Under the pieces are notes generated by a model. It saw only the letters and a program-made list of their open reading frames with translations, was not told where the DNA came from and did not search any database. Positions 1-64,000 of a stretch of 64,000 nucleotides of DNA are shown here, piece by piece. The stretch covers positions 124,001-188,000 of IMG/VR virus record IMGVR_UViG_3300025536_000010. One strand, written 5' to 3'. The translations under genes and the position numbers were made by a program. How positions within the stretch are numbered: position 1 is the first letter of the stretch; each line of letters begins with the position of its first letter.

Positions 1-105
1 CAACAGATCGCCCAGAAGATGAACCGCAGCCCCGGGGCCATCAGCCAGGCTAAGCTGCGCATCCAAAAGATGCTCGACGAGGTCAACGAACTCGGACTGA
101 GGTAA
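1..105 (+). CDS. 3' end of a sigma-factor region-4-like HTH protein (partial)
   Basis: Frame 1 reads QQIAQKMNRSPGAISQAKLRIQKMLDEVNELGLR* (TAA 103-105); resembles the sigma70 region 4 pattern EIAxxLxxSxxxVSQ. Confidence 0.55.
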   Translation, partial: QQIAQKMNRSPGAISQAKLRIQKMLDEVNELGLR

Positions 106-108
106 GCA

Positions 109-564
109 ATGCCAGCACCCAACCCGTCGCCCAAAGCCAGTATGGACCCGAACTTCGAGAAGCGCGTCGAGGAACTCAAGGAGGCCGCTAAGCAGGAGGC
201 CGTGGAGCGCAAGCTGGGCAAGCAAGTGAAGTGGTTCAGGCCCAAAGGCTGGACCGGCGGCGAGTTCGAGTACGAGCCCATGAGCCTGCCGTTCGACAGC
301 AACAAGGCCAACCAGGACTACAAGAGCGCCGTTCAGAGTCCAGACTCGCCAGGCACCAGCGGTGACATCATCGCCACGCAGACAATGGCTGAGTGCCTGG
401 CGGTCATGGAGCGCGGCTTCCGGCAGCGGCACACAATGCGGCGCTGTCGCGCGATGGCCCACCACCTGGGGCGGCGCAAGGGCCAGGGCGAGACACAGGG
501 CGTCTTCGGCAACAACTACCTGGACTACCTGCGCAGCGTGATGAAACAGTCCAGCAAGAAGTGA
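109..564 (+). CDS. hypothetical protein
   Basis: 151-aa ORF closely packed between neighbours, typical codon usage. Confidence 0.75.
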   Translation: MPAPNPSPKASMDPNFEKRVEELKEAAKQEAVERKLGKQVKWFRPKGWTGGEFEYEPMSLPFDSNKANQDYKSAVQSPDSPGTSGDIIATQTMAECLAVMERGFRQRHTMRRCRAMAHHLGRRKGQGETQGVFGNNYLDYLRSVMKQSSKK

Positions 565-571
565 GGACCGC

Positions 572-1054
572 ATGGCCACCGTCGTCGACTACGAGAACCG
601 GACTGCCGACCTGTCCGCCTTCCAGGGCGTGTTCCCGCATCTGCGTGGGCGTGAGCAGCTGCTGGCCCACGAACTGGTGCGGACCACGGACGGCGGCAGC
701 CTGGTCACCGGCGTCCTCAAGGGTGTCCAGCGCTTCCTCGTCATCCTGCTGACGCCGCGCGGCTCGAAGCTCTACCGACCCTCCGAGGGCACCTTTTTCA
801 TGACCGAGGCGCGGTTGGGGGCCTGGCGTACCCCGGCAGACGTCTCGACGGCGTTCTACGCCGCCCGCCTGCTAGCGGCCCGCCAGATGCGTGAAGTCGA
901 ACTGACCACGGACCCGCCCGACGAACGCTATGGTGTGGCGACCCTGAACGGGGTTACCCTGGTGGCCGATAAGGTGTCGATTCGCGTGGACTACGAAAGT
1001 CTGGCCGGCACCAAGGTCACCGTGATAACCCCGATTCAGGTGCCGATCAAATGA
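572..1054 (+). CDS. gp25/GPW-like baseplate wedge protein
   Basis: VQRFLVILLTPRGSKLYRPSEGT resembles the gp25 LxTxxGxRxxxPxxG motif; lies upstream of baseplate J-like gene. Confidence 0.7.
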   Translation: MATVVDYENRTADLSAFQGVFPHLRGREQLLAHELVRTTDGGSLVTGVLKGVQRFLVILLTPRGSKLYRPSEGTFFMTEARLGAWRTPADVSTAFYAARLLAARQMREVELTTDPPDERYGVATLNGVTLVADKVSIRVDYESLAGTKVTVITPIQVPIK

Positions 1055-1524
1055 TTGCGGACCTCCTGACGGACCTGTACCAGCCGGAGGCGAAGATCAT
1101 TAAACAACTGTACCAGCGCCACACGGATACCAGCGACCCAACGAAAGGTGACTGCTTTGCAACCTGCGTGGCGATGATCCTGGGTCTGCAACAAGACGAA
1201 GTACCTAACTTCTGCGGCATTGCGACGGACTGGTGGCCTGGGTTCCAGAAATGGTTAGAGGAGCGACACCTAGTCGCTATCGAGGTCAACCTGCCGCCTC
1301 CTCCCTGGAAAAACCTTGGGGCGCTGACACCAGGCGTGCCCGTCATCCTCACAGGTAAAAGCCCAAGGGGTGATTGGTTGCACTCGATTGTTGGCATGAC
1401 GCGGTGGGATGAAGGGTTTGAGATACTCTACGACCCACACCCGGCTGGTGGCGGGTTTGATGGGCCACTCAAACATGTGCTGTTCTTTGCAGCGCTCAGA
1501 CCAGACAAGGCAGGGAAGCCATGA
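1051..1524 (+). CDS. small papain-fold (C39-like) Cys-His-Asp protein
   Basis: GDCFATCVAMILG...WLHSIV...YDPHP; ATGA overlaps at both ends; visibly lower GC than flanks. Confidence 0.55.
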   Translation: MIADLLTDLYQPEAKIIKQLYQRHTDTSDPTKGDCFATCVAMILGLQQDEVPNFCGIATDWWPGFQKWLEERHLVAIEVNLPPPPWKNLGALTPGVPVILTGKSPRGDWLHSIVGMTRWDEGFEILYDPHPAGGGFDGPLKHVLFFAALRPDKAGKP

Positions 1525-3173
1525 TCGAACTCCGGCCGTTCTCGCAGCTGAATCCCGACGACGTGGCCCAGCAGCACGCTGAGGCCCTCCAGCGCGTCCA
1601 GGAGGACAACCCCAAGCTGGACCTGCGTCGAGGCGTATTCGCCGACCTCCTGATATACTACCATTCGATCCTGGCAGGCCAGGGTCAGATGAACATCAAA
1701 GACTACTGGCGGGCGCGCAGCCTCCAGGCGATGGAGGCCGACCCGGACCTGGCCACGGCCGACCCAGACCTGGTCGGCGACGTGATTTCTAACTTCAACG
1801 TCGCCCGGCAACCAGGGGCCAAAGCAACAGGCGAGGTCACCATCGTCGTTACCGACAGCATCACGGTGACCATCGGCATCGGGGCTGTTTTCGAGGCCCA
1901 GGGCCTGCGTTTCATTACCACGCGCGTCTTCACTGGCAAAACCTCCGGCCGGATCGACGACCCCGGCGACCGTTTGCTCACTCAGACGGCAGACGGTAAC
2001 TGGGCGTTCACCATCGAGGTCCAGGCCGAACAGGAAGGCGAGCAGTACCAGATCAAGAAGGACACGCTAATCGTACCGCTGGTGCTACCGCTCAACTATC
2101 GAACCTCGTTCGCCGCCAATGATTTCGAGGGCGGCTACCAGGCCGAGACGAACCAGGACTTGCTGCTGCGGCTCCAGGAAGGCGTAGCGGCGCGCGGCCT
2201 GGGCGGGCGCATCAACCAGACGGCCACGCTGCGCGCCGTCGAAGATTTCTCCAGAGTCATCGCCGTCTCCGTGGTCGGCTACGGGGACGCCGAGATGCTC
2301 CGCGACAAACACTGGGTTTTCCCGATCTCCGGCGGCGGCCGTGTCGATTGGTACGTCCGCAGCCAGGAAGAAGTGTTCCGCAAGAAACTGCTCAAAGAGG
2401 CCACGCTAATCTCCAAAACGGACAGCGGCGTCGGCACCTGGCAGGTTAGCATCGGCCGCGACGAGGCCCCTGGCTACTACGAGATCGACAACATCCGTCC
2501 CAAGGACTCCGGTAACGCAGTCGGCGGCTTCGAGATCCTGACGGACGAGCGCGTCGCCGACTTGACCGGCCCCGGGTTCGTCCCGGACGTCTTGGCGGAC
2601 AGCGACGAGTGGGTCTACACCCGCTTCCAGGCCGGTGTCGTCCAGTTCGTCGATACCGTGCAGAGCGCTGCGGCCCTGGCGCTAGGAGCCAAGCGTGAGT
2701 ACGAGCTAGAGGCCCGCTGTCTGCCTCTGGTCGCCGAGATCCAGGACACGTTCAGTACGCCGGACAGCCGACCCAAACCTTACGACTTGCTGGTCAAAGC
2801 CCCGGTGCCGTGTTTTCTCAACCTGACCTTCACTGTTTACAAGCGCTCCGGCGAGGCCGACCCGGACCTGGCAGCCATGAAAACGGCGCTATGTACGGAG
2901 GTCAACAGCGTTGGTTTCATAGGGCGGCTGTTCGCTAGCCAGCTGCACGACGTTATTCACGCTTATCTGCGGAACGACCAGACCGCTTCCGCCATCGACA
3001 TGTTTGGGCGTATCCGGTATCCTAGTGGTGAACCCGAATACGTCCGTGACAGCGAAAAACTCGAAGTACCGGACGACCCGGTAGCGCTGGTGAGTGCCAG
3101 GACGGTGCAGTTTTTCATCAGCCCCGAGGACATCAGTATCTCGGTCGAAACGTCTGTGCCGTCGAGTCTGTGA
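1521..3173 (+). CDS. baseplate J-like protein
   Basis: NFNVARQPGAKATGEVTI, VQAEQEGEQYQI, GGYQAETNQDLLLR, GGRVDWYV motifs typical of baseplate J/gp47. Confidence 0.8.
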   Translation: MIELRPFSQLNPDDVAQQHAEALQRVQEDNPKLDLRRGVFADLLIYYHSILAGQGQMNIKDYWRARSLQAMEADPDLATADPDLVGDVISNFNVARQPGAKATGEVTIVVTDSITVTIGIGAVFEAQGLRFITTRVFTGKTSGRIDDPGDRLLTQTADGNWAFTIEVQAEQEGEQYQIKKDTLIVPLVLPLNYRTSFAANDFEGGYQAETNQDLLLRLQEGVAARGLGGRINQTATLRAVEDFSRVIAVSVVGYGDAEMLRDKHWVFPISGGGRVDWYVRSQEEVFRKKLLKEATLISKTDSGVGTWQVSIGRDEAPGYYEIDNIRPKDSGNAVGGFEILTDERVADLTGPGFVPDVLADSDEWVYTRFQAGVVQFVDTVQSAAALALGAKREYELEARCLPLVAEIQDTFSTPDSRPKPYDLLVKAPVPCFLNLTFTVYKRSGEADPDLAAMKTALCTEVNSVGFIGRLFASQLHDVIHAYLRNDQTASAIDMFGRIRYPSGEPEYVRDSEKLEVPDDPVALVSARTVQFFISPEDISISVETSVPSSL

Positions 3174-3189
3174 CACAAGGAGGTGTACA

Positions 3190-4134
3190 GTGGTGGCGAT
3201 GGCCAATCGTAAAGCGGTCGACCTGCTCGTTGGACACATGAGCAAGTCGACCCGCACCATGTCTCGCACGTTCCGGGCCTACGAGCCCGATGAGCGTGTC
3301 GCCAACTTTAGCCTCTCGTACCTCGACGCTTTCGGCTATCTCAAGAACGAGCTTGAGAAGTGGAAAGACATCACCCTGGGCGACATCGTCGAAGCGGTGA
3401 AAGACTTCCAGGGCATGTTCGGCCTGCGCAAGAGCGGCCAGGTGTGCGTGAAGACCGTGCGGGCGATGGAGATGCCGCGCTGCGGCTGCCCGGATCACGT
3501 CCGCCCGTGGCAGAACTACGCGGCCGTGCGCAACTTCGCCAGGGCCAACCTGGCCAAGTGGCAGAAAGACAACCTCAAGTACGGTATCCAGGATTACCTG
3601 CCGGGGCTCTCAAAACCAGATTTTGAGAGTATCATCTACCAGTCCTTCCAGGCGTGGTGCCGCTACGGCCACGTCCAGGTCGAGCCGGTGCGGATGAACG
3701 AGCGCCCCGACATTATCATCGCAACCGGCCGTGGGCGCCAGTCGAACTTCGACGGCCCCGGCGGTACGCTGGCGTGGGCTTACTTGCCCAACGGCAACGA
3801 TCAGCAGCTGACAATGAAGTTCGACCTGGACGAGACGTGGACGCAAGACCCGACCATGCGCGGTGTTTTGCTCGACGCCGTCGCCAAGCACGAGTTCGGC
3901 CACCTGTTCGGGCTCGACCACAGTCGCGTCCAACAGGCACTCATGGCTGCCTACTACAACCCGGCGGTGCGGAACCCTCAGCAGAACGACGACATCCCTC
4001 GGTTCCAGGCCCGCTACGGCGTCAAGCAACCCGGCGACGACGGTGGCACGACCCCGCCTCCGTCTGGCAACAACCGCCGACTCATCCTTGAGGGAGTTTT
4101 CAGCGCCACGCTGGACGGTCAGAAGGTGGCGTAA
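3190..4134 (+). CDS. matrixin (M10) zinc metalloprotease with PG-binding-like prodomain and cysteine switch
   Basis: AVKDFQGMFGL, MEMPRCGCPD, FDGPGGTLAWAYLP, FDLDETW, HEFGHLFGLDHS, Met-turn ALM; SD AAGGAGG just upstream of GTG 3190 (ATG 3199 is an alternative start). Confidence 0.9.
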   Translation: MVAMANRKAVDLLVGHMSKSTRTMSRTFRAYEPDERVANFSLSYLDAFGYLKNELEKWKDITLGDIVEAVKDFQGMFGLRKSGQVCVKTVRAMEMPRCGCPDHVRPWQNYAAVRNFARANLAKWQKDNLKYGIQDYLPGLSKPDFESIIYQSFQAWCRYGHVQVEPVRMNERPDIIIATGRGRQSNFDGPGGTLAWAYLPNGNDQQLTMKFDLDETWTQDPTMRGVLLDAVAKHEFGHLFGLDHSRVQQALMAAYYNPAVRNPQQNDDIPRFQARYGVKQPGDDGGTTPPPSGNNRRLILEGVFSATLDGQKVA

Positions 4135-4145
4135 GGAGGGCCGGT

Positions 4146-5720
4146 ATGCGGCACCTCGTTCTCTTCCTGCTGCCGGTGCTAGCCAGCATTGCCCTGCTCG
4201 CACCGGCGCAGGAGGTCAGGCCCGTAACGCGCCCTGACCCTCCAGTCGAGAAACAGCCAGATCCGGCGATCGCGCGTCTCCGCGAAAGCGTCCAACCCGA
4301 GTTCCTTGAGTGGAGCCCGGACTACGTCGTGGAGCGCTGCGCCGAGTTCCTGGCCACGATCAACGAGAAAGACCGCTACCGCATTCGCCTGTTCAGCTTG
4401 GCCGACGTGCCCCGGCAGTACCTGCCGGCGGCCATCGCCGGTCTGTACTTCGGCACGAACAAAGTGGCCCGGGTGCCGTTCACCCAGGTTCCACGGCCAG
4501 TGCCGAACACGGACAACCGGATCTTCTGGGTTGACCTCTGCTGGTTCAACTGGAGCTATGAGGCGTGGGAGGCCGCGAGCGAGGAAGACCCGTACTTCCG
4601 TGAACCCATCGTCAGCAGTCACAACGAGGGCCTGAAATACCTCAAAGAACAAACGCGGGCCAACCCAGTCATCCGCGGTGACTGGTTCCTGTGGTACACC
4701 TTCGACAACACCGAGTTCCTGAAAGTCGGCGAGACGTTCAACGAGAAAGCGTTCTACTACCGCTTCCTCTACGCCAACGTCGAGTTCGAGCGCACGGTCG
4801 CCGAGAACGGCAAAACCGTCAAGAAAAAGGTGCGCGGTGTCGGCCCAGCCAACGCCCACGAGTTCCAGCAGGCATGGCTGGTCGAGTTCAGTCACCTGAA
4901 AGACTTTCCGACCGACATGGGTTTCATGGTGGACAAGCGTCGCTCGGGCGTGTCCTACGAGAACCGCATCGGTTGGCGGGTCCGCGGCAAGAACGGCAAC
5001 TACTGGCGCACCTTCGACGTGCTGCGCTCGGTCGGCGACCAGGACTTCGTGGAGACGCCCTTCCCGAAGCTGTTCGATGCCGGCGAGCACATCTTCCAGG
5101 ACGTGCGCGGCAACCAGGTTTACCACCTGACCAACGGGGCTGACAAGTCGACGGACATCGGCGACCCGCGTATCGTCCGTGACCATACCTCGGGCGCCCG
5201 CGTGCTGATGACCGCCGGGTCGTGCATCCATTGCCACGATACCGGCATCATCCCGTTCAAGAACGAACACCTGGTTCTGCAAGACATCGGCGACCAGCTG
5301 ATGGCTTACGATAAGGCCCGAGCAGATCGCTTCAAACAGTTCTATCTCCAGGACCGGCGTATGAAGCTGGCCGTGGAGGAGGACCAGCGGAACTTCACGG
5401 AGTTCATCAAGGACTGCAACGGGCTGACACCGCAAGAAAACGCCACGCAGTTCAGCCGTATCCGCGGTTGGTACATGCAGGACGTGACGCTCAAGCAGGC
5501 CGCCCGCGAACTGGGTGCGGGGATCGAAGAGTTCTCGGACGCCATTGGTTACCAGGCGACCAAGGGCCGTCTAGGCCGCCTGGTACTGGACGGGCGGGCA
5601 ATCCCGCGCTACACCTGGGAGCGCGGCGGCTTCCAGGAGGCCGGGCTGCTCTTGATTGAGTGGCGAAAAATGACGAAAATGGAACAAGATAAGCTCAAGG
5701 AAGGACGGCGTAACTACTAA
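4146..5720 (+). CDS. exported protein with a single CxxCH (putative c-type cytochrome)
   Basis: Signal peptide MRHLVLFLLPVLASIALLAPA; FDAGEHIF...GSCIHCHDTG; SD AAGGAGG. Confidence 0.75.
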   Translation: MRHLVLFLLPVLASIALLAPAQEVRPVTRPDPPVEKQPDPAIARLRESVQPEFLEWSPDYVVERCAEFLATINEKDRYRIRLFSLADVPRQYLPAAIAGLYFGTNKVARVPFTQVPRPVPNTDNRIFWVDLCWFNWSYEAWEAASEEDPYFREPIVSSHNEGLKYLKEQTRANPVIRGDWFLWYTFDNTEFLKVGETFNEKAFYYRFLYANVEFERTVAENGKTVKKKVRGVGPANAHEFQQAWLVEFSHLKDFPTDMGFMVDKRRSGVSYENRIGWRVRGKNGNYWRTFDVLRSVGDQDFVETPFPKLFDAGEHIFQDVRGNQVYHLTNGADKSTDIGDPRIVRDHTSGARVLMTAGSCIHCHDTGIIPFKNEHLVLQDIGDQLMAYDKARADRFKQFYLQDRRMKLAVEEDQRNFTEFIKDCNGLTPQENATQFSRIRGWYMQDVTLKQAARELGAGIEEFSDAIGYQATKGRLGRLVLDGRAIPRYTWERGGFQEAGLLLIEWRKMTKMEQDKLKEGRRNY

Positions 5721-5731
5721 GGAGGTCAGGG

Positions 5732-6484
5732 ATGACCGGAGCGCTCTTTCTGGCCCTGGCGCTCACGCCGGGTCAACACTGTTACTCGCCTCGGCCGGTG
5801 TACGGGTACTACAACAACTACTACCCGCAGACCTACTACCAGCCGGCGCACCAGGCGTACTACCCGCAACACCAGCCGGTCTACCCGGCCCAGAAAGTTA
5901 TCGCGCAAGATATTGCCGTGGCCCCGTTAATCGTTACGGTGCCCGTGGACTCGAAAGCGGTGCCGGTGCATGCGCACGGCTCGCCCTATTACTACTCGGC
6001 CAGCGACGCCTACCGCGAGAAGGCGTACCTCCGCGAAGTAATCCGCGAGGAACTGCGCGCCCTGGCTACCGGCAACGTGCCGCAGCAGAACACGCAGCCC
6101 GTACAACGGCAGCCGCAGCAGCAGGCGCAGCCGCCGGTCCAGCAGAACCAACCAGTCGTTGAACAGCAGCGCCTGGACGACGAGACGCCGATGGAGATCC
6201 AGACGCAAGTGCTGGCGGCCTACAACGGTACGGGCAAATGCGTCGAGTGCCACGGTGGCTCCGAGAAAGCGTCGGGGCGGCGTGGCCGCGAGTTCCGCCT
6301 GGTGCTGGACACAGAGAACGGACCACGGTTGGCATACCAACCGCCGGCCAAGCGTTGGGAGATCTACGGCATGGCCTCGGCCGGTGCAATGCCGCCGGCT
6401 GCCGCCAAAGACGCAGCCAAGGCGATGGAGACGAAGTTCCTGTCGATCATGCTCCAGTACGCCAGCTACAAGCCGCAGCAGTGA
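5732..6484 (+). CDS. exported protein with Y/Q/P-rich linker and planctomycete-type cytochrome c domain
   Basis: Hydrophobic N-terminus; KCVECHGG followed by distal AGAMPP (possible Met axial ligand); SD AAGGAGG. Confidence 0.7.
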   Translation: MTGALFLALALTPGQHCYSPRPVYGYYNNYYPQTYYQPAHQAYYPQHQPVYPAQKVIAQDIAVAPLIVTVPVDSKAVPVHAHGSPYYYSASDAYREKAYLREVIREELRALATGNVPQQNTQPVQRQPQQQAQPPVQQNQPVVEQQRLDDETPMEIQTQVLAAYNGTGKCVECHGGSEKASGRRGREFRLVLDTENGPRLAYQPPAKRWEIYGMASAGAMPPAAAKDAAKAMETKFLSIMLQYASYKPQQ

Positions 6485-6516
6485 TGGATGCAACTTACCT
6501 CGAAAGGAGTCCGGTT

Positions 6517-7194
6517 ATGAGCAAGAAGATTTTCGGACTGGGCCTGCTGATTTTCGGACTGGCAAGCCTTTGTCTCGTAAGCGACGCGGACGCCCGCGGT
6601 GTCCTCAGTCAGAGGAGCCAGCGGACCACGATTACCAGCCGCAGCAACGGTTTCCGCGACGTGCAGCGGATTCAGACGACCACGCGCAGCGGGTTCCTGG
6701 GCCTGAACCGCCGGCAGGAGAGCCTCACGATCATCAACGGCAACCGCGGCTTCCAGGAGGTACGGTTCCAGGATCGCGGCAGGCTTGGGCGCAACCGCGT
6801 CGACGAGATTCGTTTCCAGACCGGCCCGGCCTATGTAAACCAGCAGCTGCTGATCGACAACCACGCACGGCAGCGGCTTTTGCTGAATCGGCAGCACAGC
6901 TTTACGCACGCCCCCAGGAACAACGTGGCGAACATTCGCTTTATTGACCGGGGGCCAGTGTACCTGAACGCACCGCCTATTACGCGGGCGGAGATCCGGC
7001 AGGAATATGTCTACCGGCAACCAGCACAGGTAATTGAGCGGGTGGAGGTCGCTCCGCAGACTGCGGCGGACTGTGACTGCGAGCAGGTCGGTAACGCTCA
7101 GTACCAGACGGAAGCTATCGTGACGCGGCGCTACACCTACAGCCCGCAGCTGGCGCTCGAACGACGGCAGTTCATGCAGCACCACTGCCGCTAA
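6517..7194 (+). CDS. exported Arg/Gln-rich hypothetical protein
   Basis: SD AAAGGAG then MSKKIFGLGLLIFGLASLCLVSDADA signal peptide with AxA site. Confidence 0.75.
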   Translation: MSKKIFGLGLLIFGLASLCLVSDADARGVLSQRSQRTTITSRSNGFRDVQRIQTTTRSGFLGLNRRQESLTIINGNRGFQEVRFQDRGRLGRNRVDEIRFQTGPAYVNQQLLIDNHARQRLLLNRQHSFTHAPRNNVANIRFIDRGPVYLNAPPITRAEIRQEYVYRQPAQVIERVEVAPQTAADCDCEQVGNAQYQTEAIVTRRYTYSPQLALERRQFMQHHCR

Positions 7195-7229
7195 GCAAAG
7201 CGACACACGGACAACCCGGTTAAGGCCCT

Positions 7230-7265
7230 GGGGCGGGCGGGACAACCCGCCTGCCCCTTTTCTTT
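7230..7265 (+). terminator. intrinsic terminator
   Basis: GGGGCGGGCGGG-ACAA-CCCGCCTGCCCC stem followed by TTTTCTTT. Confidence 0.8.
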
Positions 7266-7276
7266 GGGAGGCACGG

Positions 7277-7645
7277 ATGCCTAAAGCGATCCCCGTGGTG
7301 GACCCCAAGGATCAGGACAAGATCAACGGCTGGGCGGTCGAGTGCCCAGCCTGCGGGAACTGCCACGTTTTCGATCTGGTACGCTGGAAGTTCAACGGCG
7401 ACGTCGAGAAGCCGACGTTCGCGCCGTCCATGTTGGTGCAGAGCGGACACTACTCGAAGTTTCACAAGCCCGGCGAAACGTGCTGGTGTGACTACAACAA
7501 AAAGAATCCCGACAACCCGGGTTTCGAGTGCAGCCGCTGCCACAGCTACCTGCGCGACGGCGTCTGGGAGTATCTGAACGACTCGACGCACGCGCTGAAA
7601 GGACAGAAGGTGCCCGCCCCGGACTGGAACTTGCCCCAACCCTAA
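7277..7645 (+). CDS. DUF6527-like Cys/His (probably Zn-binding) protein
   Basis: CPACGNCH...WKFNGDVEKPTFAPSML...CHSYLRDG...THALKGQ. Confidence 0.7.
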   Translation: MPKAIPVVDPKDQDKINGWAVECPACGNCHVFDLVRWKFNGDVEKPTFAPSMLVQSGHYSKFHKPGETCWCDYNKKNPDNPGFECSRCHSYLRDGVWEYLNDSTHALKGQKVPAPDWNLPQP

Positions 7646-7663
7646 AAAGTGGATTTTGGAACC

Positions 7664-9190
7664 ATGCCGTACAAGTTCCCCGCTTCGGACCTCGATTCCG
7701 CCCAAACGCTGCTGGCCTCGGTCGGTGGCTTCTGGAACGGCGTCTACCAGGGTTCCTTCCTGGTCGAGAGCCTGCTCTACGCCCGCGCCCGGTTAGAGGA
7801 ACAGACCCACCTCGACTTCCTGGAACTGCTGGCCTCGGTCAGCCGTTTCAAACTGCCGGTCTTCCATACGGACGTCTGGTACTTGCTGACGCTCAAAGAG
7901 AGCGAGCGGAACCAGGCCGAGGCCAACCTGGCTAAGTTCGACGGCACTTACACCTTCGAGAGCGGTATCGAGTACGACGTGCCGGTGGACACAGAGTTCC
8001 ACGTTTGGCAACTGCCCGCGGGCTTAGTGAACTTCAACCTGGCGCTCAACCGTATCACGGCTTCCAGCGTTAGCCTGGCCAAAGGCGTCGATTACTTCCT
8101 CAAAGACGGGGCCGTCTGGTTCCGCCAGAACCCCTTCGAGAACGACTTGGTCGCCAAGCGCGAGGTCTTCGAGGACGGCGTCATCACCGACCGCGAATGC
8201 GGCCTGTGGCTCTATCGCGGGCAGTGGGACTGGGACGCGGTCTACACCCAGTTCTCCTACGCGCTGGGTATGAAACTCAAGTCCTCCCAGGCTGCCAAGG
8301 ATCTCGTCAACGCGATCTTCGACGCCCTCACCCTGGGCTGCACCGACCGCTACCTCAACCGGGCCTTCTCGGCTGTCTGCGGCGTACCCTTGGCCAAGGG
8401 CGCGGAGACGGTCGAGCACACCTACACCGACCGCCGCGGCCTTTGGGTCGTAACGGACAAAAACGTCTATCGCTTCCACCAGGACGCCAACCTGCTTGTC
8501 GACGTCGGCGACGCCCTGGTCGAGGGCCAGGCGCTCACGGACGCCCTCCGCTTTTTCGAGTTCGGCCGCGGCCAGGTGCCCAGCGAGATCCGGGCGCTGT
8601 CGGTCGGCAAGGGTCTGCTAGCCGAAGGCTATTTCCAAGATCTCGTTTTCGAGAACAAAGAAGTCTCCACGGAGATCGACGAGGACCAGACCTGGACCCG
8701 CCTGACTTTCGAGGTCGGCGGTTTTCCGCTCGACGTGCAAAAGTTCTGGGACGACGTTCACCGCAAGGGCGTGGAGAGCGGACAGACCCTGGCCATGCTC
8801 CTGGACCGGCGGACCAACAAGACGGGCCAGCCCAAGGCGGCAGCGTTACCGCTGACGATCAACCCGCTGGGTTTCTTGCTCCAGAACGTGTTCCGCAACA
8901 ACCTCTTTGTGGTCCTGATCCGAGCCAACTGCCTCGGCCCTGATGCCTTGGGGCTCCAGCATGCCCGTTTCCTGCGCCGGATTCTGCCGCCGCACACCTG
9001 CTGTATCGTGCTGGCGCAGCTAGAAGCGACCGATGAGGTTACTATGGACGGACCAGGAGATGAAACAACTCCCGGTTACGAGGAAGACCTGGGCGTCTTC
9101 CTGGGACTCACCAACACCGAAGAAGTCGAAGGCCCGGACCAGATCGAAGAAGAACTGCGTGTCTTCCAGATCAACGGCCGCTGCCAATAG
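7664..9190 (+). CDS. putative baseplate/tail structural protein
   Basis: ~508-aa acidic ORF in the tail module; C-terminal LRRILPPHT resembles wedge-protein PAH-type motifs. Confidence 0.6.
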   Translation: MPYKFPASDLDSAQTLLASVGGFWNGVYQGSFLVESLLYARARLEEQTHLDFLELLASVSRFKLPVFHTDVWYLLTLKESERNQAEANLAKFDGTYTFESGIEYDVPVDTEFHVWQLPAGLVNFNLALNRITASSVSLAKGVDYFLKDGAVWFRQNPFENDLVAKREVFEDGVITDRECGLWLYRGQWDWDAVYTQFSYALGMKLKSSQAAKDLVNAIFDALTLGCTDRYLNRAFSAVCGVPLAKGAETVEHTYTDRRGLWVVTDKNVYRFHQDANLLVDVGDALVEGQALTDALRFFEFGRGQVPSEIRALSVGKGLLAEGYFQDLVFENKEVSTEIDEDQTWTRLTFEVGGFPLDVQKFWDDVHRKGVESGQTLAMLLDRRTNKTGQPKAAALPLTINPLGFLLQNVFRNNLFVVLIRANCLGPDALGLQHARFLRRILPPHTCCIVLAQLEATDEVTMDGPGDETTPGYEEDLGVFLGLTNTEEVEGPDQIEEELRVFQINGRCQ

Positions 9191-9203
9191 CGAGGAGGGA
9201 GCC

Positions 9204-9863
9204 ATGCTGGAGGTACTGCCGCTGCCCGAAGGCCGTGTCCGTATTCACCGCGTCCAGGAGTTCACCTTCCGCGACCGGGTACGGAACATGCTCCGGGAGC
9301 GCATACCTGACCCGGCCGCGGGTTATCGCCCGCACGGCTGGACCCCGTTGACCGACTTCGTGCCCAACGCCATCCTCTACGAGTGGGGAGCCGTCGTCGG
9401 CAACCTGCTGGCCAAGAAAGGGCAGCAGTACGGCATCGGCGGCATGTACATCGAGTTCGAGAACGTCGCCGACCCCGACGACGCCGTGGTAGAGCCGGAT
9501 TTCTCACGCGACGCCGACCAGGGCATCGACTACTACAACGACCTGGGCGAAAGCCCTGACCGGGATTACCTGCGGGTGCCCCTGATCGCCGCCTATCTCC
9601 AGTCGAGCGACGAGACAAAGTACCCCAAAGGCAACGAGGTCGTTTTCTTCGCTCAGACCTCTGGCGTGGAAGGCGTCCACGGCAAGCCGTTCTCCGACGC
9701 CGACAACAGCAAAGCATTCGGCGGTGCTCTGGTGGCCTTCGTTGACGAGGCCGATCACACGCGCGATTTGGTCCTGAGCCGCTTCTACCTCGACTCAGGG
9801 AGTCAGCAGGTGAAGCTGCCCACATCCCAGATAGGTTACGAATGGCGACTCCGTCTGAAATGA
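9204..9863 (+). CDS. putative tail/baseplate structural protein
   Basis: SD GAGGAGG, ATG 9204; module context. Confidence 0.6.
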   Translation: MLEVLPLPEGRVRIHRVQEFTFRDRVRNMLRERIPDPAAGYRPHGWTPLTDFVPNAILYEWGAVVGNLLAKKGQQYGIGGMYIEFENVADPDDAVVEPDFSRDADQGIDYYNDLGESPDRDYLRVPLIAAYLQSSDETKYPKGNEVVFFAQTSGVEGVHGKPFSDADNSKAFGGALVAFVDEADHTRDLVLSRFYLDSGSQQVKLPTSQIGYEWRLRLK

Positions 9864-10081
9864 ACGACGACCTGCGGCCCGAGTACGACCTGAGCAAACT
9901 GATGCGGTTGCCGTCCGAGAAATTCCGCAAAATGCAGCCCAAGGAAGTACCGACCTGGCACTTCATCAAAACCCTGTTTGACCGGCTGACGCCGGACGAG
10001 CGCAGCAAGGTGGTCGGCGACTGGTGCAAAGCCTGCTGGAGGAACCCAGCAGCCGCCTGCAACTGCACGCGGGACGACTAA
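9860..10081 (+). CDS. small hypothetical protein with DDLRPEYDL N-terminus and C-terminal Cys cluster
   Basis: ATGA overlap with upstream stop; WCKACW...CNC. Confidence 0.55.
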   Translation: MNDDLRPEYDLSKLMRLPSEKFRKMQPKEVPTWHFIKTLFDRLTPDERSKVVGDWCKACWRNPAAACNCTRDD

Positions 10082-10096
10082 CAAGGAGGGGCACGG

Positions 10097-11932
10097 ATGT
10101 CCTTTGAACGCTTCCTCACACTGGTACAGGAGAGGGACCGGGTTAAAGCCGGGACGGTCAACAAACCGCTCCGCACCACGGACCAGAACGTCCGTTACCT
10201 GTGGGACGTCCTCCAGGCCGCCGGCATCGGCTCGACCGTCTACCTGCACCGGCAGACGGTGGAGCCCGAAGTCCACAAGGGCATGGCTGTCTGGCTCAAC
10301 CCGGACACCACGCGCTTCGAGCGCTGCCTGGCCTTCGCTGACGTCGACGGCGCCACGGGCGTCGTTTACACGGCCAACTCGGCTCAGGTCTGGGGCGTCG
10401 TCACGGAGAAGATCAACGCCACGCTGGCCGAGATCCTCTTGTTCGGCGTTGTTGACCTGAACCTGTCCGAAGCCGTTGCCGACAGCGACGACCTGGGGCC
10501 GGGCGTCTACTACCTCTCGTCCAGCCAGCCCGGCAAGCTGACGCGGCAGAAGCCACCTGTCTCGGTGGCCGTGCTGCGCGCCACCACGGACGGCAAGGTG
10601 TTCGTGATGCCGCAGTTCGTGGACTTCCTCGACCGGCACACGCACTACCGTTTCAGCTTGACCTGCGCCCCGGCTGGTGACACGACGCCGCCGGCTCCGG
10701 GCGGCACACACGCGATCACCAGCCCCAACGTCCTGACGCAAGGTTGGCTGCCGGCTGGACACAGCAGCTTCAACGGTAAAGCCCCGCCCGGAGCCGTCTT
10801 TGGCTACAACCTGGAAGCACACACGGCCCTCAAGAACCTGTGGCCGCCTCAACCGTTCAACAACGCCTACCTGGAGTTCGACCGCGGCGAAGACTCGGCC
10901 CTGGGCTTCATCGGCGTGCCGCTGGGCAGCAACGGCCTGTGCGTCGCCGACCGTTATGGCATCTGGTGGATGTCCAACTGCTACGGGGACGTGCCCTGGC
11001 CTACAGCGCTCGACACCGAAACGTCTGACAGCTACTCGGACTCTTCCGATGTGGAGTGCCCGCGGCATCTCCAGATGGCCATGCAGCTGTGGTTCACCAA
11101 GATCAATTTTGCCACCGACTTGACGTCGGTACTGTCGCTGCATTCGGGCGACAACCGCATCCGAGTCCGCTGCTACGGCAAGCCTGACCAGGTGGCCAGC
11201 ACCGGGCACCTAGAACTGTTCCTCAACCTGAACCTGGTGGTCAAGGACGACCAGCCTGGCTACCTGGCTTTCAAAGACTTCGACCCGGAGAAAGCAGAGT
11301 TCAAACGCGGCCCGGTGGTGGAAGGCTTCTACAAGCTCTCCAACAACGTCACCCTGGTCGGCACCAAAGTCGGCGAGCGCGAGATCGGTGACACCACCTA
11401 CGATCTCTACCAGGGCTTGGTCGGTATCGCTGTGGCCCCGGAAGAGACGCTCGAACTGCCGGTGCAGCTGGTACGGCTCAAAGGCGTCGAGGAAGACTTC
11501 TTCCAGGATCTGATGTATCTGGCCTTCCGCCCAGCTGTCCAGGAGGAATACCGCGCCAAGCTCGTCGTGCCGTCGGATCTAGCTATCCCCAACCCGCAGA
11601 TGAAGATCCGCATGGCGATTATGGGCCGCGCGGCCGGCACGCTGCCGGTCCTCACGGTAACGGCGCGCCGTGCCGCCAGACCCGAGGACGGCCTGGGTAC
11701 GCCGCTGTCCCTGCCGCTGACTGGCGCAGAGTTCTCGGTCACCATCGACACCCAGGGCGTACTGACCCTGGCAAACCAATACGTCGAGGCCGAGAGCGAA
11801 CCGTTTGACGTCGCGCCAGGGGATACAGTGTTTTTCACCGTCAGGCGCCTGGCCACGGACGGCTACGGAGCCGACGTGGGTATCCTGCGGCAGTCGGGCA
11901 TTTTGCTTTCAGGAGAAGACGATGAGGATTAG
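10097..11932 (+). CDS. putative tail structural protein
   Basis: 611 aa; SD AAGGAGG; GVYYLSSSQPGKLT motif seen in virion proteins. Confidence 0.65.
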   Translation: MSFERFLTLVQERDRVKAGTVNKPLRTTDQNVRYLWDVLQAAGIGSTVYLHRQTVEPEVHKGMAVWLNPDTTRFERCLAFADVDGATGVVYTANSAQVWGVVTEKINATLAEILLFGVVDLNLSEAVADSDDLGPGVYYLSSSQPGKLTRQKPPVSVAVLRATTDGKVFVMPQFVDFLDRHTHYRFSLTCAPAGDTTPPAPGGTHAITSPNVLTQGWLPAGHSSFNGKAPPGAVFGYNLEAHTALKNLWPPQPFNNAYLEFDRGEDSALGFIGVPLGSNGLCVADRYGIWWMSNCYGDVPWPTALDTETSDSYSDSSDVECPRHLQMAMQLWFTKINFATDLTSVLSLHSGDNRIRVRCYGKPDQVASTGHLELFLNLNLVVKDDQPGYLAFKDFDPEKAEFKRGPVVEGFYKLSNNVTLVGTKVGEREIGDTTYDLYQGLVGIAVAPEETLELPVQLVRLKGVEEDFFQDLMYLAFRPAVQEEYRAKLVVPSDLAIPNPQMKIRMAIMGRAAGTLPVLTVTARRAARPEDGLGTPLSLPLTGAEFSVTIDTQGVLTLANQYVEAESEPFDVAPGDTVFFTVRRLATDGYGADVGILRQSGILLSGEDDED

Positions 11933-12052
11933 CAACATCCTGGGGCCAGACGGCAAACCGTACGAGGTGCCGGACCCAAAACCTGAGTTCTTGCTGGAGT
12001 TCTACGTCTACGAGACAGGGAGCTTCGTTGACCCCTACTTGAGAGTTGCACC

Positions 12053-12454
12053 ATGTCCTACTGGAACGGTTGGCCCCGAGAATGGGACTACAACGAGAAG
12101 CTCATCTGGCGAGCCCTCAGAGCCCTCCAGCGCTTCCCCGACAAGTGGCTAAGCGCGAGGACCGTTACCGCCCTTATGGACCCGCCCTGCCACCGGAGTC
12201 ACGGCCGCGGCTTCTGCCGGGCGCTGTACAAGATGGGCTACCTCGACCGCGACGACTGCGGCCACTATCGGGTGAACGCGCTCGGCGTACGGCACAGCCG
12301 CATGAACGACGAAGTACGCGAGTTGATGCGGCGGCGGGCTTACCGGCCCGTGCCGCTGCCGGAGGGTCTGGAGCACCTGTTCACGGACGAATCCCAGGCG
12401 CTCAGCAAGGCGCGGAAGGAGAGCACGGATGCCTCTCGGGCACTGGAACGTTGA
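12053..12454 (+). CDS. putative winged-helix protein
   Basis: WLSARTVTALM...RALYKMGYLDRDDCGHYRV pattern. Confidence 0.45.
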   Translation: MSYWNGWPREWDYNEKLIWRALRALQRFPDKWLSARTVTALMDPPCHRSHGRGFCRALYKMGYLDRDDCGHYRVNALGVRHSRMNDEVRELMRRRAYRPVPLPEGLEHLFTDESQALSKARKESTDASRALER

Positions 12455-13385
12455 ATGGCTGAACCACAACAGCCAACGAAGCTACCCCCTGGCGGATGAC
12501 GCCAGCGGCCTCGACGACAGCGGGGACTTCGAGCTTCCTGACGACTTCATCGTCGAACTGGACCTGCCGGTCCACGCCGGCATGGACGTAGACCCGGCGC
12601 GCTTCTTCATCAAACACATCGGGGCCTACTCGACCGGCTACGCTGTCATCGTCGGCTACCAACCCTCTGCCGGTGACGCTATCACAGTTGCCTCCGCCCT
12701 GATTCCGCGCCAGACGCACGCACGCAACACGGCCTACGCCCTGGGCGGCATCGAGCCCTTTGACGACACCGTGGGCAAGCTCGTCATCGGCAAGCTCGAC
12801 AACATCGACGAGCAGCCACCAGGCTACTGGAACTTCTCGCTGGAGAACGCCAGACTGGAACCCGACGCTGTCCGGCCGATCATTCGCGGTGTCTCCAGCG
12901 TCGTCTGCGTCAACGGCGACCAACGCTCGCTGCCGCTGCGTGGTGTGCTCGAACTCCAGGCCGGGCAGAACATGCAAATCATCCCGATCCTAGTGAGCGG
13001 GCAAGACCCAATCATTCGTTTCAACGCCATCGACGGCGAGGGTACAATCGACGAGTGCGTCTGCGAGGGCGACGCGGCTCCCACGGACCCGATCAAGCGC
13101 ATCAACGGCGTCGCCCCGACGCCTACCGGCGACTTCAACATCATCGGCACGGACTGCCTCCAGATCGAAGTGATCGCCAACGGTATTCGCCTGGTCGATA
13201 AATGCTCGGCCCCGTGTTGCGACTGCAAAGACCTGGAACGCATCACCCGCGACCTGGAACGCCTCAACAGTCAGGCCGCAACCGTCAACGACTTCGTCGA
13301 ACGCCTCCGAGACTCGGTCAACACGTTCGACCTGATCGTCCTCGGGTCCAAACTGGGCGACCGCGGCTGCGTCACCTGCGAATAG
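12429..13385 (+). CDS. Cys-rich tail protein, paralog 1 of 5
   Basis: EWLNHNSQRSYPL N-terminus; IKRINGVAP..GDF motif; PCCDC followed by coiled coil. Confidence 0.7.
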   Translation: MPLGHWNVEWLNHNSQRSYPLADDASGLDDSGDFELPDDFIVELDLPVHAGMDVDPARFFIKHIGAYSTGYAVIVGYQPSAGDAITVASALIPRQTHARNTAYALGGIEPFDDTVGKLVIGKLDNIDEQPPGYWNFSLENARLEPDAVRPIIRGVSSVVCVNGDQRSLPLRGVLELQAGQNMQIIPILVSGQDPIIRFNAIDGEGTIDECVCEGDAAPTDPIKRINGVAPTPTGDFNIIGTDCLQIEVIANGIRLVDKCSAPCCDCKDLERITRDLERLNSQAATVNDFVERLRDSVNTFDLIVLGSKLGDRGCVTCE

Positions 13386-13394
13386 GAGGCCAAG

Positions 13395-14948
13395 ATGTCG
13401 CACCCCTTCGGCCGCCAACCTATCGGCCCCAACCAGCCGCCCGGCGGCGGTACAAACTATCCGTTTGTTGCGCCCGAGGACGATGTGCGCCAACTCCTCG
13501 GCGACTTCTACCTGTCTTACGAGGACGACACCTGCGCCTTCGCGCTACCGCTGCGCGTCACCTGGCTCTACGGCTTCGGCGACAACGTCGTGGCTGCGCC
13601 GTCTGGTACGCCCACGCCGGTCCACGCCCAAGACCTGGTCGTCAAAGACGCTGAGGGCGTTACGGTCTTCGACTCGACCCAAGCGGTCGATTTCAAGACG
13701 ACGGTCTGGGGCGGGCGCCTGCTGGTACTGGAGTGGACCACGGAGACACAGGTCTGCCGCTGCACTGTCCACACCGCCTGGGACGCCGAGGATACGCCGC
13801 TGACCTACGACAACCACATCGTCCCGGAGAACGGCGAACTCGACGCCCGGACCTACAACCGTCTGCCCGGCCGTGTAAAAGCGTTTCGAGTCGGCCTCCA
13901 GACGATCACCGGCAACGTCCAGTTCGACGCCGGTTTCAACATGGCTATCGCCGGCAGCAGCACGCCGCGCACGGATGGCACGTTGTTCGTCGACCGCGTC
14001 GACATGGACGCCGTCCCCGGCGCCGGGCTCGGTCGCCAACCAGGCTGCGAGGAAGCCGAGGTCGTCACGCGGCTCATTAACGCAATCGGCCCCGACAAGG
14101 GCGGCAACTTCATAATCGAACTGGATGAGTGCTACCGCGGGCAGCTAGCCGCTTTCGCCCAGGATACCGAAGACGGGCGCACCGCCGAGTACGGCGCTGA
14201 CATCTACACGGACGAAGAGGCCAAAAGCGCACTGAGAATCTTCAACGACTGCCAACCGTGCTGCCCCTGCGATTACTACGTCCGCACCTACAAGGGCCTC
14301 AAGCGCGTCTGGGACAAGTGGAAAACGGCCGGCGTGGCCGCCGAAGAGGTCCGCGACCTCTACAAGGACAACGTCAACCGCTGGGAGGAACAGCGGCAAT
14401 GCCGCATTGAGCACCCGGCACGACTGGTCGTCAGCGCCGACAAGCAGTGCCGTGTGTTCGTGGGTGGCACCTACTGTAACTTCTCGAAATGCTGTCTGCG
14501 GGACATCGAGTTCCGTTTCACGTTCGAGTGGATACGCAACGGGCAAACAGAACCCGAGCCGGTCCATGACCTGCGCGTGTTCGATTCTTTTGTGAACGCC
14601 AGTTACACCGAAGGGGAGGAGCCGATCACGCCGCTGGTGACTGCCTCAACCGTCCGTTTCCTGATCGACTACGCGGACCCGCAGGCGATCACCCTGGTCA
14701 AGTTCCGGGTCTGCATCACCTGCGAGCGCGGCGACACGCTCAAGGTGTGGTTCAGTGTCCACGTCCCTGACCCTGGCCTGGACGCAGCCGGCGAGCCGTG
14801 CGAGTTGCCAGTGATAGAGATCCCGGCGCACCTGATCGAGATCTGGCTGAACGACGGGTTGCCGGAGCCCGAGCCAGCACGGGCGCTCGTAGTGAAGCTC
14901 GCACCGCTCGACCCAGTCAACCCGGTTTCCAGCTGCGTCGTTTGCTAA
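13395..14948 (+). CDS. Cys-rich tail protein, paralog 2 of 5
   Basis: TNYPFV; LINAIGPDKGGNF; CQPCCPC followed by coiled coil. Confidence 0.7.
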   Translation: MSHPFGRQPIGPNQPPGGGTNYPFVAPEDDVRQLLGDFYLSYEDDTCAFALPLRVTWLYGFGDNVVAAPSGTPTPVHAQDLVVKDAEGVTVFDSTQAVDFKTTVWGGRLLVLEWTTETQVCRCTVHTAWDAEDTPLTYDNHIVPENGELDARTYNRLPGRVKAFRVGLQTITGNVQFDAGFNMAIAGSSTPRTDGTLFVDRVDMDAVPGAGLGRQPGCEEAEVVTRLINAIGPDKGGNFIIELDECYRGQLAAFAQDTEDGRTAEYGADIYTDEEAKSALRIFNDCQPCCPCDYYVRTYKGLKRVWDKWKTAGVAAEEVRDLYKDNVNRWEEQRQCRIEHPARLVVSADKQCRVFVGGTYCNFSKCCLRDIEFRFTFEWIRNGQTEPEPVHDLRVFDSFVNASYTEGEEPITPLVTASTVRFLIDYADPQAITLVKFRVCITCERGDTLKVWFSVHVPDPGLDAAGEPCELPVIEIPAHLIEIWLNDGLPEPEPARALVVKLAPLDPVNPVSSCVVC

Positions 14949-14958
14949 GGAGGCGTCG

Positions 14959-16656
14959 GTGCCGATTCGTAACCTACACTGGACCAACCGCAACGACGGG
15001 ATCAAATACCCCGTCGACGATCAGGCAACGGCCCTGGACGATGCCGGTGCGCTCCTGCCTTCGGAGATTCTCGCGGACTTGTTCCTACGCTGGCCGAAGC
15101 ACCTCGGCGACTACGCTTTCCTGTCGTCGGTCAGTGTCACGCGCTCCTTGGTCACCGTCACGATCCAGGCGGCCCGCACGCTCGACGACGAGGATTTCAC
15201 CCCGCTGGCCGTGCTGTCTGTCACCAAGCCGGTCCAGGACGGCCGCGTCTACGCGCTCCAGCCGCAGGTCCAAGGCGTCGGCGGCTGGGTCGTTTTCGGC
15301 CGCGGCGTCCAATTCGATCCAACAGACGGTCTGGTCTACCGTGGTCGTTTCTCCTCACCACGGCAAAGTCGCCTGGCGCCGCGCGCGGCTCGGCCTTACC
15401 GTGGCTTGCCCGTTCACAGCGCCCAGGTCCAAAACGCGGCCACCAGGCTAACAGGCGTAGTCCTGCTGCGCGGCGTCCTACCCGTGCGCGTGGTCAAAGA
15501 GGAGCGGACGATTGACGGCGTACTGCGCGACTGCATCGTCATCCGCCTGGTCGACGTGGCCGGCGTCGACGGTTTTGCCGTACCGGCGGCAGCCCGCGAG
15601 ATCTCCGGCTTCAAAGAAGCCAGTTCTTTTCAGGAGTTCGCCGGCCCCTGCGCCAACCGGCCCGAGTCTGGTACTTGCGGCACGCCGGAACCTATCGAGT
15701 TCGTCAACGCCGTGGCCCCTGACTGCAACGGCGTCCTCACCCTGGAGTTCCGCGGCTGCGCCGCCGTAGCCCAGGTCTTGGGGACGTGCGGCATTATCGT
15801 AGACTGCGACCTGGGCCTGGCCCGAGCCTGCTTGCCGCCCTATATCCCCAGCAGCGACGGCAAACTGCCCAGTGAATACGACCCCATTGTTGTCGAACCG
15901 CCCATCGACCCGCCGCCACCGGACCCAGAGCCCGGCGCGTCGGAGTCGTTGGTGGTACTGGGCGAATTGCCTTATATCGACTGCTTCCACGACGGCGTGG
16001 CCGATGACTTCGTGAACAAGTATGGCCTGTGGCAGCTGGTCGAGGACGACAGTCCCGCGACCATGTGTGACGACGAATCGGTGCCTGTGTCTGAGTCCCT
16101 ATCGGCGTCGACATCCGCGTCGGTCGGTAGTGAGCGCATCTTGCAAAGCCTGGAGGCGTACACGACAGCCAGCCGCAACATCACGGTCTGGGAGGGCTTT
16201 GACGACAGCACGGTCTACCGGCGGATCATGACCGACGTGAAACTGGCCCTCGGCCCGGCTGGGTCCAAAACCAACGCCGGCATCGTCCTCAACTACCGGC
16301 AGGCGTCGCCAAGCAGCACGGCCTACCTGTACCACCTGGTCGAGATCGACTACGAGACACAGGAGTTCCGCATTGTTCGCTTCAACGGCACTAACACTGT
16401 GCCAGTAGTCCCGGTGTCGGTGCCAGGTATCCACCCGGACGCCTGGTATCGGATCGACGTCAACGTCGTGCCTGGGGCGACGCCGGGGCAGATCACGATC
16501 ACGGCGCAGCTGACGTCCATCTCCGAGCCCGGCCTTATCGACGTCACGCTCAGCGTGACCGTCAACGATTACGGGACGACGCAGGGTCGGTTCGGTTTCC
16601 ACACCAACCGCGCCCTGGCTCGGTTCAGCTACTTCTACTTGCGGGAGTTTCCGTAA
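14959..16656 (+). CDS. Cys-rich tail protein, paralog 3 of 5, with C-terminal beta-sandwich (lectin-like) domain
   Basis: HWTNRNDGIKYPV; FVNAVAPDCNG; C-terminal NAGIVLNY...WYRIDV...GRFGF. Confidence 0.7.
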   Translation: MPIRNLHWTNRNDGIKYPVDDQATALDDAGALLPSEILADLFLRWPKHLGDYAFLSSVSVTRSLVTVTIQAARTLDDEDFTPLAVLSVTKPVQDGRVYALQPQVQGVGGWVVFGRGVQFDPTDGLVYRGRFSSPRQSRLAPRAARPYRGLPVHSAQVQNAATRLTGVVLLRGVLPVRVVKEERTIDGVLRDCIVIRLVDVAGVDGFAVPAAAREISGFKEASSFQEFAGPCANRPESGTCGTPEPIEFVNAVAPDCNGVLTLEFRGCAAVAQVLGTCGIIVDCDLGLARACLPPYIPSSDGKLPSEYDPIVVEPPIDPPPPDPEPGASESLVVLGELPYIDCFHDGVADDFVNKYGLWQLVEDDSPATMCDDESVPVSESLSASTSASVGSERILQSLEAYTTASRNITVWEGFDDSTVYRRIMTDVKLALGPAGSKTNAGIVLNYRQASPSSTAYLYHLVEIDYETQEFRIVRFNGTNTVPVVPVSVPGIHPDAWYRIDVNVVPGATPGQITITAQLTSISEPGLIDVTLSVTVNDYGTTQGRFGFHTNRALARFSYFYLREFP

Positions 16657-17495
16657 TGGCCCAGATCCTGTTCCCAGAATGGCGCAGGCAGAACGAGCCG
16701 ACCAAGTATCCGCTGGCGGAACAGGCCACCATGACCGCCCTGGACGGTCGTGTGCTAGTCGAAGGTACGTTCCTGGACGCCGCCCTGTACCCTATCGGAG
16801 CCAAAGCCGGCGTCTACCTGGCAGCCGTCACGCTCGATCACCAGAACGCTGTCATGGAACTGGGCGACCCGTTCGACAAAGCCCTGGCCTCGGCCACCTT
16901 CTCCTTGGTTGACCCGCCGGACGAGGTCGTCTTCGTCGACCGTTACGGCAGGCCGGCAGGCGTTATCGTCAGTGAGTCGACCCGGCTGGGCATCTTTCAG
17001 TCCTGGGGCGTCGGCCGGCACGAGTTCGCTCAGGAAGGCTCCGAGTTTGCTGCCACCTGCGTTATACCCACACCAGAGGTCGGCGTGCGCGGCTTCCTCC
17101 TGGAGACGGGCGAGTTGTTCGTAGGGGACGTGTGGCTGGTAGGCAGCGACGGCGTCGTCTTGCGCACCACGAACATCTCGGTGCCGGCCAGCTGCGGGCA
17201 ACCGGAGCGCACCGTCCGAGCCATCCGCGTCGACATCGTCGGCGACCCACTATTTCGCCGCCGGCTGTGTCAGCCGAACGACCTGTTCGACACGCCACGG
17301 TTCGTACGCACGGTGCGCGTCGTCGGCCCCAACTACACCTTCGAGTGTCCGCCGGACGCCGCCGGCAACCTCATGTTGGCCGCTGGCAACGGCCTGGCGG
17401 CAGACACGGTATTGCGGATCGCTGTTACCCCCAACGGGCTCAAGATCGGCTCGGTCGGCGAGTCGCAGAGTACCGAGAACGTGAACGCCTTCTAA
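16656..17495 (+). CDS. tail protein, paralog 4 of 5
   Basis: EWRRQNEPTKYPL; PPDAAGNL. Confidence 0.7.
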   Translation: MAQILFPEWRRQNEPTKYPLAEQATMTALDGRVLVEGTFLDAALYPIGAKAGVYLAAVTLDHQNAVMELGDPFDKALASATFSLVDPPDEVVFVDRYGRPAGVIVSESTRLGIFQSWGVGRHEFAQEGSEFAATCVIPTPEVGVRGFLLETGELFVGDVWLVGSDGVVLRTTNISVPASCGQPERTVRAIRVDIVGDPLFRRRLCQPNDLFDTPRFVRTVRVVGPNYTFECPPDAAGNLMLAAGNGLAADTVLRIAVTPNGLKIGSVGESQSTENVNAF

Positions 17496-17509
17496 AAAGT
17501 GGTTTATAG

Positions 17510-18502
17510 ATGTCCGAGAACTTCTACAACCTGAACGCCAACCGCTGCTACCCCTTCGTACTTCGCACAACGGGGCGCCCGGAGGACGGGCCGAGCACGC
17601 TGCTGAACCTGGCCCACGCCTGCGTGGTCGACGCCGGCTTCGTCCTCGCGGCCAAAAGTGGTTTCGCGTCGGGCGACCACACCGTCTACCTCAACCAGGT
17701 CCGGCGGCATGGCAGCACTTTCTATTTCGACTTCGCCTCGGACGCGCCTGAACTGTTCGAGGTGCCTTTGACGTTCACCCGCAACGTCGCCGATCCCGAC
17801 TACACCCTCAGCTTTACAGACTCGGGCGAGGTCGGGCTGTCTGAGTCGAGCGCATCGGGTAGTATGAGCCTGGGCGACGAATGTCTCGAACCGCTCTGGT
17901 CTGGTTTCCTGGTTTCGGGCAAGATGAGTGCCCTAGCACTGCTGCTGCCCGTGAACGGTACGATCACGAGGGGCGCCGGCGGTGCCGTCGTCGAACCGGC
18001 CTTGCTCCAGAACCTCGCTGGGACGTATGTCACGCGAGTCGGCCTGGCCAATGACGACCGCACCAGGGCGGACGCTCCCGAGGACTGCCCGGACATCGTG
18101 TTCCCTTACCCGACCGGGGTCATCCACATCCACACGAACTGCGTGGTGGGCGATCTGGTGTTCGTGGCAGGGGTCAACGCCGAAGTCCGGCAGAGTGACA
18201 CGGACAACGCTATCAGCTTTGGGGCCTCAGTCGGGGCCGGGGCGGGGCAGCCGTGCGACACCGTGGCCAGGTTCCCAGGGGAAGTGCCGCCCGAAGGCAG
18301 CAACCTCCTGGAAGGTGGGCTCCGCTGCAACGAGGTGTTGCGGTCGATCAACGGGATCGGTGGTCGGCAGTTCAACCTGATTGCCGGCCTGGGGGCCACC
18401 ATTGCCTCGGTGCCCGAGGAGAACAAGGTCGTCGTCGACCTCAACATGTTCGGCCTCGTGACGTGCTTCGACTCGATCTCCGAGGTATCGGAGAGTTGCT
18501 AG
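17510..18502 (+). CDS. tail protein, paralog 5 of 5
   Basis: FYNLNANRCYPFV; LRSINGIGG. Confidence 0.7.
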   Translation: MSENFYNLNANRCYPFVLRTTGRPEDGPSTLLNLAHACVVDAGFVLAAKSGFASGDHTVYLNQVRRHGSTFYFDFASDAPELFEVPLTFTRNVADPDYTLSFTDSGEVGLSESSASGSMSLGDECLEPLWSGFLVSGKMSALALLLPVNGTITRGAGGAVVEPALLQNLAGTYVTRVGLANDDRTRADAPEDCPDIVFPYPTGVIHIHTNCVVGDLVFVAGVNAEVRQSDTDNAISFGASVGAGAGQPCDTVARFPGEVPPEGSNLLEGGLRCNEVLRSINGIGGRQFNLIAGLGATIASVPEENKVVVDLNMFGLVTCFDSISEVSESC

Positions 18503-18512
18503 GAGGCCACGG

Positions 18513-21500
18513 ATGGCAGACCACCCGGCGTTCGACCCCACCAAATGCGACGTGGAGCCGGTCGAGCGGATTCCCTGCGAAGACCTGCTCGTCGATCCGC
18601 GCGTGCCGGACCCGCCGAAAGAGATCCCGGACTGCCCAGCGACCGAGATCGAGAAGCTGCCGCCGGACCCGCCCTGCCCGGAGTTGAACGTCAAACGGCA
18701 CCCGGATTTCCCGTCGCCGCAAGTGCCGGCGTACATGGACCACGACATCTGCGAAACGCCCAAGTTAAACTTCAAAATCGAGAAGGTCGGCTGCTGCGAC
18801 TTTGATTTTGTCATCGACCTGTGCATCCCTTGCCCGGACCTGGAACCGCTCTACCCGTTCATTAAGGGCGTGCCTTTCACGTTCAGCGAGTCGACGCTGA
18901 CCTACGGCTTCATCCGCAAGCCAAACTGCGACTTCGAGTTCAGGATCGACCTGGAGATCCACTGTCCGTTTATCGGCCCGCTCGGGTTCGCCGTGAACAA
19001 GGGGGTACGTTACGGCCCGGCGCTGCTGACGTACAGCTTCTCCAAAACGGGAGCTTGCGATTATTTCCTGAACATCGACGTCTCCGTGCCTTGCCCGGCC
19101 GTTGGACCTATTTTTCCTGGCGAAGTGACGCCCATTCCTTTCAACGGCGTCAGCACGCTCGGCTTCCTCGTCTACTGGTTCAATCGCGGCGTAAACTGCA
19201 ACTACGATCTGGACATTTTTGCGGCAGCGCCGTGCCCGCCTATTGGCCCAAACGAGCCGCTGACCAAGCTGATCCCGTACAGCAAGCAGCAGACGATCCG
19301 CTACTACATGAGGCGTGCGCAAAACCCGGACGGCTCGCCGAAGTGCGAGTACGAACTCATCATCGACGCCCGCATCAAGTGCCCGCGCATCGAGCCGATC
19401 AACCTCAAGACGGTGCCGCTGACCCAGGTAAACACTGCGCCCAAGCTGCGCTACATCTTCCTGAAAAACGAGACGACCTGCGAATACGAACTGGTTATCC
19501 AGGGCGAATACCACTGCCCGAAGATGCTGCCAGACATCGCGGCGCCGCAGGTGCGGCCGATCCCGTTCGGAGCGGTGCAGCAGATCGTCTACTTCTTCCG
19601 CAAGCAAGGCATCTGCGACTACTTCCTGGACATCAACGCCAACATTATCTGCCCGCCGATGAAGCCAGAGGTCTGGAAGAACGTCAACCTCCAGCTGGTG
19701 CAGGTGCCGCCCAAGCTGCGCTTCCGCTTCGTCAAGATCCCGCCCTGCGGCTGGGAGTTGGAGATCGAAGGCGAGTGGCACTGCCCGATCATCAAACCTA
19801 TCGAGGCGGCCAAGGGCGAGCGCGGCGTCAAATTCGGCGACCCGGGGCAGATCCGCTGGTGGTTCGTCAAGATACTGCCCTGCGAGTTCGAGTTGAAAAT
19901 CGAACTCGACGTGCCGTGCCCGATCCTCAAACCCATCGTCGAACAAGAAGTCGACCTGGTCAAAGTGTTTGAGGCGCCCAAGCTATTTTTCAAGTTTGTC
20001 AAAGACCCCGCCGCCGATAAGTGCGAGTTCACCCTGGACATCTCCGGGGAATGGTTCTGCCCCATCGTGGACCCGCCGGAAGACGCCCCCGGAGTCGCGC
20101 CGCTAGGCGGCGGCGCGGGCGGCGAAATACGCTGGTGGTTCAGACGGGAAGCGCCTTGCCACTACGAGCTAATCATCGAAGGCGAGTGCCCCTGCGTAGT
20201 CATGCAGCCGGTCGACTTGACCAGCATACCGATCACCTTCACGAACAACGACGAAGGCTGGTTCGACTTCTATTTCGAGAAAGACCCGGACGACTGCATC
20301 TGGACGCTCGTCGTAGAAGAGATCCGCGTGCCGTGCCCCAAGATCGGGCCGACCGTGCTCGTCACCAAAGACGTTCACCCGGAGGACGTGCCCGGAGCCT
20401 TGGGCACGCTGGAGTATGTGTTTGTCAAAGCCGGAGCCGGCTGCCAGTACGACCTGGAAATCGACCTCATCACTCCTTGCCAGGAACACCTGCCCGATTG
20501 CGCGGCACCCGACGTCAAGCCAGTCCTCTGTTCGGGAACGTGCGAAGGCGAGTTGACCTACTGCTTCACGAAATACAACGAGTGCGATTACGATCTCAGC
20601 ATCGACGTCACCGTGCCGATCTGTCCGCCGGTCTGTACCTTCGACATCGAGATAAACTGCCACGACGAACCGTTTACGCCGACCGGCACCTGCGATGTTA
20701 CCGTCGTCAACGGTTGCGAACTCCAGTTCGACATGGTCTTGGACCTGGTCTGCGGCGGCGACGGCGATCAAGGCGCACAGGGGCATCAAGGCGCGCAAGG
20801 TGGAGCCGGCGGTGCCCAAGGACCACAAGGCCACCAGGGCGATCCTGGCGCTCAAGGCGATCCTGGCGACCCCGGACCACAAGGCGATCAGGGGCACCAA
20901 GGCGACCAGGGCGAAAAGGGCTGCGGCACCTGGCAAGGCCAGTGGCTGGCGGCTACCGCCTACGCAGCGTGCGACATCGTCTTCAACGACGGTGAGACGT
21001 TCCTCTGCACCGACGACCACACCTCGGCAAGTGGTGATGAGCCCGACATAGGAGCAACCTGGGCGACCAAATGGGACCGCATGGCCACCGGCATCAACTG
21101 GCGCGGTCCCTGGACAACGGCGACTGTCTACGGCGAGCACGACGCTGTCGAGAACAACGGCTCGTCCTACATCGCCAAGCTGACGCACACTTCCAGTGCG
21201 GGCACGGAACCTGGCGTGGGCGGCGGCTGGAACGTCGCCTGGGATCTGATGGCGGCCAAGGGAGCACAAGGCGCACAAGGCTCCCAAGGTGACCAAGGCA
21301 ACCAAGGTGTCCAGGGCAGGCAAGGCAACCAAGGCTTCCAAGGAAATCAGGGCACCCAAGGCTTCCAAGGGAATCAGGGCCTCCAGGGCCTCCAGGGCTC
21401 GACCGGCTCCAAACTGGCCATCGTGCCCTACTGGGACGAGTACGTTGCCCTGGCCTGCGTCGAAGCCCCCGAAGTACGCTTCGAGGACATCTTGCGAGTG

Positions 21501-21809
21501 CAGTTCAGCGGCGACCACCGCGACACGGTCATCGTTGACATTGACCCGGTATTTCTCGGCGTCTGCGAACCTGGTAGCATCGTTCCCGTCTCGGCTGTAC
21601 CCGCAACGCCGATCCCGGTTGGCGTGCAGGTCTGCGGCGGGCTAGTTTACGTCCGCGTCACGCGGAGCAGCGCAACGCCGCGCTTTCAAGGCGAAGTGAT
21701 TGTAAAACTGTCGGGCATCCGGCGGGATCACACCTGGCGCTTCCGGCGGCATACCGAAGACGACATGGTCGCCAACAACGCCTTCTGGCAAGGCTGGAAA
21801 AAGGAGTAA
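18513..21809 (+). CDS. tail fibre: ~15 Cys repeats, collagen-like segments, two CBM5/12-like modules, C-terminal chaperone-like domain
   Basis: C-x11-CP repeats; GxQ triplets ~20764-20920 and ~21261-21410; WQGQWLAATAY..D.V and WRGPWTTATVY..DAV; LACVEAPEVRFED. Confidence 0.8.
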   Translation: MADHPAFDPTKCDVEPVERIPCEDLLVDPRVPDPPKEIPDCPATEIEKLPPDPPCPELNVKRHPDFPSPQVPAYMDHDICETPKLNFKIEKVGCCDFDFVIDLCIPCPDLEPLYPFIKGVPFTFSESTLTYGFIRKPNCDFEFRIDLEIHCPFIGPLGFAVNKGVRYGPALLTYSFSKTGACDYFLNIDVSVPCPAVGPIFPGEVTPIPFNGVSTLGFLVYWFNRGVNCNYDLDIFAAAPCPPIGPNEPLTKLIPYSKQQTIRYYMRRAQNPDGSPKCEYELIIDARIKCPRIEPINLKTVPLTQVNTAPKLRYIFLKNETTCEYELVIQGEYHCPKMLPDIAAPQVRPIPFGAVQQIVYFFRKQGICDYFLDINANIICPPMKPEVWKNVNLQLVQVPPKLRFRFVKIPPCGWELEIEGEWHCPIIKPIEAAKGERGVKFGDPGQIRWWFVKILPCEFELKIELDVPCPILKPIVEQEVDLVKVFEAPKLFFKFVKDPAADKCEFTLDISGEWFCPIVDPPEDAPGVAPLGGGAGGEIRWWFRREAPCHYELIIEGECPCVVMQPVDLTSIPITFTNNDEGWFDFYFEKDPDDCIWTLVVEEIRVPCPKIGPTVLVTKDVHPEDVPGALGTLEYVFVKAGAGCQYDLEIDLITPCQEHLPDCAAPDVKPVLCSGTCEGELTYCFTKYNECDYDLSIDVTVPICPPVCTFDIEINCHDEPFTPTGTCDVTVVNGCELQFDMVLDLVCGGDGDQGAQGHQGAQGGAGGAQGPQGHQGDPGAQGDPGDPGPQGDQGHQGDQGEKGCGTWQGQWLAATAYAACDIVFNDGETFLCTDDHTSASGDEPDIGATWATKWDRMATGINWRGPWTTATVYGEHDAVENNGSSYIAKLTHTSSAGTEPGVGGGWNVAWDLMAAKGAQGAQGSQGDQGNQGVQGRQGNQGFQGNQGTQGFQGNQGLQGLQGSTGSKLAIVPYWDEYVALACVEAPEVRFEDILRVQFSGDHRDTVIVDIDPVFLGVCEPGSIVPVSAVPATPIPVGVQVCGGLVYVRVTRSSATPRFQGEVIVKLSGIRRDHTWRFRRHTEDDMVANNAFWQGWKKE

Positions 21810-21813
21810 TCGA

Positions 21814-23151
21814 ATGCTGGTCAGCGTTTTCACCCCGAGTCACAACCCCGAGTGGCTGGCCGACTGTTGGGCCTGCTTGCTGGAGCAAACGTACAAGGAA
21901 TGGGAGTGGATCATCGTCGCCAACGGCGACAACACCGACACAGTCGTCCTGTCTGTAGAGTTACTCTGCGGCGACGATCCGCGTGTCCGTGTCATCCGCT
22001 CCACCGAGACGAAGATCGGCGCGCTCAAACGGCTCGCCTGTGAGCAGGCGCTAGGCGACCTTTTCCTGGAGTACGACCACGACGACCTGCTCACCCACGA
22101 CTGTCTCGAAGCCGTGGTCGAGGCCGCCCGTGGGGCGCCCAAGGCCGCCTTTATCTGGTCCGACGACGTTAGCTGCGATTTCAGCGGGCAGAGCAAGCGC
22201 TACTCGGCTGACTGGGGCTGGCGGCAGACCCAGTGGACCTACAAGGGCAAGGAATACTGGATCAACGAGCATCACCCGATCACGGCTCGGTCCATGTGTG
22301 AGATTCTCTACACCCCGGACCACGTCCGCGTCTGGACCAGAGAAGCCTACCGACTGGTCGGCGGGCACAACAAGGAGATGCCCTACGGCGACGATCACGA
22401 ACTCATGGTGCGCACCTACCTCAAGGGCGTACCGTTCATTCATATCGCCAGGCCGTTGTACTTCCACCGGCAAGACGGCAAGAGCACCTGCCAGGTCAAA
22501 GTCAACGAGATCCAGCAGATCTCGCGGCAGAACCGCGACAAGTACCTGTACGACCTGGTCAAGGAATGGTGCCGCCGCGAAAAGCTGCCGATGTACGACC
22601 TGGGCGGCGCCCACGGTTGCCCGCTCGGCTACATCCCCATCGACATCAACCCCGCAGTCAAGCAGCACCCAGGCGGCATCTGCTGCGATGTCCTGCCCAA
22701 CGTCGACAACGAGGACGTCCGCGGCCTGAGCGGCCTTTACGCGCACCTCAAGCCAAACTCGGTCGGCTGCTTCCGGGCCTTCGACTTCCTGGAGCACATC
22801 CCCGGGCCGCAGATCCCGAAGCTGATGAACATGCTCTACGATCTGCTGGTGCCCGGCGGCTGGCTGCTGACTATGACGCCGGCCGTCTGCGACGACAACG
22901 GCCGGGCCGGACGCGGGGCCTATCAAGACCCCACGCACGTTTCGTTTTGGTCCAGCAACAACTTCTGGTACTACACCAAGAAGGACCAGGCCAAGTACGT
23001 CCCGGAGATCACCTGCCGCTTCCAGGCGGCGCGGCTGGCAAACCTCTACCCCAGCAAGTTTCACCACACGCATCTGATCCCCTACGTCCTCGCGGACTTG
23101 ATGGCTTTGAAAGACGGCAATGCGTACGCGCCGGGGCCGAAGGAGATCTAG
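21814..23151 (+). CDS. GT2 glycosyltransferase fused to a SAM-methyltransferase-like domain
   Basis: VSVFTPSHN...LLEQTYKEWEWII, YDHDDLL, GDDHEL; then YDLGGAH, AFDFLEHI, LVPGGWL, QDPTHVSFW. Confidence 0.85.
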   Translation: MLVSVFTPSHNPEWLADCWACLLEQTYKEWEWIIVANGDNTDTVVLSVELLCGDDPRVRVIRSTETKIGALKRLACEQALGDLFLEYDHDDLLTHDCLEAVVEAARGAPKAAFIWSDDVSCDFSGQSKRYSADWGWRQTQWTYKGKEYWINEHHPITARSMCEILYTPDHVRVWTREAYRLVGGHNKEMPYGDDHELMVRTYLKGVPFIHIARPLYFHRQDGKSTCQVKVNEIQQISRQNRDKYLYDLVKEWCRREKLPMYDLGGAHGCPLGYIPIDINPAVKQHPGGICCDVLPNVDNEDVRGLSGLYAHLKPNSVGCFRAFDFLEHIPGPQIPKLMNMLYDLLVPGGWLLTMTPAVCDDNGRAGRGAYQDPTHVSFWSSNNFWYYTKKDQAKYVPEITCRFQAARLANLYPSKFHHTHLIPYVLADLMALKDGNAYAPGPKEI

Positions 23152-25259
23152 TGCATACGTTCATCTTCAACAACAAATGGGCGCTCGGTGACACGGTCTG
23201 CCTCTCAGCCCTGGTGCGCGACCTACACCGAGCGTACCCCGGACAGTACCGCGTGCTGCTGGCCCAGCACTACCAGTCCTACTGGAAATACCTGAGCATC
23301 GCCAAGGCCCTGCCCGACAACGAGCAAGCCGCGGTGAAAGGCCAGGTGGTCCAGTTAGAGTACCTGTCAGGCATCAGGGCGGCCGGCAATGGCTCCAAAA
23401 GCCATTTTTTGGCTTACTGGCACCGGGCGTTCGAGAACGCCACCGGCCTGCGGGTGCCCTGCACCGAACCCAAAGGCGTCATCGGCTTGGCACCGGAGGC
23501 GCAGACGTCGCCCTACCCGTTCCGCTATTGGGTCGTCGTGGCCGGCGGCAAGCACGACGCCACAGTCAAAGTCTGGTACACGCATCGCTACCAGCAAGCC
23601 GTAGACACGCTCCAGGGCCTGGGCCTCAAGTTCGTCCAGGCCGGGGCTGACTTCAACAAACACTTTCACCCGCGGCTCCAGCGCGTGGAACAGTCCATCG
23701 GCAAGACCGACGACATTCAGGATTTCTTCCGCCTGATCTATCACGCCGAAGGCGTCCTCTGCGGCGTCACCGGAGCCATGCACATCGCCGCGGTCTTCGA
23801 CAAGCCCTGCGTCGTCGTGGCCGGTGGCCGGGAGGAGCCCTGGTGGGAGGCGTACACCAATTGTTACTTCCCCGAGTCTTTTGGCCCAGCCTGCGCGCCG
23901 GTGAAAGTCGAGCACACTTTTCTGCACACCCTGGGCCTGCTCGATTGTGGCTGCGGCAACCTCAACAAGGGCTGCTGGCGGGACCGGACAGTGCCCATCG
24001 AGCGCACGGACCACTCCAACGCCGCCCAGATCCACAAGCTATGCAAGCGGCCGATCCGCGACGCTCCCCAGGCCGTGCCCGAGTGCATGCACCTGATCGA
24101 AGTTGACCACGTCGTCGAGGCTGTCATGAACTACTACGAGAAAGGCATCTTGCCGCCCATCGGCAAGCCCACCCGCAAGTACGCCGAAGCGATAACGCTC
24201 GACTACCCAATGCAGCCGTTAGTCGGCACGCCGAAAGCGCCTAACCCGATCAAGGAACTCTGGGACAAGTCAGTCGCATCGGCGACGCCGATAGATCTGG
24301 CCCAGGAAAGAGAGAGACACAAGATCCGCGGCATCGGCACGAACATCACCCCACTGCTGCGCGACCTGCCGCCGCTGCCCAGGGAAGCCACGCACCTCAT
24401 GGTCAACCCGCCGACGCTGCGCGAGTTGGAAAAATGGGGCAGAGAGATGCCAAGGGAGGTTCAATCGCGGGTCGGGGAAGACCCTGACCTGGCAGTTCTC
24501 GACCACCCCTACATCGGCGGCAAGTTCACCGTGTTCGTCCTGGGATACGGGGAGCACCTGGCGCTGGTGAAACGCTGCCTCGGGTCGATCCTGGACAACG
24601 CTCCCTCAGCCAGGATCGACCTGCGCGTCGCCCTCAACCAACCGAGCAAGCCCATGCTCGACTACATCACCGGCTTCGACAAGAAGACTGTGACACGGGT
24701 CTATCTCGACCACGGCGACCGGCGGAAATACCCGGCCATGCGAGAGATGTTCTGGGACGACAGCTGCCCTATCGAAACCAAATACGTCCTGTGGTTCGAC
24801 GACGACAGCCACGTCGTCGACAAGAAATGGCTGGTCGAACTCGGCCACGTCATCGTCGGCAACCACCCGCACGGCAGTCGCATGTTTGGCTGCAAGTACA
24901 TTCACGACCTGATGGGCTTCCGCCGGCGCGGCTTTGCCCCTGAGAAGTGGTTCCAGGCAGCCCGCTGGTGGCAAAGTAAGCCGCTGCACCTGGCCAAAGG
25001 CGCGCGTACCGGCCCCAACGGCAGCGAGATCGTCTTCGCTTCTGGCGGCTTCTGGGCCTTGGCCACAGAAGTCATCCGCAAAGCAGACATCCCGGACGCG
25101 CGCTTGAACCACAACGGCGGCGACATCACCATCGGCGCCCAGGTCCACCAGGCCGGGTTCAAGGTTTGCGATTTCGCCCGCGGCAAGAAGCCGGTGTGCT
25201 GGTCGGACGCCCAGCGCCGCGGCTATCACGAGGCGTTCCCCTGGAGTGAGGTAACGTGA
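23151..25259 (+). CDS. GT9 (heptosyltransferase-like) plus GT2-like glycosyltransferase fusion
   Basis: GTG 23151 after AGGAG; ALGDTVCLSALVRDLHRAYPG, LIYHAEGVLCGVTGAMHIAAVFDKPCVV; C-terminal YVLWFDDDSH and GGD. Confidence 0.8.
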   Translation: MHTFIFNNKWALGDTVCLSALVRDLHRAYPGQYRVLLAQHYQSYWKYLSIAKALPDNEQAAVKGQVVQLEYLSGIRAAGNGSKSHFLAYWHRAFENATGLRVPCTEPKGVIGLAPEAQTSPYPFRYWVVVAGGKHDATVKVWYTHRYQQAVDTLQGLGLKFVQAGADFNKHFHPRLQRVEQSIGKTDDIQDFFRLIYHAEGVLCGVTGAMHIAAVFDKPCVVVAGGREEPWWEAYTNCYFPESFGPACAPVKVEHTFLHTLGLLDCGCGNLNKGCWRDRTVPIERTDHSNAAQIHKLCKRPIRDAPQAVPECMHLIEVDHVVEAVMNYYEKGILPPIGKPTRKYAEAITLDYPMQPLVGTPKAPNPIKELWDKSVASATPIDLAQERERHKIRGIGTNITPLLRDLPPLPREATHLMVNPPTLRELEKWGREMPREVQSRVGEDPDLAVLDHPYIGGKFTVFVLGYGEHLALVKRCLGSILDNAPSARIDLRVALNQPSKPMLDYITGFDKKTVTRVYLDHGDRRKYPAMREMFWDDSCPIETKYVLWFDDDSHVVDKKWLVELGHVIVGNHPHGSRMFGCKYIHDLMGFRRRGFAPEKWFQAARWWQSKPLHLAKGARTGPNGSEIVFASGGFWALATEVIRKADIPDARLNHNGGDITIGAQVHQAGFKVCDFARGKKPVCWSDAQRRGYHEAFPWSEVT

Positions 25260-25621
25260 AAGACGGGGTCAAGTTCGCCGTCGACAACATGGTGCTGTTC
25301 CAGATGCTCGGGGACAGCTTCTTCTATCAGGCCCTGCCGGCCTACTGCGGCGACTTGCAACAGGCCGGCAAGGCCGCCTACGACCGAGTCGTACGCGCGG
25401 CCCTCAAAAACGAAGACGACCCGGCCTGTTTCGGCTGCTCGTCGCTCAATAAAGTCATCGACCCGTGGCGGGATACGCTGGGGCAGCGTCTGGCCAAGGC
25501 GGATGCGGGCGATCTCGAAGCACTGGCGGCGTACATCGGCGGCAAACGGGGCTATCGCCCCAGGCCCATCGTGATGTACTATAAGGACGAGCGAGGGAAA
25601 AAAGCGATCCTTTCGTTCTAG
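25256..25621 (+). CDS. small CxxC protein (paralog of 26112-26435)
   Basis: CFGC; C-terminus YYKDERGKKAILSF. Confidence 0.65.
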   Translation: MKDGVKFAVDNMVLFQMLGDSFFYQALPAYCGDLQQAGKAAYDRVVRAALKNEDDPACFGCSSLNKVIDPWRDTLGQRLAKADAGDLEALAAYIGGKRGYRPRPIVMYYKDERGKKAILSF

Positions 25622-25640
25622 GACGGACAGGAGGCCAAGG

Positions 25641-26099
25641 ATGGCCGGGCGTAGACTGAAACTCCAAAAGTACGAACTGCTGCATGTCAACTTCCTCTAC
25701 CTGGGCGGCTTCCGGCTGCGCGTGGAGGCGAGTGACCCGCTCGGCAGCGGCGCCGACCCGAATGTCTTCCTTTTCCTCCGCGATGTCCTGAACCCTTACG
25801 ACCAGACGATTGATGATCTTTTCCAGGGCGTCGCTTCGGTCGTGGACATGGCCGAGTACCCCGTGGGGGAACCGAACAACAACACGACCTACCCAATGTT
25901 CAGGCTCGATTTCTTCGAGATCGACCTGCGAACAACGGAACTGGCGCAGAAGACCTGGCTGCTCGTCCAGGAGGAAGTCAGCAACCTGCTGCTGATCCTG
26001 GACCGCATGGAACAACTAGAACCGACCGAGGAGGTCTGGGTGGGGGCACCCGAGGAAGATGAGGGCGGCTCGTCTTCTTCCTCCTCTGTAAGTGCGTAA
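25641..26099 (+). CDS. hypothetical protein with Ser-rich C-terminus
   Basis: SD GGAGG; ends EEDEGGSSSSSSVSA. Confidence 0.7.
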   Translation: MAGRRLKLQKYELLHVNFLYLGGFRLRVEASDPLGSGADPNVFLFLRDVLNPYDQTIDDLFQGVASVVDMAEYPVGEPNNNTTYPMFRLDFFEIDLRTTELAQKTWLLVQEEVSNLLLILDRMEQLEPTEEVWVGAPEEDEGGSSSSSSVSA

Positions 26100-26111
26100 G
26101 GAGATGCACCA

Positions 26112-26435
26112 ATGCCAGATGCCAAAGGTAAGCGACCCCTGGTAGTCCTCGAAGATAGCACCCTGGCCGGCATGGCCCTCAACGCCGGCATCGTGCGCGA
26201 GTTCCCCTTCCTGTCTTCTCTGGGGAAGGCCGTGAAGGGCGACCTCCCGCGCCGCGGCTGCGGCTCTTGCGGCGGCAGCGGCGGTGTCCGCGCCGAAGTC
26301 TTTACTGCGGCAAAGTCCACCATCGCGGGGCTCGACGGGACCAAGAAGCGACGCCTCAAGGAATTACTGAACGCGCAAAACGCCCGCGTGACTTACAAGA
26401 ACGCCAGCGGCAAGGTGGTGCAGTTGACGTTCTAA
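26112..26435 (+). CDS. small CxxC protein
   Basis: CGSC; C-terminus TYKNASGKVVQLTF; SD AAGGAG. Confidence 0.7.
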   Translation: MPDAKGKRPLVVLEDSTLAGMALNAGIVREFPFLSSLGKAVKGDLPRRGCGSCGGSGGVRAEVFTAAKSTIAGLDGTKKRRLKELLNAQNARVTYKNASGKVVQLTF

Positions 26436-26607
26436 GCCCGCAGCCCATCCGCTACCTACCTCCACCCCACGTCTCCTACCACATTCAATCTTTGAGGCCA
26501 GTGCCGCGGTCCCCGGCGCTGGCCTCTGTCTTTGCCTAAATATCCGCCACGGATAAGTCACAATAGTTGAGGTGGAACCGCTTCGTTCTCTTAACCCCGG
26601 AGATCCC

Positions 26608-26829
26608 ATGTACTACACCTGCATCTTTCGCCCGGTAATCCTGATGGTCGCGTTCTACTTGATCGCGGCTACCGCCAACGCCTGCGGCGTCGCCCTGCCC
26701 TGGTGGCTTGCTGCTGCCCTGGCCGCCGGCATCGCCTTCGCCGACGAGATTCGCCTGGCTGCTCGGCACGCTGCCGAGGAAGCAAAGAAGCTCGCCGCGC
26801 TGCGGCGGCTCATCGCCAAGCACTACTAG
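26608..26829 (+). CDS. small membrane protein (2 TM)
   Basis: Two hydrophobic stretches, basic tail, GGAG SD. Confidence 0.55.
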   Translation: MYYTCIFRPVILMVAFYLIAATANACGVALPWWLAAALAAGIAFADEIRLAARHAAEEAKKLAALRRLIAKHY

Positions 26830-26870
26830 CGTTCGCGCGATCTTCCCTGTTTCACCGAAAGGAGACTCTG

Positions 26871-27428
26871 ATGGTTGCTGCAACGAAGTCTGCGCGCAAG
26901 GTCCGTACCCCGCACCCGAAGAAGGCCGCCCCGGCTGCGCCGGCGCCGGTCCCGACCGTCTCGCCTGTCCCGCCGGCCGCGCCCGCCGCGGCGTACACGC
27001 CGCCGGAGGCCCTCGCGGCAATGATCCCGACCGAGATGACCGTGGTGGACCGCGCCACCCAGATGGCTCAGGAGGCCATCGACGCTACCTGGGCGCGTGC
27101 TCACTACGCGGCCTGGGCGTTTGTCGTCAGCGTGCCGACGCTGCTGACCATGCTGTATTTTGCCAACGCGATCAACGTCGCCGCGGTCTGGTTCTCCTGG
27201 GGGATTTTCTTCCTGGTGGGCTTGTTGTTCGTCAAGCTGCTGCGCGGCTTGTTCTACGGCGTCGCGCGGCTGCCTATCGTCGTACGCCTGGTGGCGTCTG
27301 TGTCCCTCGTCTGGCTCCTGTTCTACATCCAGGGGCCGCCGAAGGAACTGCTCCTGACGGCGTGTGTCAGTCTCCTCATGGTGAACTTGCTCTGCCTCGG
27401 TGTTCGAGGCGGCACCGTGCGGGAATAA
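26871..27428 (+). CDS. membrane protein (~4 TM) with Pro/Ala-rich N-terminus
   Basis: SD AAAGGAG; hydrophobic C-terminal half. Confidence 0.7.
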   Translation: MVAATKSARKVRTPHPKKAAPAAPAPVPTVSPVPPAAPAAAYTPPEALAAMIPTEMTVVDRATQMAQEAIDATWARAHYAAWAFVVSVPTLLTMLYFANAINVAAVWFSWGIFFLVGLLFVKLLRGLFYGVARLPIVVRLVASVSLVWLLFYIQGPPKELLLTACVSLLMVNLLCLGVRGGTVRE

Positions 27429-27452
27429 AATCAAGAAGTGTAGTGTAGTGTA

Positions 27453-27514
27453 GCCAAGGCTACGCGAGATGGTTCTAGTGTTTCCCAACACTCGATCCCT
27501 CGCGTAGCCTTGGC
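27453..27514. repeat. 16-bp perfect inverted repeat with inner hairpin
   Basis: GCCAAGGCTACGCGAG (27453-27468) / CTCGCGTAGCCTTGGC (27499-27514), intergenic. Confidence 0.9.
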
Positions 27515-27583
27515 AGCACCGTTCGGGTACACTGGGCCTTGGCTTAGTAGTTCTGCGTTTTTCTTACGCATCAGGAGGAGATA

Positions 27584-27925
27584 ATGTCGCTGAACGTAGT
27601 CGAGAACGCCTGCACCTTCACCGGCGACCGCAGTCGCGGCGTGGTCGTGATCGAGTCGGACGCCCCCGGGCCGCCGTTCACCGAGTCGTTCCACGAACTG
27701 GACAGCACCGACGCCCGCAACCTGGCCCTCCAGTTCTCCGCCGGTTGCGGTTTGGCGCCGCCGCGTATCAACGGTAACGTGATCGGGCCGTACCCGATCA
27801 ACGGCGAGGGCCTGAGCCTCGAACACGTCAAAGACGGGCAAGGGCAGCCCCTGCCCCCACAGCATCCGCGTATGCAAGTCGCGCGCTACCGGATCGACGT
27901 CCCCGTGGCGGCGGCACTCCGATGA
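27584..27925 (+). CDS. hypothetical protein
   Basis: SD AGGAGG; ATGA coupling to next gene. Confidence 0.7.
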   Translation: MSLNVVENACTFTGDRSRGVVVIESDAPGPPFTESFHELDSTDARNLALQFSAGCGLAPPRINGNVIGPYPINGEGLSLEHVKDGQGQPLPPQHPRMQVARYRIDVPVAAALR

Positions 27926-28596
27926 TAATCTGCCCCAACGCCCGACAGGCCAAACAGGTACTCACGATCTTGGACAGACGCTCCTACGAGGCTCTGTTCA
28001 AGGTCGTGCTGCGCTTGAAGACCGCCGAGGACCGCGGCAAACCGCTCGACGCCTACGAGCAACTGGTGGCCTACACCTACGAGTGGCTCAAGCATCTGGG
28101 CTGTGTCGACGCTGCCCAGATCGAACGACTCCTGAGCCGCATGCGTCAGACCTTGAAAGCCTTCGGGCAGCAGCTGACCTTCCACCTGGAAACAGTGCTG
28201 GCCAGGCCGCCTTGCTTGCTAAACCTCATCGACCGCCGCTACGCCGTCTGGGACGGGCAGCTGGACTTCTACGACTTCGTCGAAGACAGTGTCGTCACAG
28301 TCTTGCCTTACCGGCCGGTCACCCACTACACCGTCGACCTGCTCGCCCTGTTCGTCCAGAAACAAGCGTGGCTGGACAAGATTGGAGGCAAGGATGCCAA
28401 GCACACCCGACATCAACATCATGCCGCCGACCGTGGCACACCCGAGGGTGAACCAGACCCAGGTGCTGCGCAAGGTGCTGACCAGCGAGGAGACGTTTGC
28501 CACGACGCTCCTGGTACTGGTGATCGACCAGTGGGGAACGGAGGCTCTGGAGTGGAGCCCGACCGTCCTCCGCATGGAACTGGAGGAGACGTTTGA
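27922..28596 (+). CDS. hypothetical protein
   Basis: Coupled start; last ~65 codons overlap the next gene. Confidence 0.6.
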   Translation: MIICPNARQAKQVLTILDRRSYEALFKVVLRLKTAEDRGKPLDAYEQLVAYTYEWLKHLGCVDAAQIERLLSRMRQTLKAFGQQLTFHLETVLARPPCLLNLIDRRYAVWDGQLDFYDFVEDSVVTVLPYRPVTHYTVDLLALFVQKQAWLDKIGGKDAKHTRHQHHAADRGTPEGEPDPGAAQGADQRGDVCHDAPGTGDRPVGNGGSGVEPDRPPHGTGGDV

Positions 28597-29131
28597 CGTC
28601 CAGCTGCCGCAAGAGAACTTGGACAAGCTCGTGGCCGGTATCACCATCGTCACCACGGACATGTTCTTCAAGGACGTCAGCCGGTTCATCCAGCTGTGCA
28701 ACGTGCTCGCGGGGTCACCGTTTGACCCCGAAGAGTTCGATCCGGCGGATAGCCTGGAGTGCGCCTGGGGTATCACCGAGGCGCTCATGCTTTCCCCGCC
28801 GGATGAAGAAGACCCCGAGCCCTTTAGCGACGAGGTGCGCCACTACGTCGCTTTCGTACTCAAGGAGGAGGGGTACATCAAGGCCCCGGACATCCTGGGG
28901 ATCGCCTTGAACGCGGATCTTTCGGCACAAGTCAGTACCGACTTCGCCGACGACCCCGAGATGTTCCAGGCGCTCTACTCGATGCAGCAGGACAAGGCCA
29001 CCGAGATCGACGAGATCCTCAAAGGCAACCTGCTGGAGTTGCTAGGGCAGTTGAAGGCCCTGCCGCTGGAGAACGGCGACACGGCCGAAATCGAGAAGCG
29101 GCTGGCAGCCATGTTGAAGGTGACTGCTTAG
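28394..29131 (+). CDS. hypothetical acidic helical protein
   Basis: SD GGAGG before ATG 28394; strong codon bias. Confidence 0.75.
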   Translation: MPSTPDINIMPPTVAHPRVNQTQVLRKVLTSEETFATTLLVLVIDQWGTEALEWSPTVLRMELEETFDVQLPQENLDKLVAGITIVTTDMFFKDVSRFIQLCNVLAGSPFDPEEFDPADSLECAWGITEALMLSPPDEEDPEPFSDEVRHYVAFVLKEEGYIKAPDILGIALNADLSAQVSTDFADDPEMFQALYSMQQDKATEIDEILKGNLLELLGQLKALPLENGDTAEIEKRLAAMLKVTA

Positions 29132-29161
29132 CCAGGTTTGCGTTAGAGCGAGGAGACTGCA

Positions 29162-29509
29162 ATGATGAGCGAAGTGATCCATCCCCAAATGCAGGACGAG
29201 GCGACGGTAGTCTGCGGGCTCTGCCGTGACGAAATCCTCCCCAACGAGGAAACGGAAAATAGCCCCTACGGCATCATCCACAAGGATTGCACCAACTTCC
29301 TCACCGACAGCTACGCCGACGAAGACGAAGAAGACTTCGACGACGAAGACGACGATGACGACGAAGACGAAGACGACGATGACGACGAGTTCGACGACGA
29401 TGATGACATCGGCCTCGACGACGATGACGACGATGAACTCCTCGACGATGACATCCTCGACGATGACGACGAAGACGAGGATGACGAAGACGATCTCGAC
29501 GAGGAGTAA
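29162..29509 (+). CDS. small Zn-finger protein with poly-Asp/Glu tail
   Basis: CGLC...HKDC followed by ~60 residues that are mostly D/E. Confidence 0.75.
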   Translation: MMSEVIHPQMQDEATVVCGLCRDEILPNEETENSPYGIIHKDCTNFLTDSYADEDEEDFDDEDDDDDEDEDDDDDEFDDDDDIGLDDDDDDELLDDDILDDDDEDEDDEDDLDEE

Positions 29510-29517
29510 CCGCTGCC

Positions 29518-29760
29518 ATGCACTTCGGCACGATGTACATCAACTGGGCCACCCGCAAAATGGACGTTGCGGGGATGGACGGTTGCGGCAACCCCGAGAT
29601 GACAGCCGAGGACGTCATCAAGTTTTTGGAGGAACCATGCGGCCCCGACGAGGAGCGTTGGGGCCTGATCTGGTGGGATGACGTCCACCAACTCTGTATG
29701 CACGACCTGGCAGGTTTCTCGGCCGAGGTAGACGACAAGGACGAAGACGATGAAAAATGA
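29518..29760 (+). CDS. hypothetical protein
   Basis: 80-aa ORF in a closely packed run. Confidence 0.55.
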   Translation: MHFGTMYINWATRKMDVAGMDGCGNPEMTAEDVIKFLEEPCGPDEERWGLIWWDDVHQLCMHDLAGFSAEVDDKDEDDEK

Positions 29761-30001
29761 CACCTGCTACTACCACGACCCGCAGCACTGCGCTGGCGAA
29801 CTGTGGGAGTGTCAGACGTGCCACGAGAGCTACTGCCAGGCACACTCGCACGTCACCGACAACGGTGAGAACGTAGAGTGCGTCGCCTGTGAGAGGGACC
29901 GCAAAGAGCGCGAAGTGCCGGACGTCACCAAACACCCGCACTACGCCAGACTCAGCACCCTCGATCAGGCCGTAGACCGTCTCGACATCAAAGAGAAGTA
30001 G
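29750..30001 (+). CDS. small Cys/His Zn-finger protein
   Basis: ECQTCHESYCQAH...ECVAC. Confidence 0.6.
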   Translation: MKNDTCYYHDPQHCAGELWECQTCHESYCQAHSHVTDNGENVECVACERDRKEREVPDVTKHPHYARLSTLDQAVDRLDIKEK

Positions 30002-30059
30002 CTACCAAGCTGGCGGTCGCCGCCGGACTTAGTAGAATGATGATGAAAGTGAGGTACTC

Positions 30060-30779
30060 ATGAAACCGCTACCGCTTTGCGACTTCCACGACGGGCGGCT
30101 CTGCACCTGCTACATGAGCAAAGCCATGCGTGACGCTGTTACGGGGGCCGTCATCCCCCGCGTCTGTTCGCACGTCGCCATGCAGGAGACAGTAGCCGGT
30201 GACCCGCTCATCACCGACATCAAATGTTTGGCCCAGGCGTGCGACATGATCGGCTGCGAACTCGTGCAGCAGAGCACCTACGACTGGTGGGGCAGGCATG
30301 TCGGGGACTACCCGGTTCCCAAAGGCATGCAGGCCGGCGAACTCGGCAAGAACGCCGAGTACGTCATCCGAGCCAAACCCGAGAACAAGGCCAAGCTGGG
30401 AGGGAGCAGCTGCTACGACATCGGCGTGGTCCCGGACCCCAACAACGAAGGGGCCTGGACCTGGATCTACGACTTCTACGGCCAGGGCGACCGCATCGAC
30501 CGACTGGTTGGCTCGCCCGTGCGCGGCCAGAAGGGGATCGAAATGCTCTGCCCGGCGCTCAAGCAGCACTACGACATGTGCTGCGACGCTGCGGCAGCGA
30601 AAGAAGCCGGCGACAAAATCGAGTTCATGTCCGTCGCCGACTTGCGGGCCAACTTCGAGCCGCTCCAGAAGAAATACCCGCAGCTGCGAAAGGCACTGCC
30701 GCTGCCACCTGTCTCGGCGGATGACGAGAACCGTTGGGTGTCCATCGTGGACACAACGCAGCGCGTCGGCGTCGGCTAA
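30060..30779 (+). CDS. DUF1257 (Ycf35)-like protein
   Basis: SHVA...ITDIKCLAQACDMIG, YDWWG, YDIGVV, WIYDFYG. Confidence 0.7.
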   Translation: MKPLPLCDFHDGRLCTCYMSKAMRDAVTGAVIPRVCSHVAMQETVAGDPLITDIKCLAQACDMIGCELVQQSTYDWWGRHVGDYPVPKGMQAGELGKNAEYVIRAKPENKAKLGGSSCYDIGVVPDPNNEGAWTWIYDFYGQGDRIDRLVGSPVRGQKGIEMLCPALKQHYDMCCDAAAAKEAGDKIEFMSVADLRANFEPLQKKYPQLRKALPLPPVSADDENRWVSIVDTTQRVGVG

Positions 30780-30798
30780 CCTGGTACGCAAGGGGCAG

Positions 30799-30835
30799 GA
30801 AGCCCGGCGGTGTTTCGGCACGCCGGGCTTTCTTC
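30799..30835 (+). terminator. probable intrinsic terminator or attenuator hairpin
   Basis: AAGCCCGGCG...TTCG...CGCCGGGCTT followed by TCTT. Confidence 0.6.
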
Positions 30836-30865
30836 GTCTCTAAAAGCCATTTTTGAGGAGAACGC

Positions 30866-31072
30866 ATGATCCTGAACTTCTACCACCGCAACGGCAAGAA
30901 GGAACGACGCCCGCTCGGTTACGGCGGCGGCCTCTGCCACGAAGCCACCAAGCCGTACGAACGGCGGGAGATTCCCGGTCAGATGAGAAACACGCCCACG
31001 CCCGAGGCGTATCAGGAACCGGCCGACACCACAGGTGAATCGGTCGTCGAACGGCAGCAACTGCGAGGTTGA
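30866..31072 (+). CDS. DUF2997-like small protein
   Basis: GYGGGLCHEATKPYE...TPEAY; SD GAGGAG; lies between DUF1257-like and AAA genes. Confidence 0.55.
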   Translation: MILNFYHRNGKKERRPLGYGGGLCHEATKPYERREIPGQMRNTPTPEAYQEPADTTGESVVERQQLRG

Positions 31073-33044
31073 TATGGCTCTGGCGAGCCTGCGTAAAGAG
31101 TTCGGCGTAGCGGTCGGCGCCGCCGAGCAAGCCATCCGCGTGAACACCGACGAGTTGGACGACGCCATCTCCACCATCGGCGAAGTCTGCAAACAGCACG
31201 GCTGGGAACTGCGTGTCTGGGACCACGTCTCTGGCACGATCTGGCATAACGGCGAGCCGCCCAAGAAAGACGTTCCCGGCGGGGCTTTGACCAAGAAACA
31301 AGCGCTCATGGCAGACCTCAACTCACCCGAGGGGCCGACTACGCCGCTCCAGGAGTTGCTGGGCTTTTTAGCCGAGACACCTCGGCCCGACACCGAGGAC
31401 AAGGGCGAGGTGGTGCCCGTCGTCTTGGTGATGAAGAACTTCCATCTGCTGTTCGAGCGCGATCGCGGCCCGGCGGTCGCGGCCGTACAGCACCTGGTCG
31501 CGGACAAAGTCGGCGACCACGCCCTTTACAACAAACAGGACTCGAACAAGCAGCCGAGCTATATGCGGCAGCTGATGGACCAGTTCGGAATCGAGCCCGA
31601 GTCGGACACGGGCAAGTTCATCGTGGGCCTGATGCCGGCCCAGGCACAGCTGCCGCCCGAGGTCAGCCCCCTCTTCAAGGTCATCGAGCACGAACTGCCA
31701 GACGAGGAGGAGTTGGGGGTCATTCTGGACGGCATCGTACCTTCCGGCGAGGCCGCGCAGGACGAGGACGGGCCGGCAATCTCGAAGTCTGTACGCAAGC
31801 GGGTCTGCAAGCACGCTCGCGGGCTGACGCGCTTGCAAGCCGAAGGCGTCTTCTCCGCGTGCATGGTCCAGAACGGCAAGAAACAGAACTTCGAGGAGAT
31901 CTTGCCCAAGTACGTCTGGGAGCACAAAAGCCGCATCCTCAACCGCGAGGGGTTGGTGACCCTGTACGGCGGCAAGGAAACCTTCGACGATGTCGTCGGC
32001 TTGCACGGGGCCAAGGAGATCTTCAAAGACCTGCTGGCACCCGACAAGTACGACCCGGACAACCCCGATCTCCGGTCCAAGGGCGCCGCCTTGGTCGGCC
32101 CGCCGCGTACCGGCAAGTCGTTGATCGCCAAGGCGTGCAACGGCACGCTCGATCTACCCGTCCTGATGTGCGACCCCGGCTCGCTCATGGGCGGTTTCGT
32201 CGGCGACACCGAACGCAACACGCGGAAGTTCTTCCAGATCGTACGGGCACACGCCCCCTGCATCGCTGTGATCGACGAGGTCGAAAAGGTGATGCCGAGC
32301 GCGCGGGGCGGGGAACACGACAGCGGGGTCGGAAAGAGAATGGCAGGCCAGTTCATGACGCAGATGCAGGACATCCAGGAGCCCGTCTTCTGGGTGTTCA
32401 CGGCGAACGGCGTCGAGGACTTGCACGAGGCGTTTCTGGCGGATGACCGCGTGGACACTGTCATCTACGTTCACATGCCCGGCCCCGCGCAGCGGGCAGC
32501 CGGTTGGAAGATGTACATCCAGAAGTTCTTCCCGGCGGAAGTCCGGGGGAAAGCGTTCCCGCACCACCTGACCACGGAGTTCGACGAGGTGCTGGGCGAA
32601 TTCAAGAAGACCAAGAAGGTCAACGCGCTGGAGTGGGCCAACAAGTTCATTGCGGCGCTGCTTTGCCTGCACGGGGCGGAGCGGGAGGCCGCGCTGGCCC
32701 GCCTCGCCAAGCAAGACGACAACGTGTTCACGACCGTCAGCAACCAACTGGTTGACGACGCCGACTGGACGCTGGCGCGCATCAAAGCGGTTTGCCGCCT
32801 GGCCAGGAAGCGTAACCGGAGCCTGGCCCAGATCGCCAAGATGATGCCGCGCTACTCAGCAAAGCTGGAGAAGTCCATCCGCCGGCTCGAAAACTGGGCC
32901 GAGGACGAAGCCGTCGACAGCGAGACGGGCGAAGCCTACGTTCGCCCCGAAGATCAGCCGGACGCGCCGGCGGGTTCCGGCGGCAAGGTGAAGACGACAC
33001 GCAGCGGCAAGGTGAAGCGCAAAGTGCGCCGCGTCGCCGACTGA
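31035..33044 (+). CDS. Ycf46-like AAA+ ATPase
   Basis: Degenerate N-terminal domain (LVMKNFH); FDDVVGL; Walker A GPPRTGKS; Walker B IAVIDEVEK; FTAN sensor 1. Confidence 0.85.
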   Translation: MNRSSNGSNCEVDMALASLRKEFGVAVGAAEQAIRVNTDELDDAISTIGEVCKQHGWELRVWDHVSGTIWHNGEPPKKDVPGGALTKKQALMADLNSPEGPTTPLQELLGFLAETPRPDTEDKGEVVPVVLVMKNFHLLFERDRGPAVAAVQHLVADKVGDHALYNKQDSNKQPSYMRQLMDQFGIEPESDTGKFIVGLMPAQAQLPPEVSPLFKVIEHELPDEEELGVILDGIVPSGEAAQDEDGPAISKSVRKRVCKHARGLTRLQAEGVFSACMVQNGKKQNFEEILPKYVWEHKSRILNREGLVTLYGGKETFDDVVGLHGAKEIFKDLLAPDKYDPDNPDLRSKGAALVGPPRTGKSLIAKACNGTLDLPVLMCDPGSLMGGFVGDTERNTRKFFQIVRAHAPCIAVIDEVEKVMPSARGGEHDSGVGKRMAGQFMTQMQDIQEPVFWVFTANGVEDLHEAFLADDRVDTVIYVHMPGPAQRAAGWKMYIQKFFPAEVRGKAFPHHLTTEFDEVLGEFKKTKKVNALEWANKFIAALLCLHGAEREAALARLAKQDDNVFTTVSNQLVDDADWTLARIKAVCRLARKRNRSLAQIAKMMPRYSAKLEKSIRRLENWAEDEAVDSETGEAYVRPEDQPDAPAGSGGKVKTTRSGKVKRKVRRVAD

Positions 33045-33050
33045 CTATAG

Positions 33051-33075
33051 CGGGGAGGCCCTCGGGCCTCCCCCG
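33051..33075 (+). other. intergenic stem-loop
   Basis: GGGGAGGCC-CTCG-GGCCTCCCC, no U-tract. Confidence 0.6.
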
Positions 33076-33098
33076 ATTGCCCCTTACCGGGGAGAACG

Positions 33099-34439
33099 AT
33101 GATTGCGACGAAAGAGAAAACCAACGGCACGCACACGGAAGGCGACAAGTTCAACATGGCCGTGGAGTCCACGGCTGACACGTTGCTCAAGGGCTGCTCG
33201 AAGGTCCGCTGCCGCTACGGCTGGTTCAGCACCGCCGCCAAGATCGACGACGACGTGCTGGGCGAGATGATGGGCAAGGAGACGCCGCAGGAAGTCAAGG
33301 ATGCCATGACGGCACAGAAGCGGCTGCTCAAGAGCAAGCACGAGGCCCTGGTCAACGCCAAGCAGGCATTCCAGGCGGTGAAGGACTACGTCAGCGCCAT
33401 GACGATCCCGCTGGTGGCTCTGCGGGCCGGCAGCGACGACGAAGCCGATCTGCGGAAGGACGGTGGCGTTCGGCTGATCCAGAAAAAGGACATGCAGGAG
33501 TTCGATGACCGCATGAAGTATCTGGTAGGGTTGCTGAACACGTCCGTCGAGAAACTCCAGAAAGCTCTGCCGTCTATCAAGGCGGAGGACAAAACGCGGC
33601 TCGACCGGCTGAACACGAAGCTCTACGACGATGGCGACTACCCGGCGGACGTGACCAAGCTCGTTCACGTCACCTACGGGTTCGAGCCCATCGGCGTTGA
33701 CGCCGAGTGGTCAACGCTCTGCCCGGAGATCTACAAGCGGGAGAGCGCCAACGCCCGCAAGAAGTTCGAGGCCGTCGTGGAGAGCGCCGCGGTCGAGTTC
33801 GCCGGCCGCTTCGTGAAGTACGTCAAGCAGGTGATCGAACAGCTGGGTAACCGTGTGCGGTTGAATCCGGTCAAGGACCGTACCAACATCGCGGTGCGCC
33901 TGGAGGACGACAAGACCGCTTCGGTCAACATCAGCGACGCCGAGGTCATCGGGCGGCTGACCCACGACGACGAGCCCGACGAGATCCCGGAGAACCACCT
34001 GCTGCTCCAACTGCGGCTCAAAAAGGCAATCAGCGCCAAAGGCCGCTCGACCGAAGTGTGGTTGGCCGCGCCCATCAAGGAGTCGGACTACCACACGCAG
34101 CTGCGGCCCTACGAAAGTAACACGGAGCGCAAGAAGCTCTACGACAGCACCGTGGACAACCTCAAAGCCGAACTGGCGGCTTTCGCCAACGTCGGCGAGA
34201 TGTTAGGGCCGTACCAGGGCGTGGTTGGCGACGGCATCAAGAAGGTCAAAGAGATGCTGACGAAAGCGTCCGGCAGCATGAATACCGAGACGATCACAAT
34301 GGCGCTGCGGGAGGGCAGCTACTTCCGTAACGAGATGAAAGCCGCCCTGGAGAGCGTGGCCCACACTGTCTCGTCCAAGGTGGGCGAGGCCCAGGCGAAA
34401 CGGCGCAGTATCAAGAAGAAGCTGATCGGCGCCGTGTGA
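33099..34439 (+). CDS. DUF3150-like protein
   Basis: AQKRLL, GGVRLI, LYDDGDYP motifs; lies directly after the AAA ATPase. Confidence 0.55.
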   Translation: MIATKEKTNGTHTEGDKFNMAVESTADTLLKGCSKVRCRYGWFSTAAKIDDDVLGEMMGKETPQEVKDAMTAQKRLLKSKHEALVNAKQAFQAVKDYVSAMTIPLVALRAGSDDEADLRKDGGVRLIQKKDMQEFDDRMKYLVGLLNTSVEKLQKALPSIKAEDKTRLDRLNTKLYDDGDYPADVTKLVHVTYGFEPIGVDAEWSTLCPEIYKRESANARKKFEAVVESAAVEFAGRFVKYVKQVIEQLGNRVRLNPVKDRTNIAVRLEDDKTASVNISDAEVIGRLTHDDEPDEIPENHLLLQLRLKKAISAKGRSTEVWLAAPIKESDYHTQLRPYESNTERKKLYDSTVDNLKAELAAFANVGEMLGPYQGVVGDGIKKVKEMLTKASGSMNTETITMALREGSYFRNEMKAALESVAHTVSSKVGEAQAKRRSIKKKLIGAV

Positions 34440-34633
34440 TGCGCTTCGAGGTACAACACAAGCGGCGGTGGTGGGTGTCTGCGGGCACCGTTGACGCCCC
34501 AGACGCCATCGCCGCCGCCTGTTACATCGCCCGCATGAAGCGGACTCGCCGCGTGCGGGTTCGCCCCGAAGACTCCCGGGATCGCTGGCTGTATTACCGG
34601 GTGAAGCTGGACACGGACGAGGACGACGCATGA
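34436..34633 (+). CDS. small basic hypothetical protein
   Basis: GTGA/ATGA coupling at both ends. Confidence 0.55.
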   Translation: MMRFEVQHKRRWWVSAGTVDAPDAIAAACYIARMKRTRRVRVRPEDSRDRWLYYRVKLDTDEDDA

Positions 34634-34986
34634 ACGCCGACTTGACGCCCGCACATTTGAAACCGCGGAAGGCCAGGGAGAAAGTCTTCCGCGACCTGGC
34701 CGTGCAACAGTTTCACCGCCCGGGTGAGATCGAGGTGCGGCACAACGCCGGGAACAACGACCTGGCCGAAGTCTCCCTGCGCGGAGACGGGAAAAGCGCC
34801 TGGGTGCAAGCCTGGGTGCTGGTGGTCGAAGATAGCCGCCCGGCTGCCGACCAAACACACGCACCCGGCGCTTCGCTAAGCAAAGGCGAGGAAGCCGGTA
34901 AGGAACTGGACGAGGCGACCAAAGAGATCGCCGCCGCCCAGGAGACGGCCCGCCAGGCGGGTATGGGTCAAAAGCCCGCCCGATAA
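34630..34986 (+). CDS. hypothetical protein
   Basis: Coupled start; GKSAWVQAWVLV. Confidence 0.6.
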   Translation: MNADLTPAHLKPRKAREKVFRDLAVQQFHRPGEIEVRHNAGNNDLAEVSLRGDGKSAWVQAWVLVVEDSRPAADQTHAPGASLSKGEEAGKELDEATKEIAAAQETARQAGMGQKPAR

Positions 34987-34992
34987 CGAGCC

Positions 34993-35847
34993 ATGCGCCA
35001 GTTTTCCGATCTCGGTATCGTCAGCACGCTCGCACCCAAGTACGCCGAGCGCGTCCGGCAGCAAGAGGAGCGATACCTCAAAGACAAGTTCCAGGAGCTT
35101 GTCGCCAAGAAACAGCAGGTGCCCTGGGACGCCATGAAAACGGCGTTTCCCAAAACGGGCCACCTGTTGATCGACGGCAAGACCTGGCGACCAACCCTTC
35201 TGTTCGACTGTCCCGTACTCACCGGCCAGCCCGGGACGCGCGTCAAGAAAATGGAAGCCAGCGAGGCCGTTGCCTGGTCGCCCAACAGCCGGTTCTTCTA
35301 CTGCAACCATCTCTTACCTCGCGGCGAGTCCCTGCAAATCTATCAGGGCAACAAGCGCGGTTTCTGCTGGTTCACCACGCCTGTCACCAGTCCTGTTCTG
35401 TGCGAGAAGCTCCCTCACGACAACAAACCTAAAGTGTGGATGAGTGAGACACCAATGGAGTGTTTCACCCAGCGCACGGGCATCCGCCTGGCCAAGGGCA
35501 AAGTGGTCATCGGTGGCCTGGGTCTTGGTTGGTTCCTCAACCAAATAGCGCGCCGCAAACAGGTGACCGAGATCGTGGTTGTCGAAAAGGAGAACATACT
35601 TATTCAATGGTTGTGGCCGCGCATCTGCTGGCACTACCCGGACGTCCAGGCCAGGCTTAACGCCGGGCAGCTGAACATCCGCTACGACGACGTCTACAAC
35701 GTGATCGACAAGCAGCACACGGAGGAGAACACGGTGTTCCTCCTCGACATCTGGGATACGTTTCTCAACTACGACAAACGTTTCTTCGATTGGAAGAAGA
35801 AGCTCGGCCCCAAACGGATCTGGGGTTGGGGGATGTTCGACAACTAG
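34993..35847 (+). CDS. SAM-dependent methyltransferase (spermidine-synthase-like fold)
   Basis: WMSETPME...GKVVIGGLGLGW...EIVVVEK...LLDIW. Confidence 0.75.
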   Translation: MRQFSDLGIVSTLAPKYAERVRQQEERYLKDKFQELVAKKQQVPWDAMKTAFPKTGHLLIDGKTWRPTLLFDCPVLTGQPGTRVKKMEASEAVAWSPNSRFFYCNHLLPRGESLQIYQGNKRGFCWFTTPVTSPVLCEKLPHDNKPKVWMSETPMECFTQRTGIRLAKGKVVIGGLGLGWFLNQIARRKQVTEIVVVEKENILIQWLWPRICWHYPDVQARLNAGQLNIRYDDVYNVIDKQHTEENTVFLLDIWDTFLNYDKRFFDWKKKLGPKRIWGWGMFDN

Positions 35848-35862
35848 GTACTGGGGTCCAAA

Positions 35863-36960
35863 ATGACAAGGCAACGTGTAGCGGCAGTGACGGAACTGTT
35901 CGGTAACGGCAGCGACGACAGCATCGACCTCGAAGTGTCGCGCCGCCTCACTTTCCAGGGGCATGTCCCGCCGGACGAAGAGGTCATTCCGGTCGTGGAA
36001 CTGTCGAACGGCCTGCGTATCCTTAACGAGCGCAAGGCCGACCTGACCAAAGCCCGCGCGGAAGACATCCTGAGACTGCCCGAGTTTATCGTCCACGAAA
36101 GTCACGTCGACCGAAACCTTCGGGACGCGCATGTGACCTACATTATCAACTGCATGAAGCGCGGCACGTTCCACCCAGAGTGGGTGACGATCATCAGCTG
36201 CGTGTGCTTGGAGGCAGTCGCGGTCAGCGACGAGTTGACGCTGCCGGCTGGTACGGATTACCGCATGAACGGGCAGCACACCTGCTGGGGTCGGCTCTAC
36301 ATGCCGGACGACTGGCCCTGCCCGGTGAAGTTCATGCGCTACGAGGCCGCCAACGTACAGACCATGCGGCAGCTGTATGCCAGCATCGACCGCGGCGCGA
36401 TTCGCACGAACGGCAACGTCATCGACAGCTACCTGGCCGGCACCGAACAGTTTCGCGGTGTGCCCAGCGCCGCCATCCGCGCCATCGCCGCCGGCCTGTC
36501 GCTGTGGTTGTGGCCGGAGCCGAAACGCCAGAAGCGCGACGCCGACGACATCGCGCACCAGATCCAAACGACCTACAGCGAGCAGACGTCGCGTGTGCGT
36601 GACTACGTCATGAACTCGCCTCGCGGTACGGCGCAGAGGGGCATCCTCTACCGAATGGCCGTGATCGCGGCGCTATACGAGACGTTCAGCAAGCTGCCGA
36701 CCAGGGCTCACGAGTTCTGGGACGCCGTGCGCGATGGCGTCGGCTTCACCAGCGTCAAAGACCCCAGAAAGAAGCTGCACGACGCGCTCAACAACTGTGT
36801 CCTGGTGACCTCGGCCATCGTGCGCAGTTCCAAAAAGAGGCATGTGACACAGGAAGAAGTCTACCGCTGGTGCATCCAGTGCTGGAACTACTGGCGGGCA
36901 GAAGACGAGATGACGAACCTGCGCATCAGTCTCGACGGCAAGCGGCCCAAGGCGAAATAG
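35863..36960 (+). CDS. ParB/Srx-like N-terminal domain protein
   Basis: DRNLRDAHVTYIINCMKRGTF, MNGQHT, IDRGAIRT. Confidence 0.55.
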   Translation: MTRQRVAAVTELFGNGSDDSIDLEVSRRLTFQGHVPPDEEVIPVVELSNGLRILNERKADLTKARAEDILRLPEFIVHESHVDRNLRDAHVTYIINCMKRGTFHPEWVTIISCVCLEAVAVSDELTLPAGTDYRMNGQHTCWGRLYMPDDWPCPVKFMRYEAANVQTMRQLYASIDRGAIRTNGNVIDSYLAGTEQFRGVPSAAIRAIAAGLSLWLWPEPKRQKRDADDIAHQIQTTYSEQTSRVRDYVMNSPRGTAQRGILYRMAVIAALYETFSKLPTRAHEFWDAVRDGVGFTSVKDPRKKLHDALNNCVLVTSAIVRSSKKRHVTQEEVYRWCIQCWNYWRAEDEMTNLRISLDGKRPKAK

Positions 36961-37018
36961 CAGCAGACGGTTAGGCCGGCGTGCGCCCCGCCGGCCCCTA
37001 AAAAGTGGATTTGAAATC

Positions 37019-37561
37019 ATGGACCAACAAAACGTACCTTCCCTGGAACGGCAGAACGAAGACGGGCTCTATGAGGAAGAACTCCAGAAGCTCGTTGATG
37101 GCATCGCAGAGGACGTCAAAGCCGGGAAGCTGAAACCCGAGGCGGTCAAAGAGCGCATCGGCGAGGCCGTGGAAGCCAGTGCTTACTCGCGGCAGATTCC
37201 GCTCTTGGCTGTGGTGGTGCGGCACCTCCACGAAGCACACATCCCGTTCTTGCGCGAGGTCATTGGGCCGTTCATCTGCGGGATAGTGTACGAACGCTTG
37301 ATCGCGCAGAAACTTGTCGAACCGCCGCCGCAGGAGCGCGTGATCGAACTCGGCAAGGTGCTGCCGCCGGCCGGCATCAAAGCCATCGAAGCCGTGCTGC
37401 GCCGAGTAAAGAAGAAAGAGTTCGACATCATGGACCCGCAAGCCGTCGACGGCATCAAAGCGGCCCTGGCCCCGCACAAGGAGCACCTGGCGACCCACGG
37501 CATCGACGACAGCTATCTCGCCTACGCGCTCATTTACGGGTTCAGCCAGAAGGGAGGATAA
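37019..37561 (+). CDS. hypothetical protein
   Basis: 180-aa ORF, typical codon usage. Confidence 0.7.
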   Translation: MDQQNVPSLERQNEDGLYEEELQKLVDGIAEDVKAGKLKPEAVKERIGEAVEASAYSRQIPLLAVVVRHLHEAHIPFLREVIGPFICGIVYERLIAQKLVEPPPQERVIELGKVLPPAGIKAIEAVLRRVKKKEFDIMDPQAVDGIKAALAPHKEHLATHGIDDSYLAYALIYGFSQKGG

Positions 37562-37563
37562 TC

Positions 37564-38040
37564 GTGGCGCGCACGAAATGCGTGATGATGCTCGTCGTTG
37601 AGTACGACGACGAAAAGACAGACGACGAGAGCGTCGCCTCCGCCTTGGATGGGGTCATGAAGTTCGGCCTGCGCGAACTCCAGCAGGACATGAACCACGA
37701 CTACGGCATCGTGGTCGTGGACATGACCAAAGGGTTCTACCCGTCGACCCAGAACCCGGATAACCCGCAGACACCGGACTGTTGGATCGACCTCGAAGAC
37801 GACGCCTCCACGATAGTCGGGCAGCCGAAGCCGCTCAGGATGCAACTCTACGAGGACAGTTACGGCGGCAGTGTCGCAGTCCTGAACAACGCCGGGGACC
37901 ACATGGCCCAGGTGTCTCTGGACTACTTCAACAACAAACTCCAAGCTATCATCTACGCCGACAGCGAGCAACCTATCGCTCAGCATGTTATTGTCGAGGA
38001 CGTGGAGGTGGCCCGTGCGCAGGCGTCTGCGGAAAGCTGA
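37564..38040 (+). CDS. hypothetical protein
   Basis: SD GGGAGG, GTG start. Confidence 0.7.
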   Translation: MARTKCVMMLVVEYDDEKTDDESVASALDGVMKFGLRELQQDMNHDYGIVVVDMTKGFYPSTQNPDNPQTPDCWIDLEDDASTIVGQPKPLRMQLYEDSYGGSVAVLNNAGDHMAQVSLDYFNNKLQAIIYADSEQPIAQHVIVEDVEVARAQASAES

Positions 38041-38329
38041 CGTCCGCGTCGGCGACAAAGTGACTTGCATCGAGCGTGTCGATGCGTACTACTCGAACTA
38101 TGGGGGCAACCCCGAATGCTGGTTCGAGCCAGGAGAGGTGGGCGTGGTTGGTGCCGTGGATGTTCCCTGCACCACCTACGCCTACCGGAAACGGGGTGGC
38201 ACGGCCTCGTTCGTCTGTGTGGATTTCGAGAAACACGGACAGACGTGGCGCTGTGCCCTCTACTACAACAATGTCAGGAGACTGAAATGCCGAAGTCCAG
38301 AGGTAAGACCGTCGAGAACGCCAAGGTGA
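38015..38329 (+). CDS. hypothetical protein
   Basis: GGAGG SD before GTG 38015. Confidence 0.55.
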   Translation: MRRRLRKADVRVGDKVTCIERVDAYYSNYGGNPECWFEPGEVGVVGAVDVPCTTYAYRKRGGTASFVCVDFEKHGQTWRCALYYNNVRRLKCRSPEVRPSRTPR

Positions 38330-39063
38330 AGAAGAAGTTCGACAAGATCTACGCCCAGAAGGAGAAGGACAAGAAGCCGAAGAAGGACACCAAGCCGAAC
38401 ATCGACTACCTGGTCAAGAAAGTCGACAAGTCCCAGAAGGACAAAAGCAAGGACCGCCCCAAGGAAAAAAAGGCGAAGAAGGAAAAGATCGCCTACTACG
38501 GCATGGACGGCGTGAAGGACAAGAAGCAGAAGCACGCTGTCGACCTGCTGCTGTACGAACTGCACCGCCTCAGCAAGCTGCCCGCCGAATGCACCATCAA
38601 GGTGTTCGGCGAGTACGACCGCGTCACGCAGAGCAACGACAAGAAGTTCCACTACTGGCGGGTGGACGAGATCGACGTGCAGTACCCCAACGGGGTGCAT
38701 GCGTCATTCCAAAACGGCACCCCCGAGGCCCTGGGCCTGCTCTACGCTTGCCAGCGCCTGCTGGAAGTCGCCCACGTCGAGCCGCGTCGCCCCAGAGGCT
38801 GGAGCAGCGACCTCGATGAGCGTCAGGACGCCATCGACGCCCTGGAAGTCGTCTGGAAGATGGGCGAGAAACCGGCCAAGAGCGATCCCTACGTCGGCCA
38901 AGTCTCGCCGGCCCAACCGCAGCCGGCGACCGAGCCGTCCGCGGCCGAGAACCTGCACGACCAGCTGATGGCCGAGTCCAACGAAGCGTCCGGGCGCATG
39001 CCGGACGAAGGTGACGACGACGAACCGCAGGCCCCGGCCCGCGACAACGAAGAAGACGAGTGA
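38287..39063 (+). CDS. hypothetical protein with Lys-rich N-terminus and acidic C-terminus
   Basis: AGGAG SD before ATG 38287. Confidence 0.7.
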   Translation: MPKSRGKTVENAKVKKKFDKIYAQKEKDKKPKKDTKPNIDYLVKKVDKSQKDKSKDRPKEKKAKKEKIAYYGMDGVKDKKQKHAVDLLLYELHRLSKLPAECTIKVFGEYDRVTQSNDKKFHYWRVDEIDVQYPNGVHASFQNGTPEALGLLYACQRLLEVAHVEPRRPRGWSSDLDERQDAIDALEVVWKMGEKPAKSDPYVGQVSPAQPQPATEPSAAENLHDQLMAESNEASGRMPDEGDDDEPQAPARDNEEDE

Positions 39064-39073
39064 CATCGACGCC

Positions 39074-39102
39074 ACCCGCCCCGGTGCCCAACCGGGGCGG
39101 GT
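39074..39102 (+). other. intergenic stem-loop
   Basis: ACCCGCCCCGGT-GCCCA-ACCGGGGCGGGT 12-bp stem. Confidence 0.7.
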
Positions 39103-39117
39103 AGTGGGAGGAATAGC

Positions 39118-39324
39118 ATGTTCTCCAGGAAGTTCGTCCGCCGGACCACGACCAGGACAACCAAGCCGGACGGTACGGTGGAAGAGAAGACAGTGGTGGA
39201 GCACGACGAGGGCGCCACCGAGCAGGACTTGGAGAAGACCCAGGCCGACGCCAACAAGGAGTTCGGCAAAATGGACAACTTCTTCAAGAAGATGGACGCT
39301 GCCTTCAAGGAACTATGGGACTAA
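39118..39324 (+). CDS. small hypothetical protein
   Basis: SD GGGAGG; TAATG coupling. Confidence 0.65.
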   Translation: MFSRKFVRRTTTRTTKPDGTVEEKTVVEHDEGATEQDLEKTQADANKEFGKMDNFFKKMDAAFKELWD

Positions 39325-39635
39325 TGAACCGAGGCCGGCAAGTCCGCCGGCACAACGACCGCGTCTACATGATGGCTTTCGACGAGGATGGTGACGACGT
39401 CTACCCGCACTTCCTCGTCATCTGCCCACCCGACATCAAAACCAAGCTGCGGGCCACCGAGGTCATGGACCGCATCTTCCGCGAGACGGTGCAAACGAAC
39501 ATCGTCAAGAACCAGAACCAAGGCGAAGACTGGACCTACGACGATTACGCGAAGGCGCTCAAGAAAGCCGGTTTCGAGATCATCCAGGCCGGCTTCTGGG
39601 TGGAAAACGCCTGCAACATGAAAGGGGTCCGGTAA
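39324..39635 (+). CDS. hypothetical protein
   Basis: TAATG coupling at both ends. Confidence 0.65.
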   Translation: MNRGRQVRRHNDRVYMMAFDEDGDDVYPHFLVICPPDIKTKLRATEVMDRIFRETVQTNIVKNQNQGEDWTYDDYAKALKKAGFEIIQAGFWVENACNMKGVR

Positions 39636-40279
39636 TGGGACCGTATCGAAAAGAGTACGGACAAGGCGTCTGGCGCGTCTTCGGCAACAGCTCCGACGAC
39701 GGCGAGACGCCGGTGCTGGACGACTGTGTGGCTACCCTGCAAACGAGCAGTCTGGCCGACGCGCTGATCGAGCACCTGGAAGGCGAACGCCGGCTGCTGG
39801 TGATCGACGTCTCTGGCGGCGTGGTCCAGGAAGTTTGGGCGCCGTCTGGGTTCGAGGTCGTCCTGATCGACCACGACAACATGCAAGAAGGCGACCCGCC
39901 GTGCATCTACCCCAACGCCACGCTTGCCGACATGGACGAAGACGTGTGGGACCAGGTCCGCGTCGCCACTGGTGAGGGCCTGGGGACGTTCCAGTTTTCG
40001 GTCGAAGGCTATTGGGAAAACTTTAACGAAGGCACCGTAGCCGACGAAGGCAAGAACTGGTGGGTCAATGCGCCCGACCAGGAGGCCGTCGAGAAGTTCA
40101 TGGCGCTCAACGGACTCAAACTGGACGAGGGCGGCATCTCGCAGATCAGCAAGCACCACATCAGCGACGGCGTAGACGCCGTGGTTGAGCCGGACGGCAA
40201 ATACATCTGGTTGGCCGCTTACCGCGAAGAGGAGATCGCCGGTGCCGAGGAAAAAACAGGACCGGAAGCGGTGGGGTAA
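39635..40279 (+). CDS. hypothetical acidic protein
   Basis: IDVSGGVVQEV...IDHDN motif common in phage hypothetical proteins. Confidence 0.7.
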   Translation: MGPYRKEYGQGVWRVFGNSSDDGETPVLDDCVATLQTSSLADALIEHLEGERRLLVIDVSGGVVQEVWAPSGFEVVLIDHDNMQEGDPPCIYPNATLADMDEDVWDQVRVATGEGLGTFQFSVEGYWENFNEGTVADEGKNWWVNAPDQEAVEKFMALNGLKLDEGGISQISKHHISDGVDAVVEPDGKYIWLAAYREEEIAGAEEKTGPEAVG

Positions 40280-40446
40280 AAAATGCCCAGGCTGCGGCGC
40301 TGTGCAAAAGACAGCTAACCTGTGCAGCTGGTGCTACCCCATTGGCACCCACGACAACGTGCAGGAGCCGCACCCGGTCAAAGACAGCCTAATCGCACGC
40401 TACGCGGTGCTGGCTGACAACGAACAACCGCTATTCGGAGAAGACC

Positions 40447-40851
40447 GTGATTCATAACTACATCCACCAGAGCCTGCTCGAAGCTGCGACCCAGGCTAGC
40501 TGGGACGAGGACTCCCAGATCCTCATGCTGGTGACCTTCCTGGCGAAGCTCGACGACCAGGACGGCACCCTGCACGAGCAGTTCAAGATGTACCTGGCCG
40601 AGCAGGCCGAGGCCGAAGACAACTCTGGCGAGCCGGAAACCGGCGAGAAGGGCTGGTCCCGCACGAGCAGCGGCGTCTTGCACTACATCATGCAGGTGCT
40701 CGACAAGACTGACCCGCGCCGCTGGTCCGTCCGGGCCGCGTGCGCCAAGAAGCTGTTCGTGCAGCCTAAGTATTTCGGCAAGCCGCTGCCGGCGCGGCAC
40801 GACCAGGTTTGCGCCACCTGTGCGAGGAAACACGGCGATGAGTACCAATAA
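40447..40851 (+). CDS. hypothetical protein with C-terminal Cys motifs
   Basis: AACAK...VCATC. Confidence 0.6.
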   Translation: MIHNYIHQSLLEAATQASWDEDSQILMLVTFLAKLDDQDGTLHEQFKMYLAEQAEAEDNSGEPETGEKGWSRTSSGVLHYIMQVLDKTDPRRWSVRAACAKKLFVQPKYFGKPLPARHDQVCATCARKHGDEYQ

Positions 40852-40863
40852 GAGGGGCGACTG

Positions 40864-41619
40864 ATGCCAAGAAAAAGTAAGCGCAGTTACAGCATCGACG
40901 TTGCAGCGCCGGAGTTATGCGAGGCCGTCCAGGCGGAGATCGGTCAGGCGCTCGACGTGATCGAGAAGCACTGGGGCTTCCGCCCGCAGTTGGACACGCA
41001 TTTCGATGGCATGCTGTACGTCCACGCAGACTTCAACCTGAAAGGCTTCGCCCACAAAGGAGCCGGCGTCTTCGTTAAACCGTCAAACCTTGCAAGGGTG
41101 ACGCCGAGAGAAATCTGCCGACGCATCGTCGGCGAGCTTGTGCAGCACCGTAACACCTGCAAAGAGTGCGGCACAAACACCATCGGCTTATGGGAGCGCG
41201 TGTACCGACAAAAGCGCGGTGCGGGCAGAGACGCACTAGCCCTCAACCCCGAGTACAACGTACCGCCTGATCCGGTTGAGCAGTACCTCTTTCCTGGACT
41301 GTCCAGGCAGCTAGCGGCCCTGCTTGAATCTAAAGAGAAACGGCTTGCGGATCGCCAAGCCGTATTGTCTGCCTACGTCGATCTGTGCGAGGGACGCGAC
41401 TTGCATGTCGGCGGGGCGCTGCATGTGCGAAACACCATGACAGGAAAAGAGTCCTGGGGCTCGATTGTGAAACTTTCGATACAGAACGGGTGTTTGACAG
41501 CCGAACTGGAAGTACGCGGCGTTGACGGTGAGGTCGTCCGCGTAACCGTACCCATACGCGGAGAACTGTCAACGCGCATACCGATTAAGCCGTTGGCACT
41601 AGAAAACGAGGGAGGTTGA
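40864..41619 (+). CDS. hypothetical protein, lower-GC codon usage
   Basis: 251 aa; CKECG. Confidence 0.65.
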   Translation: MPRKSKRSYSIDVAAPELCEAVQAEIGQALDVIEKHWGFRPQLDTHFDGMLYVHADFNLKGFAHKGAGVFVKPSNLARVTPREICRRIVGELVQHRNTCKECGTNTIGLWERVYRQKRGAGRDALALNPEYNVPPDPVEQYLFPGLSRQLAALLESKEKRLADRQAVLSAYVDLCEGRDLHVGGALHVRNTMTGKESWGSIVKLSIQNGCLTAELEVRGVDGEVVRVTVPIRGELSTRIPIKPLALENEGG

Positions 41620-41623
41620 CGGA

Positions 41624-41854
41624 GTGGCGCTGCCTACCATCAACATCATCATCGAAGGGCCGGCGTGCGAAGAACGCCTGGCACTCTGCTACTTGCTGCA
41701 CCGGGAACTGCTCCACTCGCAGTTTCCGACGCAGTGCAACGAAACGTCTGTGCCGCACAACTACATCCAGAAGCTCGTCAGCTACCGTGAGGCCCTCAAA
41801 GCCGACGGTGTGACGCTGTCGATCACAACCAGAGAGGGTAATGCCGGTGGATGA
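41624..41854 (+). CDS. small hypothetical protein
   Basis: GGAGG SD; fills the gap between neighbours. Confidence 0.5.
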   Translation: MALPTINIIIEGPACEERLALCYLLHRELLHSQFPTQCNETSVPHNYIQKLVSYREALKADGVTLSITTREGNAGG

Positions 41855-42743
41855 GTACCAACTGTTTCATAAGCAGCGGATCATGTTCGCCATCGTGCCC
41901 GGTGAAAAGCTGGTCATTCTTTCTGATCCCGGCTTCATGACGCACGAGCAGTGGTTCAAAGCCCGAGGCTGGGAGCGCTACCTCGACAGTGCCACCCGCG
42001 GCTACTGGCACGCGCCCACCAACGTCGTCGCGTTCTACAGCGGCCCCTACTTCGACGCGGACGCGCGGGACGAGAAAGCATTCCTGGCCAACCTGCGCGA
42101 CCTGGTTTACCATCTCAGCATTCCCGGCGACGCCAGGGTCTGGGCCGGCGTGCAGCCGCAGGACAAGCCAGGCGGGCAGTGGCCGCCGCGAAAAGAGTTG
42201 GGGACAGTGGCCAAGTTCTTGCCGGCCGCAAAGAAGTCCTACGCCAAAAAGACAATGGGCTGCGGCGTGTTCGTCGTCAGGTACGAGGCCAACGCCGGCC
42301 ACGCCATCCTGCTGGGCCGCCGCGGCCCTGAGTGCAAGTGGGGCAGCGGCCTCTGGGCGCTCCCCGGCGGCATGATCGACGAAGGCGACACGCTCGAACA
42401 GACGGCCCTCAAGGAGGTCGAACAGGAGACGGGCCTGGTCGTGTCCCTGCCCGTCGCCTGGCCGCCGTTCTGCGTGCGTGGGTTGCTGGCCGTCACAGAC
42501 CACACGGCCGAGGAGATGCACCCCGAGATGAAGATGGAGCACATGTCCTCCTGGATCTTGGCGCACTACCGCGGCGGCGAGCCGCAGATCAAGGAGCCGA
42601 CGAAGTGTCTGGAGTGGCGCTGGTGGCACCTGCGCCAACTCCGGCTGATCGAAGGCTGCCACGACCGAGCGCACCCCCAGTATTACTGGTTGCCGTTCGA
42701 CCTTTGGCAGCACCTGCTACGGCCGCATTGTGGAGAGTTTTGA
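41841..42743 (+). CDS. Nudix hydrolase with uncharacterised N-terminal domain
   Basis: Nudix box WALPGGMIDEGDTLEQTALKEVEQETGL; KEPTKCLEWRWW. Confidence 0.85.
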   Translation: MPVDEYQLFHKQRIMFAIVPGEKLVILSDPGFMTHEQWFKARGWERYLDSATRGYWHAPTNVVAFYSGPYFDADARDEKAFLANLRDLVYHLSIPGDARVWAGVQPQDKPGGQWPPRKELGTVAKFLPAAKKSYAKKTMGCGVFVVRYEANAGHAILLGRRGPECKWGSGLWALPGGMIDEGDTLEQTALKEVEQETGLVVSLPVAWPPFCVRGLLAVTDHTAEEMHPEMKMEHMSSWILAHYRGGEPQIKEPTKCLEWRWWHLRQLRLIEGCHDRAHPQYYWLPFDLWQHLLRPHCGEF

Positions 42744-42899
42744 TGAAGACCGCGAAAGAGTTCAAGACGTTCCAGGAACTGCGTCGCTGGTGGTATTCGC
42801 GCCCAGTCGATCCGCGACCAGCGCAGCAGACGGCCCCGCCCAGTCAACAACTAGGGCAGGGCCATAAGAACACAGCGCGTCACTTAAAACAATGACGAT

Positions 42900-44081
42900 T
42901 TATTTGACCGTCGCGTAGGCGGAGGCCCAGGCTTCCATCTCAGCCTTGTTGAATCCCTGCCGGGCCTCGGCTGCCTTGGTCATGACCGGGGCAATGCCGT
43001 GGTCCGACAGGAGCGAATCGAGCATCTCGGCGTCTGGCCTCGGGAGGGTGGCCACTTCCTCGGCCATCTTCTCGGGGTCCACGTCACCCAGGGCCGTCTT
43101 GACCCGGTCGGCGAACTCGTCGCCGAGCAGGGCCTGCACGTCCGGCAAAGCCAGCTTCTTGAACGCCGACTTCTCATAGCCCTTACCGCTGGTGGTGAAG
43201 ACGTGCTCCACCATCGCGGAAGCGGCCTTGGAGAAAGTGGCCTTGAAGATGACCTCCTCGGGCCGCGGCAGACCTTCCTGGTACATACCCACGAAGTTCA
43301 GCCGGCGGTCCAGTTGGTCGATGGTATCGGCGAGTTTGACGAGGGCCTCCGGCTGGAGGGCCTTGCGAGGGGTGTCCTTGACGAACTTGGCGATCTTGAA
43401 GAACTCGGTACGGACGGTGTCGTTCTTCACGCGGCGGGCGCGGTCTTCGATCATCCGCACGACCTCGGTCGGATCGCACACGCCCATGCCGGCCTGCTTC
43501 TCCAGGAACTCGCGCTCGCTGCTGATGGCGGCGCCCAGGCGTGCAGCCTTCTCCAAGATCTTCTTGGACATCGTGTGCCGAATCGTGAACGGGAACTTGT
43601 CGCGGTGTTCGAGGACATACTCGGCCGCCGCCTTGACCTCGGCAGCCGTCTTCATCCGCAGGTGCCGGTCTTTGCGGCCCTGCTCGTCGACGAAGACGTA
43701 AGCGAACTCGGTGTCGGGCAGCTGGGCCTCGGCGTTCTTGTGCAAGTCGGCCCAGCGGCTGCGGACGGCCTCGCAGGCGGCCTTGATTCCCCAGTAGTCG
43801 ACGTACTGGGTGAGCAGGCGTTCGATGTGAACGCGGTCCTTTGGGTGGAACTCGGCGCGCTTCTCCTGGTAGTATAGGACCGACAGCCAAGTGGATGCGG
43901 CGCTGTCGCAGGGGTACTGCTTCCGCACCGGATCGGCATAAACGGTGTCGGGCCGCGTCCGTGGGCTCGTGATCTGGTCAAGGTTGGCCTGCTTGACGAA
44001 ACTCGGGAAGTCGTACTGCTTAGCAAGGCGTGCGAGTTCGACGTGGTTTTTGTCGGCGACATGGTCTGCAAGGAATGGCAT
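42900..44081 (-). CDS. hypothetical protein rich in K-x-A motifs (possible internal head protein)
   Basis: ATG at 44081 with GGAGG SD; 393 aa; repeated KQA/KAA/KIA/KLA. Confidence 0.75.
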   Translation of the reverse strand: MPFLADHVADKNHVELARLAKQYDFPSFVKQANLDQITSPRTRPDTVYADPVRKQYPCDSAASTWLSVLYYQEKRAEFHPKDRVHIERLLTQYVDYWGIKAACEAVRSRWADLHKNAEAQLPDTEFAYVFVDEQGRKDRHLRMKTAAEVKAAAEYVLEHRDKFPFTIRHTMSKKILEKAARLGAAISSEREFLEKQAGMGVCDPTEVVRMIEDRARRVKNDTVRTEFFKIAKFVKDTPRKALQPEALVKLADTIDQLDRRLNFVGMYQEGLPRPEEVIFKATFSKAASAMVEHVFTTSGKGYEKSAFKKLALPDVQALLGDEFADRVKTALGDVDPEKMAEEVATLPRPDAEMLDSLLSDHGIAPVMTKAAEARQGFNKAEMEAWASAYATVK

Positions 44082-44082
44082 T

Positions 44083-45693
44083 ATGGGCTCCCTCCGTACG
44101 TTGCAAACCCACGCTCCGTGGGTTCCCATTTTGAATATCCTGGAGTGCCCCGTCCGTACCCACGCGCTTCCGGCGCGTGCCACATGTCCCTTGTGTCGGG
44201 GAACCAGGTTGACTGTCTATGAGGATACCATAAGCGGTGGTGCCTGGCACTACTGCTTTGACTGCAAAAGCGCCGGGGACATGATCGAACTGGCTGCCAG
44301 GGCCTGGGGTTGCGGCCCAGATGCCGCTGTGCAGCGCCTGGTCGCCGAGGGTGTGCCGCTGCCGGAGGACAAGATCACCAGCGCGCAGGTGAGCTATTAC
44401 GTTCGGCACCGCCCGGAGTCGCAGAAGCGGCTCCGGGACTTCCGCGACTACACACGCGACTACCTGGCCAAGGTCCGCTCGAACTACCTGGGCAGCCTGC
44501 GGGCGGTCTTGCGGCTCACCAGCCAACTCACCGGCGAGCGCTGGACAGCCGGGCCGGGTCGCCTCTTCGGGGCCTGTCACCGCAAAAAGGTCGAGCAGAC
44601 TTTCAACCCCGGGCACTCCGGCCTGAACAAAACTTTTCGCGGCGAAGGCTGGACGGAGGTGCTGGCTTTTCCCTTCGAGGACGTGCCCGACCGGATCTGC
44701 GGTTTCCTGTTCGTCGGCCGGCACGGCGGCAAAGGCGACAGCGTCTTCCGCACCCCAGAGGCCCTCAACTACAGCCACATGAAAGCGTCCGACCGCCCCG
44801 AAGCTGGGTTGTTTGGCCTCAGCACGGTCGAAGACTCAAAAGCCATATTTGGCAACTTCGTAGTGGGTGTCGACGACCCGTGCCTGGTCTTACGGCTCCA
44901 GCTGCGGCACTTCCGTACGGCCGCGGCGTCGCTGCCGCTGGTGGCCTTCCACGACAGCCCGAGAGGGTTGACCCGCTGGGGCTGGCGCTGTCTGACAGGC
45001 AAGATGCCGCTCCTTTGGGGTTGGCAGCTGACACCCGGCTTGCTGGCCCAGGCGATCCGCAGTGAAGGCATGATTGCGCTCACGCCGCTGGCGACCGTGG
45101 ACGTCAAAAGCGTCGACCACTATCTGCGCGACGAGGAACCGCGCGACCTGTTTCGCCGGATCATCAAACGGGCTTTGCCCTGGCAAGACGCCCTCAAGGT
45201 CTGGTGCGAGACAGCGGCACCGGGCGCCGTCGCGGACCTGGTTGCCAACCTGGTGCCCTACGAACTGGACAGCAGCGGCTTGGCCAAGATCCACGGCAAG
45301 CTGGCAGACGCCCTGGCCGCCCCGAGTACGCCGCGCACGGTCAAGATGGGCCGCTTCACCCTGATCGAAGCCAACGACCAGTGGTGGTCACACAGCCAAG
45401 CCAACAAGCAGCTGGTCATGAATGCAGTGCTGCGCATCGACCGAGTGGCCGTACGGGATTCGGACCCCAAGCACCCGAGCGTGCCGCACTACATCGGCCG
45501 GATCGTCTATCGCGGCCAGGAGATCCCCTTCGAGCTACCTGTCTCGACCATGCAGCACTACCCAGAAAAGATCCTCCAGGACCGGCTTGCCAGGGCCGGT
45601 GTCAAGCAACCTCTCTTCGTGGCTCCGGGTTGGCAGCGTGGTGTCCGCCTGAGCAAGGTCGCGCTCCTGTTCCACACGCCCGACGCGACGTAA
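44083..45693 (+). CDS. primase-like protein with N-terminal Zn finger
   Basis: CPLC...WHYCFDCKSAGDMIEL resembles the DnaG Zn-binding domain; AFPF..V..RICGF and GLFGL core motifs. Confidence 0.6.
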   Translation: MGSLRTLQTHAPWVPILNILECPVRTHALPARATCPLCRGTRLTVYEDTISGGAWHYCFDCKSAGDMIELAARAWGCGPDAAVQRLVAEGVPLPEDKITSAQVSYYVRHRPESQKRLRDFRDYTRDYLAKVRSNYLGSLRAVLRLTSQLTGERWTAGPGRLFGACHRKKVEQTFNPGHSGLNKTFRGEGWTEVLAFPFEDVPDRICGFLFVGRHGGKGDSVFRTPEALNYSHMKASDRPEAGLFGLSTVEDSKAIFGNFVVGVDDPCLVLRLQLRHFRTAAASLPLVAFHDSPRGLTRWGWRCLTGKMPLLWGWQLTPGLLAQAIRSEGMIALTPLATVDVKSVDHYLRDEEPRDLFRRIIKRALPWQDALKVWCETAAPGAVADLVANLVPYELDSSGLAKIHGKLADALAAPSTPRTVKMGRFTLIEANDQWWSHSQANKQLVMNAVLRIDRVAVRDSDPKHPSVPHYIGRIVYRGQEIPFELPVSTMQHYPEKILQDRLARAGVKQPLFVAPGWQRGVRLSKVALLFHTPDAT

Positions 45694-45717
45694 AACCAGG
45701 CCCTCCTGGCCGCTGCG

Positions 45718-45750
45718 AGGCCCCAGGTGGCTCCTGGGGCCTTTTTTGTT
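45718..45750 (+). terminator. intrinsic terminator
   Basis: AGGCCCCAGG-TGGCT-CCTGGGGCCT followed by TTTTTGTT. Confidence 0.85.
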
Positions 45751-45998
45751 CAGGACGCGGCAGCGGGCCGCTAATGCAACGGGAAGGGCCTTTCCAAAGT
45801 GTTAAGATAGGTAAGATAGGTAACATGTACGATAATAGTGCCTTCCGCGCTTGCGGCAGGGCCGCGCGCATGGTATCATTCATGTACAGTCTCCGTTGCG
45901 CAGTGCCACCGTTGCGGGTAAGCCACTGCCGACGCAAGATTCTTCCAGCGGCCGACACTACTGCGGGTAGTGCCGGCCGCAACCTTTTCCTACCCACA

Positions 45999-48389
45999 TC
46001 AAAAGTCATCCCAGTTGATGCGCTGGACCGGGTGGACGTGCTTGAGCAGCTTCTTCGGGATCTTCATGCGGGCGGCCTCGGCAATGTCGGGGAACTTGCC
46101 CACCATCCACCACAAGGCACAGCAGCCAATGTTGGTTGCCTGGGCGAAGTCGTCCGAGGCGTTCGGATTGCGAACGATGGTGTAGACGTCGGTGCCAAGG
46201 CGGCTGTCCACTTTCTCTTCAATCAGGGCTAGGAAGTCGCGCATCACGCCCTTCTTCGACTGGTCAACGTAGTCGTACTGGAAGAAGCGAATGATACCGT
46301 ACTTGATGCACTGGCACGTCGTCACCAGGCTGCGGCTCTTGTCCAGCGAGTACCAGGCGTGCGGGCTGGCATCATCGGGTTCGTGGAACTCCATGAAGTC
46401 GTGACCGACACCGTGGTAACGGATATTGAGGACGTTTGACGGCGGCAGGCCCGCCTGGAGCATGAGGATCAGTCGACCTTCACCTGCGTTCGAGTAGTCG
46501 TGGGCAAAGTGTGTGCATTTGAAGTGAATCATGGCCTCCAGGCAGAGGCGGGCCTCCCACTCGAAGTCGTGCGTCCGCACCGAACGCATGCCCCAGATGC
46601 AGTCAATCTGCCCGGTAGGCAGGATGCCCAGGACGGACAATGAGGTGAACGAGGTGCGCAGGCGCTGGGCCTCACCGTCCTTCTTCTTGGCGGCCCCGGA
46701 GACGCGCCCACCACCACCGCCCCAGTCCACTGCCAGGATCTTGTAGAGGTAGCGCGGCATCTTGGCGGCGGCCTCTTTGGCTTTGCACGGCCAGGGCAGC
46801 ACGGCCGCTGCCTTGAGGTCGCTTTCCGTGATTAGCTTCGAGCCGGCGTCGCACGACTCGCCGCAGACTTCGTTGAGGAACGTCGTCCGCGTCGTGTTGT
46901 AGTGGCCTTCGCTCTTACCGACCAGGATGTCCCACTTCTCTTGGTTGGCGTAGTGCATCGGCATGATGATCTGCGGGACGTGGTAGCCCGCAAACGTCCA
47001 GCGCCGCTCCGGGTAGGCGTGAACCCAACGACCCATGCGCGGGTTGACCGGCTGCCGGCACATCGAGCAGACCACGCCTGGGCACTCCTCGCAGATGTCT
47101 CGGTGCCACTTCCCGATCATCCCCCATAGATCCCAGTTCTCGGATGGGATGTTCCAGTGCCCGCAGCCGCCGCGCAGACACTTAATCATCCACTCGGCCT
47201 GGCTGCTGTCCTGCCACAGCGACTCCATCGTATTGTCGAGCGACTTCGGCGTGCCGGCGTACTGCTTCAAGGCCCAGGGTGAGCCGGACAGCGTCTCGTG
47301 GATGATTTGCAGGAAGTCATGATTCATGTCCTGCACTTCGTCGATGACGTTCTTGTCGGCCGGGATACCGCGGGTACGCTCGGCGTCGAGGAACGCATAG
47401 GAGAAGTACATCGCGCTGCCGTTGATGAAGCTGCGCTGGAGGATCTGGTTGGTCGTCTTCTTGCCGGTGAAGAGGCGGTGGACCGGCGAGTTGTCGATGA
47501 ACTCCCGAACGTAGTTGTGGGAGAAGCGCCGGATCATCTCGAACAGCGGCGTGACGTAGAGCGTCGAGAAGTAGGGGATGGAGTTGGAGAAGACCACGCC
47601 CTGAGCAGCCAGTGAGGTCGAGTTGTGGGACACGACCTTGCCGAGGATGAAGTTGTGGTCTTCTTCGACCTCGATGTCGACGGTGTTGGCCTGACCGTCT
47701 TCGTAGTTAGCCCGCACGCGCTCCCAGGCCAGTTCGCCGCATTTCCCCTGCACCGCCAGATAGTCGCCTCGATAGATGTGGCGGACCATCAGGAACTGTT
47801 CAATGTGGTTGTCCGCGTCCCGGGCCAGCAGGCGGTGGTCAGGGGTCACACGGACCTTGAAGCCCGACTCGGTCACCAGGCAGTTGACATCTTTGACGCC
47901 CGACTGCCAGACTTTGGTGACCTTGCGGGGTGTGAAAGTCTTCCGCGCGTCGGAGAAGGAAATAACAATGTCGCCGACCTTGAGGCTCTTGGCCGGTACA
48001 CGCTGCCCGTCCGCCAGCAAAACGAGTTCATTCTCGTCCATGCACTTCGATACCTGCCGCCCCGTTTTGAGGAGCGTGGTGCGGGCCATGCGCGTGCGGA
48101 AGAAGGGCTCGAAGGGGAAGTAGTTGTTCAGCTTGTAGGGCTTGCCCTTGAGCTTGAGCAGCAGCGGTAAGATCGGACGGAGGGAAACGCAGTTCCCCTT
48201 GCGCAGGAAGTGGCGGGCCAGGACAAGTTTCTTGGTGGCCTCGTCCTCGAAGCCAGTAAGCTCGGGCAGGCTGTCGTAGCCGACCGGACCAGCCCGGAGG
48301 AGAACGGACTTCATCCGTTCTTCCTGCTCAGCCATCCTGACTTCGTTCTCACCGTCAACAGTAAGCTGGTTTTCTGCGTCATAGTTCAT
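45999..48389 (-). CDS. terL: terminase large subunit (GpA-like) containing an intein
   Basis: Walker A KTGRQVSK/ST; RGIPAD..VIDEVQD; GTPK; Cys cluster; FLNEVCGE; nuclease LAVDWGGG; DDFAQA. Confidence 0.88.
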   Translation of the reverse strand: MNYDAENQLTVDGENEVRMAEQEERMKSVLLRAGPVGYDSLPELTGFEDEATKKLVLARHFLRKGNCVSLRPILPLLLKLKGKPYKLNNYFPFEPFFRTRMARTTLLKTGRQVSKCMDENELVLLADGQRVPAKSLKVGDIVISFSDARKTFTPRKVTKVWQSGVKDVNCLVTESGFKVRVTPDHRLLARDADNHIEQFLMVRHIYRGDYLAVQGKCGELAWERVRANYEDGQANTVDIEVEEDHNFILGKVVSHNSTSLAAQGVVFSNSIPYFSTLYVTPLFEMIRRFSHNYVREFIDNSPVHRLFTGKKTTNQILQRSFINGSAMYFSYAFLDAERTRGIPADKNVIDEVQDMNHDFLQIIHETLSGSPWALKQYAGTPKSLDNTMESLWQDSSQAEWMIKCLRGGCGHWNIPSENWDLWGMIGKWHRDICEECPGVVCSMCRQPVNPRMGRWVHAYPERRWTFAGYHVPQIIMPMHYANQEKWDILVGKSEGHYNTTRTTFLNEVCGESCDAGSKLITESDLKAAAVLPWPCKAKEAAAKMPRYLYKILAVDWGGGGGRVSGAAKKKDGEAQRLRTSFTSLSVLGILPTGQIDCIWGMRSVRTHDFEWEARLCLEAMIHFKCTHFAHDYSNAGEGRLILMLQAGLPPSNVLNIRYHGVGHDFMEFHEPDDASPHAWYSLDKSRSLVTTCQCIKYGIIRFFQYDYVDQSKKGVMRDFLALIEEKVDSRLGTDVYTIVRNPNASDDFAQATNIGCCALWWMVGKFPDIAEAARMKIPKKLLKHVHPVQRINWDDF
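47622..48044 (-). mobile_element. mini-intein (141 aa, no homing endonuclease)
   Basis: Begins CMDENELVLLADG; block B VTPDHRLL; block F VDIEVEEDHNFI; ends VSHN followed by +1 Ser. Confidence 0.92.
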
Positions 48390-48871
48390 GAGGAGGACTT
48401 CCTTGTCTCAAAAGCAGCGCCGTCACCGCGGCAAGGCGGATGATACCTTTCTGCCGCAGCGTGGGCAAGGTGCAGAGGATGAGGGGGCGGACTGGATCGT
48501 CGGCTGCATCGTCGTCCTGCTCGAAGGCGCCTGCGGCCTGGTGATGGCGATTGCCCGCCCCCTCTGGGATCTGGTACGCTTCGTGTGCTGGGACGCCTGG
48601 CGCACGGAGCCTAAACGCAAACCCTAACACGGAGGCCACGCATGGCTGTGTCCCGTTCGGCCCTGGACTTCCTGCGGCGCAAAGGTCTGGTCACTGATAT
48701 GCTGCGACCTGGCCCACGTCTCAACGTGAGCCAGCTGCTCGTTCACACCGTTCCCATTCCTTCGCCGCCCAAGCCCTTGCCGCACCTGTTGACGGGCTTC
48801 GAGGGCGACCCGCCACCCGACCGGGGCATGTCCAGGCCGTGGCCCGGACAACCGTAGAGGTCGGAGGATTG

Positions 48872-49051
48872 ATGTCAAAGCACAATGGGGACGGTATGCT
48901 CGTCCCCAAGTTCATCGGCGGGCTCATGGTCGTGGGCGTCCTCTGGACGGTCCTCACCGGAGCCCTGTGGCACTGGGTCGTTGTCGGGGTCGTGACTGTC
49001 ATGACGCTGGCCGTGGCTAAAGCTGCCACACCGCCCAAGAAAGGTAAATGA
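48872..49051 (+). CDS. small 2-TM membrane protein
   Basis: GGAGG SD; two hydrophobic helices, basic tail. Confidence 0.6.
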   Translation: MSKHNGDGMLVPKFIGGLMVVGVLWTVLTGALWHWVVVGVVTVMTLAVAKAATPPKKGK

Positions 49052-49509
49052 TGACCATTACCGAGTTGGTGATTGCGGCACTGGCGACCTGGGAGATAAT
49101 CGAGATCTGGCGGCACGGTAGTATCTTCGCCGACCGGCGGGCCTACGCCCAGGCCGAAGGCTACGGACACTTCCTACGGCGGCTGCTCGATTGCGGCTTC
49201 TGCCTGAGCCCGTGGGTCGCCTTCCTGCTCGTGCTGTGCCCGCTGACGCTGTCCCTGGCGGTCGACCCACCACGGCACTGGTTGGCTGGCTCGGTGTGGG
49301 CGTTCTTCCTGTTGTGGCGTTACGCCGTCTACGCCTTTGCCGTTGCTCGGCTCGCCAACCTCGGTAATGATCTCACGCACTCGTGGTGCCGCACACCAGA
49401 CACCAAGAAGCAGATCGCCGCGCAGTTCGCGGGCGATGATTCAAAAGCCACTTTAGAGGAGAGGCCGCATGGACCAGCAACCGATGCAAACGGAGAAGAC
49501 CACGTTTGA
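49048..49509 (+). CDS. DUF1360-like membrane protein
   Basis: IAALATW...GSIF...LLDCGFCLSPWVA. Confidence 0.65.
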   Translation: MMTITELVIAALATWEIIEIWRHGSIFADRRAYAQAEGYGHFLRRLLDCGFCLSPWVAFLLVLCPLTLSLAVDPPRHWLAGSVWAFFLLWRYAVYAFAVARLANLGNDLTHSWCRTPDTKKQIAAQFAGDDSKATLEERPHGPATDANGEDHV

Positions 49510-49885
49510 CATGGCCGTTATGGCCAAGCTCAAAAACGCCGCCGACAGCGTGTTGACCGAGCACCCAGAGGTTGACTGCGTCTGTGCGGTCGTCTCCTGG
49601 AAGGGCAACCTCAACGACGCTGGCATCAAACACGGCATCTGGGTCGGTGACCAAGGGCCAGTCGGTACGGCCGAGGGCATTTTCGGCAGCATGTACCAAC
49701 TAATAAAGATGTTCGACGAGCAGGCCACGAGGGCCGTGAAATACGTCGAGCATGTCCGCGAAAAAGTTGAGGTTCTGGGAACAGAACTGAGGAACCGCCA
49801 TGAAGAACTCGAAGCGGTCAAAGCAGAAATCGCAAAGTGCAAAGCCCAAGTTCAGTCTGACGCCGGAGGAACAAAAACCACTTGA
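49469..49885 (+). CDS. hypothetical protein with coiled-coil C-terminus
   Basis: GAGGAG SD; heptad pattern. Confidence 0.65.
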   Translation: MDQQPMQTEKTTFDMAVMAKLKNAADSVLTEHPEVDCVCAVVSWKGNLNDAGIKHGIWVGDQGPVGTAEGIFGSMYQLIKMFDEQATRAVKYVEHVREKVEVLGTELRNRHEELEAVKAEIAKCKAQVQSDAGGTKTT

Positions 49886-50450
49886 GGACTTACTCAAGGA
49901 CCACGGCGTCAAGAACTGGGACTTCCTCATCGTCGGTGACGGCTCCGGGTCGAACTGGAACCGTGAGGCGGGCTGGGGCGCAGTCAGTATCGAAAAAATC
50001 ACAATGGAACGTCTCGTGTGGACCGGGACGATGAACAAGGGCACGGTCAACTTCGCAGAGATGATGGCTTACCAGCAGCCACTCAGCTGGCTGGCCGCCC
50101 GCGAAGAAGATCGCCGCGCCAAGCGCGCGGTGAAGTACCGGGCCTACCAGGTCCACATCTTCACGGACAGTGACTACTGCCGGCAAACCGGCAACAGCAA
50201 GAACCGCCTCGTGGCCAAGAACGGGGCGTTGTGGGCGGCGTTCGATAGTTACGTTCGGCAGGGCTTCGTGCTCAACTGGCACTGGATACCGCGCGGCAGC
50301 GTGGCCCTGAACTCCTACTGTGACAGGCTGTCGAAACTGGCAAGGCTCCTGATGAAAAAGTATAATCTCCAGGAGAAGCTAGAAACGGAACACTCCTGCG
50401 GGGGTGTACCGCGGACAGTCTACGACATCAACCCGTCCGAGGCGGGGTAG
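49800..50450 (+). CDS. ribonuclease HI-like protein
   Basis: IVGDGSG..GWG, TVNFAEMMA, IFTDSDY, WHWIPR, NSYCDRLS (D-E-D-D catalytic set). Confidence 0.85.
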   Translation: MKNSKRSKQKSQSAKPKFSLTPEEQKPLEDLLKDHGVKNWDFLIVGDGSGSNWNREAGWGAVSIEKITMERLVWTGTMNKGTVNFAEMMAYQQPLSWLAAREEDRRAKRAVKYRAYQVHIFTDSDYCRQTGNSKNRLVAKNGALWAAFDSYVRQGFVLNWHWIPRGSVALNSYCDRLSKLARLLMKKYNLQEKLETEHSCGGVPRTVYDINPSEAG

Positions 50451-50458
50451 GAGGGTGC

Positions 50459-50959
50459 GTGATAATCAACGAGGGCCGATTGGAGGTGCGCTGGTATCGC
50501 CCGTCCGACATGGTACAGCTTGTTGGGCTGCATCAATGCTGCCTACCCAAGGAAGGTTGGACGAGCAAGGATTTCTGGAAGTTCGTCCATAAGGCCGGCA
50601 CGACCAACATCCTCAAAGTGCTGTCCGACGACCAGGGCAAGATCGTATACGGTACGCTGCTGTACACCCTTGGCCCCGGTGAGTGCCGTCTCCGGCGTGT
50701 CTGTGTTTGGCCCGACTACCGCCGCCGCGGTCTGGGCACTTTCATGGTCCACACGACCATGACGAGCCCACGCAGTTCGCTCAAAAACCGCAACTTCGTC
50801 GCCAAGGTCAAAGAAGCCGACGTCACGGCCCAGCTGTTTTTGCGAAAGCTGGACTTCACGTTCAACGCAAAGGAGGCGCGCGCTCAAGACGACGAAGGCA
50901 AGGACTACTATGTCTTTCGCTTCAAAAAGCCCGAGTTTGCTGCCCTAGCAACCGGGTGA
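50459..50959 (+). CDS. GNAT (RimI-like) acetyltransferase
   Basis: VCVWPDYRRRGLGT acetyl-CoA motif A; AQLFLRKLDF. Confidence 0.85.
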   Translation: MIINEGRLEVRWYRPSDMVQLVGLHQCCLPKEGWTSKDFWKFVHKAGTTNILKVLSDDQGKIVYGTLLYTLGPGECRLRRVCVWPDYRRRGLGTFMVHTTMTSPRSSLKNRNFVAKVKEADVTAQLFLRKLDFTFNAKEARAQDDEGKDYYVFRFKKPEFAALATG

Positions 50960-50983
50960 CGGTATCGTTCAGACAGGTCTGTA

Positions 50984-51844
50984 ATGACGACCACAGTCAA
51001 AGTACGAACCCACACCGCCCACATCGTCGAGTTCGAGGACAAAGAGTACGAGGTCAGCCTGCAACCGGACTCGTGCGTTGATGTCCAAGTGAAACGTCTC
51101 GCGGACGGGTCGCTGGTGATCGGTTACCTCGTCCAAGACACCGACTGTCAACACCCGCTCAACGACTGCGACGGCTCCGGCAAGATCTACCGCCGCTACC
51201 GCGACGCTCCGCGCGAAGAGAAGGCGCAGTTCTACACGGAGATGGCCGTCGACGAATACGGTGAGAAAACTGGTAAGCCCAACCCGTACGCCGTGCTGCT
51301 CGACGTTTACATCCACTCTGGCGAGGTCTGGCGGGTCCACGGCTCAGGAAAGTATTTCCCGGACGAGCGCTGGGACGTCAGCAACACAGCTGGCGTTTGG
51401 GTGCCAGACGAGTCCTGCGTCCAGCATATCGAATTGACAGCTGCACAACAGGTACTCGGCGACCGAGGTAAAATCCTCTTCGGTGTACCGGGACGCTTCG
51501 GCAGCTACGGTTGGGAAGTCGGCACGAGACGGAAAATCGGGCTCAAAAGCCCGTTCAACGCGCTCCGCTCGGCTGTCGAATCCGGCTGTCATGTTGTGTT
51601 CCTCATTTCCTACGGCACGGAGTTTCGTGCTGCCGCTCGGCAAGAGGCCATCCGATGCGCTACCTCGGCGGTCGAAGAGTACAACAAATGGCTCTCTGGC
51701 GACTGCTGGGGCGTCTGCATTGACACTTTCGACGAGGACGGCGAGCCGAACGATAACGACTCCTGCTGGGGTTATATCGGCCAGGAGTACGCCGAGGAGG
51801 AACTTACCTTGGAGATGGAACACAGAGGCAAGCCAACGCCATAG
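50984..51844 (+). CDS. hypothetical protein
   Basis: YIHSG...WDVS...EEYNKWLSGDCWG...DSCWGYIG. Confidence 0.7.
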   Translation: MTTTVKVRTHTAHIVEFEDKEYEVSLQPDSCVDVQVKRLADGSLVIGYLVQDTDCQHPLNDCDGSGKIYRRYRDAPREEKAQFYTEMAVDEYGEKTGKPNPYAVLLDVYIHSGEVWRVHGSGKYFPDERWDVSNTAGVWVPDESCVQHIELTAAQQVLGDRGKILFGVPGRFGSYGWEVGTRRKIGLKSPFNALRSAVESGCHVVFLISYGTEFRAAARQEAIRCATSAVEEYNKWLSGDCWGVCIDTFDEDGEPNDNDSCWGYIGQEYAEEELTLEMEHRGKPTP

Positions 51845-51853
51845 GAGGAGCCT

Positions 51854-52276
51854 GTGGTAAAAAAGAAAAAAGCGTTAGCCGTCAAACTCGTGCCCGTCCC
51901 AAAGGCGTTCATGGAACAGGTAGAGAAAGCCTACTCGGCCGATACCATCGGCGGCCGTGAGCGCCTGCGTGATGTCTTTTTCTACCAAGGGCTGATGCGC
52001 ACCACCACGAGTGTCATCTCCGGCGGCGAACGATCCACCGAGGCCACAACCTGGGAGGTCGTGCCGGCCGAGAAATTCAAAGGCACGATCCTCAGCTACG
52101 CCGACATGCAGCGGCACGCCGACAACGGCACCTGGACATACGAGGGGATGCGCGTCCGCCTGGGTGAGGACTGGTGCGTCCTCACCCGCGAGATCCGTTT
52201 CGTCCTCGACAAGAAAGCGGCCATGCCCGGCGGCGCAGACAACCCGGCACGAGGTAAACCGCAAGGACTGTTCTAA
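51854..52276 (+). CDS. hypothetical protein
   Basis: AGGAGGAG SD, GTG start. Confidence 0.65.
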   Translation: MVKKKKALAVKLVPVPKAFMEQVEKAYSADTIGGRERLRDVFFYQGLMRTTTSVISGGERSTEATTWEVVPAEKFKGTILSYADMQRHADNGTWTYEGMRVRLGEDWCVLTREIRFVLDKKAAMPGGADNPARGKPQGLF

Positions 52277-52287
52277 CGAGAGACGTC

Positions 52288-52506
52288 ATGAGCCGACAGC
52301 ACCTGATAGAGTGTGAGAAGCTGCTGGAAGAGTTCGTCGAGAACATCGACGACACTGGCGGGCTCGGCGAAATGAAACCGGGTGTATTCGCGCCCCTGGC
52401 CGATCCATCCTGGTCGGACCTGGGTGACCTGTACATCCGGGCGTGCAAGGCTCTCGGCCGGGAGCCAGTGATCGAGCGAATAGAGGAAGACGATGGCGAC
52501 GGTTAG
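52288..52506 (+). CDS. small hypothetical protein
   Basis: Closely packed run of small genes. Confidence 0.6.
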   Translation: MSRQHLIECEKLLEEFVENIDDTGGLGEMKPGVFAPLADPSWSDLGDLYIRACKALGREPVIERIEEDDGDG

Positions 52507-52753
52507 CTGGGGTAACGACCAGCATACGCACTTCGTCGGCCGCAACGGTTGTTTCAAATGCTCCGGCATTACCGTACAGACGACCGATGGCGATAATCTG
52601 CTTGGCCTCGAACCGCTCACCAGCCGCGGCTTCACAGGTCGCTGCTGTATTGAAATCCCGGCGAGCGCCATCGACGGGCTGATTGCAGCGCTACAAGAAG
52701 CCAAGAGGGAGCTACAACCATGCGTTCCGGCACAAACCGCACCCAGGCGTTGA
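52493..52753 (+). CDS. small hypothetical protein
   Basis: Closely packed run, GAGG SD. Confidence 0.55.
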   Translation: MATVSWGNDQHTHFVGRNGCFKCSGITVQTTDGDNLLGLEPLTSRGFTGRCCIEIPASAIDGLIAALQEAKRELQPCVPAQTAPRR

Positions 52754-52947
52754 GCCTGGCCCTGGCCAACGCCAAAACGGACGACAAACCCCGTTACGTC
52801 TGGATGTGGGACGGCGTATACTGGGTCGAGCGTGAGCCGCCCAAGGCTGCCTGGGCTGGAACAAATCTGGAAACGGTCACGGTCGTCAACCCCGAAGGCA
52901 CGACCGAGACGTTTGACCCGCAGAAACATGGAGAGAAACAATGCTGA
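52720..52947 (+). CDS. small hypothetical protein
   Basis: Closely packed run. Confidence 0.5.
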   Translation: MRSGTNRTQALSLALANAKTDDKPRYVWMWDGVYWVEREPPKAAWAGTNLETVTVVNPEGTTETFDPQKHGEKQC

Positions 52948-53636
52948 CCGGCAAGCAGATCGAGCGCGAGGTGGAGCGAGGCCGCATGACCATCTGGCCG
53001 TGGAATCCAAAACAGCTGAACCCCAACAGTTACAACTTGTGTTGGGATGCCCATCTCAAGATCTACAAGAAGACGGAGCCGTTGCTCCGTTGGTATGAAA
53101 CGCTGGAGAACCTGCGCCAGCGCGGGGCGATGACGACGCTCGAAATGTACACGCTGGCGGGACCGAAACCGATCCTCGAACCGCTCAACATGCGTACGAA
53201 GGAGGAAACGGTCGACCTGCTGATTCCGCCGGACGGCTTGACTCTTTTCCCGGAGATGCTCTACCTGGCCGCGACCGTCGAGTTCGCCGGCTCGGACTGG
53301 TTCATCCCGGAACTGCACGGCCGCTCGTCAATGGGCCGCCTGGGCGTCTTCGTTCACGTCACGGCCGGCTTCGGAGACTGTGGGTTCTCTGGGCACCCCG
53401 AACACACAGACGCCTACGGTGCGCACCAGCAAGACACCCGCGCACAGTGGACCCTCGAAGTCGTGGCTGTCCACCCCATCCGCGTCTACGCCGGCGTGCA
53501 AGTATGCCAAATCTGTTTTGCAAAGCCCGTGCAAGACGCGGACCTTGGAGATCTGCCGCGCTACAGCGGCAAGTACGTCGCCGACCGCGGCCCGAAGGCG
53601 TCCAACCTGTGGAAGGATTTCCTCGAACACGATTAA
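52941..53636 (+). CDS. dcd: dCTP deaminase
   Basis: QLNPNSYNL, LAATVE, GRSSMGRLG, TAGFGDCGFSG, WTLE, CQICF, YSGKY. Confidence 0.9.
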   Translation: MLTGKQIEREVERGRMTIWPWNPKQLNPNSYNLCWDAHLKIYKKTEPLLRWYETLENLRQRGAMTTLEMYTLAGPKPILEPLNMRTKEETVDLLIPPDGLTLFPEMLYLAATVEFAGSDWFIPELHGRSSMGRLGVFVHVTAGFGDCGFSGHPEHTDAYGAHQQDTRAQWTLEVVAVHPIRVYAGVQVCQICFAKPVQDADLGDLPRYSGKYVADRGPKASNLWKDFLEHD

Positions 53637-53671
53637 CATATAACGTGCAACAGGAGCCGTAACGAGGTACA

Positions 53672-54043
53672 ATGCCACCAGAAAACCGCAAACGCAGGCA
53701 ACCGAAGAAAACAGGGCCTGACACAAGTACCTGGTCGGAAGCCGACAAGGCTGCCTACGCTAAGAAGAAGGCCCTGGAGACACCGATTGCCGAGATGGCC
53801 CTCCAGGTGCGTGTTATCAACACGTTGGAGGACAACGGCGTCATCATGTGCAGTGACCTCATGAAACAGACCTACGAGGTGCTCATGGGGATGAAAAACT
53901 TCGGGGACAAAACGCTGACTGAGGTCCGGGACGCCATCAAGGCCCTGGGCCTCGACCCGCCCACCTGGGCCAAACCCCCGAAGCCAGTGAAGCTCCCCAG
54001 GGCCAAGAGCCAGGGGAACGCGATTTTCGGCGACATGTGGTAA
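53672..54043 (+). CDS. stand-alone RNA polymerase alpha C-terminal domain-like protein
   Basis: TPIAEMALQVRVINTLEDNGV...DL...LMGMKNFGDKTLTEV. Confidence 0.85.
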   Translation: MPPENRKRRQPKKTGPDTSTWSEADKAAYAKKKALETPIAEMALQVRVINTLEDNGVIMCSDLMKQTYEVLMGMKNFGDKTLTEVRDAIKALGLDPPTWAKPPKPVKLPRAKSQGNAIFGDMW

Positions 54044-54450
54044 CTATGAACACGAAAACGATGACGGCCGAGCAGCTGCTCGACGTCTCCACCCGCAGCA
54101 GCATGTTCGCAGAGGTGCAGCAGGAGATCCTTGCTCGTCTCGAAGCCTGGGACGAAAGCGCGAAGGACTACAACAACAAGATGGTGGAGTCCTTCTCGCG
54201 CTGCGCCAGTTTTGCGGTCTGCTCCCTGGCCGGCGCGCACCGTATGCCGCGCATGACCAAGGCGCAAATCCGCGAGTTCACAAATCTGCTTTTTGACTTC
54301 TTCTGTCGCGTCTGCCAGGAGCCGCAAGGAAAAAAGGACGAGCCCGAGCCTTTCGATATGATCCAGCAGGTATTGCAAGAATGGCACGGAGTCAACCTGG
54401 CGACCTCTGCAAGAAGTGCGGCAAGCCCGTCCCCAGAAACGAAGCCCTGA
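54037..54450 (+). CDS. hypothetical protein
   Basis: Coupled to upstream gene. Confidence 0.6.
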   Translation: MVTMNTKTMTAEQLLDVSTRSSMFAEVQQEILARLEAWDESAKDYNNKMVESFSRCASFAVCSLAGAHRMPRMTKAQIREFTNLLFDFFCRVCQEPQGKKDEPEPFDMIQQVLQEWHGVNLATSARSAASPSPETKP

Positions 54451-54578
54451 TCTACGCGGGCCTGCACGAGGACTGTTTCGTCCCCAACCACGGCGGGACG
54501 AAGACAGGGACCGTCGTGCGCGCCAACAAACTACCGTCCCGCAAGGGGCGCTGTCCCAACGACACCTGAAAGGAGCGT

Positions 54579-55979
54579 TTGATGCTGAGTGAGACGTACC
54601 AAGCGTGTGTGAACCTGGAGATGACCCACAGTGCCCTGGTGCTTACGCGCCACGACCGCGAAACCGGGCAATCCTATGTCATCGGCATCCTCCTGGTCCC
54701 CACCGCCGACTACGCCGAACACCTGACCAACATCGGCAAGATCATGGCGCAGCCGAAGTCGCCCGAGGTCATTGCGGACGAACTCCGCGCGGCCGGCTAC
54801 CCGGTGCTGCGCTACAACACCGTCAACCGCGAGAACCCCTGTTCCGAAATCTTCATAGGCTGGCATCAGTACGGACGCTCCCGCCGTGGTTCTTCGTCCT
54901 ACCTACATACTGCCGAGCGGGCCGACAACGCGCCCAAGGATACCTTCGGCATCAAGACCACCTTCCCGCCGATCAAGGAAACGCAGCTGGTGGAGATGGA
55001 CTTCGCCGGTGCCGAGTTGGGCGAGTTTGCGCGCAACGTCAAGGCAACCGCAGCGGGCGATTACCCAAGCAACCAGATCTTCATCTGCCAGAACTGCGGC
55101 AAGAACTACGTCTACGGCCAGGCCAAGGAAGCCATCCACCGCGAGTTGGGGCAAGCAGGCAGACCGATTGCTTTCTGCTGCGCGTTTTGCCAGCGTGACT
55201 ACCTCCAGAAGCGCGGCCGGATGCCCGCGGTCGGTGCCGAGATTCCGCTCGGCAAACCCGAGGTCTGTAACCTGCGTGCTGCTGTCGGCCTCAAGCTGAC
55301 CATCAACTACAAGGACAGCATCGTGGTCGGCGACGAGATCTGCCTCGCGGATGAAGCAGACGTGCGCCAGCTGTTGAACGCCCACGGCGTCGGCGCCGAG
55401 GACATTGAGAAGCTACTCAAGGATCGCACGCTCGACCTGGCCGACAAGGTGCTGCACTTGGACTACGACACGTTCGGGACGGAGAAATGGGCGAAGTCGA
55501 TCAAGGCCCACCTGGACAAGGCCAAAGCCGAGGGCTTGATGCCGCAGGCATTGTTCAGTATCGACAGCATCAGTGTCAGGGCCGCGGGCGAGCCCATTGT
55601 GGCGGACCCAACTCCCGAGCAGTCGGCGAACTTCTTCAAGCAGGCGGCAGCTGCGGCGCACTGGGGGTACTTCGTCAAAGAGCTAGTCCAGAGTGCGCAC
55701 AACGGGCTCATGGACGCTCGCGCAGTGAGCATCAACGGGCGGACGATCAAGGAAAACCCAGGCCGTACCGAAAACGAGGCGGACTTCTGGACAGTCGAAG
55801 GCGAGACGCGCTACGAGTTCCAAGATATTGCAAGCGCGGTCTACCACTGTCTCAGCCACCCAGGGAAGGGGTATCTCAATCTGTGGGCGCTCAAGTACGG
55901 CCGCGACGCCAGTGCAGCGGAGGCGCACGTCTTAACGGCACAGATCGGGGACGTGGTGGTGACCGGCGGCAGGCGCTAG
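54579..55979 (+). CDS. hypothetical multi-domain protein with TRASH-like Zn motif
   Basis: AAAGGAG SD, TTG start; CQNCGK...FCCAFC. Confidence 0.7.
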   Translation: MMLSETYQACVNLEMTHSALVLTRHDRETGQSYVIGILLVPTADYAEHLTNIGKIMAQPKSPEVIADELRAAGYPVLRYNTVNRENPCSEIFIGWHQYGRSRRGSSSYLHTAERADNAPKDTFGIKTTFPPIKETQLVEMDFAGAELGEFARNVKATAAGDYPSNQIFICQNCGKNYVYGQAKEAIHRELGQAGRPIAFCCAFCQRDYLQKRGRMPAVGAEIPLGKPEVCNLRAAVGLKLTINYKDSIVVGDEICLADEADVRQLLNAHGVGAEDIEKLLKDRTLDLADKVLHLDYDTFGTEKWAKSIKAHLDKAKAEGLMPQALFSIDSISVRAAGEPIVADPTPEQSANFFKQAAAAAHWGYFVKELVQSAHNGLMDARAVSINGRTIKENPGRTENEADFWTVEGETRYEFQDIASAVYHCLSHPGKGYLNLWALKYGRDASAAEAHVLTAQIGDVVVTGGRR

Positions 55980-56170
55980 GAGGGCGAAGCCTGAGCGCGT
56001 GCGAGGCGCGCTCCCGGCGTCGGGGGCGGGAGCGCGCTGAACCTAAAAGCCATATACGAGGAGCCTGCGGCTCTGTCGCCGATGTGTTGAGGGAAGCCCG
56101 CCGTGGTTAAGCGCGACGCTCCCTTGACCCCTTAATAACTTCTTGGGCTCGCGCAGCGCAGCCCAGGAGA

Positions 56171-56241
56171 GATTTATAATAAGTAGGCTAGCTACTTAGC
56201 CTAAGATGTGCCCCAGGTATTAGGCTAACTGTTAGCCTAAT
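56171..56241 (+). promoter_or_regulatory. AT-rich -10 box followed by two palindromic operator-like sites
   Basis: TATAAT 56175-56180; TAGGCTA-N6-TAGCCTA 56184-56203; ATTAGGCTAAC-T-GTTAGCCTAAT 56219-56241. Confidence 0.65.
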
Positions 56242-56251
56242 GGAGGTTTAC

Positions 56252-56737
56252 ATGGCTGTAACGTCGGCTTTTTTGCGAAAACAGGTGCGGGCGGCCAAAA
56301 ACGCTGCCATGATGGCCGCCCGCGCCAGGCGTCGTACGGAAGCATGGGGTTGTAAGATCCGCTGGCCCCCGTACGAGACGGAGTTCGAGATCCAGGCTCA
56401 TCTATACGCTGAACTTCGCGCCCTCGGCTTCCGTGTACGCGGCAACATCATGTCGGCCGACAACAACTTCCTCGACCTCGTCGTGTTCGACGACGCGAAT
56501 AACGTCATTGCCCTGATCGAGGTCAAGAAAGAGATTCACAAGCACGACTGGGATGACCCCATATTCATGAAGGCGTTGCGCGCACAGGTGCAGCGTTATT
56601 GTGACCTCGGCGGCCCGGTTCACCTGATTGTCGGCATGAAGAAGGCCGAGGCGTTCTTGGCCAAGATTCGCCGTAACGGCGGCAAGCTGCCCACGAAAGC
56701 GTGGGGGGCGGCGTGTTTGCGTCAGGAGACGCCATGA
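56252..56737 (+). CDS. PD-(D/E)XK-like nuclease
   Basis: TEFEIQAHLY...FLDLVVF...LIEVKK; GGAGG SD. Confidence 0.65.
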   Translation: MAVTSAFLRKQVRAAKNAAMMAARARRRTEAWGCKIRWPPYETEFEIQAHLYAELRALGFRVRGNIMSADNNFLDLVVFDDANNVIALIEVKKEIHKHDWDDPIFMKALRAQVQRYCDLGGPVHLIVGMKKAEAFLAKIRRNGGKLPTKAWGAACLRQETP

Positions 56738-57663
56738 GCTTACACGAGCACGATTTGATCTACCGCATCACCGAAGTACGCGGTGCCGAGCGGTATAACG
56801 CTCAGCGGCGGGCCGTATTGACCGGAGCGTTCCGCAGTACGGGTTGGACGCGGGAGGGCAACAAGAGCATCATCGCGTCCATGAACTCGCTGCGCCGTCT
56901 CTGGCAGAAGCGGCTGGCCGATCTCAAAGCCGCCGCTTGGGGTCCGCTGGCCAAGGAGAGCCACCACTGTTTCATGCGGAACTGTCCGCCTTTCGGCGTG
57001 CTCACGCACAAGATCACCAGCAAGCCCTGCAAGCGCACCCGCGTCTGCCCGTTCTGCTACGCCCGGCAGACGGTCCTGGAGATGTTCCTGTTCTTCGAGC
57101 GGGAACTGTACGGCGGCACCGACCCAGCGTCGCGGGTCGCCCGTCTGGAAGGTCGGCAGCTGGTGGAGGTTCACGTTGACCGCGCCTGCGACCTGCGGCC
57201 ATTTCCCGGCGAGGCGCGCGGACCCAAGATTCTCGACTACGGTCGGCGCCTGCGGGTCCGCGTCTTGAACGAGCATCGCCAGGACGAGCTGCGCCTGTGC
57301 GGGGCCAAGACCGGAGCGGTGCTCTACCGCCTGGAGCCGTTCACGAGTAAGCTACGGTTGGTCCGCAGCGGTATCCTGCTCACTTCGCAGGCGGTGCCGG
57401 ATTATTTCGGCACCAAGTACGGCCCCAACGACAAGATCATCAAGTACGACCGCGTCGACAAGCACCTGCTCGCTGAGGTCGTCGGCCGCGTCTGCCGCTA
57501 TCCGCGGCAGATGCTGATCGCCCCGGCCGAGGACGTCGTGGCGCTGTTGCGCGGCTTGCAGAACGCGCGCCTCCTGTCGTTCTACGGAGGCACGCCGAAA
57601 CCCCAAAAGCCAGTTTTGGAGGAAGCAGACGATGGCGAAGAAGAAGGCACGGAAGAAGTCTGA
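56734..57663 (+). CDS. basic Zn-ribbon protein (Rep/IS91-like N-terminal motif)
   Basis: CFMRNCPP...CKRTRVCPFCYAR; ATGA coupling. Confidence 0.55.
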   Translation: MSLHEHDLIYRITEVRGAERYNAQRRAVLTGAFRSTGWTREGNKSIIASMNSLRRLWQKRLADLKAAAWGPLAKESHHCFMRNCPPFGVLTHKITSKPCKRTRVCPFCYARQTVLEMFLFFERELYGGTDPASRVARLEGRQLVEVHVDRACDLRPFPGEARGPKILDYGRRLRVRVLNEHRQDELRLCGAKTGAVLYRLEPFTSKLRLVRSGILLTSQAVPDYFGTKYGPNDKIIKYDRVDKHLLAEVVGRVCRYPRQMLIAPAEDVVALLRGLQNARLLSFYGGTPKPQKPVLEEADDGEEEGTEEV

Positions 57664-57967
57664 GGCATTCGTGCCTGAGAAGGTTGAGCCCGAAGGCGGT
57701 GTGAAAGAGGCCCTTGATCTGGTCGACACCATCGACCGGATCATCGACGAGGACATCGACGGAGAAACCTATTCCAAAGGTGAGGATTTCTTCGGCGGCG
57801 TCTCCTCGCGCGCCGAAGACATCGGGGCCACCATCGAACGGACCAACAAGGTAAGTCCGGCACAGAAGCAAGCTCTCGACAACATGCTGGCCGGCGTCCG
57901 CAAATGGCTGCACACCGACCGGGACGACAGTCCCTCACGGACGCGGAGCCAGCGCAGGAGAAGGTGA
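57632..57967 (+). CDS. hypothetical protein
   Basis: GGAGG SD. Confidence 0.65.
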   Translation: MAKKKARKKSEAFVPEKVEPEGGVKEALDLVDTIDRIIDEDIDGETYSKGEDFFGGVSSRAEDIGATIERTNKVSPAQKQALDNMLAGVRKWLHTDRDDSPSRTRSQRRRR

Positions 57968-57971
57968 ATTT

Positions 57972-58469
57972 ATGGCCGAAGAGATCACGAGCCCGCCGTT
58001 CCCGAACATGGTGTCGGGCGGTGGCTTGTACGACAAGCTGCGGGAACTCCGCGAGTGGGTCGAGGGCTACCGCGAAGCCCTTAATGACGAAGCCGGCCAG
58101 GCCGTCATTCCCGCCGTGGCTGAGTTCCCCGAGAAGAAGATGTACGTCCAGTACCAGCCGGTGCCGGTCCAGTTTTACCACTGGAGCCATCTGCGCCAGA
58201 TCCGGCGGGAGTGGGACATCTTGCTCCAGAACTACGAGGACGCCTGGAACTGCAAACCGTGCATCCGCCAGCGTGTCATGCTGGTCCAGCAGGCCGCCCT
58301 GCTGCTTAACGGCGCGTTCATGGACCCGGAGACGCGCGAGGCCAAACAGCAGGCAGAGCAGGAGCGCATGCAGCGCTCTTTCGAGCGGTTGATGGCCCAC
58401 TATAAAAACATCATGGACCCCGATGACGAAGAAGAGACGCAAGACCGAAAGAAGAAGCGGCGAGGCTGA
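57972..58469 (+). CDS. hypothetical protein
   Basis: 165 aa, typical codon usage. Confidence 0.65.
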   Translation: MAEEITSPPFPNMVSGGGLYDKLRELREWVEGYREALNDEAGQAVIPAVAEFPEKKMYVQYQPVPVQFYHWSHLRQIRREWDILLQNYEDAWNCKPCIRQRVMLVQQAALLLNGAFMDPETREAKQQAEQERMQRSFERLMAHYKNIMDPDDEEETQDRKKKRRG

Positions 58470-59028
58470 GGACTACTTCGGCTTCCTGGAGGAAGAGTCG
58501 GCGCCGCTGCCGCACCAGCGGCGCAAGTACCTGCGGATGCACGAGTGGCCCGAGGAGGCGCCGATCCTCACCGCCGACGACATCTGCTACAACTTCACGA
58601 CCGACTCCGGTCGCCGCGACCTCATGGAGTGGTTGGAGGCGGCGTTCGCCCCACGTCACGACCGAGACGGTGTGACGCTGGTCGGCTACTGGCGCAGCAA
58701 GCCTTTCCGCCGGGCGACCAAGATGGTTCAGCGTGTCCTTGCTGAGTACACGGGCCGCGAGCGTTGTGACCTGTGGTTCTTCTGCGAAAAAAGCTACCGC
58801 GACCAACTGCCTGGTTACAGGTGGATCGCTGCGGTCTGGAACGAAGCCATGAGCCGCCTTGGGTACGACATACCCGAGAAGCAGCGGCGTGTCTCCGAAG
58901 AAGGCAGAATGTGGGGAGTTAAATGTGTTGATCCTCGTAAAGAGCGCAAGCCCAGACAGGGGCCTCGTTGCCTGGATGATCGCCCAGTCCGTCGCAAGCA
59001 GCCGGTTCACCGCCACGGTAAGCATTGA
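58423..59028 (+). CDS. hypothetical protein
   Basis: AAVWNEAMSRLGY motif; start uncertain. Confidence 0.55.
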   Translation: MTKKRRKTERRSGEAEDYFGFLEEESAPLPHQRRKYLRMHEWPEEAPILTADDICYNFTTDSGRRDLMEWLEAAFAPRHDRDGVTLVGYWRSKPFRRATKMVQRVLAEYTGRERCDLWFFCEKSYRDQLPGYRWIAAVWNEAMSRLGYDIPEKQRRVSEEGRMWGVKCVDPRKERKPRQGPRCLDDRPVRRKQPVHRHGKH

Positions 59029-59512
59029 CGCCAAGGACATACCGTTGCGCTATCGCCACCGGGCGGCCATCAAGATCGAATACGTCCGCCTGCGTCGCCG
59101 TAAGGATTACTGCGGGCAGCACCCTGGTCCCTGCCTGGCCCTGTTCCGCCGGCACCGTAAGAGTAGTTGTCTCGAAGGCACGGACTGGGTCGCGTTCAAC
59201 GACCTGCTCAATGACGTCCTCGACGCCCTGGGCGTCGACGCCGACGTTTTCTCGTTCAACCGCGAGTCCATGTGCTCGCGCTACTACATTCGTCGCGGCA
59301 CGCGGCGGTTGACGAACTACCTGTCGGACTCTGTGATTCGTTCTGGGAGGCCGATCTATTTTTGGCGAGAGAACTACCTCGCCGACTTCGAGGACTGGTG
59401 CGATAAAGAGGCCCCGGCCTCGACGTACCCCGACGACACGCCCGGCTATTACGCCAAGACGTTGGCAGAAGAGGAGGCTTGCCGTGCCCAGGAAGAGACA
59501 GCGTACGCATAA
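58976..59512 (+). CDS. hypothetical protein
   Basis: VRLRRRKDYCGQHPGPC...LEGTDWVAFNDLLNDVLD; start uncertain. Confidence 0.55.
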   Translation: MIAQSVASSRFTATVSIDAKDIPLRYRHRAAIKIEYVRLRRRKDYCGQHPGPCLALFRRHRKSSCLEGTDWVAFNDLLNDVLDALGVDADVFSFNRESMCSRYYIRRGTRRLTNYLSDSVIRSGRPIYFWRENYLADFEDWCDKEAPASTYPDDTPGYYAKTLAEEEACRAQEETAYA

Positions 59513-60044
59513 CGAGTGGTTCTTCCCTGTGGAGCGCGGCGGACGCAAGTCCTGCACGCACTGCAAGGCGAAACTGGAGCCGGGTGAGTGGATCTGGTCG
59601 TGGTGCGAATACCGCAACGCCAAGAGACATAGCATCCGCGACGTCTGCAAAGCGTGCTGGCCAGCACTCCGCGAGGATCTGCTGCGGCACGAACGGCAAT
59701 GCCCGGAGAACTGTACAATCAACCTGGAGATCCGTGGGGCTCCCAAGCCTGCGTGGATGACACTGCGGGAGGTGTGCGATGCCGCCGTTGAAGATATTCC
59801 CGGAGGATCTGGACAAATCCAGTGTGCGGGAAAGCCGTGTGTGGGTGAAAGAGAACCGGCGCGACGGTTGCCGGTGCCCAGCATGCCGGCAAGTGGTAGC
59901 AGAACGGAAGCGGCATTTGCACCACTCGATGGCCCGAGCGCTGCTGCTGATCTTCTGGTACTTTCAACGGAACCCCGGCAAGAACTGGTTGCATGTGGAG
60001 AGTTACCTCAAGCATCTGCCGGTCAGTCGGGCGCTTCGTGGTGA
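59484..60044 (+). CDS. Zn-finger hypothetical protein
   Basis: GAGGAGG SD; CTHC...CKAC; 3' part overlaps the next gene. Confidence 0.5.
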   Translation: MPRKRQRTHNEWFFPVERGGRKSCTHCKAKLEPGEWIWSWCEYRNAKRHSIRDVCKACWPALREDLLRHERQCPENCTINLEIRGAPKPAWMTLREVCDAAVEDIPGGSGQIQCAGKPCVGEREPARRLPVPSMPASGSRTEAAFAPLDGPSAAADLLVLSTEPRQELVACGELPQASAGQSGASW

Positions 60045-60315
60045 CTTTGCCAAGCTGCGGTTCTGGGGGTTGATCGAGAAGCGCCCAGGCGCGAAGGACG
60101 ACGGCAACCCCAGCAGCGGTTACTACGCGATCACCGCGAAAGGGAAGAAGTTCGTCCGTAACGAGATCTCGGTGCCGCCGTACTTCTGGATGTTCAACGG
60201 GAAGTGCCGCGGGTTCGCTCAGGACGAGGAAGAGGTGTACATTAAAGACGTGCTCCAGAAGAAGTTTTTCAACTACGACAAGTTGATGAACAACGAGGGA
60301 CTCGATACCGGCTGA
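59779..60315 (+). CDS. Zn-ribbon plus winged-helix-like protein
   Basis: GGAGG SD; CPACRQ; AKLRFWGLIE...YAITAKG. Confidence 0.65.
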   Translation: MPPLKIFPEDLDKSSVRESRVWVKENRRDGCRCPACRQVVAERKRHLHHSMARALLLIFWYFQRNPGKNWLHVESYLKHLPVSRALRGDFAKLRFWGLIEKRPGAKDDGNPSSGYYAITAKGKKFVRNEISVPPYFWMFNGKCRGFAQDEEEVYIKDVLQKKFFNYDKLMNNEGLDTG

Positions 60316-60323
60316 GGTGAAGC

Positions 60324-60794
60324 ATGCTGACCAAAACAGAAGTAGAGGCCCTGGCCAGGAAGTGGCGCCCGTCCTTGCCCAGGGACTGGCGCACCGAATA
60401 CTGGGAGAACCTCGGCTGGCACTTCCGGTTCGTCAACGGCCGCGTCTGCATCAGTTACCATCAGTACCAGGGTGACCAGGGTTTCCACGCGATGATCTCC
60501 GACATCGGTGGCCCTGTCGGCAGCAGCAGCGGCGACTGGCACGACTCGACGTCCTATGCTACGCCGCGCGAGGCTGCCCTGGCAGCAGCCAAGAACGTCG
60601 CGGCCTATATCAAGAAGCGGACGGAGGAATTCGGTATCCTCCGCAAAGAAATCACGGACGCTCTGGAGTCGATTCGCAGCAACCGGCCCGACCAGCCGCT
60701 GCTGTTCCCGGACGATCCTGAGCCCAATACTGACGGCCCCTATGGACCAGAACACGATGAACCACGGCGTCGTAAGCCACGCGGACGTCGCTAA
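60324..60794 (+). CDS. hypothetical protein
   Basis: GAGG SD; WENLGWH. Confidence 0.65.
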   Translation: MLTKTEVEALARKWRPSLPRDWRTEYWENLGWHFRFVNGRVCISYHQYQGDQGFHAMISDIGGPVGSSSGDWHDSTSYATPREAALAAAKNVAAYIKKRTEEFGILRKEITDALESIRSNRPDQPLLFPDDPEPNTDGPYGPEHDEPRRRKPRGRR

Positions 60795-61335
60795 GTTCGG
60801 TGGGCGCTTCGATGCCCGTTACTTGCTCATGTGCAAGGAACACGAAGCGCTCTACGACGAACTGGTGGCGCAGTTGACCAAGGAAGAGTTGTGCGACCTG
60901 GCCCAGCGCTTGCCCTACAACCAGCAGATCGCCGACGTGCTGCGGCCACGGGGCGTAGTTGCGAACCACCAGAGTTCGTTCATGCGCTGGCTCCTCGGTG
61001 AGCCCGCTGAGAGCGGGTCTTACATGTCGGCGACTTGGCGCCCGCCCAGGCCGCCACTACCGGGGCAGCCGAAGCGCGTGCTGGCCGTCTACTGTGCTGC
61101 GGCGGCGCAGTATACGGCTAGCATCATGCTGGAACGTGTCCTGGCACTGTCCCAGCAGAAGAAGTTGATCCTGGACGACTTGCTGGCCCTGATGAATTTC
61201 GGGGCGGGTAAGGATCTGGTAAGGCTGCGCGAAGCCATGAAGCGTGGCGGGAAAGAGAAACTCGAAGAGGTGAAGCCTGGCGGATCTGCACTGAATCAGC
61301 CAGGAGACGGCGCTGCCGGAGAAACGTCAACATGA
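60742..61335 (+). CDS. hypothetical protein
   Basis: ATGA coupling to next gene; start uncertain. Confidence 0.55.
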   Translation: MDQNTMNHGVVSHADVAKFGGRFDARYLLMCKEHEALYDELVAQLTKEELCDLAQRLPYNQQIADVLRPRGVVANHQSSFMRWLLGEPAESGSYMSATWRPPRPPLPGQPKRVLAVYCAAAAQYTASIMLERVLALSQQKKLILDDLLALMNFGAGKDLVRLREAMKRGGKEKLEEVKPGGSALNQPGDGAAGETST

Positions 61336-61988
61336 GCAGGCGCGCTGGTCCAGTGCGTACGACTGACTACGCAGAGGTCCATTCATTCGATGAGGCCGTC
61401 GTTTTCTTGAATGGTAAGCAGCGACGGCAGATTAGCGTCTCGACGCGGCAGGGCTACGAGATTTACGTCATCGTGACGGGCCGCGACGAGGACGGTGCCG
61501 TTTGGGAGGCCGGTATCGAAGCTGCCGGCGCGATTATCCTGCGCTACCGAGCAGACGGAAGCTACAAGGCCAGTATGCGGAACAAAGACAAACGGCGTTT
61601 CGCTACGGCTTACACGCGGGACCGTCTGAATCAGTTTGCGCCGCACGGGGTACGTTACCACCTGCTGCGCAATGGTACGTTGCTGCACACGCTCATCGGC
61701 AGCGGTTCGTGCGAGGATTGTGAAGACAAATGGTATAACCTACTAGGATACCAGGAGGACGCCATGCCAAGAAGTAACCGGCCTGTCAACGGAGTGCCGA
61801 TTGTGCAGCCGGTGCCTGATGCGCTGAGGCACGCTGAGGCGCATGCCGCGGCACCGGCATCGGTGCCGGATTACGAACATCGCTACAGTAACGGCGTCGT
61901 AGTCGTTAAGTTGCACGGCTGCGCCGTGACCGTTAGCGGTGTGCTACCGGACCACGGCGTTAGCGTTACGAGAGAGGTTGGGCGCTAA
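61332..61988 (+). CDS. hypothetical protein (paralog of 62416-63096)
   Basis: DGSY...TRDRLNQFAP. Confidence 0.6.
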   Translation: MSRRAGPVRTTDYAEVHSFDEAVVFLNGKQRRQISVSTRQGYEIYVIVTGRDEDGAVWEAGIEAAGAIILRYRADGSYKASMRNKDKRRFATAYTRDRLNQFAPHGVRYHLLRNGTLLHTLIGSGSCEDCEDKWYNLLGYQEDAMPRSNRPVNGVPIVQPVPDALRHAEAHAAAPASVPDYEHRYSNGVVVVKLHGCAVTVSGVLPDHGVSVTREVGR

Positions 61989-61990
61989 TC

Positions 61991-62407
61991 ATGTGGAGTC
62001 TGGAAAGTCTACGCCGGATCAACCAACAGGCGGCGAACAAAGCGCACCGCCTCAAGAAGAAGCCTCGTAGCTTCACGGTCGAGCAGCTGCGGCACGCCAT
62101 CGCCAATCGGGGTGAGGGTGTTGCCGTGCCCAGCCTCGGCAGTTTTACCCCGGACGGCTGGGTGGACACATTGGAGGCGAAGCGGGCCTGGCGGATGGTC
62201 GACAAGAGTTGGCAGGAGAAGCGTGATGGCCCCGCCATGACCATCCGCGAGATGCTGGAGTGGATGCTGGATCTCACACGCCAGAACCCCAAACACGCCT
62301 TCGCCGTGGTCGACGAGGGGCCGTTCCAGCTGCATGTCAGCGCCTTCTTGCCCGAGGAGAAACTACAGGGCCACCAGGTCCACGAGGATGACGGCAACCC
62401 TGATTAG
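61991..62407 (+). CDS. hypothetical protein
   Basis: MWSLE...VDKSW...GPAMT...GPFQLHV. Confidence 0.65.
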   Translation: MWSLESLRRINQQAANKAHRLKKKPRSFTVEQLRHAIANRGEGVAVPSLGSFTPDGWVDTLEAKRAWRMVDKSWQEKRDGPAMTIREMLEWMLDLTRQNPKHAFAVVDEGPFQLHVSAFLPEEKLQGHQVHEDDGNPD

Positions 62408-62415
62408 GAGCCGCC

Positions 62416-63096
62416 TTGGCCGCTAACCATCCGTACGCCGGCATCTCTGCATGCCACTTTATCAACTCGAAGGCGGACATCCACAGCTACGAGGATTGCG
62501 TCAGATTTTTGGGCGATGAATGCACCAAGAAGCTCGCCTCCAACATGCTCGTCTGTAGCGGGCCGCGGCACCTCTGTAACCCGCTGTGGTGTCACGTCCG
62601 TCTGTACGAGACGAACATCATCACTTACTGGCGGGACGGTTCGTTCATCGTCGACCACGGTGGCCACATCACGGCTACCACGGTGACGCGCCTCAACCAG
62701 TTCGGGCCGCATCTGGTGCATTTCTATCGCCACCGCAACAGGCTCTGGGTGAGCGGCGTGGAGTGCGGTCACGCGCGACAGGCTTTGCGCGTCGAACGGC
62801 GTGAAGACGGCTCGCAATTTGTTGCTCGCGCGGAGCCGGTGGAGCGCCCCGGCATCTTCGTTGGGGCGCCGCCAATACCTGTGGCGGACTTGACGCCCGT
62901 GGTGGTTGGCACTCCAATGCGCGTGAAGTTTACGGCAGAGGGTGGCTTCGTGGCCACCTACAGTGAAGGACCGGACGACGGGCGCGATTTGGACGCCTGT
63001 GTCCAGCAAGCCCTGGGTCGCCTGTTGGGCGGCAACGGGGACGGCTCAAGTTTGACAGGAGAACTACACAATGGCGAAGATCATCACCAACGGTAA
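62416..63096 (+). CDS. hypothetical protein
   Basis: AGGAG SD, TTG start; LYETNII...TTVTRLNQFGP. Confidence 0.65.
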   Translation: MAANHPYAGISACHFINSKADIHSYEDCVRFLGDECTKKLASNMLVCSGPRHLCNPLWCHVRLYETNIITYWRDGSFIVDHGGHITATTVTRLNQFGPHLVHFYRHRNRLWVSGVECGHARQALRVERREDGSQFVARAEPVERPGIFVGAPPIPVADLTPVVVGTPMRVKFTAEGGFVATYSEGPDDGRDLDACVQQALGRLLGGNGDGSSLTGELHNGEDHHQR

Positions 63097-63421
63097 GCAG
63101 CAGCTGGAAGCGGAGAAGGCCCTCAAGACGGAGGTGAGGGAACTCACCGGGGCGATCAAGGGCAAGAATACCGCGATCAAAGCGCTGGAGAAGGAGCTTA
63201 TCCTGAACAAGAAGGCGGTTGGCAAAACCATCGCCGAGAAGGAGAAGCTGTCCGTTATTTTGCTGGGTAAGATGTCGGCTGTCCAGAACCACCATCAGGA
63301 CATCGAAGACACCATCGACCAGTGGGCCGACGACAAGCTCAAGCCGGCGCAGGCGCTGCGGAAGATCCGCGGCATCAGTGCCAAGCTGGGCAGGTTGTGC
63401 AAGTCCGTCGTCCCCGGTTAG
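63071..63421 (+). CDS. coiled-coil hypothetical protein
   Basis: AGGAG SD; Lys-rich heptads. Confidence 0.65.
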   Translation: MAKIITNGKQQLEAEKALKTEVRELTGAIKGKNTAIKALEKELILNKKAVGKTIAEKEKLSVILLGKMSAVQNHHQDIEDTIDQWADDKLKPAQALRKIRGISAKLGRLCKSVVPG

Positions 63422-63477
63422 GACTGGCGTCTTGATCGCCCTTCGGTAACAATGCGTGCGACGCATGGAGGTGTCGC

Positions 63478-63669
63478 ATGTTACCTGAACCATCCAAGCC
63501 TGGAGTCCAGCTGTGCATGAAGTGCGGCTGGAAGTTCATCAGTCCTGACCCGGAGCGTATCCGTCGCTGTCAGGACTGCAAGAAACACGAAGAACTGTAC
63601 GAACCGCCCTCGGGGAGGCTAGTCCTCACCGAGGGCATCGTACACATCCTCTGGGAGTTCCAGCAGTGA
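63478..63669 (+). CDS. small Zn-ribbon protein
   Basis: GGAGG SD; CMKC..F.S...RRCQDC. Confidence 0.65.
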   Translation: MLPEPSKPGVQLCMKCGWKFISPDPERIRRCQDCKKHEELYEPPSGRLVLTEGIVHILWEFQQ

Positions 63670-64000
63670 GCGTCGTACGCAAGATCATCGTCCTGGGTGA
63701 CGTTATTCTCGACCGTACGGTTTTCTGCCGTATCAAGGGCCTCTCGCCTGAAAACCAAAATATCTTCGACGTCGAAGAGAAGCACGGCGACAACGCCCTG
63801 GGTGGGGCTGGCAACGTCGCTGCCAACTGCTTCGGGCTGTTCGGGCAGAAAGACGGTCAGTCGGTGCTACCGCTGTTCCTGGTCGCGGCCGACGATGCTG
63901 GCAGGGAGATTACCTGCCTGTTGAACTGTCTGCATGTGGAGTACGGCCTGGACCGTTACTACGGCGGCGTGACAGCGGAGAAGATTCGCTACGTCACCAG
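63666..64000 (+). CDS. HldE/RfaE-like sugar (heptose-7-phosphate) kinase, PfkB family, 5' part only
   Basis: My translation from GTG 63666 (GTGA overlap): IIVLGDVILDRTVFCRIKGLSPEN...LGGAGNVAANC...DDAGREI...TAEKIRY; open to window end; not in ORF track. Confidence 0.8.
   Translation, partial: MSVVRKIIVLGDVILDRTVFCRIKGLSPENQNIFDVEEKHGDNALGGAGNVAANCFGLFGQKDGQSVLPLFLVAADDAGREITCLLNCLHVEYGLDRYYGGVTAEKIRYVT

What the first reader, a model, noticed from the sequence alone, without database searches (positions are those of the whole stretch)
3190..4134. Complete MMP-style zymogen with cysteine switch in a phage tail region
Seen: a prodomain with PG-binding-like helices, PRCGCPD (canonical switch PRCGxPD), FDGPGGTLA, HEFGHLFGLDHS and a Met-turn, with no obvious signal peptide. 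Known: this is the architecture of latent eukaryotic MMPs. Inference: an activatable protease for lysis, entry through a protein-rich envelope or virion maturation. The switch Cys could be redox-triggered, which would link it to the neighbouring haem proteins.
Basis: partly seen in the sequence, partly recalled or inferred. Interest (0 to 1): 0.68.

Follow-up and report, generated by a model that had tools for sequence, protein, structure and literature searches.

The report
Latent MMP-like protease cassette in jumbo phage
A 235-kb phage from a subsurface metagenome encodes a complete, apparently self-inhibited relative of animal matrix metalloproteinases; it belongs to a phage-only branch of that family and sits in an optional gene cassette, often beside exported haem-type proteins, so it probably cuts host envelope protein once it leaves the cytoplasm.

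Summary
Window 3190-4134 (+) encodes a 314-aa protein with no signal peptide. It has an MMP-type prodomain, a PRCGCPD cysteine switch, FDGPGGTLA, HEFGHLFGLDHS and a Met-turn. It matches Pfam Peptidase_M10 over the full profile (104 bits). Its AF2 model superposes on latent proMMP-9/-3/-2 as one body (Z 23, rmsd 2.1 A).

It differs from a canonical MMP in five ways:
- The structural-zinc ligands are replaced.
- The switch is mostly C-G-C.
- There is no secretion signal.
- There is no hemopexin domain.
- A Pro-rich linker and a short beta-hairpin follow the catalytic domain.

In a tree, all signal-less phage pro-M10s form one clade, apart from Tat-signal phage M10s and from bacterial plus eukaryotic-virus MMPs. 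The best bacterial relative is 35% identical.

The gene is not a core tail part. Of 28 related phages with the same baseplate-J operon, 14 carry it directly after J and 14 lack it. Elsewhere the same clade lies near portal, terminase or replication genes. It is often linked to two exported CxxCH proteins, as it is here.

Best reading: an accessory late protease that is latent in the reducing cytoplasm and acts on the host envelope after release. The trigger and the substrate are inferred.

The parts
1521..3173 (+). Baseplate J-like wedge protein (550 aa). It is the core gene directly upstream of the cassette slot.
   Evidence: Pfam Baseplate_J E 5.6e-10 and phrog_6 E 4e-18. Homologues at 37-65% identity occur in 28 IMG/VR loci.
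3177..3183 (+). Ribosome-binding site AAGGAGG, 6 nt before GTG 3190.
   Evidence: Read directly from the sequence.
3190..4134 (+). Pro-matrixin (M10A-like) zymogen gene, 314 aa, with no signal peptide.
3190..3474 (+). Prodomain: an extra N-terminal helix plus a three-helix, PG_binding_1-like bundle.
   Evidence: AF2 helices 4-20, 32-44, 60-73 and 84-91 with pLDDT above 90. PG_binding_1 scores 21 bits. The region aligns to proMMP prodomains.
3475..3495 (+). Cysteine switch PRCGCPD. R and C are invariant; the second Cys is present in 79 of 121 homologues.
3556..4020 (+). Catalytic M10 domain.
   Evidence: Pfam Peptidase_M10 positions 1-159 of 159. Z 17-19 to MMP catalytic domains.
3748..3780 (+). 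FDGPGGTLAWA segment. The MMP calcium-site residues are kept. Trp replaces the structural-zinc His.
   Evidence: Alignment to proMMP-1. D185, G186, G189, D209 and E212 are invariant and W193 is at least 90% conserved.
3889..3924 (+). Catalytic zinc motif HEFGHLFGLDHS.
   Evidence: HExxHxxGxxH is present in 121 of 121 homologues.
3937..3957 (+). Met-turn (ALMAAYY).
   Evidence: A247, L248 and M249 are at least 90% conserved.
4021..4131 (+). Pro-rich linker and short C-terminal beta-hairpin. This may be a tether or docking element; its function is unknown.
   Evidence: AF2 strands 295-298 and 302-305 with pLDDT 75-81. The same layout appears in distant clade members, with an inserted extra ~100-aa segment in L045 and L048.
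4146..5720 (+). 524-aa exported protein ('P524'). It has an N-terminal signal peptide and one invariant CxxCH (nt 5223-5237), and may contain a cytochrome P460/c'-beta-like domain.
   Evidence: The signal peptide and CxxCH are present in all 15 homologues. The gene is linked to M10. VIA Z 4.1-5.8 to cytochrome c'-beta/P460 chains, which is weak. Atlas neighbours carry PSCyt1.
5732..6484 (+). 250-aa exported protein with a C-terminal PSCyt1-like mono-haem cytochrome c motif (CVECH, nt 6239-6253).
   Evidence: Pfam PSCyt1 E 0.054 and Cytochrome_CBB3 E 0.044, both sub-threshold. Homologous small CxxCH proteins follow P524 in 9 loci and in 12 of 15 loci.
6517..7194 (+). 225-aa secreted protein of unknown function. 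It is the last gene of the inserted unit.
   Evidence: N-terminal signal-like sequence and an RBS. There is a 30% identical homologue in L033.
7230..7257 (+). Strong intrinsic-terminator-like hairpin that closes the unit.
   Evidence: 12-bp stem with 11 G-C pairs, followed by a T-run. This is a pattern match only.
7649..9190 (+). 513-aa protein, the next core gene of the baseplate operon. In relatives without the cassette it follows J directly.
   Evidence: Synteny J-513-200-611-318. In L139 and L132-137, J is followed directly by its homologue.

Best explanation
Window 3190-4134 encodes a genuine, probably active, pro-matrixin made without a signal peptide.

How it is held latent. A four-helix prodomain places an invariant Arg-Cys-Gly-x-Pro-Asp segment in the active-site cleft. 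The Cys thiolate would block the catalytic zinc bound by HExxHxxGxxH, so the enzyme is latent while it sits in the reducing cytoplasm of the infected cell.

What kind of gene it is. It is the anchor gene of an accessory, moron-like cassette inserted between baseplate J and the next core baseplate gene. It is co-oriented with the late operon and separated by only 11-16 nt from its neighbours. In this phage it travels with three Sec-type exported proteins, two of them CxxCH (c-type-cytochrome-like) proteins.

Most likely mechanism (inferred). The zymogen accumulates late in infection. It leaves the cytoplasm when the inner membrane is breached at lysis, or less likely on the virion. The switch then opens in the oxidising envelope compartment. 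In most family members this could happen through a Cys-Gly-Cys disulfide, possibly helped by the exported haem proteins. The enzyme then cuts a protein or peptide component of the host envelope to aid release.

Shown: identity, latent-type architecture, phage-specific clade, accessory status, gene linkage.
Inferred: time and place of action, trigger, substrate.
For: Identity and latency
- Pfam M10 matches the full profile at 104 bits.
- proMMP-1 is the best PDB sequence hit, and the alignment covers the switch.
- The AF2 model has pLDDT 88.7. It superposes on proMMP-9/-3/-2 at Z 23 and rmsd 2.1 A over 210-225 residues spanning prodomain plus catalytic domain (Foldseek E 4.5e-15).
- The switch R/C and the zinc ligands are invariant in 121 homologues.

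Latency goes with cytoplasmic synthesis
- Among viral M10s, 30 loci combine a switch with no signal peptide. The short clade has Tat-like signals and no prodomain.

Phage-specific clade
- In the tree the signal-less pro-M10 clade has SH-aLRT 92, and its core has 99. It is separate from bacterial and eukaryotic-virus MMPs.
- The best bacterial hit is 35% identical. There is no GenBank phage hit.

Accessory status
- M10 follows J in 14 of 28 related operons. In the others J abuts the next core gene.
- The cassette lies near portal/head protease, TerL or a DnaC loader in other phages.
- A terminator-like hairpin lies at 7230-7257.

Action outside the cytoplasm
- The linked genes all encode signal-peptide proteins: P524, the small cytochrome c, the 6517-7194 product, and in sister phages a secreted Peptidase_C1 protein, small TM proteins and a lipoprotein.
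- P524 lies within 6 kb in 15 of 35 clade-I loci and 0 of 45 others. Reciprocally, 10 of 15 P524 loci carry an M10.

Other
- No canonical endolysin family was found in the 235-kb genome in 10 family searches.
- The C-x-C switch occurs only in this clade: 79 of 121 family members, 12 of 35 clade-I loci, 0 elsewhere.
Against: - There is no experimental data of any kind. Activity, latency, timing and location are all inferred.
- No holin, spanin or endolysin family was recognised in or near the cassette.
- M10 enzymes are not known peptidoglycan or lysis enzymes.
- The haem pair also occurs without M10 (L142, L144, L147), and M10 occurs without the haem pair (L034-37, L036/40/50). The link is therefore frequent, not obligate.
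- The complex prediction for M10 with P524 gave no answer.
- The conserved C-terminal linker and hairpin, and the position inside a baseplate operon, would also fit a virion-tethered enzyme.
- The host is unknown.
- The endolysin absence rests on 10 Pfam families only.
Confidence: 0.4

Rival explanations
1. Virion-borne entry enzyme. The zymogen is tethered to the baseplate through its Pro-rich linker and C-terminal hairpin. It is carried out latent and fires on the next cell's surface, digesting a proteinaceous surface layer or wall protein during adsorption and penetration.
For: - The gene lies directly after baseplate J, with a 16-nt gap, in 14 related phages.
- The linker plus hairpin is conserved across the clade, with an inserted extra ~100-aa segment in L045 and L048, as in tethered enzymes.
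- The protein has no signal peptide, as expected for a protein assembled in the cytoplasm.
- Latent virion enzymes have a precedent in T4 gp5 (own knowledge).
- Sister phages carry a second protease in the same slot (Peptidase_C1).
Against: - The gene is absent from half of the phages with the same baseplate operon.
- In other phages it lies in portal, terminase and replication neighbourhoods.
- Its conserved partners carry Sec-type signal peptides and so cannot be virion parts.
- It matches no PHROG structural family.
Confidence: 0.25
2. It is the phage's endolysin proper. The PG_binding_1-like prodomain serves as a cell-wall-binding module, and the metallopeptidase cuts peptidoglycan peptide stems or cross-links after holin action.
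For: - This gene holds the only PG_binding_1-like segment in the genome.
- No lysozyme, transglycosylase, amidase, M15 or NlpC/P60 family was found. M23 appears only below threshold.
- There is no signal peptide, as in canonical endolysins.
- The type-ii cassette carries small TM proteins and a lipoprotein with a lipobox.
Against: - The PG_binding_1 match is below its cut-off, and MMP prodomains give the same match.
- The invariant Cys switch sits in the cleft as in proMMPs, which argues for an inhibitory prodomain rather than a binding module.
- No M10 member is known to cleave peptidoglycan (own knowledge).
- The gene is optional among close relatives, whereas an endolysin should be universal.
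Confidence: 0.12
3. Intracellular or phage-directed protease. The switch is released allosterically or by processing inside the cell. The enzyme then cleaves host proteins (takeover or counter-defence) or matures phage proteins, for example the collagen-like tail fibre encoded 14 kb downstream.
For: - The protein is made in the cytoplasm.
- A cytoplasmic bacterial zinc peptidase, CapP, uses a ligand-released cysteine switch (bioRxiv 10.64898/2026.05.16.725639).
- The window encodes a 1098-aa fibre with two G-X-Y collagen-like runs.
Against: - All linked cassette genes are exported proteins.
- Co-occurrence with collagen-like fibres was not tested.
- MMP-type calcium-site residues are conserved, which fits an extracytoplasmic enzyme better (own knowledge).
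Confidence: 0.1
4. A fitness or moron gene unrelated to the infection mechanics. For example, the protease is released at lysis and works with the exported haem proteins to remodel the surroundings, exclude other phages or free nutrients.
For: - It has a patchy, cassette-like distribution with its own terminator-like end.
- A separate phage clade of Tat-exported M10s shows that phages often carry secreted M10s.
- A phage-derived metzincin plus partner pair in Listeria alters the cell wall and lysis sensitivity (PMC8235301).
Against: - The record looks like a lytic jumbo phage, and the clade was not found in any of about 185,000 bacterial species genomes. A lysogenic-conversion role is therefore unlikely.
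- Strong conservation over deep divergence suggests a role in the infection cycle itself.
Confidence: 0.08

Closest known systems
Vertebrate pro-MMPs (proMMP-3 1slm, proMMP-9 5th6/5ue3, proMMP-2 1ck7, proMMP-1 1su3)
   Same: - Prodomain bundle, PRCGxPD switch and catalytic domain are in the same mutual arrangement (Z 23, rmsd 2.1 A, about 30% identity).
- HExxHxxGxxHS, the Met-turn and the FDGPGG calcium-site residues are shared.
   Different: - No signal peptide and no hemopexin domain.
- The structural-zinc ligands (His/Asp/His/His by MMP-1 numbering, own knowledge) are replaced by R/Q/W/K.
- There is an extra N-terminal helix.
- The switch is mostly C-G-C.
- A Pro-rich linker and C-terminal hairpin follow the catalytic domain.
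- The gene is encoded by a phage.
Bacterial pro-matrixins (e.g. Actinomadura kijaniata L005, Burkholderiales MAG L006) and karilysin of Tannerella forsythia (2xs4, 4r3v)
   Same: - They are prokaryotic M10A-like enzymes.
- L005, L006, L009 and L010 also have a PG_binding-like prodomain and a PRCGxPD-type switch.
- The karilysin catalytic domain matches at Z 17.7.
   Different: - Identity is at most 35%.
- The bacterial proteins keep the structural-zinc His residues (HGDG..LAH..LHFD).
- In the tree they group with eukaryotic-virus MMPs, not with the phage clade.
- None has a P524 neighbour.
- Karilysin has only a short propeptide (own knowledge).
MMPs of insect viruses (iridovirus, nudivirus, ascovirus, granulovirus, entomopoxvirus)
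   Same: They are virus-encoded M10 enzymes and the best BFVD structural hits (Wiseana iridescent virus G0T5G2, E 1e-15).
   Different: - They are secreted, with signal peptides (L083, L085, L101, L104, L107).
- They fall in a different clade.
- They act on animal tissue (own knowledge).
Listeria Mtz/Tim: a secreted metzincin plus TIMP-like lipoprotein pair of phage origin
   Same: It is a phage-associated metzincin encoded next to an exported partner. Its expression alters the cell wall and enhances phage-mediated lysis (PMC8235301).
   Different: - Mtz is secreted.
- Its partner is a TIMP-like lipoprotein, not a CxxCH protein, and the metzincin cleaves that partner.
Phage M10-annotated proteins in databases (uncultured Caudovirales A0A6J5RTD2 and A0A6J5P205; Maribacter phage Colly_1 matrixin)
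   Same: They are phage-encoded M10-like folds. A0A6J5RTD2 aligns over the full length (TMq 0.55).
   Different: Sequence identity is only 11-17% (17% for the two Caudovirales proteins, 11% for Colly_1). I found no study of them. There was no tblastn hit in 50,697 GenBank phage records.

Membership tests
Matrixin, MEROPS M10A / Pfam PF00413 | Full-length profile match above the curated cut-off | tested here: met
   103.9 bits against a cut-off of 24, positions 1-159 of 159. Confirmed on the genome.
Matrixin, MEROPS M10A / Pfam PF00413 | Zinc motif HExxHxxGxxH followed by Ser, plus a Met-turn | tested here: met
   HEFGHLFGLDHS and ALMAAYY are present. H231, E232, H235, H241 and S242 are invariant and M249 is at least 90% conserved.
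Matrixin, MEROPS M10A / Pfam PF00413 | Prodomain with a PRCGxPD cysteine switch lying in the active-site cleft | tested here: met
   R94 and C95 are invariant and D99 is present in 119 of 121. The switch aligns to PRCGVPD of proMMP-1. Prodomain plus catalytic domain superpose on proMMPs as one body, Z 23.
Matrixin, MEROPS M10A / Pfam PF00413 | Structural (second) zinc site in the S-loop (His, Asp, His, His) | tested here: not met
   The aligned positions are R/Q/W/K in the window protein and contain no His in the family consensus. W193 is at least 90% conserved. Bacterial relatives keep these residues.
Matrixin, MEROPS M10A / Pfam PF00413 | Structural calcium site (FDGxGG ... FDxDE) | tested here: inconclusive
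   The ligand residues D185, G186, G189, D209 and E212 are invariant. Metal binding itself cannot be tested here.
Matrixin, MEROPS M10A / Pfam PF00413 | Secretion signal, as in eukaryotic MMPs | tested here: not met
   No hydrophobic N-terminus in the window protein or in 113 of 121 homologues.
Matrixin, MEROPS M10A / Pfam PF00413 | Latent proteolytic activity released by thiol modification or prodomain removal | not testable with these tools
   Needs enzyme assays.
Core baseplate / tail structural protein | Present in all phages that share the homologous baseplate operon, and matching a structural family | tested here: not met
   Present in 14 of 28 J-homologous loci. No PHROG match.
Phage endolysin / virion-associated peptidoglycan hydrolase | Catalytic domain of a known muralytic family, plus a wall-binding domain and adjacent holin/spanin genes | tested here: inconclusive
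   M10 is not a known muralytic family. PG_binding_1 scores 21 bits, below its cut-off of 23. Neighbouring TM and lipoprotein genes in sister phages match no lysis PHROG. No other endolysin family was found in the genome.
Moron-like accessory cassette | Patchy presence at a fixed slot, different neighbourhoods in other phages, and its own transcription signal | tested here: met
   14 of 28 loci carry it at the J slot. In other phages it lies near portal, TerL or DnaC genes. A terminator-like hairpin lies at 7230-7257 (pattern only). No promoter signal above chance was found.

The most novel reading that the evidence does not exclude
This could be a redox-gated viral protease system. The exported P460/c'-beta-like protein and the PSCyt1-like c-type cytochrome would oxidise or nitrosylate the Cys-Gly-Cys switch of the signal-less pro-MMP once the two compartments mix. 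That would fire an envelope-degrading protease at a defined moment of lysis or entry. It would be a phage counterpart of the oxidative and NO-driven activation of mammalian proMMPs, and the first protease in a virus controlled by a cytochrome.
Probability: 0.12. Interest if true: 0.85.

Novelty: new variant of a known kind. Interest (0 to 1): 0.62.

Why it matters
Complete cysteine-switch zymogens are usually treated as a hallmark of eukaryotic MMPs. Here the whole latent architecture is conserved across a deep, phage-only clade. At least 322 proteins in the metagenome database and 116 IMG/VR stretches encode M10 relatives of the query (not all of this clade). The clade has its own traits:
- a C-x-C switch
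- no structural zinc
- no signal peptide
- a tether-like C-terminal tail

This bears on the debated origin and horizontal spread of MMPs (PMC12587646 does not mention phages).

It also offers a small, bacterially expressible model of cysteine-switch latency.

Finally, it points to an unstudied way in which phages attack protein components of cell envelopes, possibly coupled to phage-encoded c-type cytochromes, which are themselves unusual. If the enzyme is a lysis or entry tool, it would be a new class of phage envelope-degrading enzyme.

Tried and rejected
- tblastn of the protein against 50,697 GenBank phage records found no match.
- PHROGs gave no family for M10, P524, the small cytochrome or the slot genes of sister phages. 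NCBIfam gave only a 19-bit local hit to a myxosortase-dependent metalloprotease.
- Complex prediction for M10 with P524 (aa 51-524) returned 'no answer' (score 0.00). This is not evidence either way.
- Foldseek of the P524 model against the PDB found nothing at E <= 0.001. A profile of P524 against PDB sequences also found nothing. Only weak VIA matches to cytochrome c'-beta/P460 appeared (Z 4.1-5.8).
- Alignment A2 was too divergent for a pattern scan, so the narrower alignment A4 was used instead.
- The sigma-70 promoter scan was not above chance.
- Host identification failed. There is no tRNA in the window, and the only run holding the DNA is a subsurface metagenome that is probably its source. 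The hints towards Planctomycetota or Myxococcota rest only on PSCyt1-like motifs and Atlas neighbours.
- I considered and rejected recent capture from a host or a eukaryote: identity is at most 35%, the clade is separate, and GC content is uniform.
- I considered and rejected a core baseplate protein.

Not done:
- The large representative protein search, because the protein was not left open by the cheaper searches.
- Cellular eukaryotic MMP sequences were not in the tree, because no tool supplied them. Eukaryotic-virus MMPs served as proxies.
- Model coordinates could not be read, so no Cys-to-zinc-site distance is given.
Full report
**1. Where we are**

The window is bases 124001-188000 of a 234,886-bp IMG/VR virus record that CheckV rates complete. 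GC content is an even ~62% across the window. There is no tRNA in the window. Nearly all long ORFs lie on the + strand. The only public run holding the DNA is a subsurface metagenome, probably its source.

The gene upstream of the finding, 1521-3173, is a Baseplate_J / phrog_6 wedge protein. A 1098-aa collagen-like tail fibre lies at 18513-21809. The finding is therefore inside the tail/baseplate module of a jumbo phage.

**2.

ORF and start:
- The ORF 3190 (GTG) to 4134 follows an AAGGAGG ribosome-binding site. ATG 3199 is an alternative start.
- The protein database holds the same 314-aa call.

Motifs: PRCGCPD, FDGPGGTLAWA, HEFGHLFGLDHS and a Met-turn are all present.

Profile and sequence matches:
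- Pfam Peptidase_M10 matches its whole length at 103.9 bits against a cut-off of 24.
- PG_binding_1 scores 21 bits, just under its cut-off. MMP prodomains give this kind of match too.
- The best PDB sequence hit is proMMP-1 (E 1e-29). The alignment runs from the prodomain through the switch to the end of the catalytic domain.

Structure:
- An AF2 model built on 120 homologues has pLDDT 88.7.
- Foldseek ranks proMMP-3, -1, -9 and -10 first (E 4.5e-15).
- VIA-align superposes prodomain plus catalytic domain on proMMP-9, -3 and -2 as one rigid body: Z 23, rmsd 2.1 A, 210-225 residues.
- The model therefore adopts the closed, latent arrangement.

**3. The family**

The word search found 322 relatives. 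The best 120 are listed, about 300-340 aa long and 43-69% identical, many on 100-240-kb contigs. Conservation across these homologues:

| Feature | Conservation |
|---|---|
| HExxHxxGxxH | all homologues |
| Switch R and C | invariant |
| Switch D | 119 of 121 |
| Met-turn | at least 90% |
| MMP calcium-site residues | invariant |

Three features depart from canonical MMPs:
- **Structural zinc.** The four structural-zinc ligands are replaced, and a Trp conserved in at least 90% of members sits where MMPs have the 'LAH' His. Bacterial pro-matrixins keep these His residues.
- **C-G-C switch.** The residue after Cys-Gly is a second Cys in 79 of 121 members, giving C-G-C. This occurs in 12 of 35 clade-I viral loci and in none of the other clades. 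From my own knowledge, C-x-C motifs readily form a disulfide, which would pull the thiolate off the zinc.
- **C-terminal tail.** The catalytic domain is followed by a Pro-rich linker and a ~20-aa beta-hairpin. This layout recurs in distant members, with an inserted extra ~100-aa segment in two of them.

There is no signal peptide.

**4. Relatives elsewhere**

- None of 50,697 GenBank phage records has a hit.
- In one genome for each of about 185,000 prokaryote species, the best relatives are only 27-35% identical: Actinomadura, a Burkholderiales MAG and several Planctomycetota MAGs.
- IMG/VR holds at least 116 stretches that encode a relative of the query.

A quick ML tree of 89 sequences gives three groups:

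| Group | Rows | Support (SH-aLRT) | Content |
|---|---|---|---|
| I | 44 (core 40) | 92 (core 99) | All signal-less phage pro-M10s, including this one |
| II | 22 | 98 | Short phage M10s with Tat-like RRxFL signals and no prodomain |
| III | 23 | 99 | Bacterial M10s, with and without a prodomain, plus eukaryotic-virus MMPs |

The gene is thus not a recent capture from a host or an animal. Cellular eukaryotic MMPs were not in the tree.

Across the viral M10s, a full prodomain with a switch goes with the absence of a signal peptide (30 loci). Exported enzymes lack the prodomain. This is what one expects if latency protects the cytoplasm.

**5. Not a core tail protein**

Close relatives share the gene order gp151 - gp160 - J - M10 - [variable genes] - 513 - 200 - 611 - 318.

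A survey with a J profile found 28 loci with J at 37-65% identity:
- 14 have M10 directly after J.
- 14 have none. In several of these (L139, L132-137) J is followed at once by the 513/200/611/318 homologues.

The M10 unit is therefore an optional insertion into a variable slot. In the window the unit is tightly packed, with 16, 11 and 11 nt between genes. It ends with a strong terminator-like hairpin at 7230-7257.

In other phages the same M10 clade sits between the portal and the head protease (L056), near TerL (L043), or near a DnaC-like loader (L090).

**6. Linked genes**

*The 524-aa protein (4146-5720).* It has a signal peptide and one CxxCH, and both are conserved in all 15 homologues aligned. 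An HMM finds such a gene within 6 kb of M10 in 17 of 79 viral loci. That is 15 of 35 non-redundant clade-I loci and none of the 45 loci in the other clades. None of the bacterial M10 loci has one.

*The small exported protein.* It usually follows the 524-aa gene and has a C-terminal CxxCH...MP motif. Here it is 5732-6484, with sub-threshold PSCyt1 and Cytochrome_CBB3 matches.

*Reciprocal search.* Of 15 loci found with the 524-aa family, 10 carry an M10 and 12 carry the small cytochrome. The association is frequent but separable.

*Fold of the 524-aa protein.* It has no Pfam, PHROG or PDB sequence match. Its model (pLDDT 80) shows weak but repeated similarity of residues ~233-410 to cytochrome c'-beta/P460 (Z 4.1-5.8, 5 of the top 12 rows). 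Atlas neighbours are phage clusters and Planctomycetota/Myxococcota proteins carrying PSCyt1.

*Sister phages.* These keep M10 after J but replace the haem genes with one of two sets:
- a secreted Peptidase_C1 protein (28 bits against a cut-off of 20.7) plus a secreted Cys-rich protein.

Every companion is an exported or membrane protein.

**7. Interpretation**

Firm:
- This is a latent-type pro-matrixin of a phage-specific clade.
- It is carried in an accessory cassette.
- Its companions act in the envelope.

Because the companions are Sec-exported, they cannot be virion parts. A signal-less zymogen can meet them only after the inner membrane is breached. I therefore favour a late, release-phase envelope protease whose switch opens outside the reducing cytoplasm (confidence about 0.4).

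The lack of any recognisable endolysin in 10 Pfam searches of the genome fits a role in lysis, but it is weak evidence.

A virion-tethered entry enzyme remains a serious rival (0.25), because of the baseplate position and the tether-like tail. Other rivals are an endolysin proper (0.12), an intracellular or fibre-processing protease (0.10; CapP shows that cytoplasmic cysteine switches exist), and a moron unrelated to infection mechanics (0.08).

The complex prediction for M10 with the 524-aa protein gave no answer and counts for nothing.

**8. Comparison and novelty**

The protein works like a proMMP and passes most membership tests for M10A. It fails the structural-zinc and secretion features.

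Phage M10-like proteins exist in databases. I found no study of them, and none of a phage cysteine-switch zymogen. The recent MMP phylogeny paper does not mention phages. The nearest functional analogue in the literature is the Listeria phage-derived metzincin plus partner pair, which sensitises cells to lysis.

I rate this a new variant of a known kind, with interest 0.62.

Noticed in passing
window 18513-21809 (+): A 1098-aa tail-fibre-like protein with two collagen-like G-X-Y runs (aa ~750-805 and ~915-965). Its N-terminal part holds about 15 repeats of ~45 aa, each with conserved Cys pairs. A collagen-like fibre and an MMP-like gene thus share one tail module.
   Followed up: partly
window 4146-5720 and 5732-6484 (+): Two phage-encoded exported CxxCH proteins. 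One may have a cytochrome P460/c'-beta-like domain and the other is PSCyt1-like. They form a pair that also occurs without M10 in other viral contigs (L142, L144, L147).
   Followed up: partly
window 1051-1524 (+): A 157-aa protein (phrog_5845, E 3e-23) with a GDCFATCVAMIL motif reminiscent of a cysteine peptidase. It is inserted between gp160 and baseplate J only in this phage and in L033/L038.
   Followed up: no
window 7230-7257 (+) and 7277-7645 (+): A strong terminator-like hairpin (12-bp stem, 11 G-C pairs, T-run) lies inside the baseplate operon. It is followed by a Cys-rich DUF6527 / phrog_3362 protein.
   Followed up: partly
window 6517-7194 (+): A 225-aa protein with a signal-like N-terminus and no family match. 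It is the last gene of the inserted unit, and L033 has a 30% identical homologue.
   Followed up: no
whole genome G000 (C1:1-234886); C1:68710-68925 and C1:77725-77892: No Phage_lysozyme, SLT, Amidase_2/3, GH19, GH108, M15_4 or NlpC/P60 family anywhere in the genome. The only hits are sub-threshold Peptidase_M23-like segments in two giant ORFs (1057 and 1412 aa) outside the window.
   Followed up: partly
L055, L057-L066, L071-L079, L092-L098 (IMG/VR loci): A separate clade of ~200-aa phage M10 enzymes with twin-arginine-like signals (RRxFL) and no prodomain. A few of them keep only a short RCGxxD segment right after the signal.
   Followed up: partly
L003:8965-10665 and 10712-11374; L127:9580-11861: In sister jumbo phages the slot after M10 holds different cargo. 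One version is a secreted papain-family (Peptidase_C1) protein with a PGPNPP-repeat linker plus a secreted Cys-rich protein. The other is two small TM proteins, a papain-like protein and a lipobox lipoprotein, which resembles a lysis cassette.
   Followed up: partly
window 31035-33044 (+): A 669-aa protein matching phrog_8638 (E 1e-55) and ATPase phrog_10401. It is unrelated to the finding.
   Followed up: no

Follow-up and report, generated by a model that had tools for sequence, protein, structure and literature searches.

A mobile protease-cytochrome gene cassette between the baseplate and tail-fibre genes of a 235-kb phage

Between its baseplate and tail-fibre genes, a 235-kb phage carries four consecutive genes coding for a latent protease of the matrixin class, two predicted exported haem-c proteins (A and B) and a positively charged, predicted secreted repeat protein (C). 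The window analysed here is a 64,000 bp stretch of this genome, and the coordinates of the features within it are listed in Table 1. The same set recurs in many unrelated uncultured phages, and has not been described previously.

Table 1. Features of the cassette and its flanks; positions are those of the 64,000 bp window.
Feature	Position	Strand	Description
Baseplate J gene	1521-3173		Baseplate_J/phrog_6
Protease gene	3199-4134	+	Pro-matrixin (peptidase M10) zymogen, 311 aa from the ATG at 3199; the ORF opens at GTG 3094 but overlaps baseplate J; cysteine switch PRCG at residues 93-96 (PRCGCPD at 93-99); zinc site HEFGHLFGLDHS
Ribosome site of A	4134-4139	+	AGGAGG, 7 nt before the ATG, overlapping the stop codon of the protease gene
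Gene A	4146-5720	+	524 aa, predicted exported mono-haem-c protein
Signal peptide of A	4146-4208	+	Predicted Sec signal, residues 1-21, ending LLAPA before QE
Central beta domain of A	4842-5279	+	Residues 233-378, ending in the haem motif; weak resemblance to cytochrome P460/c'-beta
Haem-c motif of A	5223-5237	+	CIHCH, residues 360-364 (C360, C363, H364)
Ribosome site of B	5720-5725	+	AGGAGG, overlapping the stop codon of A
Gene B	5732-6484	+	250 aa, predicted exported; predicted class-I cytochrome c domain at about residues 150-250
Haem-c motif of B	6239-6253	+	CVECH, residues 170-174 (C170, C173, H174)
Distal ligand motif of B	6389-6397	+	MPP, residues 220-222 (M220, P221, P222); predicted distal methionine ligand
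Ribosome site of C	6504-6509	+	AAGGAG
Gene C	6517-7194	+	225 aa from the ATG at 6517, inside the longer ORF 6238-7194
Intrinsic terminator	7230-7267	+	12-bp stem with 11 G-C pairs and a 4-nt loop (7230-7257), then TTTTCTTT
Tail-fibre gene	18513-21809		phrog_5073

A sequence-only reading had noted genes A, B and C as a run of exported, c-type cytochrome-like proteins inside the baseplate module, with strong ribosome sites, a CxxCH in two of them and a closing terminator, and this observation is confirmed, except that only two of the three proteins are cytochrome-like. The terminator is the best of 14 candidates in 12 kb. About 0.6 CxxCH strings are expected by chance in a rough ORF set for the whole phage (about 73,000 aa), such that two adjacent copies are unlikely by chance, but the decisive evidence is their conservation in homologues, which had been set beforehand as a test of the haem assignment. 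The string alone proves little, as the neighbouring cytoplasmic DUF6527 protein also has two CxxCH strings as part of zinc-ribbon-like motifs, and no Pfam cytochrome model passes threshold for either A or B. However, it is very unlikely that the motifs of A and B are zinc or disulfide sites or chance occurrences, as both cysteines and the histidine are invariant in each protein, no other invariant Cys or His is present to complete a zinc site, export signals are present, B has an invariant distal Met-Pro, and the top fold matches, although weak, are haem proteins. A chimeric assembly or host insert is excluded by identical synteny in independent samples and by even GC content; a one-piece assembly of the sequencing run adds little, because that run may be the source sample.

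The protease matches Pfam PF00413 with 103.6 bits (cut-off 24) and PG_binding_1 with 20.6 bits, and aligns to residues 7-254 of human proMMP-1 (PDB 1su3), including its PRCGVPD switch, with an E value of 1e-29. The PG_binding_1 match corresponds to the MMP-type prodomain and is not proof of wall binding. PRCG and HExxGHxxGLxHS are invariant in four phage copies, as is the D of the PRCGxPD switch. Unlike the matrix metalloproteinase zymogens it has no haemopexin domain, and no hydrophobic N-terminus is seen in any of eight copies, such that a secretory signal peptide is absent. Instead it carries a Pro/Thr-rich linker and a C-terminal beta-hairpin tail of about 20 aa, and this tail is shared by eight M10 copies and by the subtilisin that replaces the protease in another phage.

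Gene A is the founding member of a very large family, with 57 close homologues and 4,214 clusters at 50% identity, many of them viral, for which Pfam, NCBIfam and PHROG searches returned no model. The cargo is therefore not rare in metagenomes, as the sequence-only reading had supposed, but it is absent from cultured phages; a search of 50,697 GenBank records gave a single hit, which is itself uncultured. The CxxCH of A is invariant in 33 of 33 aligned homologues, and exactly one copy is present in 147 of 147 distant representatives, of which 136 also have an N-terminal hydrophobic stretch. In this phage the Kyte-Doolittle hydrophobic segment spans residues 1-24, export being judged from hydrophobicity rather than from a dedicated signal-peptide predictor. 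An AlphaFold2 model has a pLDDT of 89.6, falling to low values at residues 19-34. The central beta domain lies between an N-terminal domain of about 180 aa and a helical C-terminal domain of about 150 aa that have no known relatives. In two separate structural alignment (VIA) runs the central domain placed members of the cytochrome P460/c'-beta family at ranks 1, 3, 7, 8 and 10 and at ranks 1-4 (8brk, Z 5.9; 9hrk, Z 5.4; 6hiu, Z 5.2-5.3; 2je2/2je3, 6amg and 7s5o, Z 4.2-4.3), with 100-106 aligned residues covering most of the target chains, although at only 11-16% identity and below the aligner's own caution line of 8. These are periplasmic beta-sheet haem-c proteins in which, as in A, the single CxxCH lies near the C-terminal end of the domain. 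There is no hit to the P460 model (PF16694) at E<=10 in 33 members, one of which hits Cytochrom_C_2 at E 0.031, and there is no invariant or nearly invariant Lys for the P460 cross-link. As in those proteins, no sixth haem ligand is conserved in A, implying an open, ligand-binding or catalytic haem; H315 is not conserved in the subfamily of about 425 aa, whereas E314 is. The best named language-model look-alike of the N-terminal domain is fatty-acid cis/trans isomerase (CTI, PF06934), a large periplasmic enzyme with a single CxxCH that acts on membrane lipids (score 0.65; 40 of 100 hits), but this score is far below the trust level of 0.9, there is no Pfam hit at E<=10 in any of 33 members and no Swiss-Prot fold match, and we treat it only as a lead.

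Protein B consists of a Tyr/Gln/Pro-rich stretch, a conserved beta/hydrophobic segment with a nearly invariant YYY motif, an amphipathic helix, a Pro/Gln linker, and the C-terminal domain of about 100 aa, predicted to be helical. Among its 34 homologues, the CxxCH is invariant in 23 of 23 aligned, as are M220 and P221, with P222 nearly invariant; MPP follows the CxxCH by about 46 residues. We thus assign B as a predicted His/Met class-I cytochrome c, closest to the c553/c552 type, although its scores are all below the curated cut-offs, with 14.5 bits for PF13442 (Cytochrome_CBB3; cut-off 27) and 14.5 bits for the planctomycete PSCyt1 model PF07635 (cut-off 22), with homologues reaching 18-22 bits. 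The cytochrome domain is modelled with a pLDDT of 82-97, and the best two structural matches are cytochrome c domains (9qdt, Z 4.8; 5mab, Z 4.2), weak as these are, with Foldseek E values above 1; hits to the Cytochrom_C model and to c553/c552 chains are also weak. The N-terminal extension of 150 aa is better conserved than the cytochrome domain itself. The N-terminus of B in this phage is short and uncharged (MTGALFLALALTPG) and is a weak export signal, but the homologues have ordinary signal peptides. The proposed link to planctomycete cytochromes is only weak; the PSCyt1 score is sub-threshold, and fold relatives occur in Planctomycetota but also in Myxococcota and Pseudomonadota.

Protein C has no CxxCH and is not a cytochrome. 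It has a clear hydrophobic N-terminus (residues 2-26) followed by a cationic, acid-poor (K+R 15%, D+E 8%), Arg/Gln/Val-rich low-complexity sequence ending in Cys-Arg. Word-based searches found no homologues, but weak homologues are present in sister phages (E 1e-7 to 1e-11), and V/Q/R-repeat equivalents are found in six of the other contigs carrying the cassette (labelled L here), L005, L009 and L015-L018. Counterparts of the same composition occupy the same position in every cassette examined. The Atlas model of C has a pLDDT of only 0.41.

Comparison with these other contigs shows that the unit has four genes and includes the protease, and the linkage to the upstream metalloprotease that the sequence-only reading had thought possible is real and conserved. 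There is an 11-nt gap and no terminator between the protease gene and A, and the M10 gene lies directly upstream of A in the window, L002, L005, L006, L013, L015, L017 and L019, and in L016 with an insertion element between, in phages whose GC content ranges from 39 to 69%. It is replaced by a subtilisin (S8) in L003, and by a papain-like C1/phrog_16701 peptidase in L009 and L018. The presence of three non-homologous protease classes in the same slot argues for a functional rather than an accidental link. A and B are adjacent in all 12 or more contexts examined, and A is paired there with a protease, although L008, in which the A gene is fused, has no separate protease. In bacteria, a cytochrome c domain is fused to the A domain in one chain (as in protein P0057, and in Atlas and AlphaFold database entries with PSCyt1).

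The cassette is nonetheless accessory. Four related jumbo phages that are 98-100% complete have no A homologue anywhere, and baseplate J abuts the next gene directly in one of them (L026), with only a 92-aa ORF between in another (L023). The cassette thus has the properties of moron-type or auxiliary cargo, with patchy presence at a variable slot, its own terminator, and movement between unrelated phages, and it cannot be the essential lysis system of this lineage.

In our best reading, this is a mobile, accessory four-gene cassette that has landed in a variable slot between the baseplate J gene and the next tail gene, where it is probably read with the late structural genes, with which it is co-directional. 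The sequence comparisons themselves establish a latent matrixin-type protease with a cysteine switch and no export signal, a protein A with an N-terminal export signal and one invariant CxxCH in a beta domain weakly resembling P460/c'-beta with no conserved sixth ligand, a protein B with an invariant CxxCH and distal Met-Pro, and a cationic repeat protein C with an export signal; what these proteins do, including covalent haem attachment and late expression, is inferred. The phage carries no Ccm/Ccs genes, so host maturation is needed, and in this view the host Sec and Ccm/Ccs systems would export A and B and attach haem. B, with a low-spin His/Met haem, would then shuttle electrons between host periplasmic carriers and the open-site haem of A, the two behaving like a split two-haem oxidoreductase. 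A would be held at the cell wall, C would bind the anionic envelope, and the protease would reach this compartment only when the inner membrane is breached late in infection, where its cysteine switch would open in the oxidising periplasm, possibly helped by A/B chemistry, and it would degrade envelope proteins. The net effect would be a weakened or remodelled host envelope that helps release, assisting lysis rather than being the essential lysis system. We are confident that A and B are genuine exported haem-c proteins forming a functional pair with the protease and C, but the envelope or lysis-assist function is only a tentative reading. The proposal of the sequence-only reading, a periplasmic redox or envelope-remodelling module, is therefore partly supported, in that the conserved haem-c-type sites and the protease linkage hold but no result here shows a function.

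Several features point towards the envelope. SH3_3 is fused to A in the homologues P0053 and P0054 (E 8e-8), and weakly in L017, and a PG_binding_1-like N-terminus is present on A in L008. Small proteins with a single predicted transmembrane domain lie just upstream of the protease in L003 and L005, and just upstream of the fused A gene in L008, although they hit no PHROG family, including holins. In the prophage L003 the cassette sits just upstream of the terminase genes, the lambda-type lysis position. The canonical phage lysis cassette (holin, endolysin, spanin) and the redox-activated SAR endolysins are similar in having a cytoplasmic degradative enzyme followed by exported envelope-acting proteins, and a position late in the operon or just upstream of the terminase genes, and non-orthologous replacement of the enzyme is typical of lysis cassettes. 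The phage has no match to PF00959, PF01464, PF01510 or PF13539; searches for PF00182 and PF05838 also found nothing but are uninformative, as the control genomes did not respond either. However, the proteases (M10, S8 or C1) are general protein endopeptidases with no muralytic domain, no holin, spanin or peptidoglycan-hydrolase domain is recognisable in or beside the cassette of the window, and A, B and C have neither a lipobox nor an embedded gene, as expected of a lipoprotein u-spanin or an Rz/Rz1 pair. Haem proteins are not known in lysis, and nothing known requires haem for it. Bacterial chromosomal relatives, some fused to Ser/Thr kinase, WD40 or DUF4384, show that the A domain also works outside any phage or lysis setting. 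A precedent is the Listeria phage-remnant metzincin (Mtz), which is encoded next to a small secreted TIMP-like partner, alters the cell wall and increases phage-mediated lysis (PMC8235301), although that system is Gram-positive, its protease is secreted, it has no cytochromes, and its partner family is different; the similarity is drawn at the level of the metzincin class only.

The main alternative, which we consider possible but less likely, is an auxiliary periplasmic redox or detoxification enzyme, in which A, as a P460/c'-beta-type haem protein, binds or converts NO, hydroxylamine or peroxide and B is its electron partner drawing on the host respiratory chain, keeping the infected cell productive in a nitrogen-cycling or micro-oxic subsurface habitat, with the protease and C as separate cargo that merely travel with it. 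The weak P460/c'-beta resemblance, the classical His/Met partner, the patchy distribution, the bacterial chromosomal relatives fused to cytochrome c domains and the subsurface metagenomic source are in keeping with this. It does not explain the strict co-inheritance with a protease of any of three classes and with a cationic repeat protein, nor the SH3b or PG_binding-like fusions on A; moreover, the domain sits inside a 450-aa three-domain protein unlike the 15-18 kDa P460/c' proteins, and the cross-linking Lys is lacking.

A protein-modifying system resembling MauG or a haem peroxidase is unlikely. Here A, fed by B, would oxidatively cross-link or mature the Tyr-rich N-terminal half of B, protein C, or perhaps the protease zymogen, to give a modified periplasmic matrix or an activated factor, such as a barrier against superinfection. 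The pairing of an electron-transfer haem with an open-site haem recalls how the di-haem cytochrome c peroxidases and MauG work, the Tyr-rich stretch and YYY motif of B and the hypervariable, low-complexity C could be substrates or scaffolds, and a protease sits in the same operon as in many maturation pathways. However, we find no sequence or fold similarity to MauG/CCP or haem peroxidases, and the two haems would lie on two polypeptides in the phages. The protease also lacks an export signal and so would not meet periplasmic substrates before lysis, and the late-operon position fits superinfection exclusion poorly.

More doubtful still is a counter-defence or signalling decoy, in which A would be a periplasmic sensor module interfering with a host envelope-stress or redox signalling pathway. 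This does not explain B, C or the protease, and we see no defence-system context, a view that does not rest on a search of the PADLOC library. The accessory distribution is compatible with it, and in bacterial chromosomes the A fold is found as the C-terminal part of a Ser/Thr kinase and fused to WD40 and DUF4384.

The 234,886-bp IMG/VR virus record, of which the window covers bases 124,001-188,000, is rated 100% complete by CheckV, and its GC content is an even 0.60-0.64 throughout the window, with no dip or jump at the cassette. One public run, a subsurface metagenome of 2017, contains the stretch 2000-7900 in a single contig without differences, although this may be the source sample and is therefore counted only as consistent. 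AGGAGG or AAGGAG sites lie 7 nt before each of the start codons of genes A, B and C, and those of A and B overlap the preceding stop codon. The terminator that follows gene C is the strongest of the 14 pattern matches in the first 12 kb. The sequence-only reading had reported three consecutive genes for exported cytochrome-like proteins inside the baseplate module, and this observation is confirmed with one correction, in that C carries no haem motif. Its interpretation, a periplasmic redox or envelope-remodelling module, is partly supported.

Coordinates of the cassette, its neighbours and related features in other phages
Sequence	Coordinates	Strand	Feature	Details
Window	1051-1524	+	157-aa baseplate-module protein	phrog_5845, unknown function
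Window	1521-3173	+	Baseplate J, 550 aa	PF04865 39 bits; phrog_6 'baseplate wedge' E 4e-18
Window	3094/3199-4134	+	Peptidase M10	
Window	3980-4134		Pro/Thr-rich linker and C-terminal tail of the protease	
Window	4146-5720	+	A, 524 aa	CIHCH at residues 360-364
Window	5732-6484	+	B, 250 aa	CVECH at residues 170-174; MPP at residues 220-222
Window	6517-7194	+	C, 225 aa	No CxxCH
Window	7230-7257		Terminator	12-bp stem, 11 G-C pairs, T-rich tail
Window	7277-7645	+	DUF6527 protein	phrog_3362
Window	7649-9190, 10097-11932 and onward	+	Conserved tail-module proteins	
Window	12429-18502	+	Five consecutive genes	318, 517, 565, 279 and 330 aa
Window	18513-21809	+	Tail fibre	phrog_5073 E 3e-30
Window	4179-5435	-	Antisense ORF	418 aa
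Window	5927-6493	-	Antisense ORF	188 aa
Window	6466-7308	-	Antisense ORF	280 aa
L006	5623-6342		~235-aa protein	Weak sigma-70 region 3/4 hits
L007	317-1036		~235-aa protein	Weak sigma-70 region 3/4 hits
L016	1408-2112		~235-aa protein	Weak sigma-70 region 3/4 hits
L016	5928-6953		Transposase-like gene	DUF4096 plus Sigma70_r2-like
L023	7714-7992		Junction between baseplate J and the 513-aa gene	92-aa ORF
L024	3900-7980		Junction between baseplate J and the 513-aa gene	Different ~4-kb insert
L026	7962-7992		Junction between baseplate J and the 513-aa gene	Empty
LR756511.1	478019-490711		L018, cassette locus of a 595-kb uncultured phage	
P0141 (A homologue)	residues 236-300		TIGR03000 'plancto_dom_1'	38.8 bits, just under the cut-off

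In a rough gene set for the whole phage (73,040 aa) about 0.6 CxxCH motifs are expected by chance, and the string alone does not indicate haem, as illustrated by the DUF6527 protein immediately after the terminator, which has seven Cys, including CGNCH and CSRCH in zinc-ribbon-like pairs, and no export signal. The sequence-only reading would have been refuted by a lack of conservation of the motifs in homologues, but the motifs are conserved. A word-based search finds 57 homologues of A, and in an alignment of 33 of them, down to 27% identity, C360, C363 and H364 are invariant among only 17 invariant columns. A full HMM search of 1.84 billion representatives finds 4,214 clusters at E<=1e-3 and 1,549 at E<=1e-30; all 147 listed distant representatives have exactly one CxxCH, and 136 have a hydrophobic N-terminus. 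B has 34 homologues, and with four positional equivalents from distant phages added, C170, C173, H174, M220 and P221 are invariant. Searches with PF01578 and PF05140 show that the phage encodes no CcmC/F/CcsA or ResB-type maturation protein, so haem attachment would depend on the host. Non-haem motifs, or an assembly artefact, are effectively excluded, and a role for A-C as virion components is rejected because Sec signals and periplasmic haem attachment do not fit cytoplasmic virion assembly.

No Pfam, NCBIfam or PHROG model matches A or any of 33 relatives, even at E<=10, and a search of PDB sequences with the A profile returned nothing. The AlphaFold2 model is confident (pLDDT 89.6, pTM 0.85) and predicts a signal peptide, a disordered stretch (19-34), an alpha/beta N-terminal domain (about 50-230), a beta-sheet domain (about 233-378) ending at the CxxCH helix, and a helical C-terminal domain. 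Foldseek gave no significant match to this model in PDB, BFVD or AFDB Swiss-Prot, but in AFDB fold clusters it matches, at TM 0.66-0.70 and E 1e-21 to 1e-26, a set of unnamed or 'cytochrome c domain-containing' proteins of 430-1,180 aa, one of which is the C-terminal part of a Ser/Thr kinase. The ESM Atlas shows the same fold in viral clusters and in bacterial clusters fused to PSCyt1, WD40 or DUF4384 (Planctomycetota, Myxococcota, Pseudomonadota). A further Atlas resemblance, to fatty-acid cis/trans isomerase (CTI), is not backed by any HMM or fold result and is kept only as a lead.

The one link between A and solved structures comes from VIA-align, in which residues 233-378 match cytochrome c'-beta and cytochrome P460 (8brk, Z 5.9; 6hiu, Z 5.2-5.3; 9hrk, Z 5.4; 2je2/2je3, 6amg and 7s5o, Z 4.2-4.3). 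These are the top ranks in both an independent wide search and a second look, and cover 100-106 residues of 135-160-residue proteins, but the Z values are below the aligner's own caution line and we regard this as a resemblance rather than membership. The resemblance fits the sequence, in that the CxxCH lies at the C-terminal end of the beta domain as in that family and no second axial ligand is conserved; H315 of the GEHI motif is lost in the ~425-aa subfamily while E314 is kept. This points to an open-site haem of the ligand-binding or catalytic kind, although there is no invariant Lys for a P460-type cross-link.

The C-terminal 100 residues of B are modelled confidently, and their best structural matches are cytochrome c domains (YhjA, Z 4.8; FoxE, Z 4.2). 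Sequence profiles touch c553, c552 and CcoP only weakly, and Pfam PSCyt1 and Cytochrome_CBB3 stay below threshold, but with the invariant CxxCH...MP we read this as a divergent class-I His/Met cytochrome c. The N-terminal half of B is unusual and better conserved than the cytochrome domain, and consists of a Cys just after the signal peptide, a Tyr/Gln/Pro-rich stretch, a hydrophobic beta-like segment (…VAPLIVTVPV…), a YYY motif, an amphipathic helix and a Pro/Gln linker. C has a predicted signal peptide followed by an acid-poor, Arg/Gln/Val-rich sequence. A word-based search with C finds only itself, and its relatives were found only through synteny and local phmmer: sister phages have weak homologues (E 1e-7 to 1e-11), and every other cassette examined has, in the same place, a secreted cationic protein built of V-V-Q-R-like repeats, with D+E of 0-8%. 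The Atlas model of C is unstructured, and the Atlas gave nothing usable for it.

The protease gene upstream of A belongs to the same unit. Its product aligns over 250 residues to full-length human proMMP-1 (1su3; E 1e-29), including the cysteine switch PRCGxPD and the zinc site, and PRCG and HExxGHxxGLxHS are invariant in four phage copies; the weak 'PG_binding_1' hit is therefore the MMP-type prodomain. None of eight matrixin copies (those in the window and in the phage contigs L002, L005, L006, L013, L015, L016 and L017) has a signal peptide, and all eight end in a Pro/Thr-rich linker followed by a ~20-residue beta-hairpin tail with the pattern h-x-h-x-x-x-G-x-h-x-x-h-x-h-x-G.... The non-homologous subtilisin that replaces the matrixin in prophage L003 has a similar tail, which may be a docking tag for A, B or C. 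A second possible protease is the 157-aa protein encoded just upstream of baseplate J, which has a motif (GDCFATCVAMILG) resembling the catalytic-Cys region of C39/papain-like peptidases.

The order protease-A-B-C occurs in the sister jumbo phages L002, L006/L007, L010/L011, L012/L013 and L016, and also among nucleotide-metabolism or unknown genes in the unrelated low-GC phage contigs L005, L015 and L017 (GC 0.39-0.40). In L016 a transposase-like gene is inserted between the matrixin gene and gene A, and splits the cassette without removing it. In prophage L003/L004 a subtilisin (S8, 213 bits) replaces the matrixin, and the cassette lies just upstream of the small and large terminase genes. 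In the huge phage L009 and in the 595-kb uncultured phage LR756511.1 (L018), a papain-like peptidase (PF00112; phrog_16701) and a 150-aa protein precede A-B-C; LR756511.1 is the only GenBank phage record with an A homologue, and tblastn reports two matching places in it, of which the one listed was examined. In the L008 locus A itself carries a PG_binding_1-like N-terminus, and in the A proteins P0053/P0054, and weakly in L017, A carries a C-terminal SH3b domain. Single-TMD proteins with charged tails lie just upstream of the protease in L003 and L005, and just upstream of the fused A gene in L008, but a PHROG search with them gave no hits, including to holins. A bacterial relative (P0057) has a PSCyt1/CBB3-type cytochrome c domain fused in front of the A domain; this parallels the A and B pair, but in a profile comparison only the haem motif aligns to B, and the fusion is an analogy rather than proven orthology. 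Two scans of a bacterial genome collection (with an alignment, A5, and with the single protein P0055) returned no relatives, and single-protein viral scans with P0146, P0214, P0055 and the 513-aa protein encoded downstream of the cassette also found nothing.

An alignment of this 513-aa protein was used to collect further relatives of the phage, among which four genomes of 219-224.5 kb, 98-100% complete and two with terminal repeats, contain no A homologue anywhere. In L026 baseplate J abuts the 513-aa gene directly, in L023 only a small ORF lies between them, and in L024 the position is occupied by an insert encoding other secreted-looking proteins, with a signal-peptide-bearing 300-aa protein and 225-, 393- and 143-aa proteins that have no Pfam match. 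The junction after baseplate J is thus a cargo slot in this jumbo-phage lineage, and the cassette, which has its own terminator and an ameliorated GC content, is an accessory element and one of the alternative fillings. A rival explanation, that A and B constitute a periplasmic NO, hydroxylamine or peroxide enzyme of the auxiliary-gene type, would account for the haems and the patchy distribution but not for the protease, C or the wall-binding fusions; we consider it the main rival, but unlikely.

We hold with high confidence that A and B are two exported haem-c proteins forming a functional pair, an electron-shuttling His/Met cytochrome and an open-site haem protein, linked to a latent protease that would stay in the cytoplasm and to a cationic secreted protein. 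The conservation of the motifs, the linkage of the genes and their accessory distribution are shown by sequence comparison, whereas covalent haem attachment, electron transfer and any action on the envelope are inferred. Our best reading, offered only tentatively, is that the cassette is envelope-directed and assists lysis. This rests on the interchangeable protease classes, the wall-binding domains sometimes fused to A, the late or pre-terminase positions, the precedent of a Listeria metzincin (PMC8235301), and a compartment logic in which the protease can only meet A, B and C after membrane breach. It also rests on the absence from this phage of four common endolysin families (PF00959, PF01464, PF01510, PF13539), the only PG_binding_1-like hit being the protease itself; searches for PF00182 and PF05838 (GH19, GH108) were likewise negative but are uninformative, as their control genomes did not respond either. 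Against such a role, the cassette is dispensable in sister phages, it has no muralytic, holin or spanin signature, and haem has no known role in lysis. A MauG/peroxidase-like protein-modifying role is doubtful, and a signalling or counter-defence role is more doubtful still.

An unlikely but more far-reaching possibility is that phages carry a previously unrecognised class of envelope-attack system in which haem chemistry is part of the mechanism. In one form the periplasmic A/B pair would sense the collapse of host respiration and act as a redox timer; in another it would generate an oxidant that opens the cysteine switch of the latent matrixin-type protease, or directly damages wall or membrane components, and in either form it would work together with the cationic repeat protein. 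The same A domain would then be an uncharacterised haem sensor or enzyme module used widely by Planctomycetota, Myxococcota and Pseudomonadota.

The component classes (c-type cytochromes, matrixin) are each known, but A defines a very large, uncharacterised haem-c protein family (over 4,000 clusters at 50% identity) with no Pfam or NCBIfam model, no solved structure and no studied member, for which the cassette provides a clear genomic handle. The association of a protease of any of three classes with A, cytochrome B and a cationic repeat protein is robust across phages of very different GC content, including 180-600-kb jumbo and huge phages, and was found in no paper in our literature searches and in no cultured phage. 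If the cassette acts on the envelope, it would add redox chemistry to the ways in which phages breach or remodel diderm envelopes and would supply new protease and haem tools; if it is a detoxifying enzyme, it would be a new type of phage auxiliary gene for nitrogen-oxide or peroxide stress in subsurface communities.

Indications of a planctomycete host are indirect, and include the sub-threshold PSCyt1 hits, the presence of Planctomycetota among the fold relatives, and a DUF1570 gene, of a family typical of planctomycetes, beside prophage L003. The inserted TIGR03000 domain in the A homologue P0141 likewise hints at planctomycete hosts for part of the family. However, carriers span GC 0.39-0.70, so the cassette is not confined to one host group.

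Among the other genes of the region, we note that the ~235-aa protein with weak sigma-70 region 3/4 hits lies three genes upstream of baseplate J in sister phages and may be a phage late sigma factor controlling this module; the equivalent gene lies across the left edge of the window. The five consecutive genes preceding the tail fibre gene start with a similar N-terminal motif (…N..N….YP(L/V).(D/E)(D/Q)A(S/T)…) and look like paralogous tail-fibre or baseplate adaptors, although none hits a PHROG family. The long antisense ORFs that overlap genes A-C are taken as by-products of the high GC content, as the conserved homologues and all of the synteny lie on the + strand.

What the first reader, a model, noticed from the sequence alone, without database searches (positions are those of the whole stretch)
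12429..18502. Five tandem, diverged paralogous Cys-rich tail proteins
Seen: a shared N-terminal motif (W/F)xxxNxxxxYP(L/F/V): WLNHNSQRSYPL, GGTNYPFV, WTNRNDGIKYPV, WRRQNEPTKYPL, FYNLNANRCYPFV. Also a shared later motif IN(G/A)(V/I)xP..G: INGVAPTPTGDF, INAIGPDKGGNF, VNAVAPDCNG, PPDAAGNL, INGIGG. Two also have PCCxC followed by a coiled coil. Inference: a hetero-oligomeric baseplate or fibre-attachment assembly built by gene duplication, unlike T4- or P2-type baseplates.
Basis: partly seen in the sequence, partly recalled or inferred. Interest (0 to 1): 0.6.

Follow-up and report, generated by a model that had tools for sequence, protein, structure and literature searches.

The report
Five paralogous jumbo-phage tail-tip proteins
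Five neighbouring genes of an uncultured 235-kb phage are anciently duplicated copies of one unclassified protein that probably forms three-chain fibre-like parts of the tail tip, one ending in a sugar-binding domain; the family is new, but duplicated tail-tip proteins are already known from other phages.

Summary
ORFs A (12429-13385), B (13395-14948), C (14959-16656), D (16656-17495) and E (17510-18502) share a core of about 260 residues. Profile-profile hhalign gives A vs B, C, D and E probabilities of 99.0-99.7% (E 1e-17 to 1e-25). The neighbouring gene U, used as a control, scores 1.3% or less.

No sixth copy exists in the 234,886-bp virus genome. The order U-A-B-C-D-E holds in nearly all of 80 related contigs of uncultured phages (36-226 kb, many about 200 kb). 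Each paralogue is a separate clade (SH-aLRT 97-100), so the duplications predate this phage lineage.

The core matches no Pfam, PHROG, PDB-sequence or cultured-phage entry. Even so, a core profile finds 5,750 cluster representatives in metagenomes.

Models show three parts: an N-terminal beta-sandwich, a central self-association region, and differing ends. A homotrimer of A is supported (ipSAE 0.56, best control 0.01). A and B end in PCCxC plus a coiled coil. C ends in a lectin-like domain (CBM66, Z 20.9).

A Baseplate_J gene lies upstream and a collagen/CBM5_12 fibre gene downstream. My best reading is conserved trimeric baseplate-periphery or fibre-anchor proteins. Co-assembly of the five proteins is untested. 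T4 gp10/11/12 is a precedent for the principle.

The parts
12429..13385 (+). Paralogue A, 318 aa. N-terminal docking motif at aa 10-21 (12456-12491). Beta-sandwich at aa ~20-145. Central self-association region at aa ~150-260, with the INGVxPxxxGDF motif at aa 225-236 (13101-13136). Invariant CxC at 210/212, plus C243 and C259. PCCDC at aa 262-266 (13212-13226). Heptad coiled coil at aa 266-313 (13224-13367). C-terminal CxxC.
   Evidence: ORF and translation. More than 460 homologues of the same length. AF2 model pLDDT 78.7, with the N-domain above 90. Three-copy model ipSAE 0.56 vs best control 0.01, with the interface at residues 152-260 and helix positions 269, 272, 276, 279, 286 and 290. 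a/d positions are L269 I272 L276 L279 A283 V286 V290 L293 V297 F300 V304. Conserved Cys.
13395..14948 (+). Paralogue B, 517 aa. Shared core at aa 1-~300, with a degenerate N-motif GGTNYPFV. INAIGPDKGGNF at 229-240. PCCPC at 288-292 followed by a helix. A fast-evolving C-terminal part (aa ~330-517) of unknown fold.
   Evidence: hhalign A-B 99.7%, E 1.8e-25, A 1-299 vs B 1-325. Conserved Cys at 218, 246, 286, 289, 290, 292, 336, 361 and 367. Ortholog lengths 438-1929 aa. Median identity to the window protein is 0.33 for the core and 0.15 for the C-terminal part.
14959..16656 (+). Paralogue C, 565 aa, GTG start. Shared core at aa 1-~296. Low-confidence Pro-rich linker. C-terminal ConA-like lectin/CBM66-like jelly roll at aa ~334-565 (15958-16653).
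   Evidence: hhalign A-C 99.5%, E 3.3e-22. AF2 pLDDT 82.7. Foldseek PDB: CBM66 and legume lectins, E 6e-7. VIA-align: CBM66 4b1m Z 20.9, rmsd 2.2, 159 aligned. Phage modules also match: 8zdo_a Z 16.6, 5ly8 Z 15.2, 9n6a Z 15.2. Some orthologs carry 150-400 aa inserts between core and lectin domain.
16656..17495 (+). Paralogue D, 279 aa. Core only. Its start overlaps the stop of C by one base.
   Evidence: hhalign A-D 99.1% and 99.4%, E 3.3e-21. C-D 98.7%. Ortholog lengths 249-317 aa. Start context.
17510..18502 (+). Paralogue E, 330 aa. Core with insertions. Conserved Cys at 193, 249, 273 and 319.
   Evidence: hhalign A-E 99.0% and 98.7%, E 2.1e-16. Found in 76 of 80 related loci.
10097..11932 (+). 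U, 611 aa. Conserved gene directly upstream of the set in all 80 related loci. It is not a paralogue and served as the negative control.
   Evidence: No Pfam or PHROG match. Only a weak lead to tail-collar-like models.
18513..21809 (+). Downstream tail-fibre-like protein, 1098 aa. Cys-containing repeats about 45 aa apart, two collagen GXY tracts, two CBM5_12 modules. A recognisable homologue of this protein was found in only 17 of the 80 related loci.
   Evidence: Pfam Collagen 1.4e-11 and CBM_5_12 1.9e-7. Tail-fibre PHROGs such as phrog_5073, 3.4e-30. Repeats. Homologues in 17 of 80 loci.
1521..3173 (+). Baseplate J / gp6-like wedge protein. It marks the start of the baseplate module on the same strand.
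   Evidence: Pfam PF04865, 5.6e-10. phrog_6 baseplate wedge subunit, 4e-18.

Best explanation
A-E are five ancient paralogues of one unclassified phage structural protein. Each keeps the same proximal half. That half has three pieces: a short N-terminal motif (W/F..N..R.YP[L/F]), a beta-sandwich of about 125 residues, and a central region of about 110 residues carrying GxVxLxxGxN, IxxxAxxGxG and CxxxIxxINGxxPDxxGN.

I propose that the central region intertwines three chains into a short fibre or spike, and that the three N-terminal sandwiches stay on the outside and dock the trimer to the baseplate. The distal halves differ:
- A and B continue into a cysteine cluster (PCCxC) and a coiled coil. 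The cysteines would staple the chains through disulfides or a metal.
- B adds a fast-evolving C-terminal domain.
- C carries a lectin-like jelly roll that would bind host surface glycan.
- D and E are core only.

Together they would form the conserved peripheral layer of the baseplate, or the anchor for fibres, in a lineage of uncultured large phages (related contigs 36-226 kb, many about 200 kb). They would sit between the gp6/J-type wedge and the fibre-like protein encoded next.

Shown: the paralogy, its age, the fixed synteny, the modelled domain layout and the lectin-like fold.
Supported by models only: self-association of A, modelled as three copies.
Inferred: virion location, docking role of the N-terminus, oligomeric state of B-E, cysteine stapling and glycan binding.
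For: - Paralogy: hhalign 99.0-99.7% for A against B-E, control U 1.3% or less. HMMs hit only these five ORFs in the genome.
- Age and fixed set: each family is monophyletic, SH-aLRT 97-100. The order U-A-B-C-D-E is seen in 58 of 80 related loci exactly and in 72 with at most a fibre gene added.
- Operon: gaps of 9-14 nt or a 1-nt overlap, with GGAGG sites before A, B and C.
- Tail context: Baseplate_J upstream and a collagen/CBM5_12 fibre downstream.
- Architecture: AF2 models of A and C have N-domain pLDDT above 90.
- Self-association of A, modelled as three copies: ipSAE 0.56 against a best control of 0.01. In calibration this mark was reached by 20 of 30 solved pairs and 1 of 23 single chains. 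Runs agree in at least 58% of contacts, and partner pLDDT is at least 66. The interface is residues 152-260 plus the heptad a/d positions; the N-domain is not in it.
- Lectin domain of C: CBM66 Z 20.9, and similar to phage receptor-binding modules at Z 15-17.
- Anchor/tip pattern: proximal cores evolve about as slowly as neighbour U (median identity 0.33-0.47 vs 0.35). Distal parts evolve faster (B C-terminus 0.15, C lectin 0.20) and vary in length.
- The most conserved 20-residue block of A, C, D and E is the N-terminus.
Against: - There is no experimental or proteomic evidence that any of these proteins is in a virion. No cultured phage carries a detectable relative.
- Apart from Baseplate_J, no tail family was recognised. 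The genome-wide searches for sheath, gp25/W, P2 gpI and gpV all found nothing. A contractile tail, and the exact position of these proteins in it, are therefore assumed.
- The central region is poorly modelled as a monomer (pLDDT 48-78).
- The three-copy result is a model score, outside the tool's calibration (two copies), and used my own alignment.
- The N-domain has only weak C2-like similarity (Z 5.5), which says nothing about docking.
- The role of the cysteines is conjecture.
Confidence: 0.55

Rival explanations
1. The five paralogues bind each other in fixed stoichiometry and form one hetero-complex. This could happen through mixed trimers via the shared central region, or through homotrimers that stack or branch, as in T4 gp10-gp11-gp12 or the CBA120 tailspike tree.
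For: All five are present together in nearly every related locus, in the same order. The genes are tightly coupled. The central region predicted to mediate self-association is the part shared by all five. There are precedents (PMC3004832, PMC8825819). A branching assembly of homotrimers is compatible with my best explanation.
Against: A alone is predicted to self-associate. Only A and B have the coiled coil, so mixed trimers with C, D or E would leave unequal ends. No fused paralogue pairs were found among related ORFs or the long database hits.
Confidence: 0.3
2. The five are alternative, independently acting receptor-binding proteins. Their duplication would widen host range, as in multi-tailspike phages, and they would not be structural baseplate parts.
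For: C ends in a lectin-like domain resembling phage receptor-binding modules. B and C vary greatly in length between phages, 438-1929 and 294-1228 aa. The distal parts evolve fastest.
Against: A, D and E have little or nothing beyond the shared core and keep a nearly constant length. The set is fixed at five with no gains, and losses are seen only in a few loci. Each family is ancient and monophyletic, unlike the rapid turnover typical of receptor-binding genes. The gene after E differs between relatives: a recognisable homologue of the window's fibre was found in only 17 of 80 loci.
Confidence: 0.1
3. They are not virion parts at all. They could be assembly factors or scaffolds for the tail fibres, or host-surface-modifying proteins encoded within the late operon.
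For: No virion evidence exists. Non-structural genes do sit in this module: an M10 peptidase, a glycosyltransferase-methyltransferase and a sigma-like ORF.
Against: The fibre-like predicted trimer with coiled coil, the terminal lectin-like domain of a kind seen in phage receptor-binding modules and the size and number of the proteins all fit structural parts better than chaperones.
Confidence: 0.05

Closest known systems
T4 baseplate periphery proteins gp10, gp11 and gp12
   Same: They are adjacent genes on one polycistronic message, and their structures superimpose, suggesting a common primordial fold (PMC3004832, section 8). From my own knowledge, each is a trimer and together they link the wedge to the short fibres. 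This is the same principle as proposed here: duplicated, diverged proteins forming the outer baseplate.
   Different: No sequence, profile or fold match was found here. The shared unit differs: here it is an N-terminal beta-sandwich plus a central region, whereas in T4 it is a helix plus small sheets. There are five members rather than three. Here the homology is still detectable by profile comparison; in T4 it is visible only in the structures.
SPN3US paralogue family C (gp168-170) and phiKZ gp131-like proteins
   Same: Paralogous, low-abundance baseplate or fibre proteins in a jumbo phage (PMC5694885).
   Different: They are much larger (135-188 kDa). tblastn of A, C and E against 50,697 phage records, which I expect to include phiKZ-like phages, found nothing.
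CBA120 tailspike complex TSP1-4
   Same: Several related fibre or spike proteins attach to the baseplate as a branched complex, using conserved N-terminal anchor and assembly domains and different distal receptor-binding parts (PMC8825819, abstract).
   Different: Those N-terminal domains belong to known families and the distal parts are enzymes against LPS. Here three of the five members have no obvious distal binding part, and no sequence match exists.
ConA-like lectin / CBM66 modules on phage baseplates
   Same: The C-terminal domain of C (aa 334-565) superimposes on CBM66 (Z 20.9, rmsd 2.2 A, 159 residues). It also superimposes on phage modules: Douge baseplate 8zdo_a, J-1 Dit CBM2 5ly8 and the TM4 gp23 receptor-binding domain 9n6a (Z 15-17).
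   Different: There is no sequence-level membership: no Pfam hit at E up to 1 and 9-16% identity. The binding site and ligand are unknown.
Cysteine-stapled trimeric rods, such as the collagen III cystine knot
   Same: Adjacent, invariant cysteines (PCC) lie exactly at the end of a trimeric rod-like segment. From my own knowledge of collagen III, such a pair forms interchain disulfides. A crystal structure of the knot-containing peptide is listed in the reference list of PMC7824840.
   Different: Here the rod is an alpha-helical coiled coil, and further conserved cysteines (CxC, C243, C259, C266) lie nearby. A metal site is therefore equally possible. Nothing was tested.

Membership tests
T4 gp10/gp11/gp12 group | Sequence or profile match to the families of gp10, gp11 or gp12 | tested here: not met
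   No PHROG hit at E up to 0.1 and no Pfam hit at E up to 1 for A-E. 75 A-family members against PHROGs gave nothing. 135 core sequences against Pfam gave nothing consistent.
T4 gp10/gp11/gp12 group | Shared fold: a helix with a perpendicular three-stranded sheet | tested here: not met
   Foldseek and VIA-align of model A against the PDB returned only C2 domains and coiled coils, best Z 5.5. Caveat: the central region is poorly modelled as a monomer, so this is a weak test.
T4 gp10/gp11/gp12 group | Adjacent co-transcribed genes for trimeric baseplate proteins | tested here: inconclusive
   Adjacency and coupling are shown. Self-association is supported only for A, in a three-copy model. Baseplate location is inferred from context.
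ConA-like lectin/glucanase fold (CBM66-like), C-terminal domain of C | Jelly-roll fold superimposable on CBM66 or legume lectins | tested here: met
   Z 20.9, rmsd 2.2 A, 159 of 165 residues of 4b1m. Foldseek E 6e-7, probability 1.0. Model pLDDT is about 95 in this domain.
ConA-like lectin/glucanase fold (CBM66-like), C-terminal domain of C | Carbohydrate-binding residues or a demonstrated ligand | not tested
   No site comparison was made. Identity to the templates is 9-16%.
C2 domain, N-terminal sandwich | Eight-stranded C2 beta-sandwich with Ca/lipid-binding loops | tested here: inconclusive
   Only weak similarity: Foldseek E 0.06 with TM 0.44 by target; VIA Z 5.0-5.5 over 81-86 residues. 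The tool's own note puts the typical best Z for models without a clear match at 7-8. Loops were not examined.
phiKZ gp131 / SPN3US gp168-170 paralogue family | Detectable sequence similarity to these proteins | tested here: not met
   tblastn of A, C and E against 50,697 phage records found no match at E up to 0.001 for A or up to 0.1 for C and E.
Cystine-knot or disulfide-stapled trimer | Conserved adjacent cysteines at the end of the trimeric rod | tested here: met
   C263 and C264 are invariant and C266 is 97% conserved in 67-75 A orthologs. C289, C290 and C292 are 97-100% conserved in B. The helix starts at residue 266.
Cystine-knot or disulfide-stapled trimer | Interchain disulfide bonds or a bound metal | not testable with these tools
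   This needs non-reducing gels, mass spectrometry, metal analysis or a structure.

The most novel reading that the evidence does not exclude
The shared core is a new fold family that builds a previously unseen outer baseplate. In this reading, five different trimers use one common N-terminal docking device and a cysteine or metal staple, and they co-assemble in fixed stoichiometry in a widespread, entirely uncultured lineage of large phages.
Probability: 0.25. Interest if true: 0.6.

Novelty: new variant of a known kind. Interest (0 to 1): 0.42.

Why it matters
The core of these proteins is absent from Pfam, PHROGs, the PDB and all cultured phages searched. Yet a profile of it finds 5,750 cluster representatives (50% identity) in metagenomes.

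It is therefore a large blind spot in the annotation of environmental large phages. Naming it as a tail-tip or baseplate module would let several thousand hypothetical proteins be placed. The lectin-bearing member and the fibre gene that follows the set could then be flagged as the likely host-recognition genes.

The case is also unusually clear evolutionarily. A multi-part phage organelle was built by repeated duplication of one gene, and the homology is still readable in sequence.

Tried and rejected
- **Single-protein scan of viral contigs.** A scan with C found nothing. The alignment-based scan with A then worked.
- **Cultured phages.** Megablast of the region, and tblastn of A, C, E and the Baseplate_J protein, against 50,697 phage records gave no match. 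No cultured relative could be named.
- **Pfam and PHROGs.**
  - Single proteins gave nothing.
  - Of 75 A members, one hit phrog_9992 'baseplate assembly protein' at E 0.0055. I treat this as chance.
  - 135 core sequences gave only scattered single hits.
- **PDB sequence search** with profiles of A and C gave only coiled-coil noise.
- **Fold searches with model A** (PDB Foldseek, VIA-align wide, BFVD, ESM Atlas) gave only weak C2-like and coiled-coil matches.
- **Atlas look-up of B** was uninformative; the Atlas model has pLDDT 0.36.
- **Atlas look-up of U** gave only a weak tail-collar lead.
- **Fused paralogues.** The search found none. The 940-aa 'A' ORF in L012 is an upstream in-frame ORF extension, not a fusion. 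The 931-aa database protein is A with an unrelated C-terminal extension.
- **Host.** The family occurs in metagenome bins labelled Gemmatimonadota, Phycisphaerales, Aquaspirillum, Synechococcaceae and Methylococcales. That spread is too mixed to name a host.
- **Other contractile-tail families** (sheath, gp25/W, P2 gpI, gpV) were not found in the genome.
- **Not used or not needed.** The reads tools were not used. No alternative genetic code was needed.
Full report
**Where the window lies.** The window is bases 124,001-188,000 of a 234,886-bp IMG/VR virus record rated complete. It is about 62% G+C and has no tRNA genes in the window. It is a tailed phage. A large terminase subunit lies at 45999-48389 on the minus strand (phrog_675, 6.6e-39). 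A Baseplate_J/gp6-like wedge gene lies at 1521-3173. There are two collagen-like tail-fibre genes.

**The observation.** Five ORFs follow each other on the + strand:

| Name | Coordinates | Length |
|---|---|---|
| A | 12429-13385 | 318 aa |
| B | 13395-14948 | 517 aa |
| C | 14959-16656 | 565 aa, GTG start |
| D | 16656-17495 | 279 aa |
| E | 17510-18502 | 330 aa |

- Gaps between them are 9-14 nt, or a one-base overlap for C/D. GGAGG sites precede A, B and C.
- The strict N-terminal pattern occurs four times in 222,193 residues of six-frame ORFs of the whole genome. All four are at the N-termini of A, C, D and E. B has a degenerate version.

**Are they paralogues?** Plain BLASTP gives only local hints: A-C N-terminus 40% over 47 residues, and A-B around PCCxC. 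I therefore collected orthologs.

- A has more than 460 homologues of nearly the same length in metagenomes.
- An alignment-based scan of IMG/VR returned 80 loci from phage contigs of 36-226 kb, many about 200 kb, at 78-35% identity.
- All five genes, and the upstream gene U (10097-11932), have orthologs in 76-80 of these loci.
- The order U-A-B-C-D-E is exact in 58 loci. In another 14 it is the same with one or two homologues of the window's fibre protein added after E.
- Profile-profile hhalign of the ortholog alignments gives A-B 99.7% (E 1.8e-25, A 1-299 on B 1-325), A-C 99.5% (3.3e-22), A-D 99.1% (7.7e-19), A-E 99.0% (7.9e-18) and C-D 98.7%. The other pairs score 74-96%.
- The U family, treated identically, scores 1.3% or less against all five.
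- The session's own hhalign on separately built alignments agrees.
- Family HMMs searched against all 1,361 six-frame ORFs of the genome hit these five ORFs and nothing else.
- On a tree of 135 core sequences, each family is one clade (SH-aLRT 97-100).

The duplications are therefore older than the sampled lineage, and there is no sixth copy.

**What is shared.** The consensus of the joint alignment is W..N..R.YPF near the N-terminus, then G.V.L..G.N, I...A..G.G, and C.........I..ING..PD..GN. The Pro of YP is invariant. One Gly and one Cys are nearly invariant. The first 20 residues are the best-conserved block in A, C, D and E.

**Structure models.**
- A, modelled with 75 sequences, has mean pLDDT 78.7. 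It shows a confident beta-sandwich (about residues 20-145, pLDDT above 90), a poorly defined stretch at 150-260, and one long helix at 266-313.
- The helix has hydrophobic residues at eleven successive a/d positions.
- Three copies of A give ipSAE 0.56 (runs 0.46, 0.58, 0.56) against a best control of 0.01.
- In the tool's calibration, the mark was reached by 20 of 30 proteins solved as pairs and 1 of 23 solved as single chains.
- The runs agree in at least 58% of contacts, and the partner pLDDT is at least 66.
- The tool notes that the counts hold only roughly, because I used my own alignment and three copies.
- The confident interface is residues 152-260 plus helix positions 269, 272, 276, 279, 286 and 290. 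That is exactly the region that is disordered in the monomer, plus the heptad core.
- The N-terminal sandwich takes no part in the interface.
- This is the layout of a fibre-like trimer with three free proximal domains.
- C, modelled with 50 sequences, has pLDDT 82.7. It has the same N-domain and a confident C-terminal jelly roll.
- That C-terminal domain matches CBM66 (Z 20.9, rmsd 2.2 A, 159 residues), legume lectins and galectin-like proteins. It also matches carbohydrate-binding or receptor-binding modules of phage baseplates: Douge 8zdo_a Z 16.6, J-1 Dit CBM2 Z 15.2 and TM4 gp23 Z 15.2.

**Cysteines.**
- In A, the invariant or nearly invariant cysteines are 210, 212, 243, 259, 263, 264 and 266. 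C314 is 85% conserved.
- B keeps the homologous set and adds three more.
- C keeps four, E four and D one.
- The PCC pair sits immediately before the coiled coil. I read it as a staple between chains, by disulfide or metal. This is inference only.

**Evolutionary pattern.**
- Over 45 loci that have all the genes, median identity to the window's proteins is 0.42 for A, 0.33 for the cores of B and C, 0.35 for D and 0.30 for E. Neighbour U is 0.35.
- The distal parts are much lower: 0.15 for the C-terminal part of B and 0.20 for the lectin domain of C.
- B and C also vary in length (438-1929 and 294-1228 aa), with inserts between core and lectin domain. A, D and E hardly vary.
- A recognisable homologue of the window's fibre protein was found in only 17 of the 80 loci.
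- The picture is a conserved proximal layer with variable tips. That is what one expects of baseplate-attached fibres and their anchors.

**Comparison with what is known.**
- The core matches nothing in Pfam, PHROGs or PDB sequences.
- No cultured phage has a detectable relative of A, C, E or the J-like protein.
- Fold searches with model A gave only weak C2-like matches for the N-domain, best Z 5.5.
- A profile of the joint core finds 5,750 representatives of 50%-identity clusters at E up to 0.001, and 1,697 at 1e-30. The family is large but unclassified.
- The principle has precedents. T4 gp10, gp11 and gp12 are translated from one message and have a common primordial fold (PMC3004832). SPN3US gp168-170 are paralogous baseplate or fibre proteins (PMC5694885). 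The CBA120 tailspikes form a branched complex through N-terminal anchor domains (PMC8825819).
- I therefore rate this as a new variant of a known kind.

**Limits.**
- Nothing here shows that the proteins are in the virion or that they touch each other.
- The genome-wide searches for the other contractile-tail families (sheath, gp25/W, P2 gpI, gpV) found none of them.
- No fused paralogues were found that would argue for contact between them.
- The host is unknown. The bins that carry the family span five unrelated taxa.

Noticed in passing
window 18513-21809 (+): The 1098-aa fibre-like protein after E starts with a Cys-containing signature C.[FYW][ED][LF].[IL] found 11 times, spaced 44-49 aa or about twice that. 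There are 44 Cys in the first 745 residues. Then come two collagen GXY tracts (aa 748-805 and 917-967), two CBM5_12 modules and a C-terminal domain. The repeat unit matched no family.
   Followed up: partly
window 3094-4134 (+): A matrixin-type (M10) zinc peptidase, with a sub-threshold match to a peptidoglycan-binding domain, lies directly after the Baseplate_J gene (Pfam 1.3e-29). The same gene sits at the same place in a related contig (L085), which also has a trypsin-like gene a few genes on. Proteases inside a baseplate module are unusual.
   Followed up: partly
window 21814-23151 (+); L085 20017-20535 and 20566-20960: A family-2 glycosyltransferase fused to a methyltransferase domain follows the collagen-like fibre gene. 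In the related contig L085, a 2OG-Fe(II) oxygenase gene stands next to the glycosyltransferase. This could mean hydroxylation and glycosylation of the collagen-like fibre. That idea was not tested.
   Followed up: no
genome 123377-124105 (window -623 to 105; L083 19377-19999): An ORF with a sigma-70 region 3 match (Pfam 1.3e-8; phrog_351 RNA polymerase sigma factor, 1.3e-5) sits in the middle of the structural gene block, just upstream of the baseplate genes.
   Followed up: no
genome 114415-120489 (L083 10415-16486): A 2024-aa ORF shortly upstream of the baseplate genes has no Pfam or PHROG match. So do its neighbours of 975, 917, 457 and 543 aa. It may be a tape measure or hub protein.
   Followed up: no
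genome 95977-99897 (L084 11977-15894): A second, larger collagen-like tail-fibre gene (1306 aa; phrog_5073, 3e-106) lies about 36 kb upstream of the paralogue set. The phage therefore encodes at least two collagen-type fibres.
   Followed up: no
window 12053-12454 (+): A 133-aa ORF lies between U and A and overlaps the start of A by 26 nt. A gene of 113 aa is called at the same place in related contig L085. No function is known.
   Followed up: no
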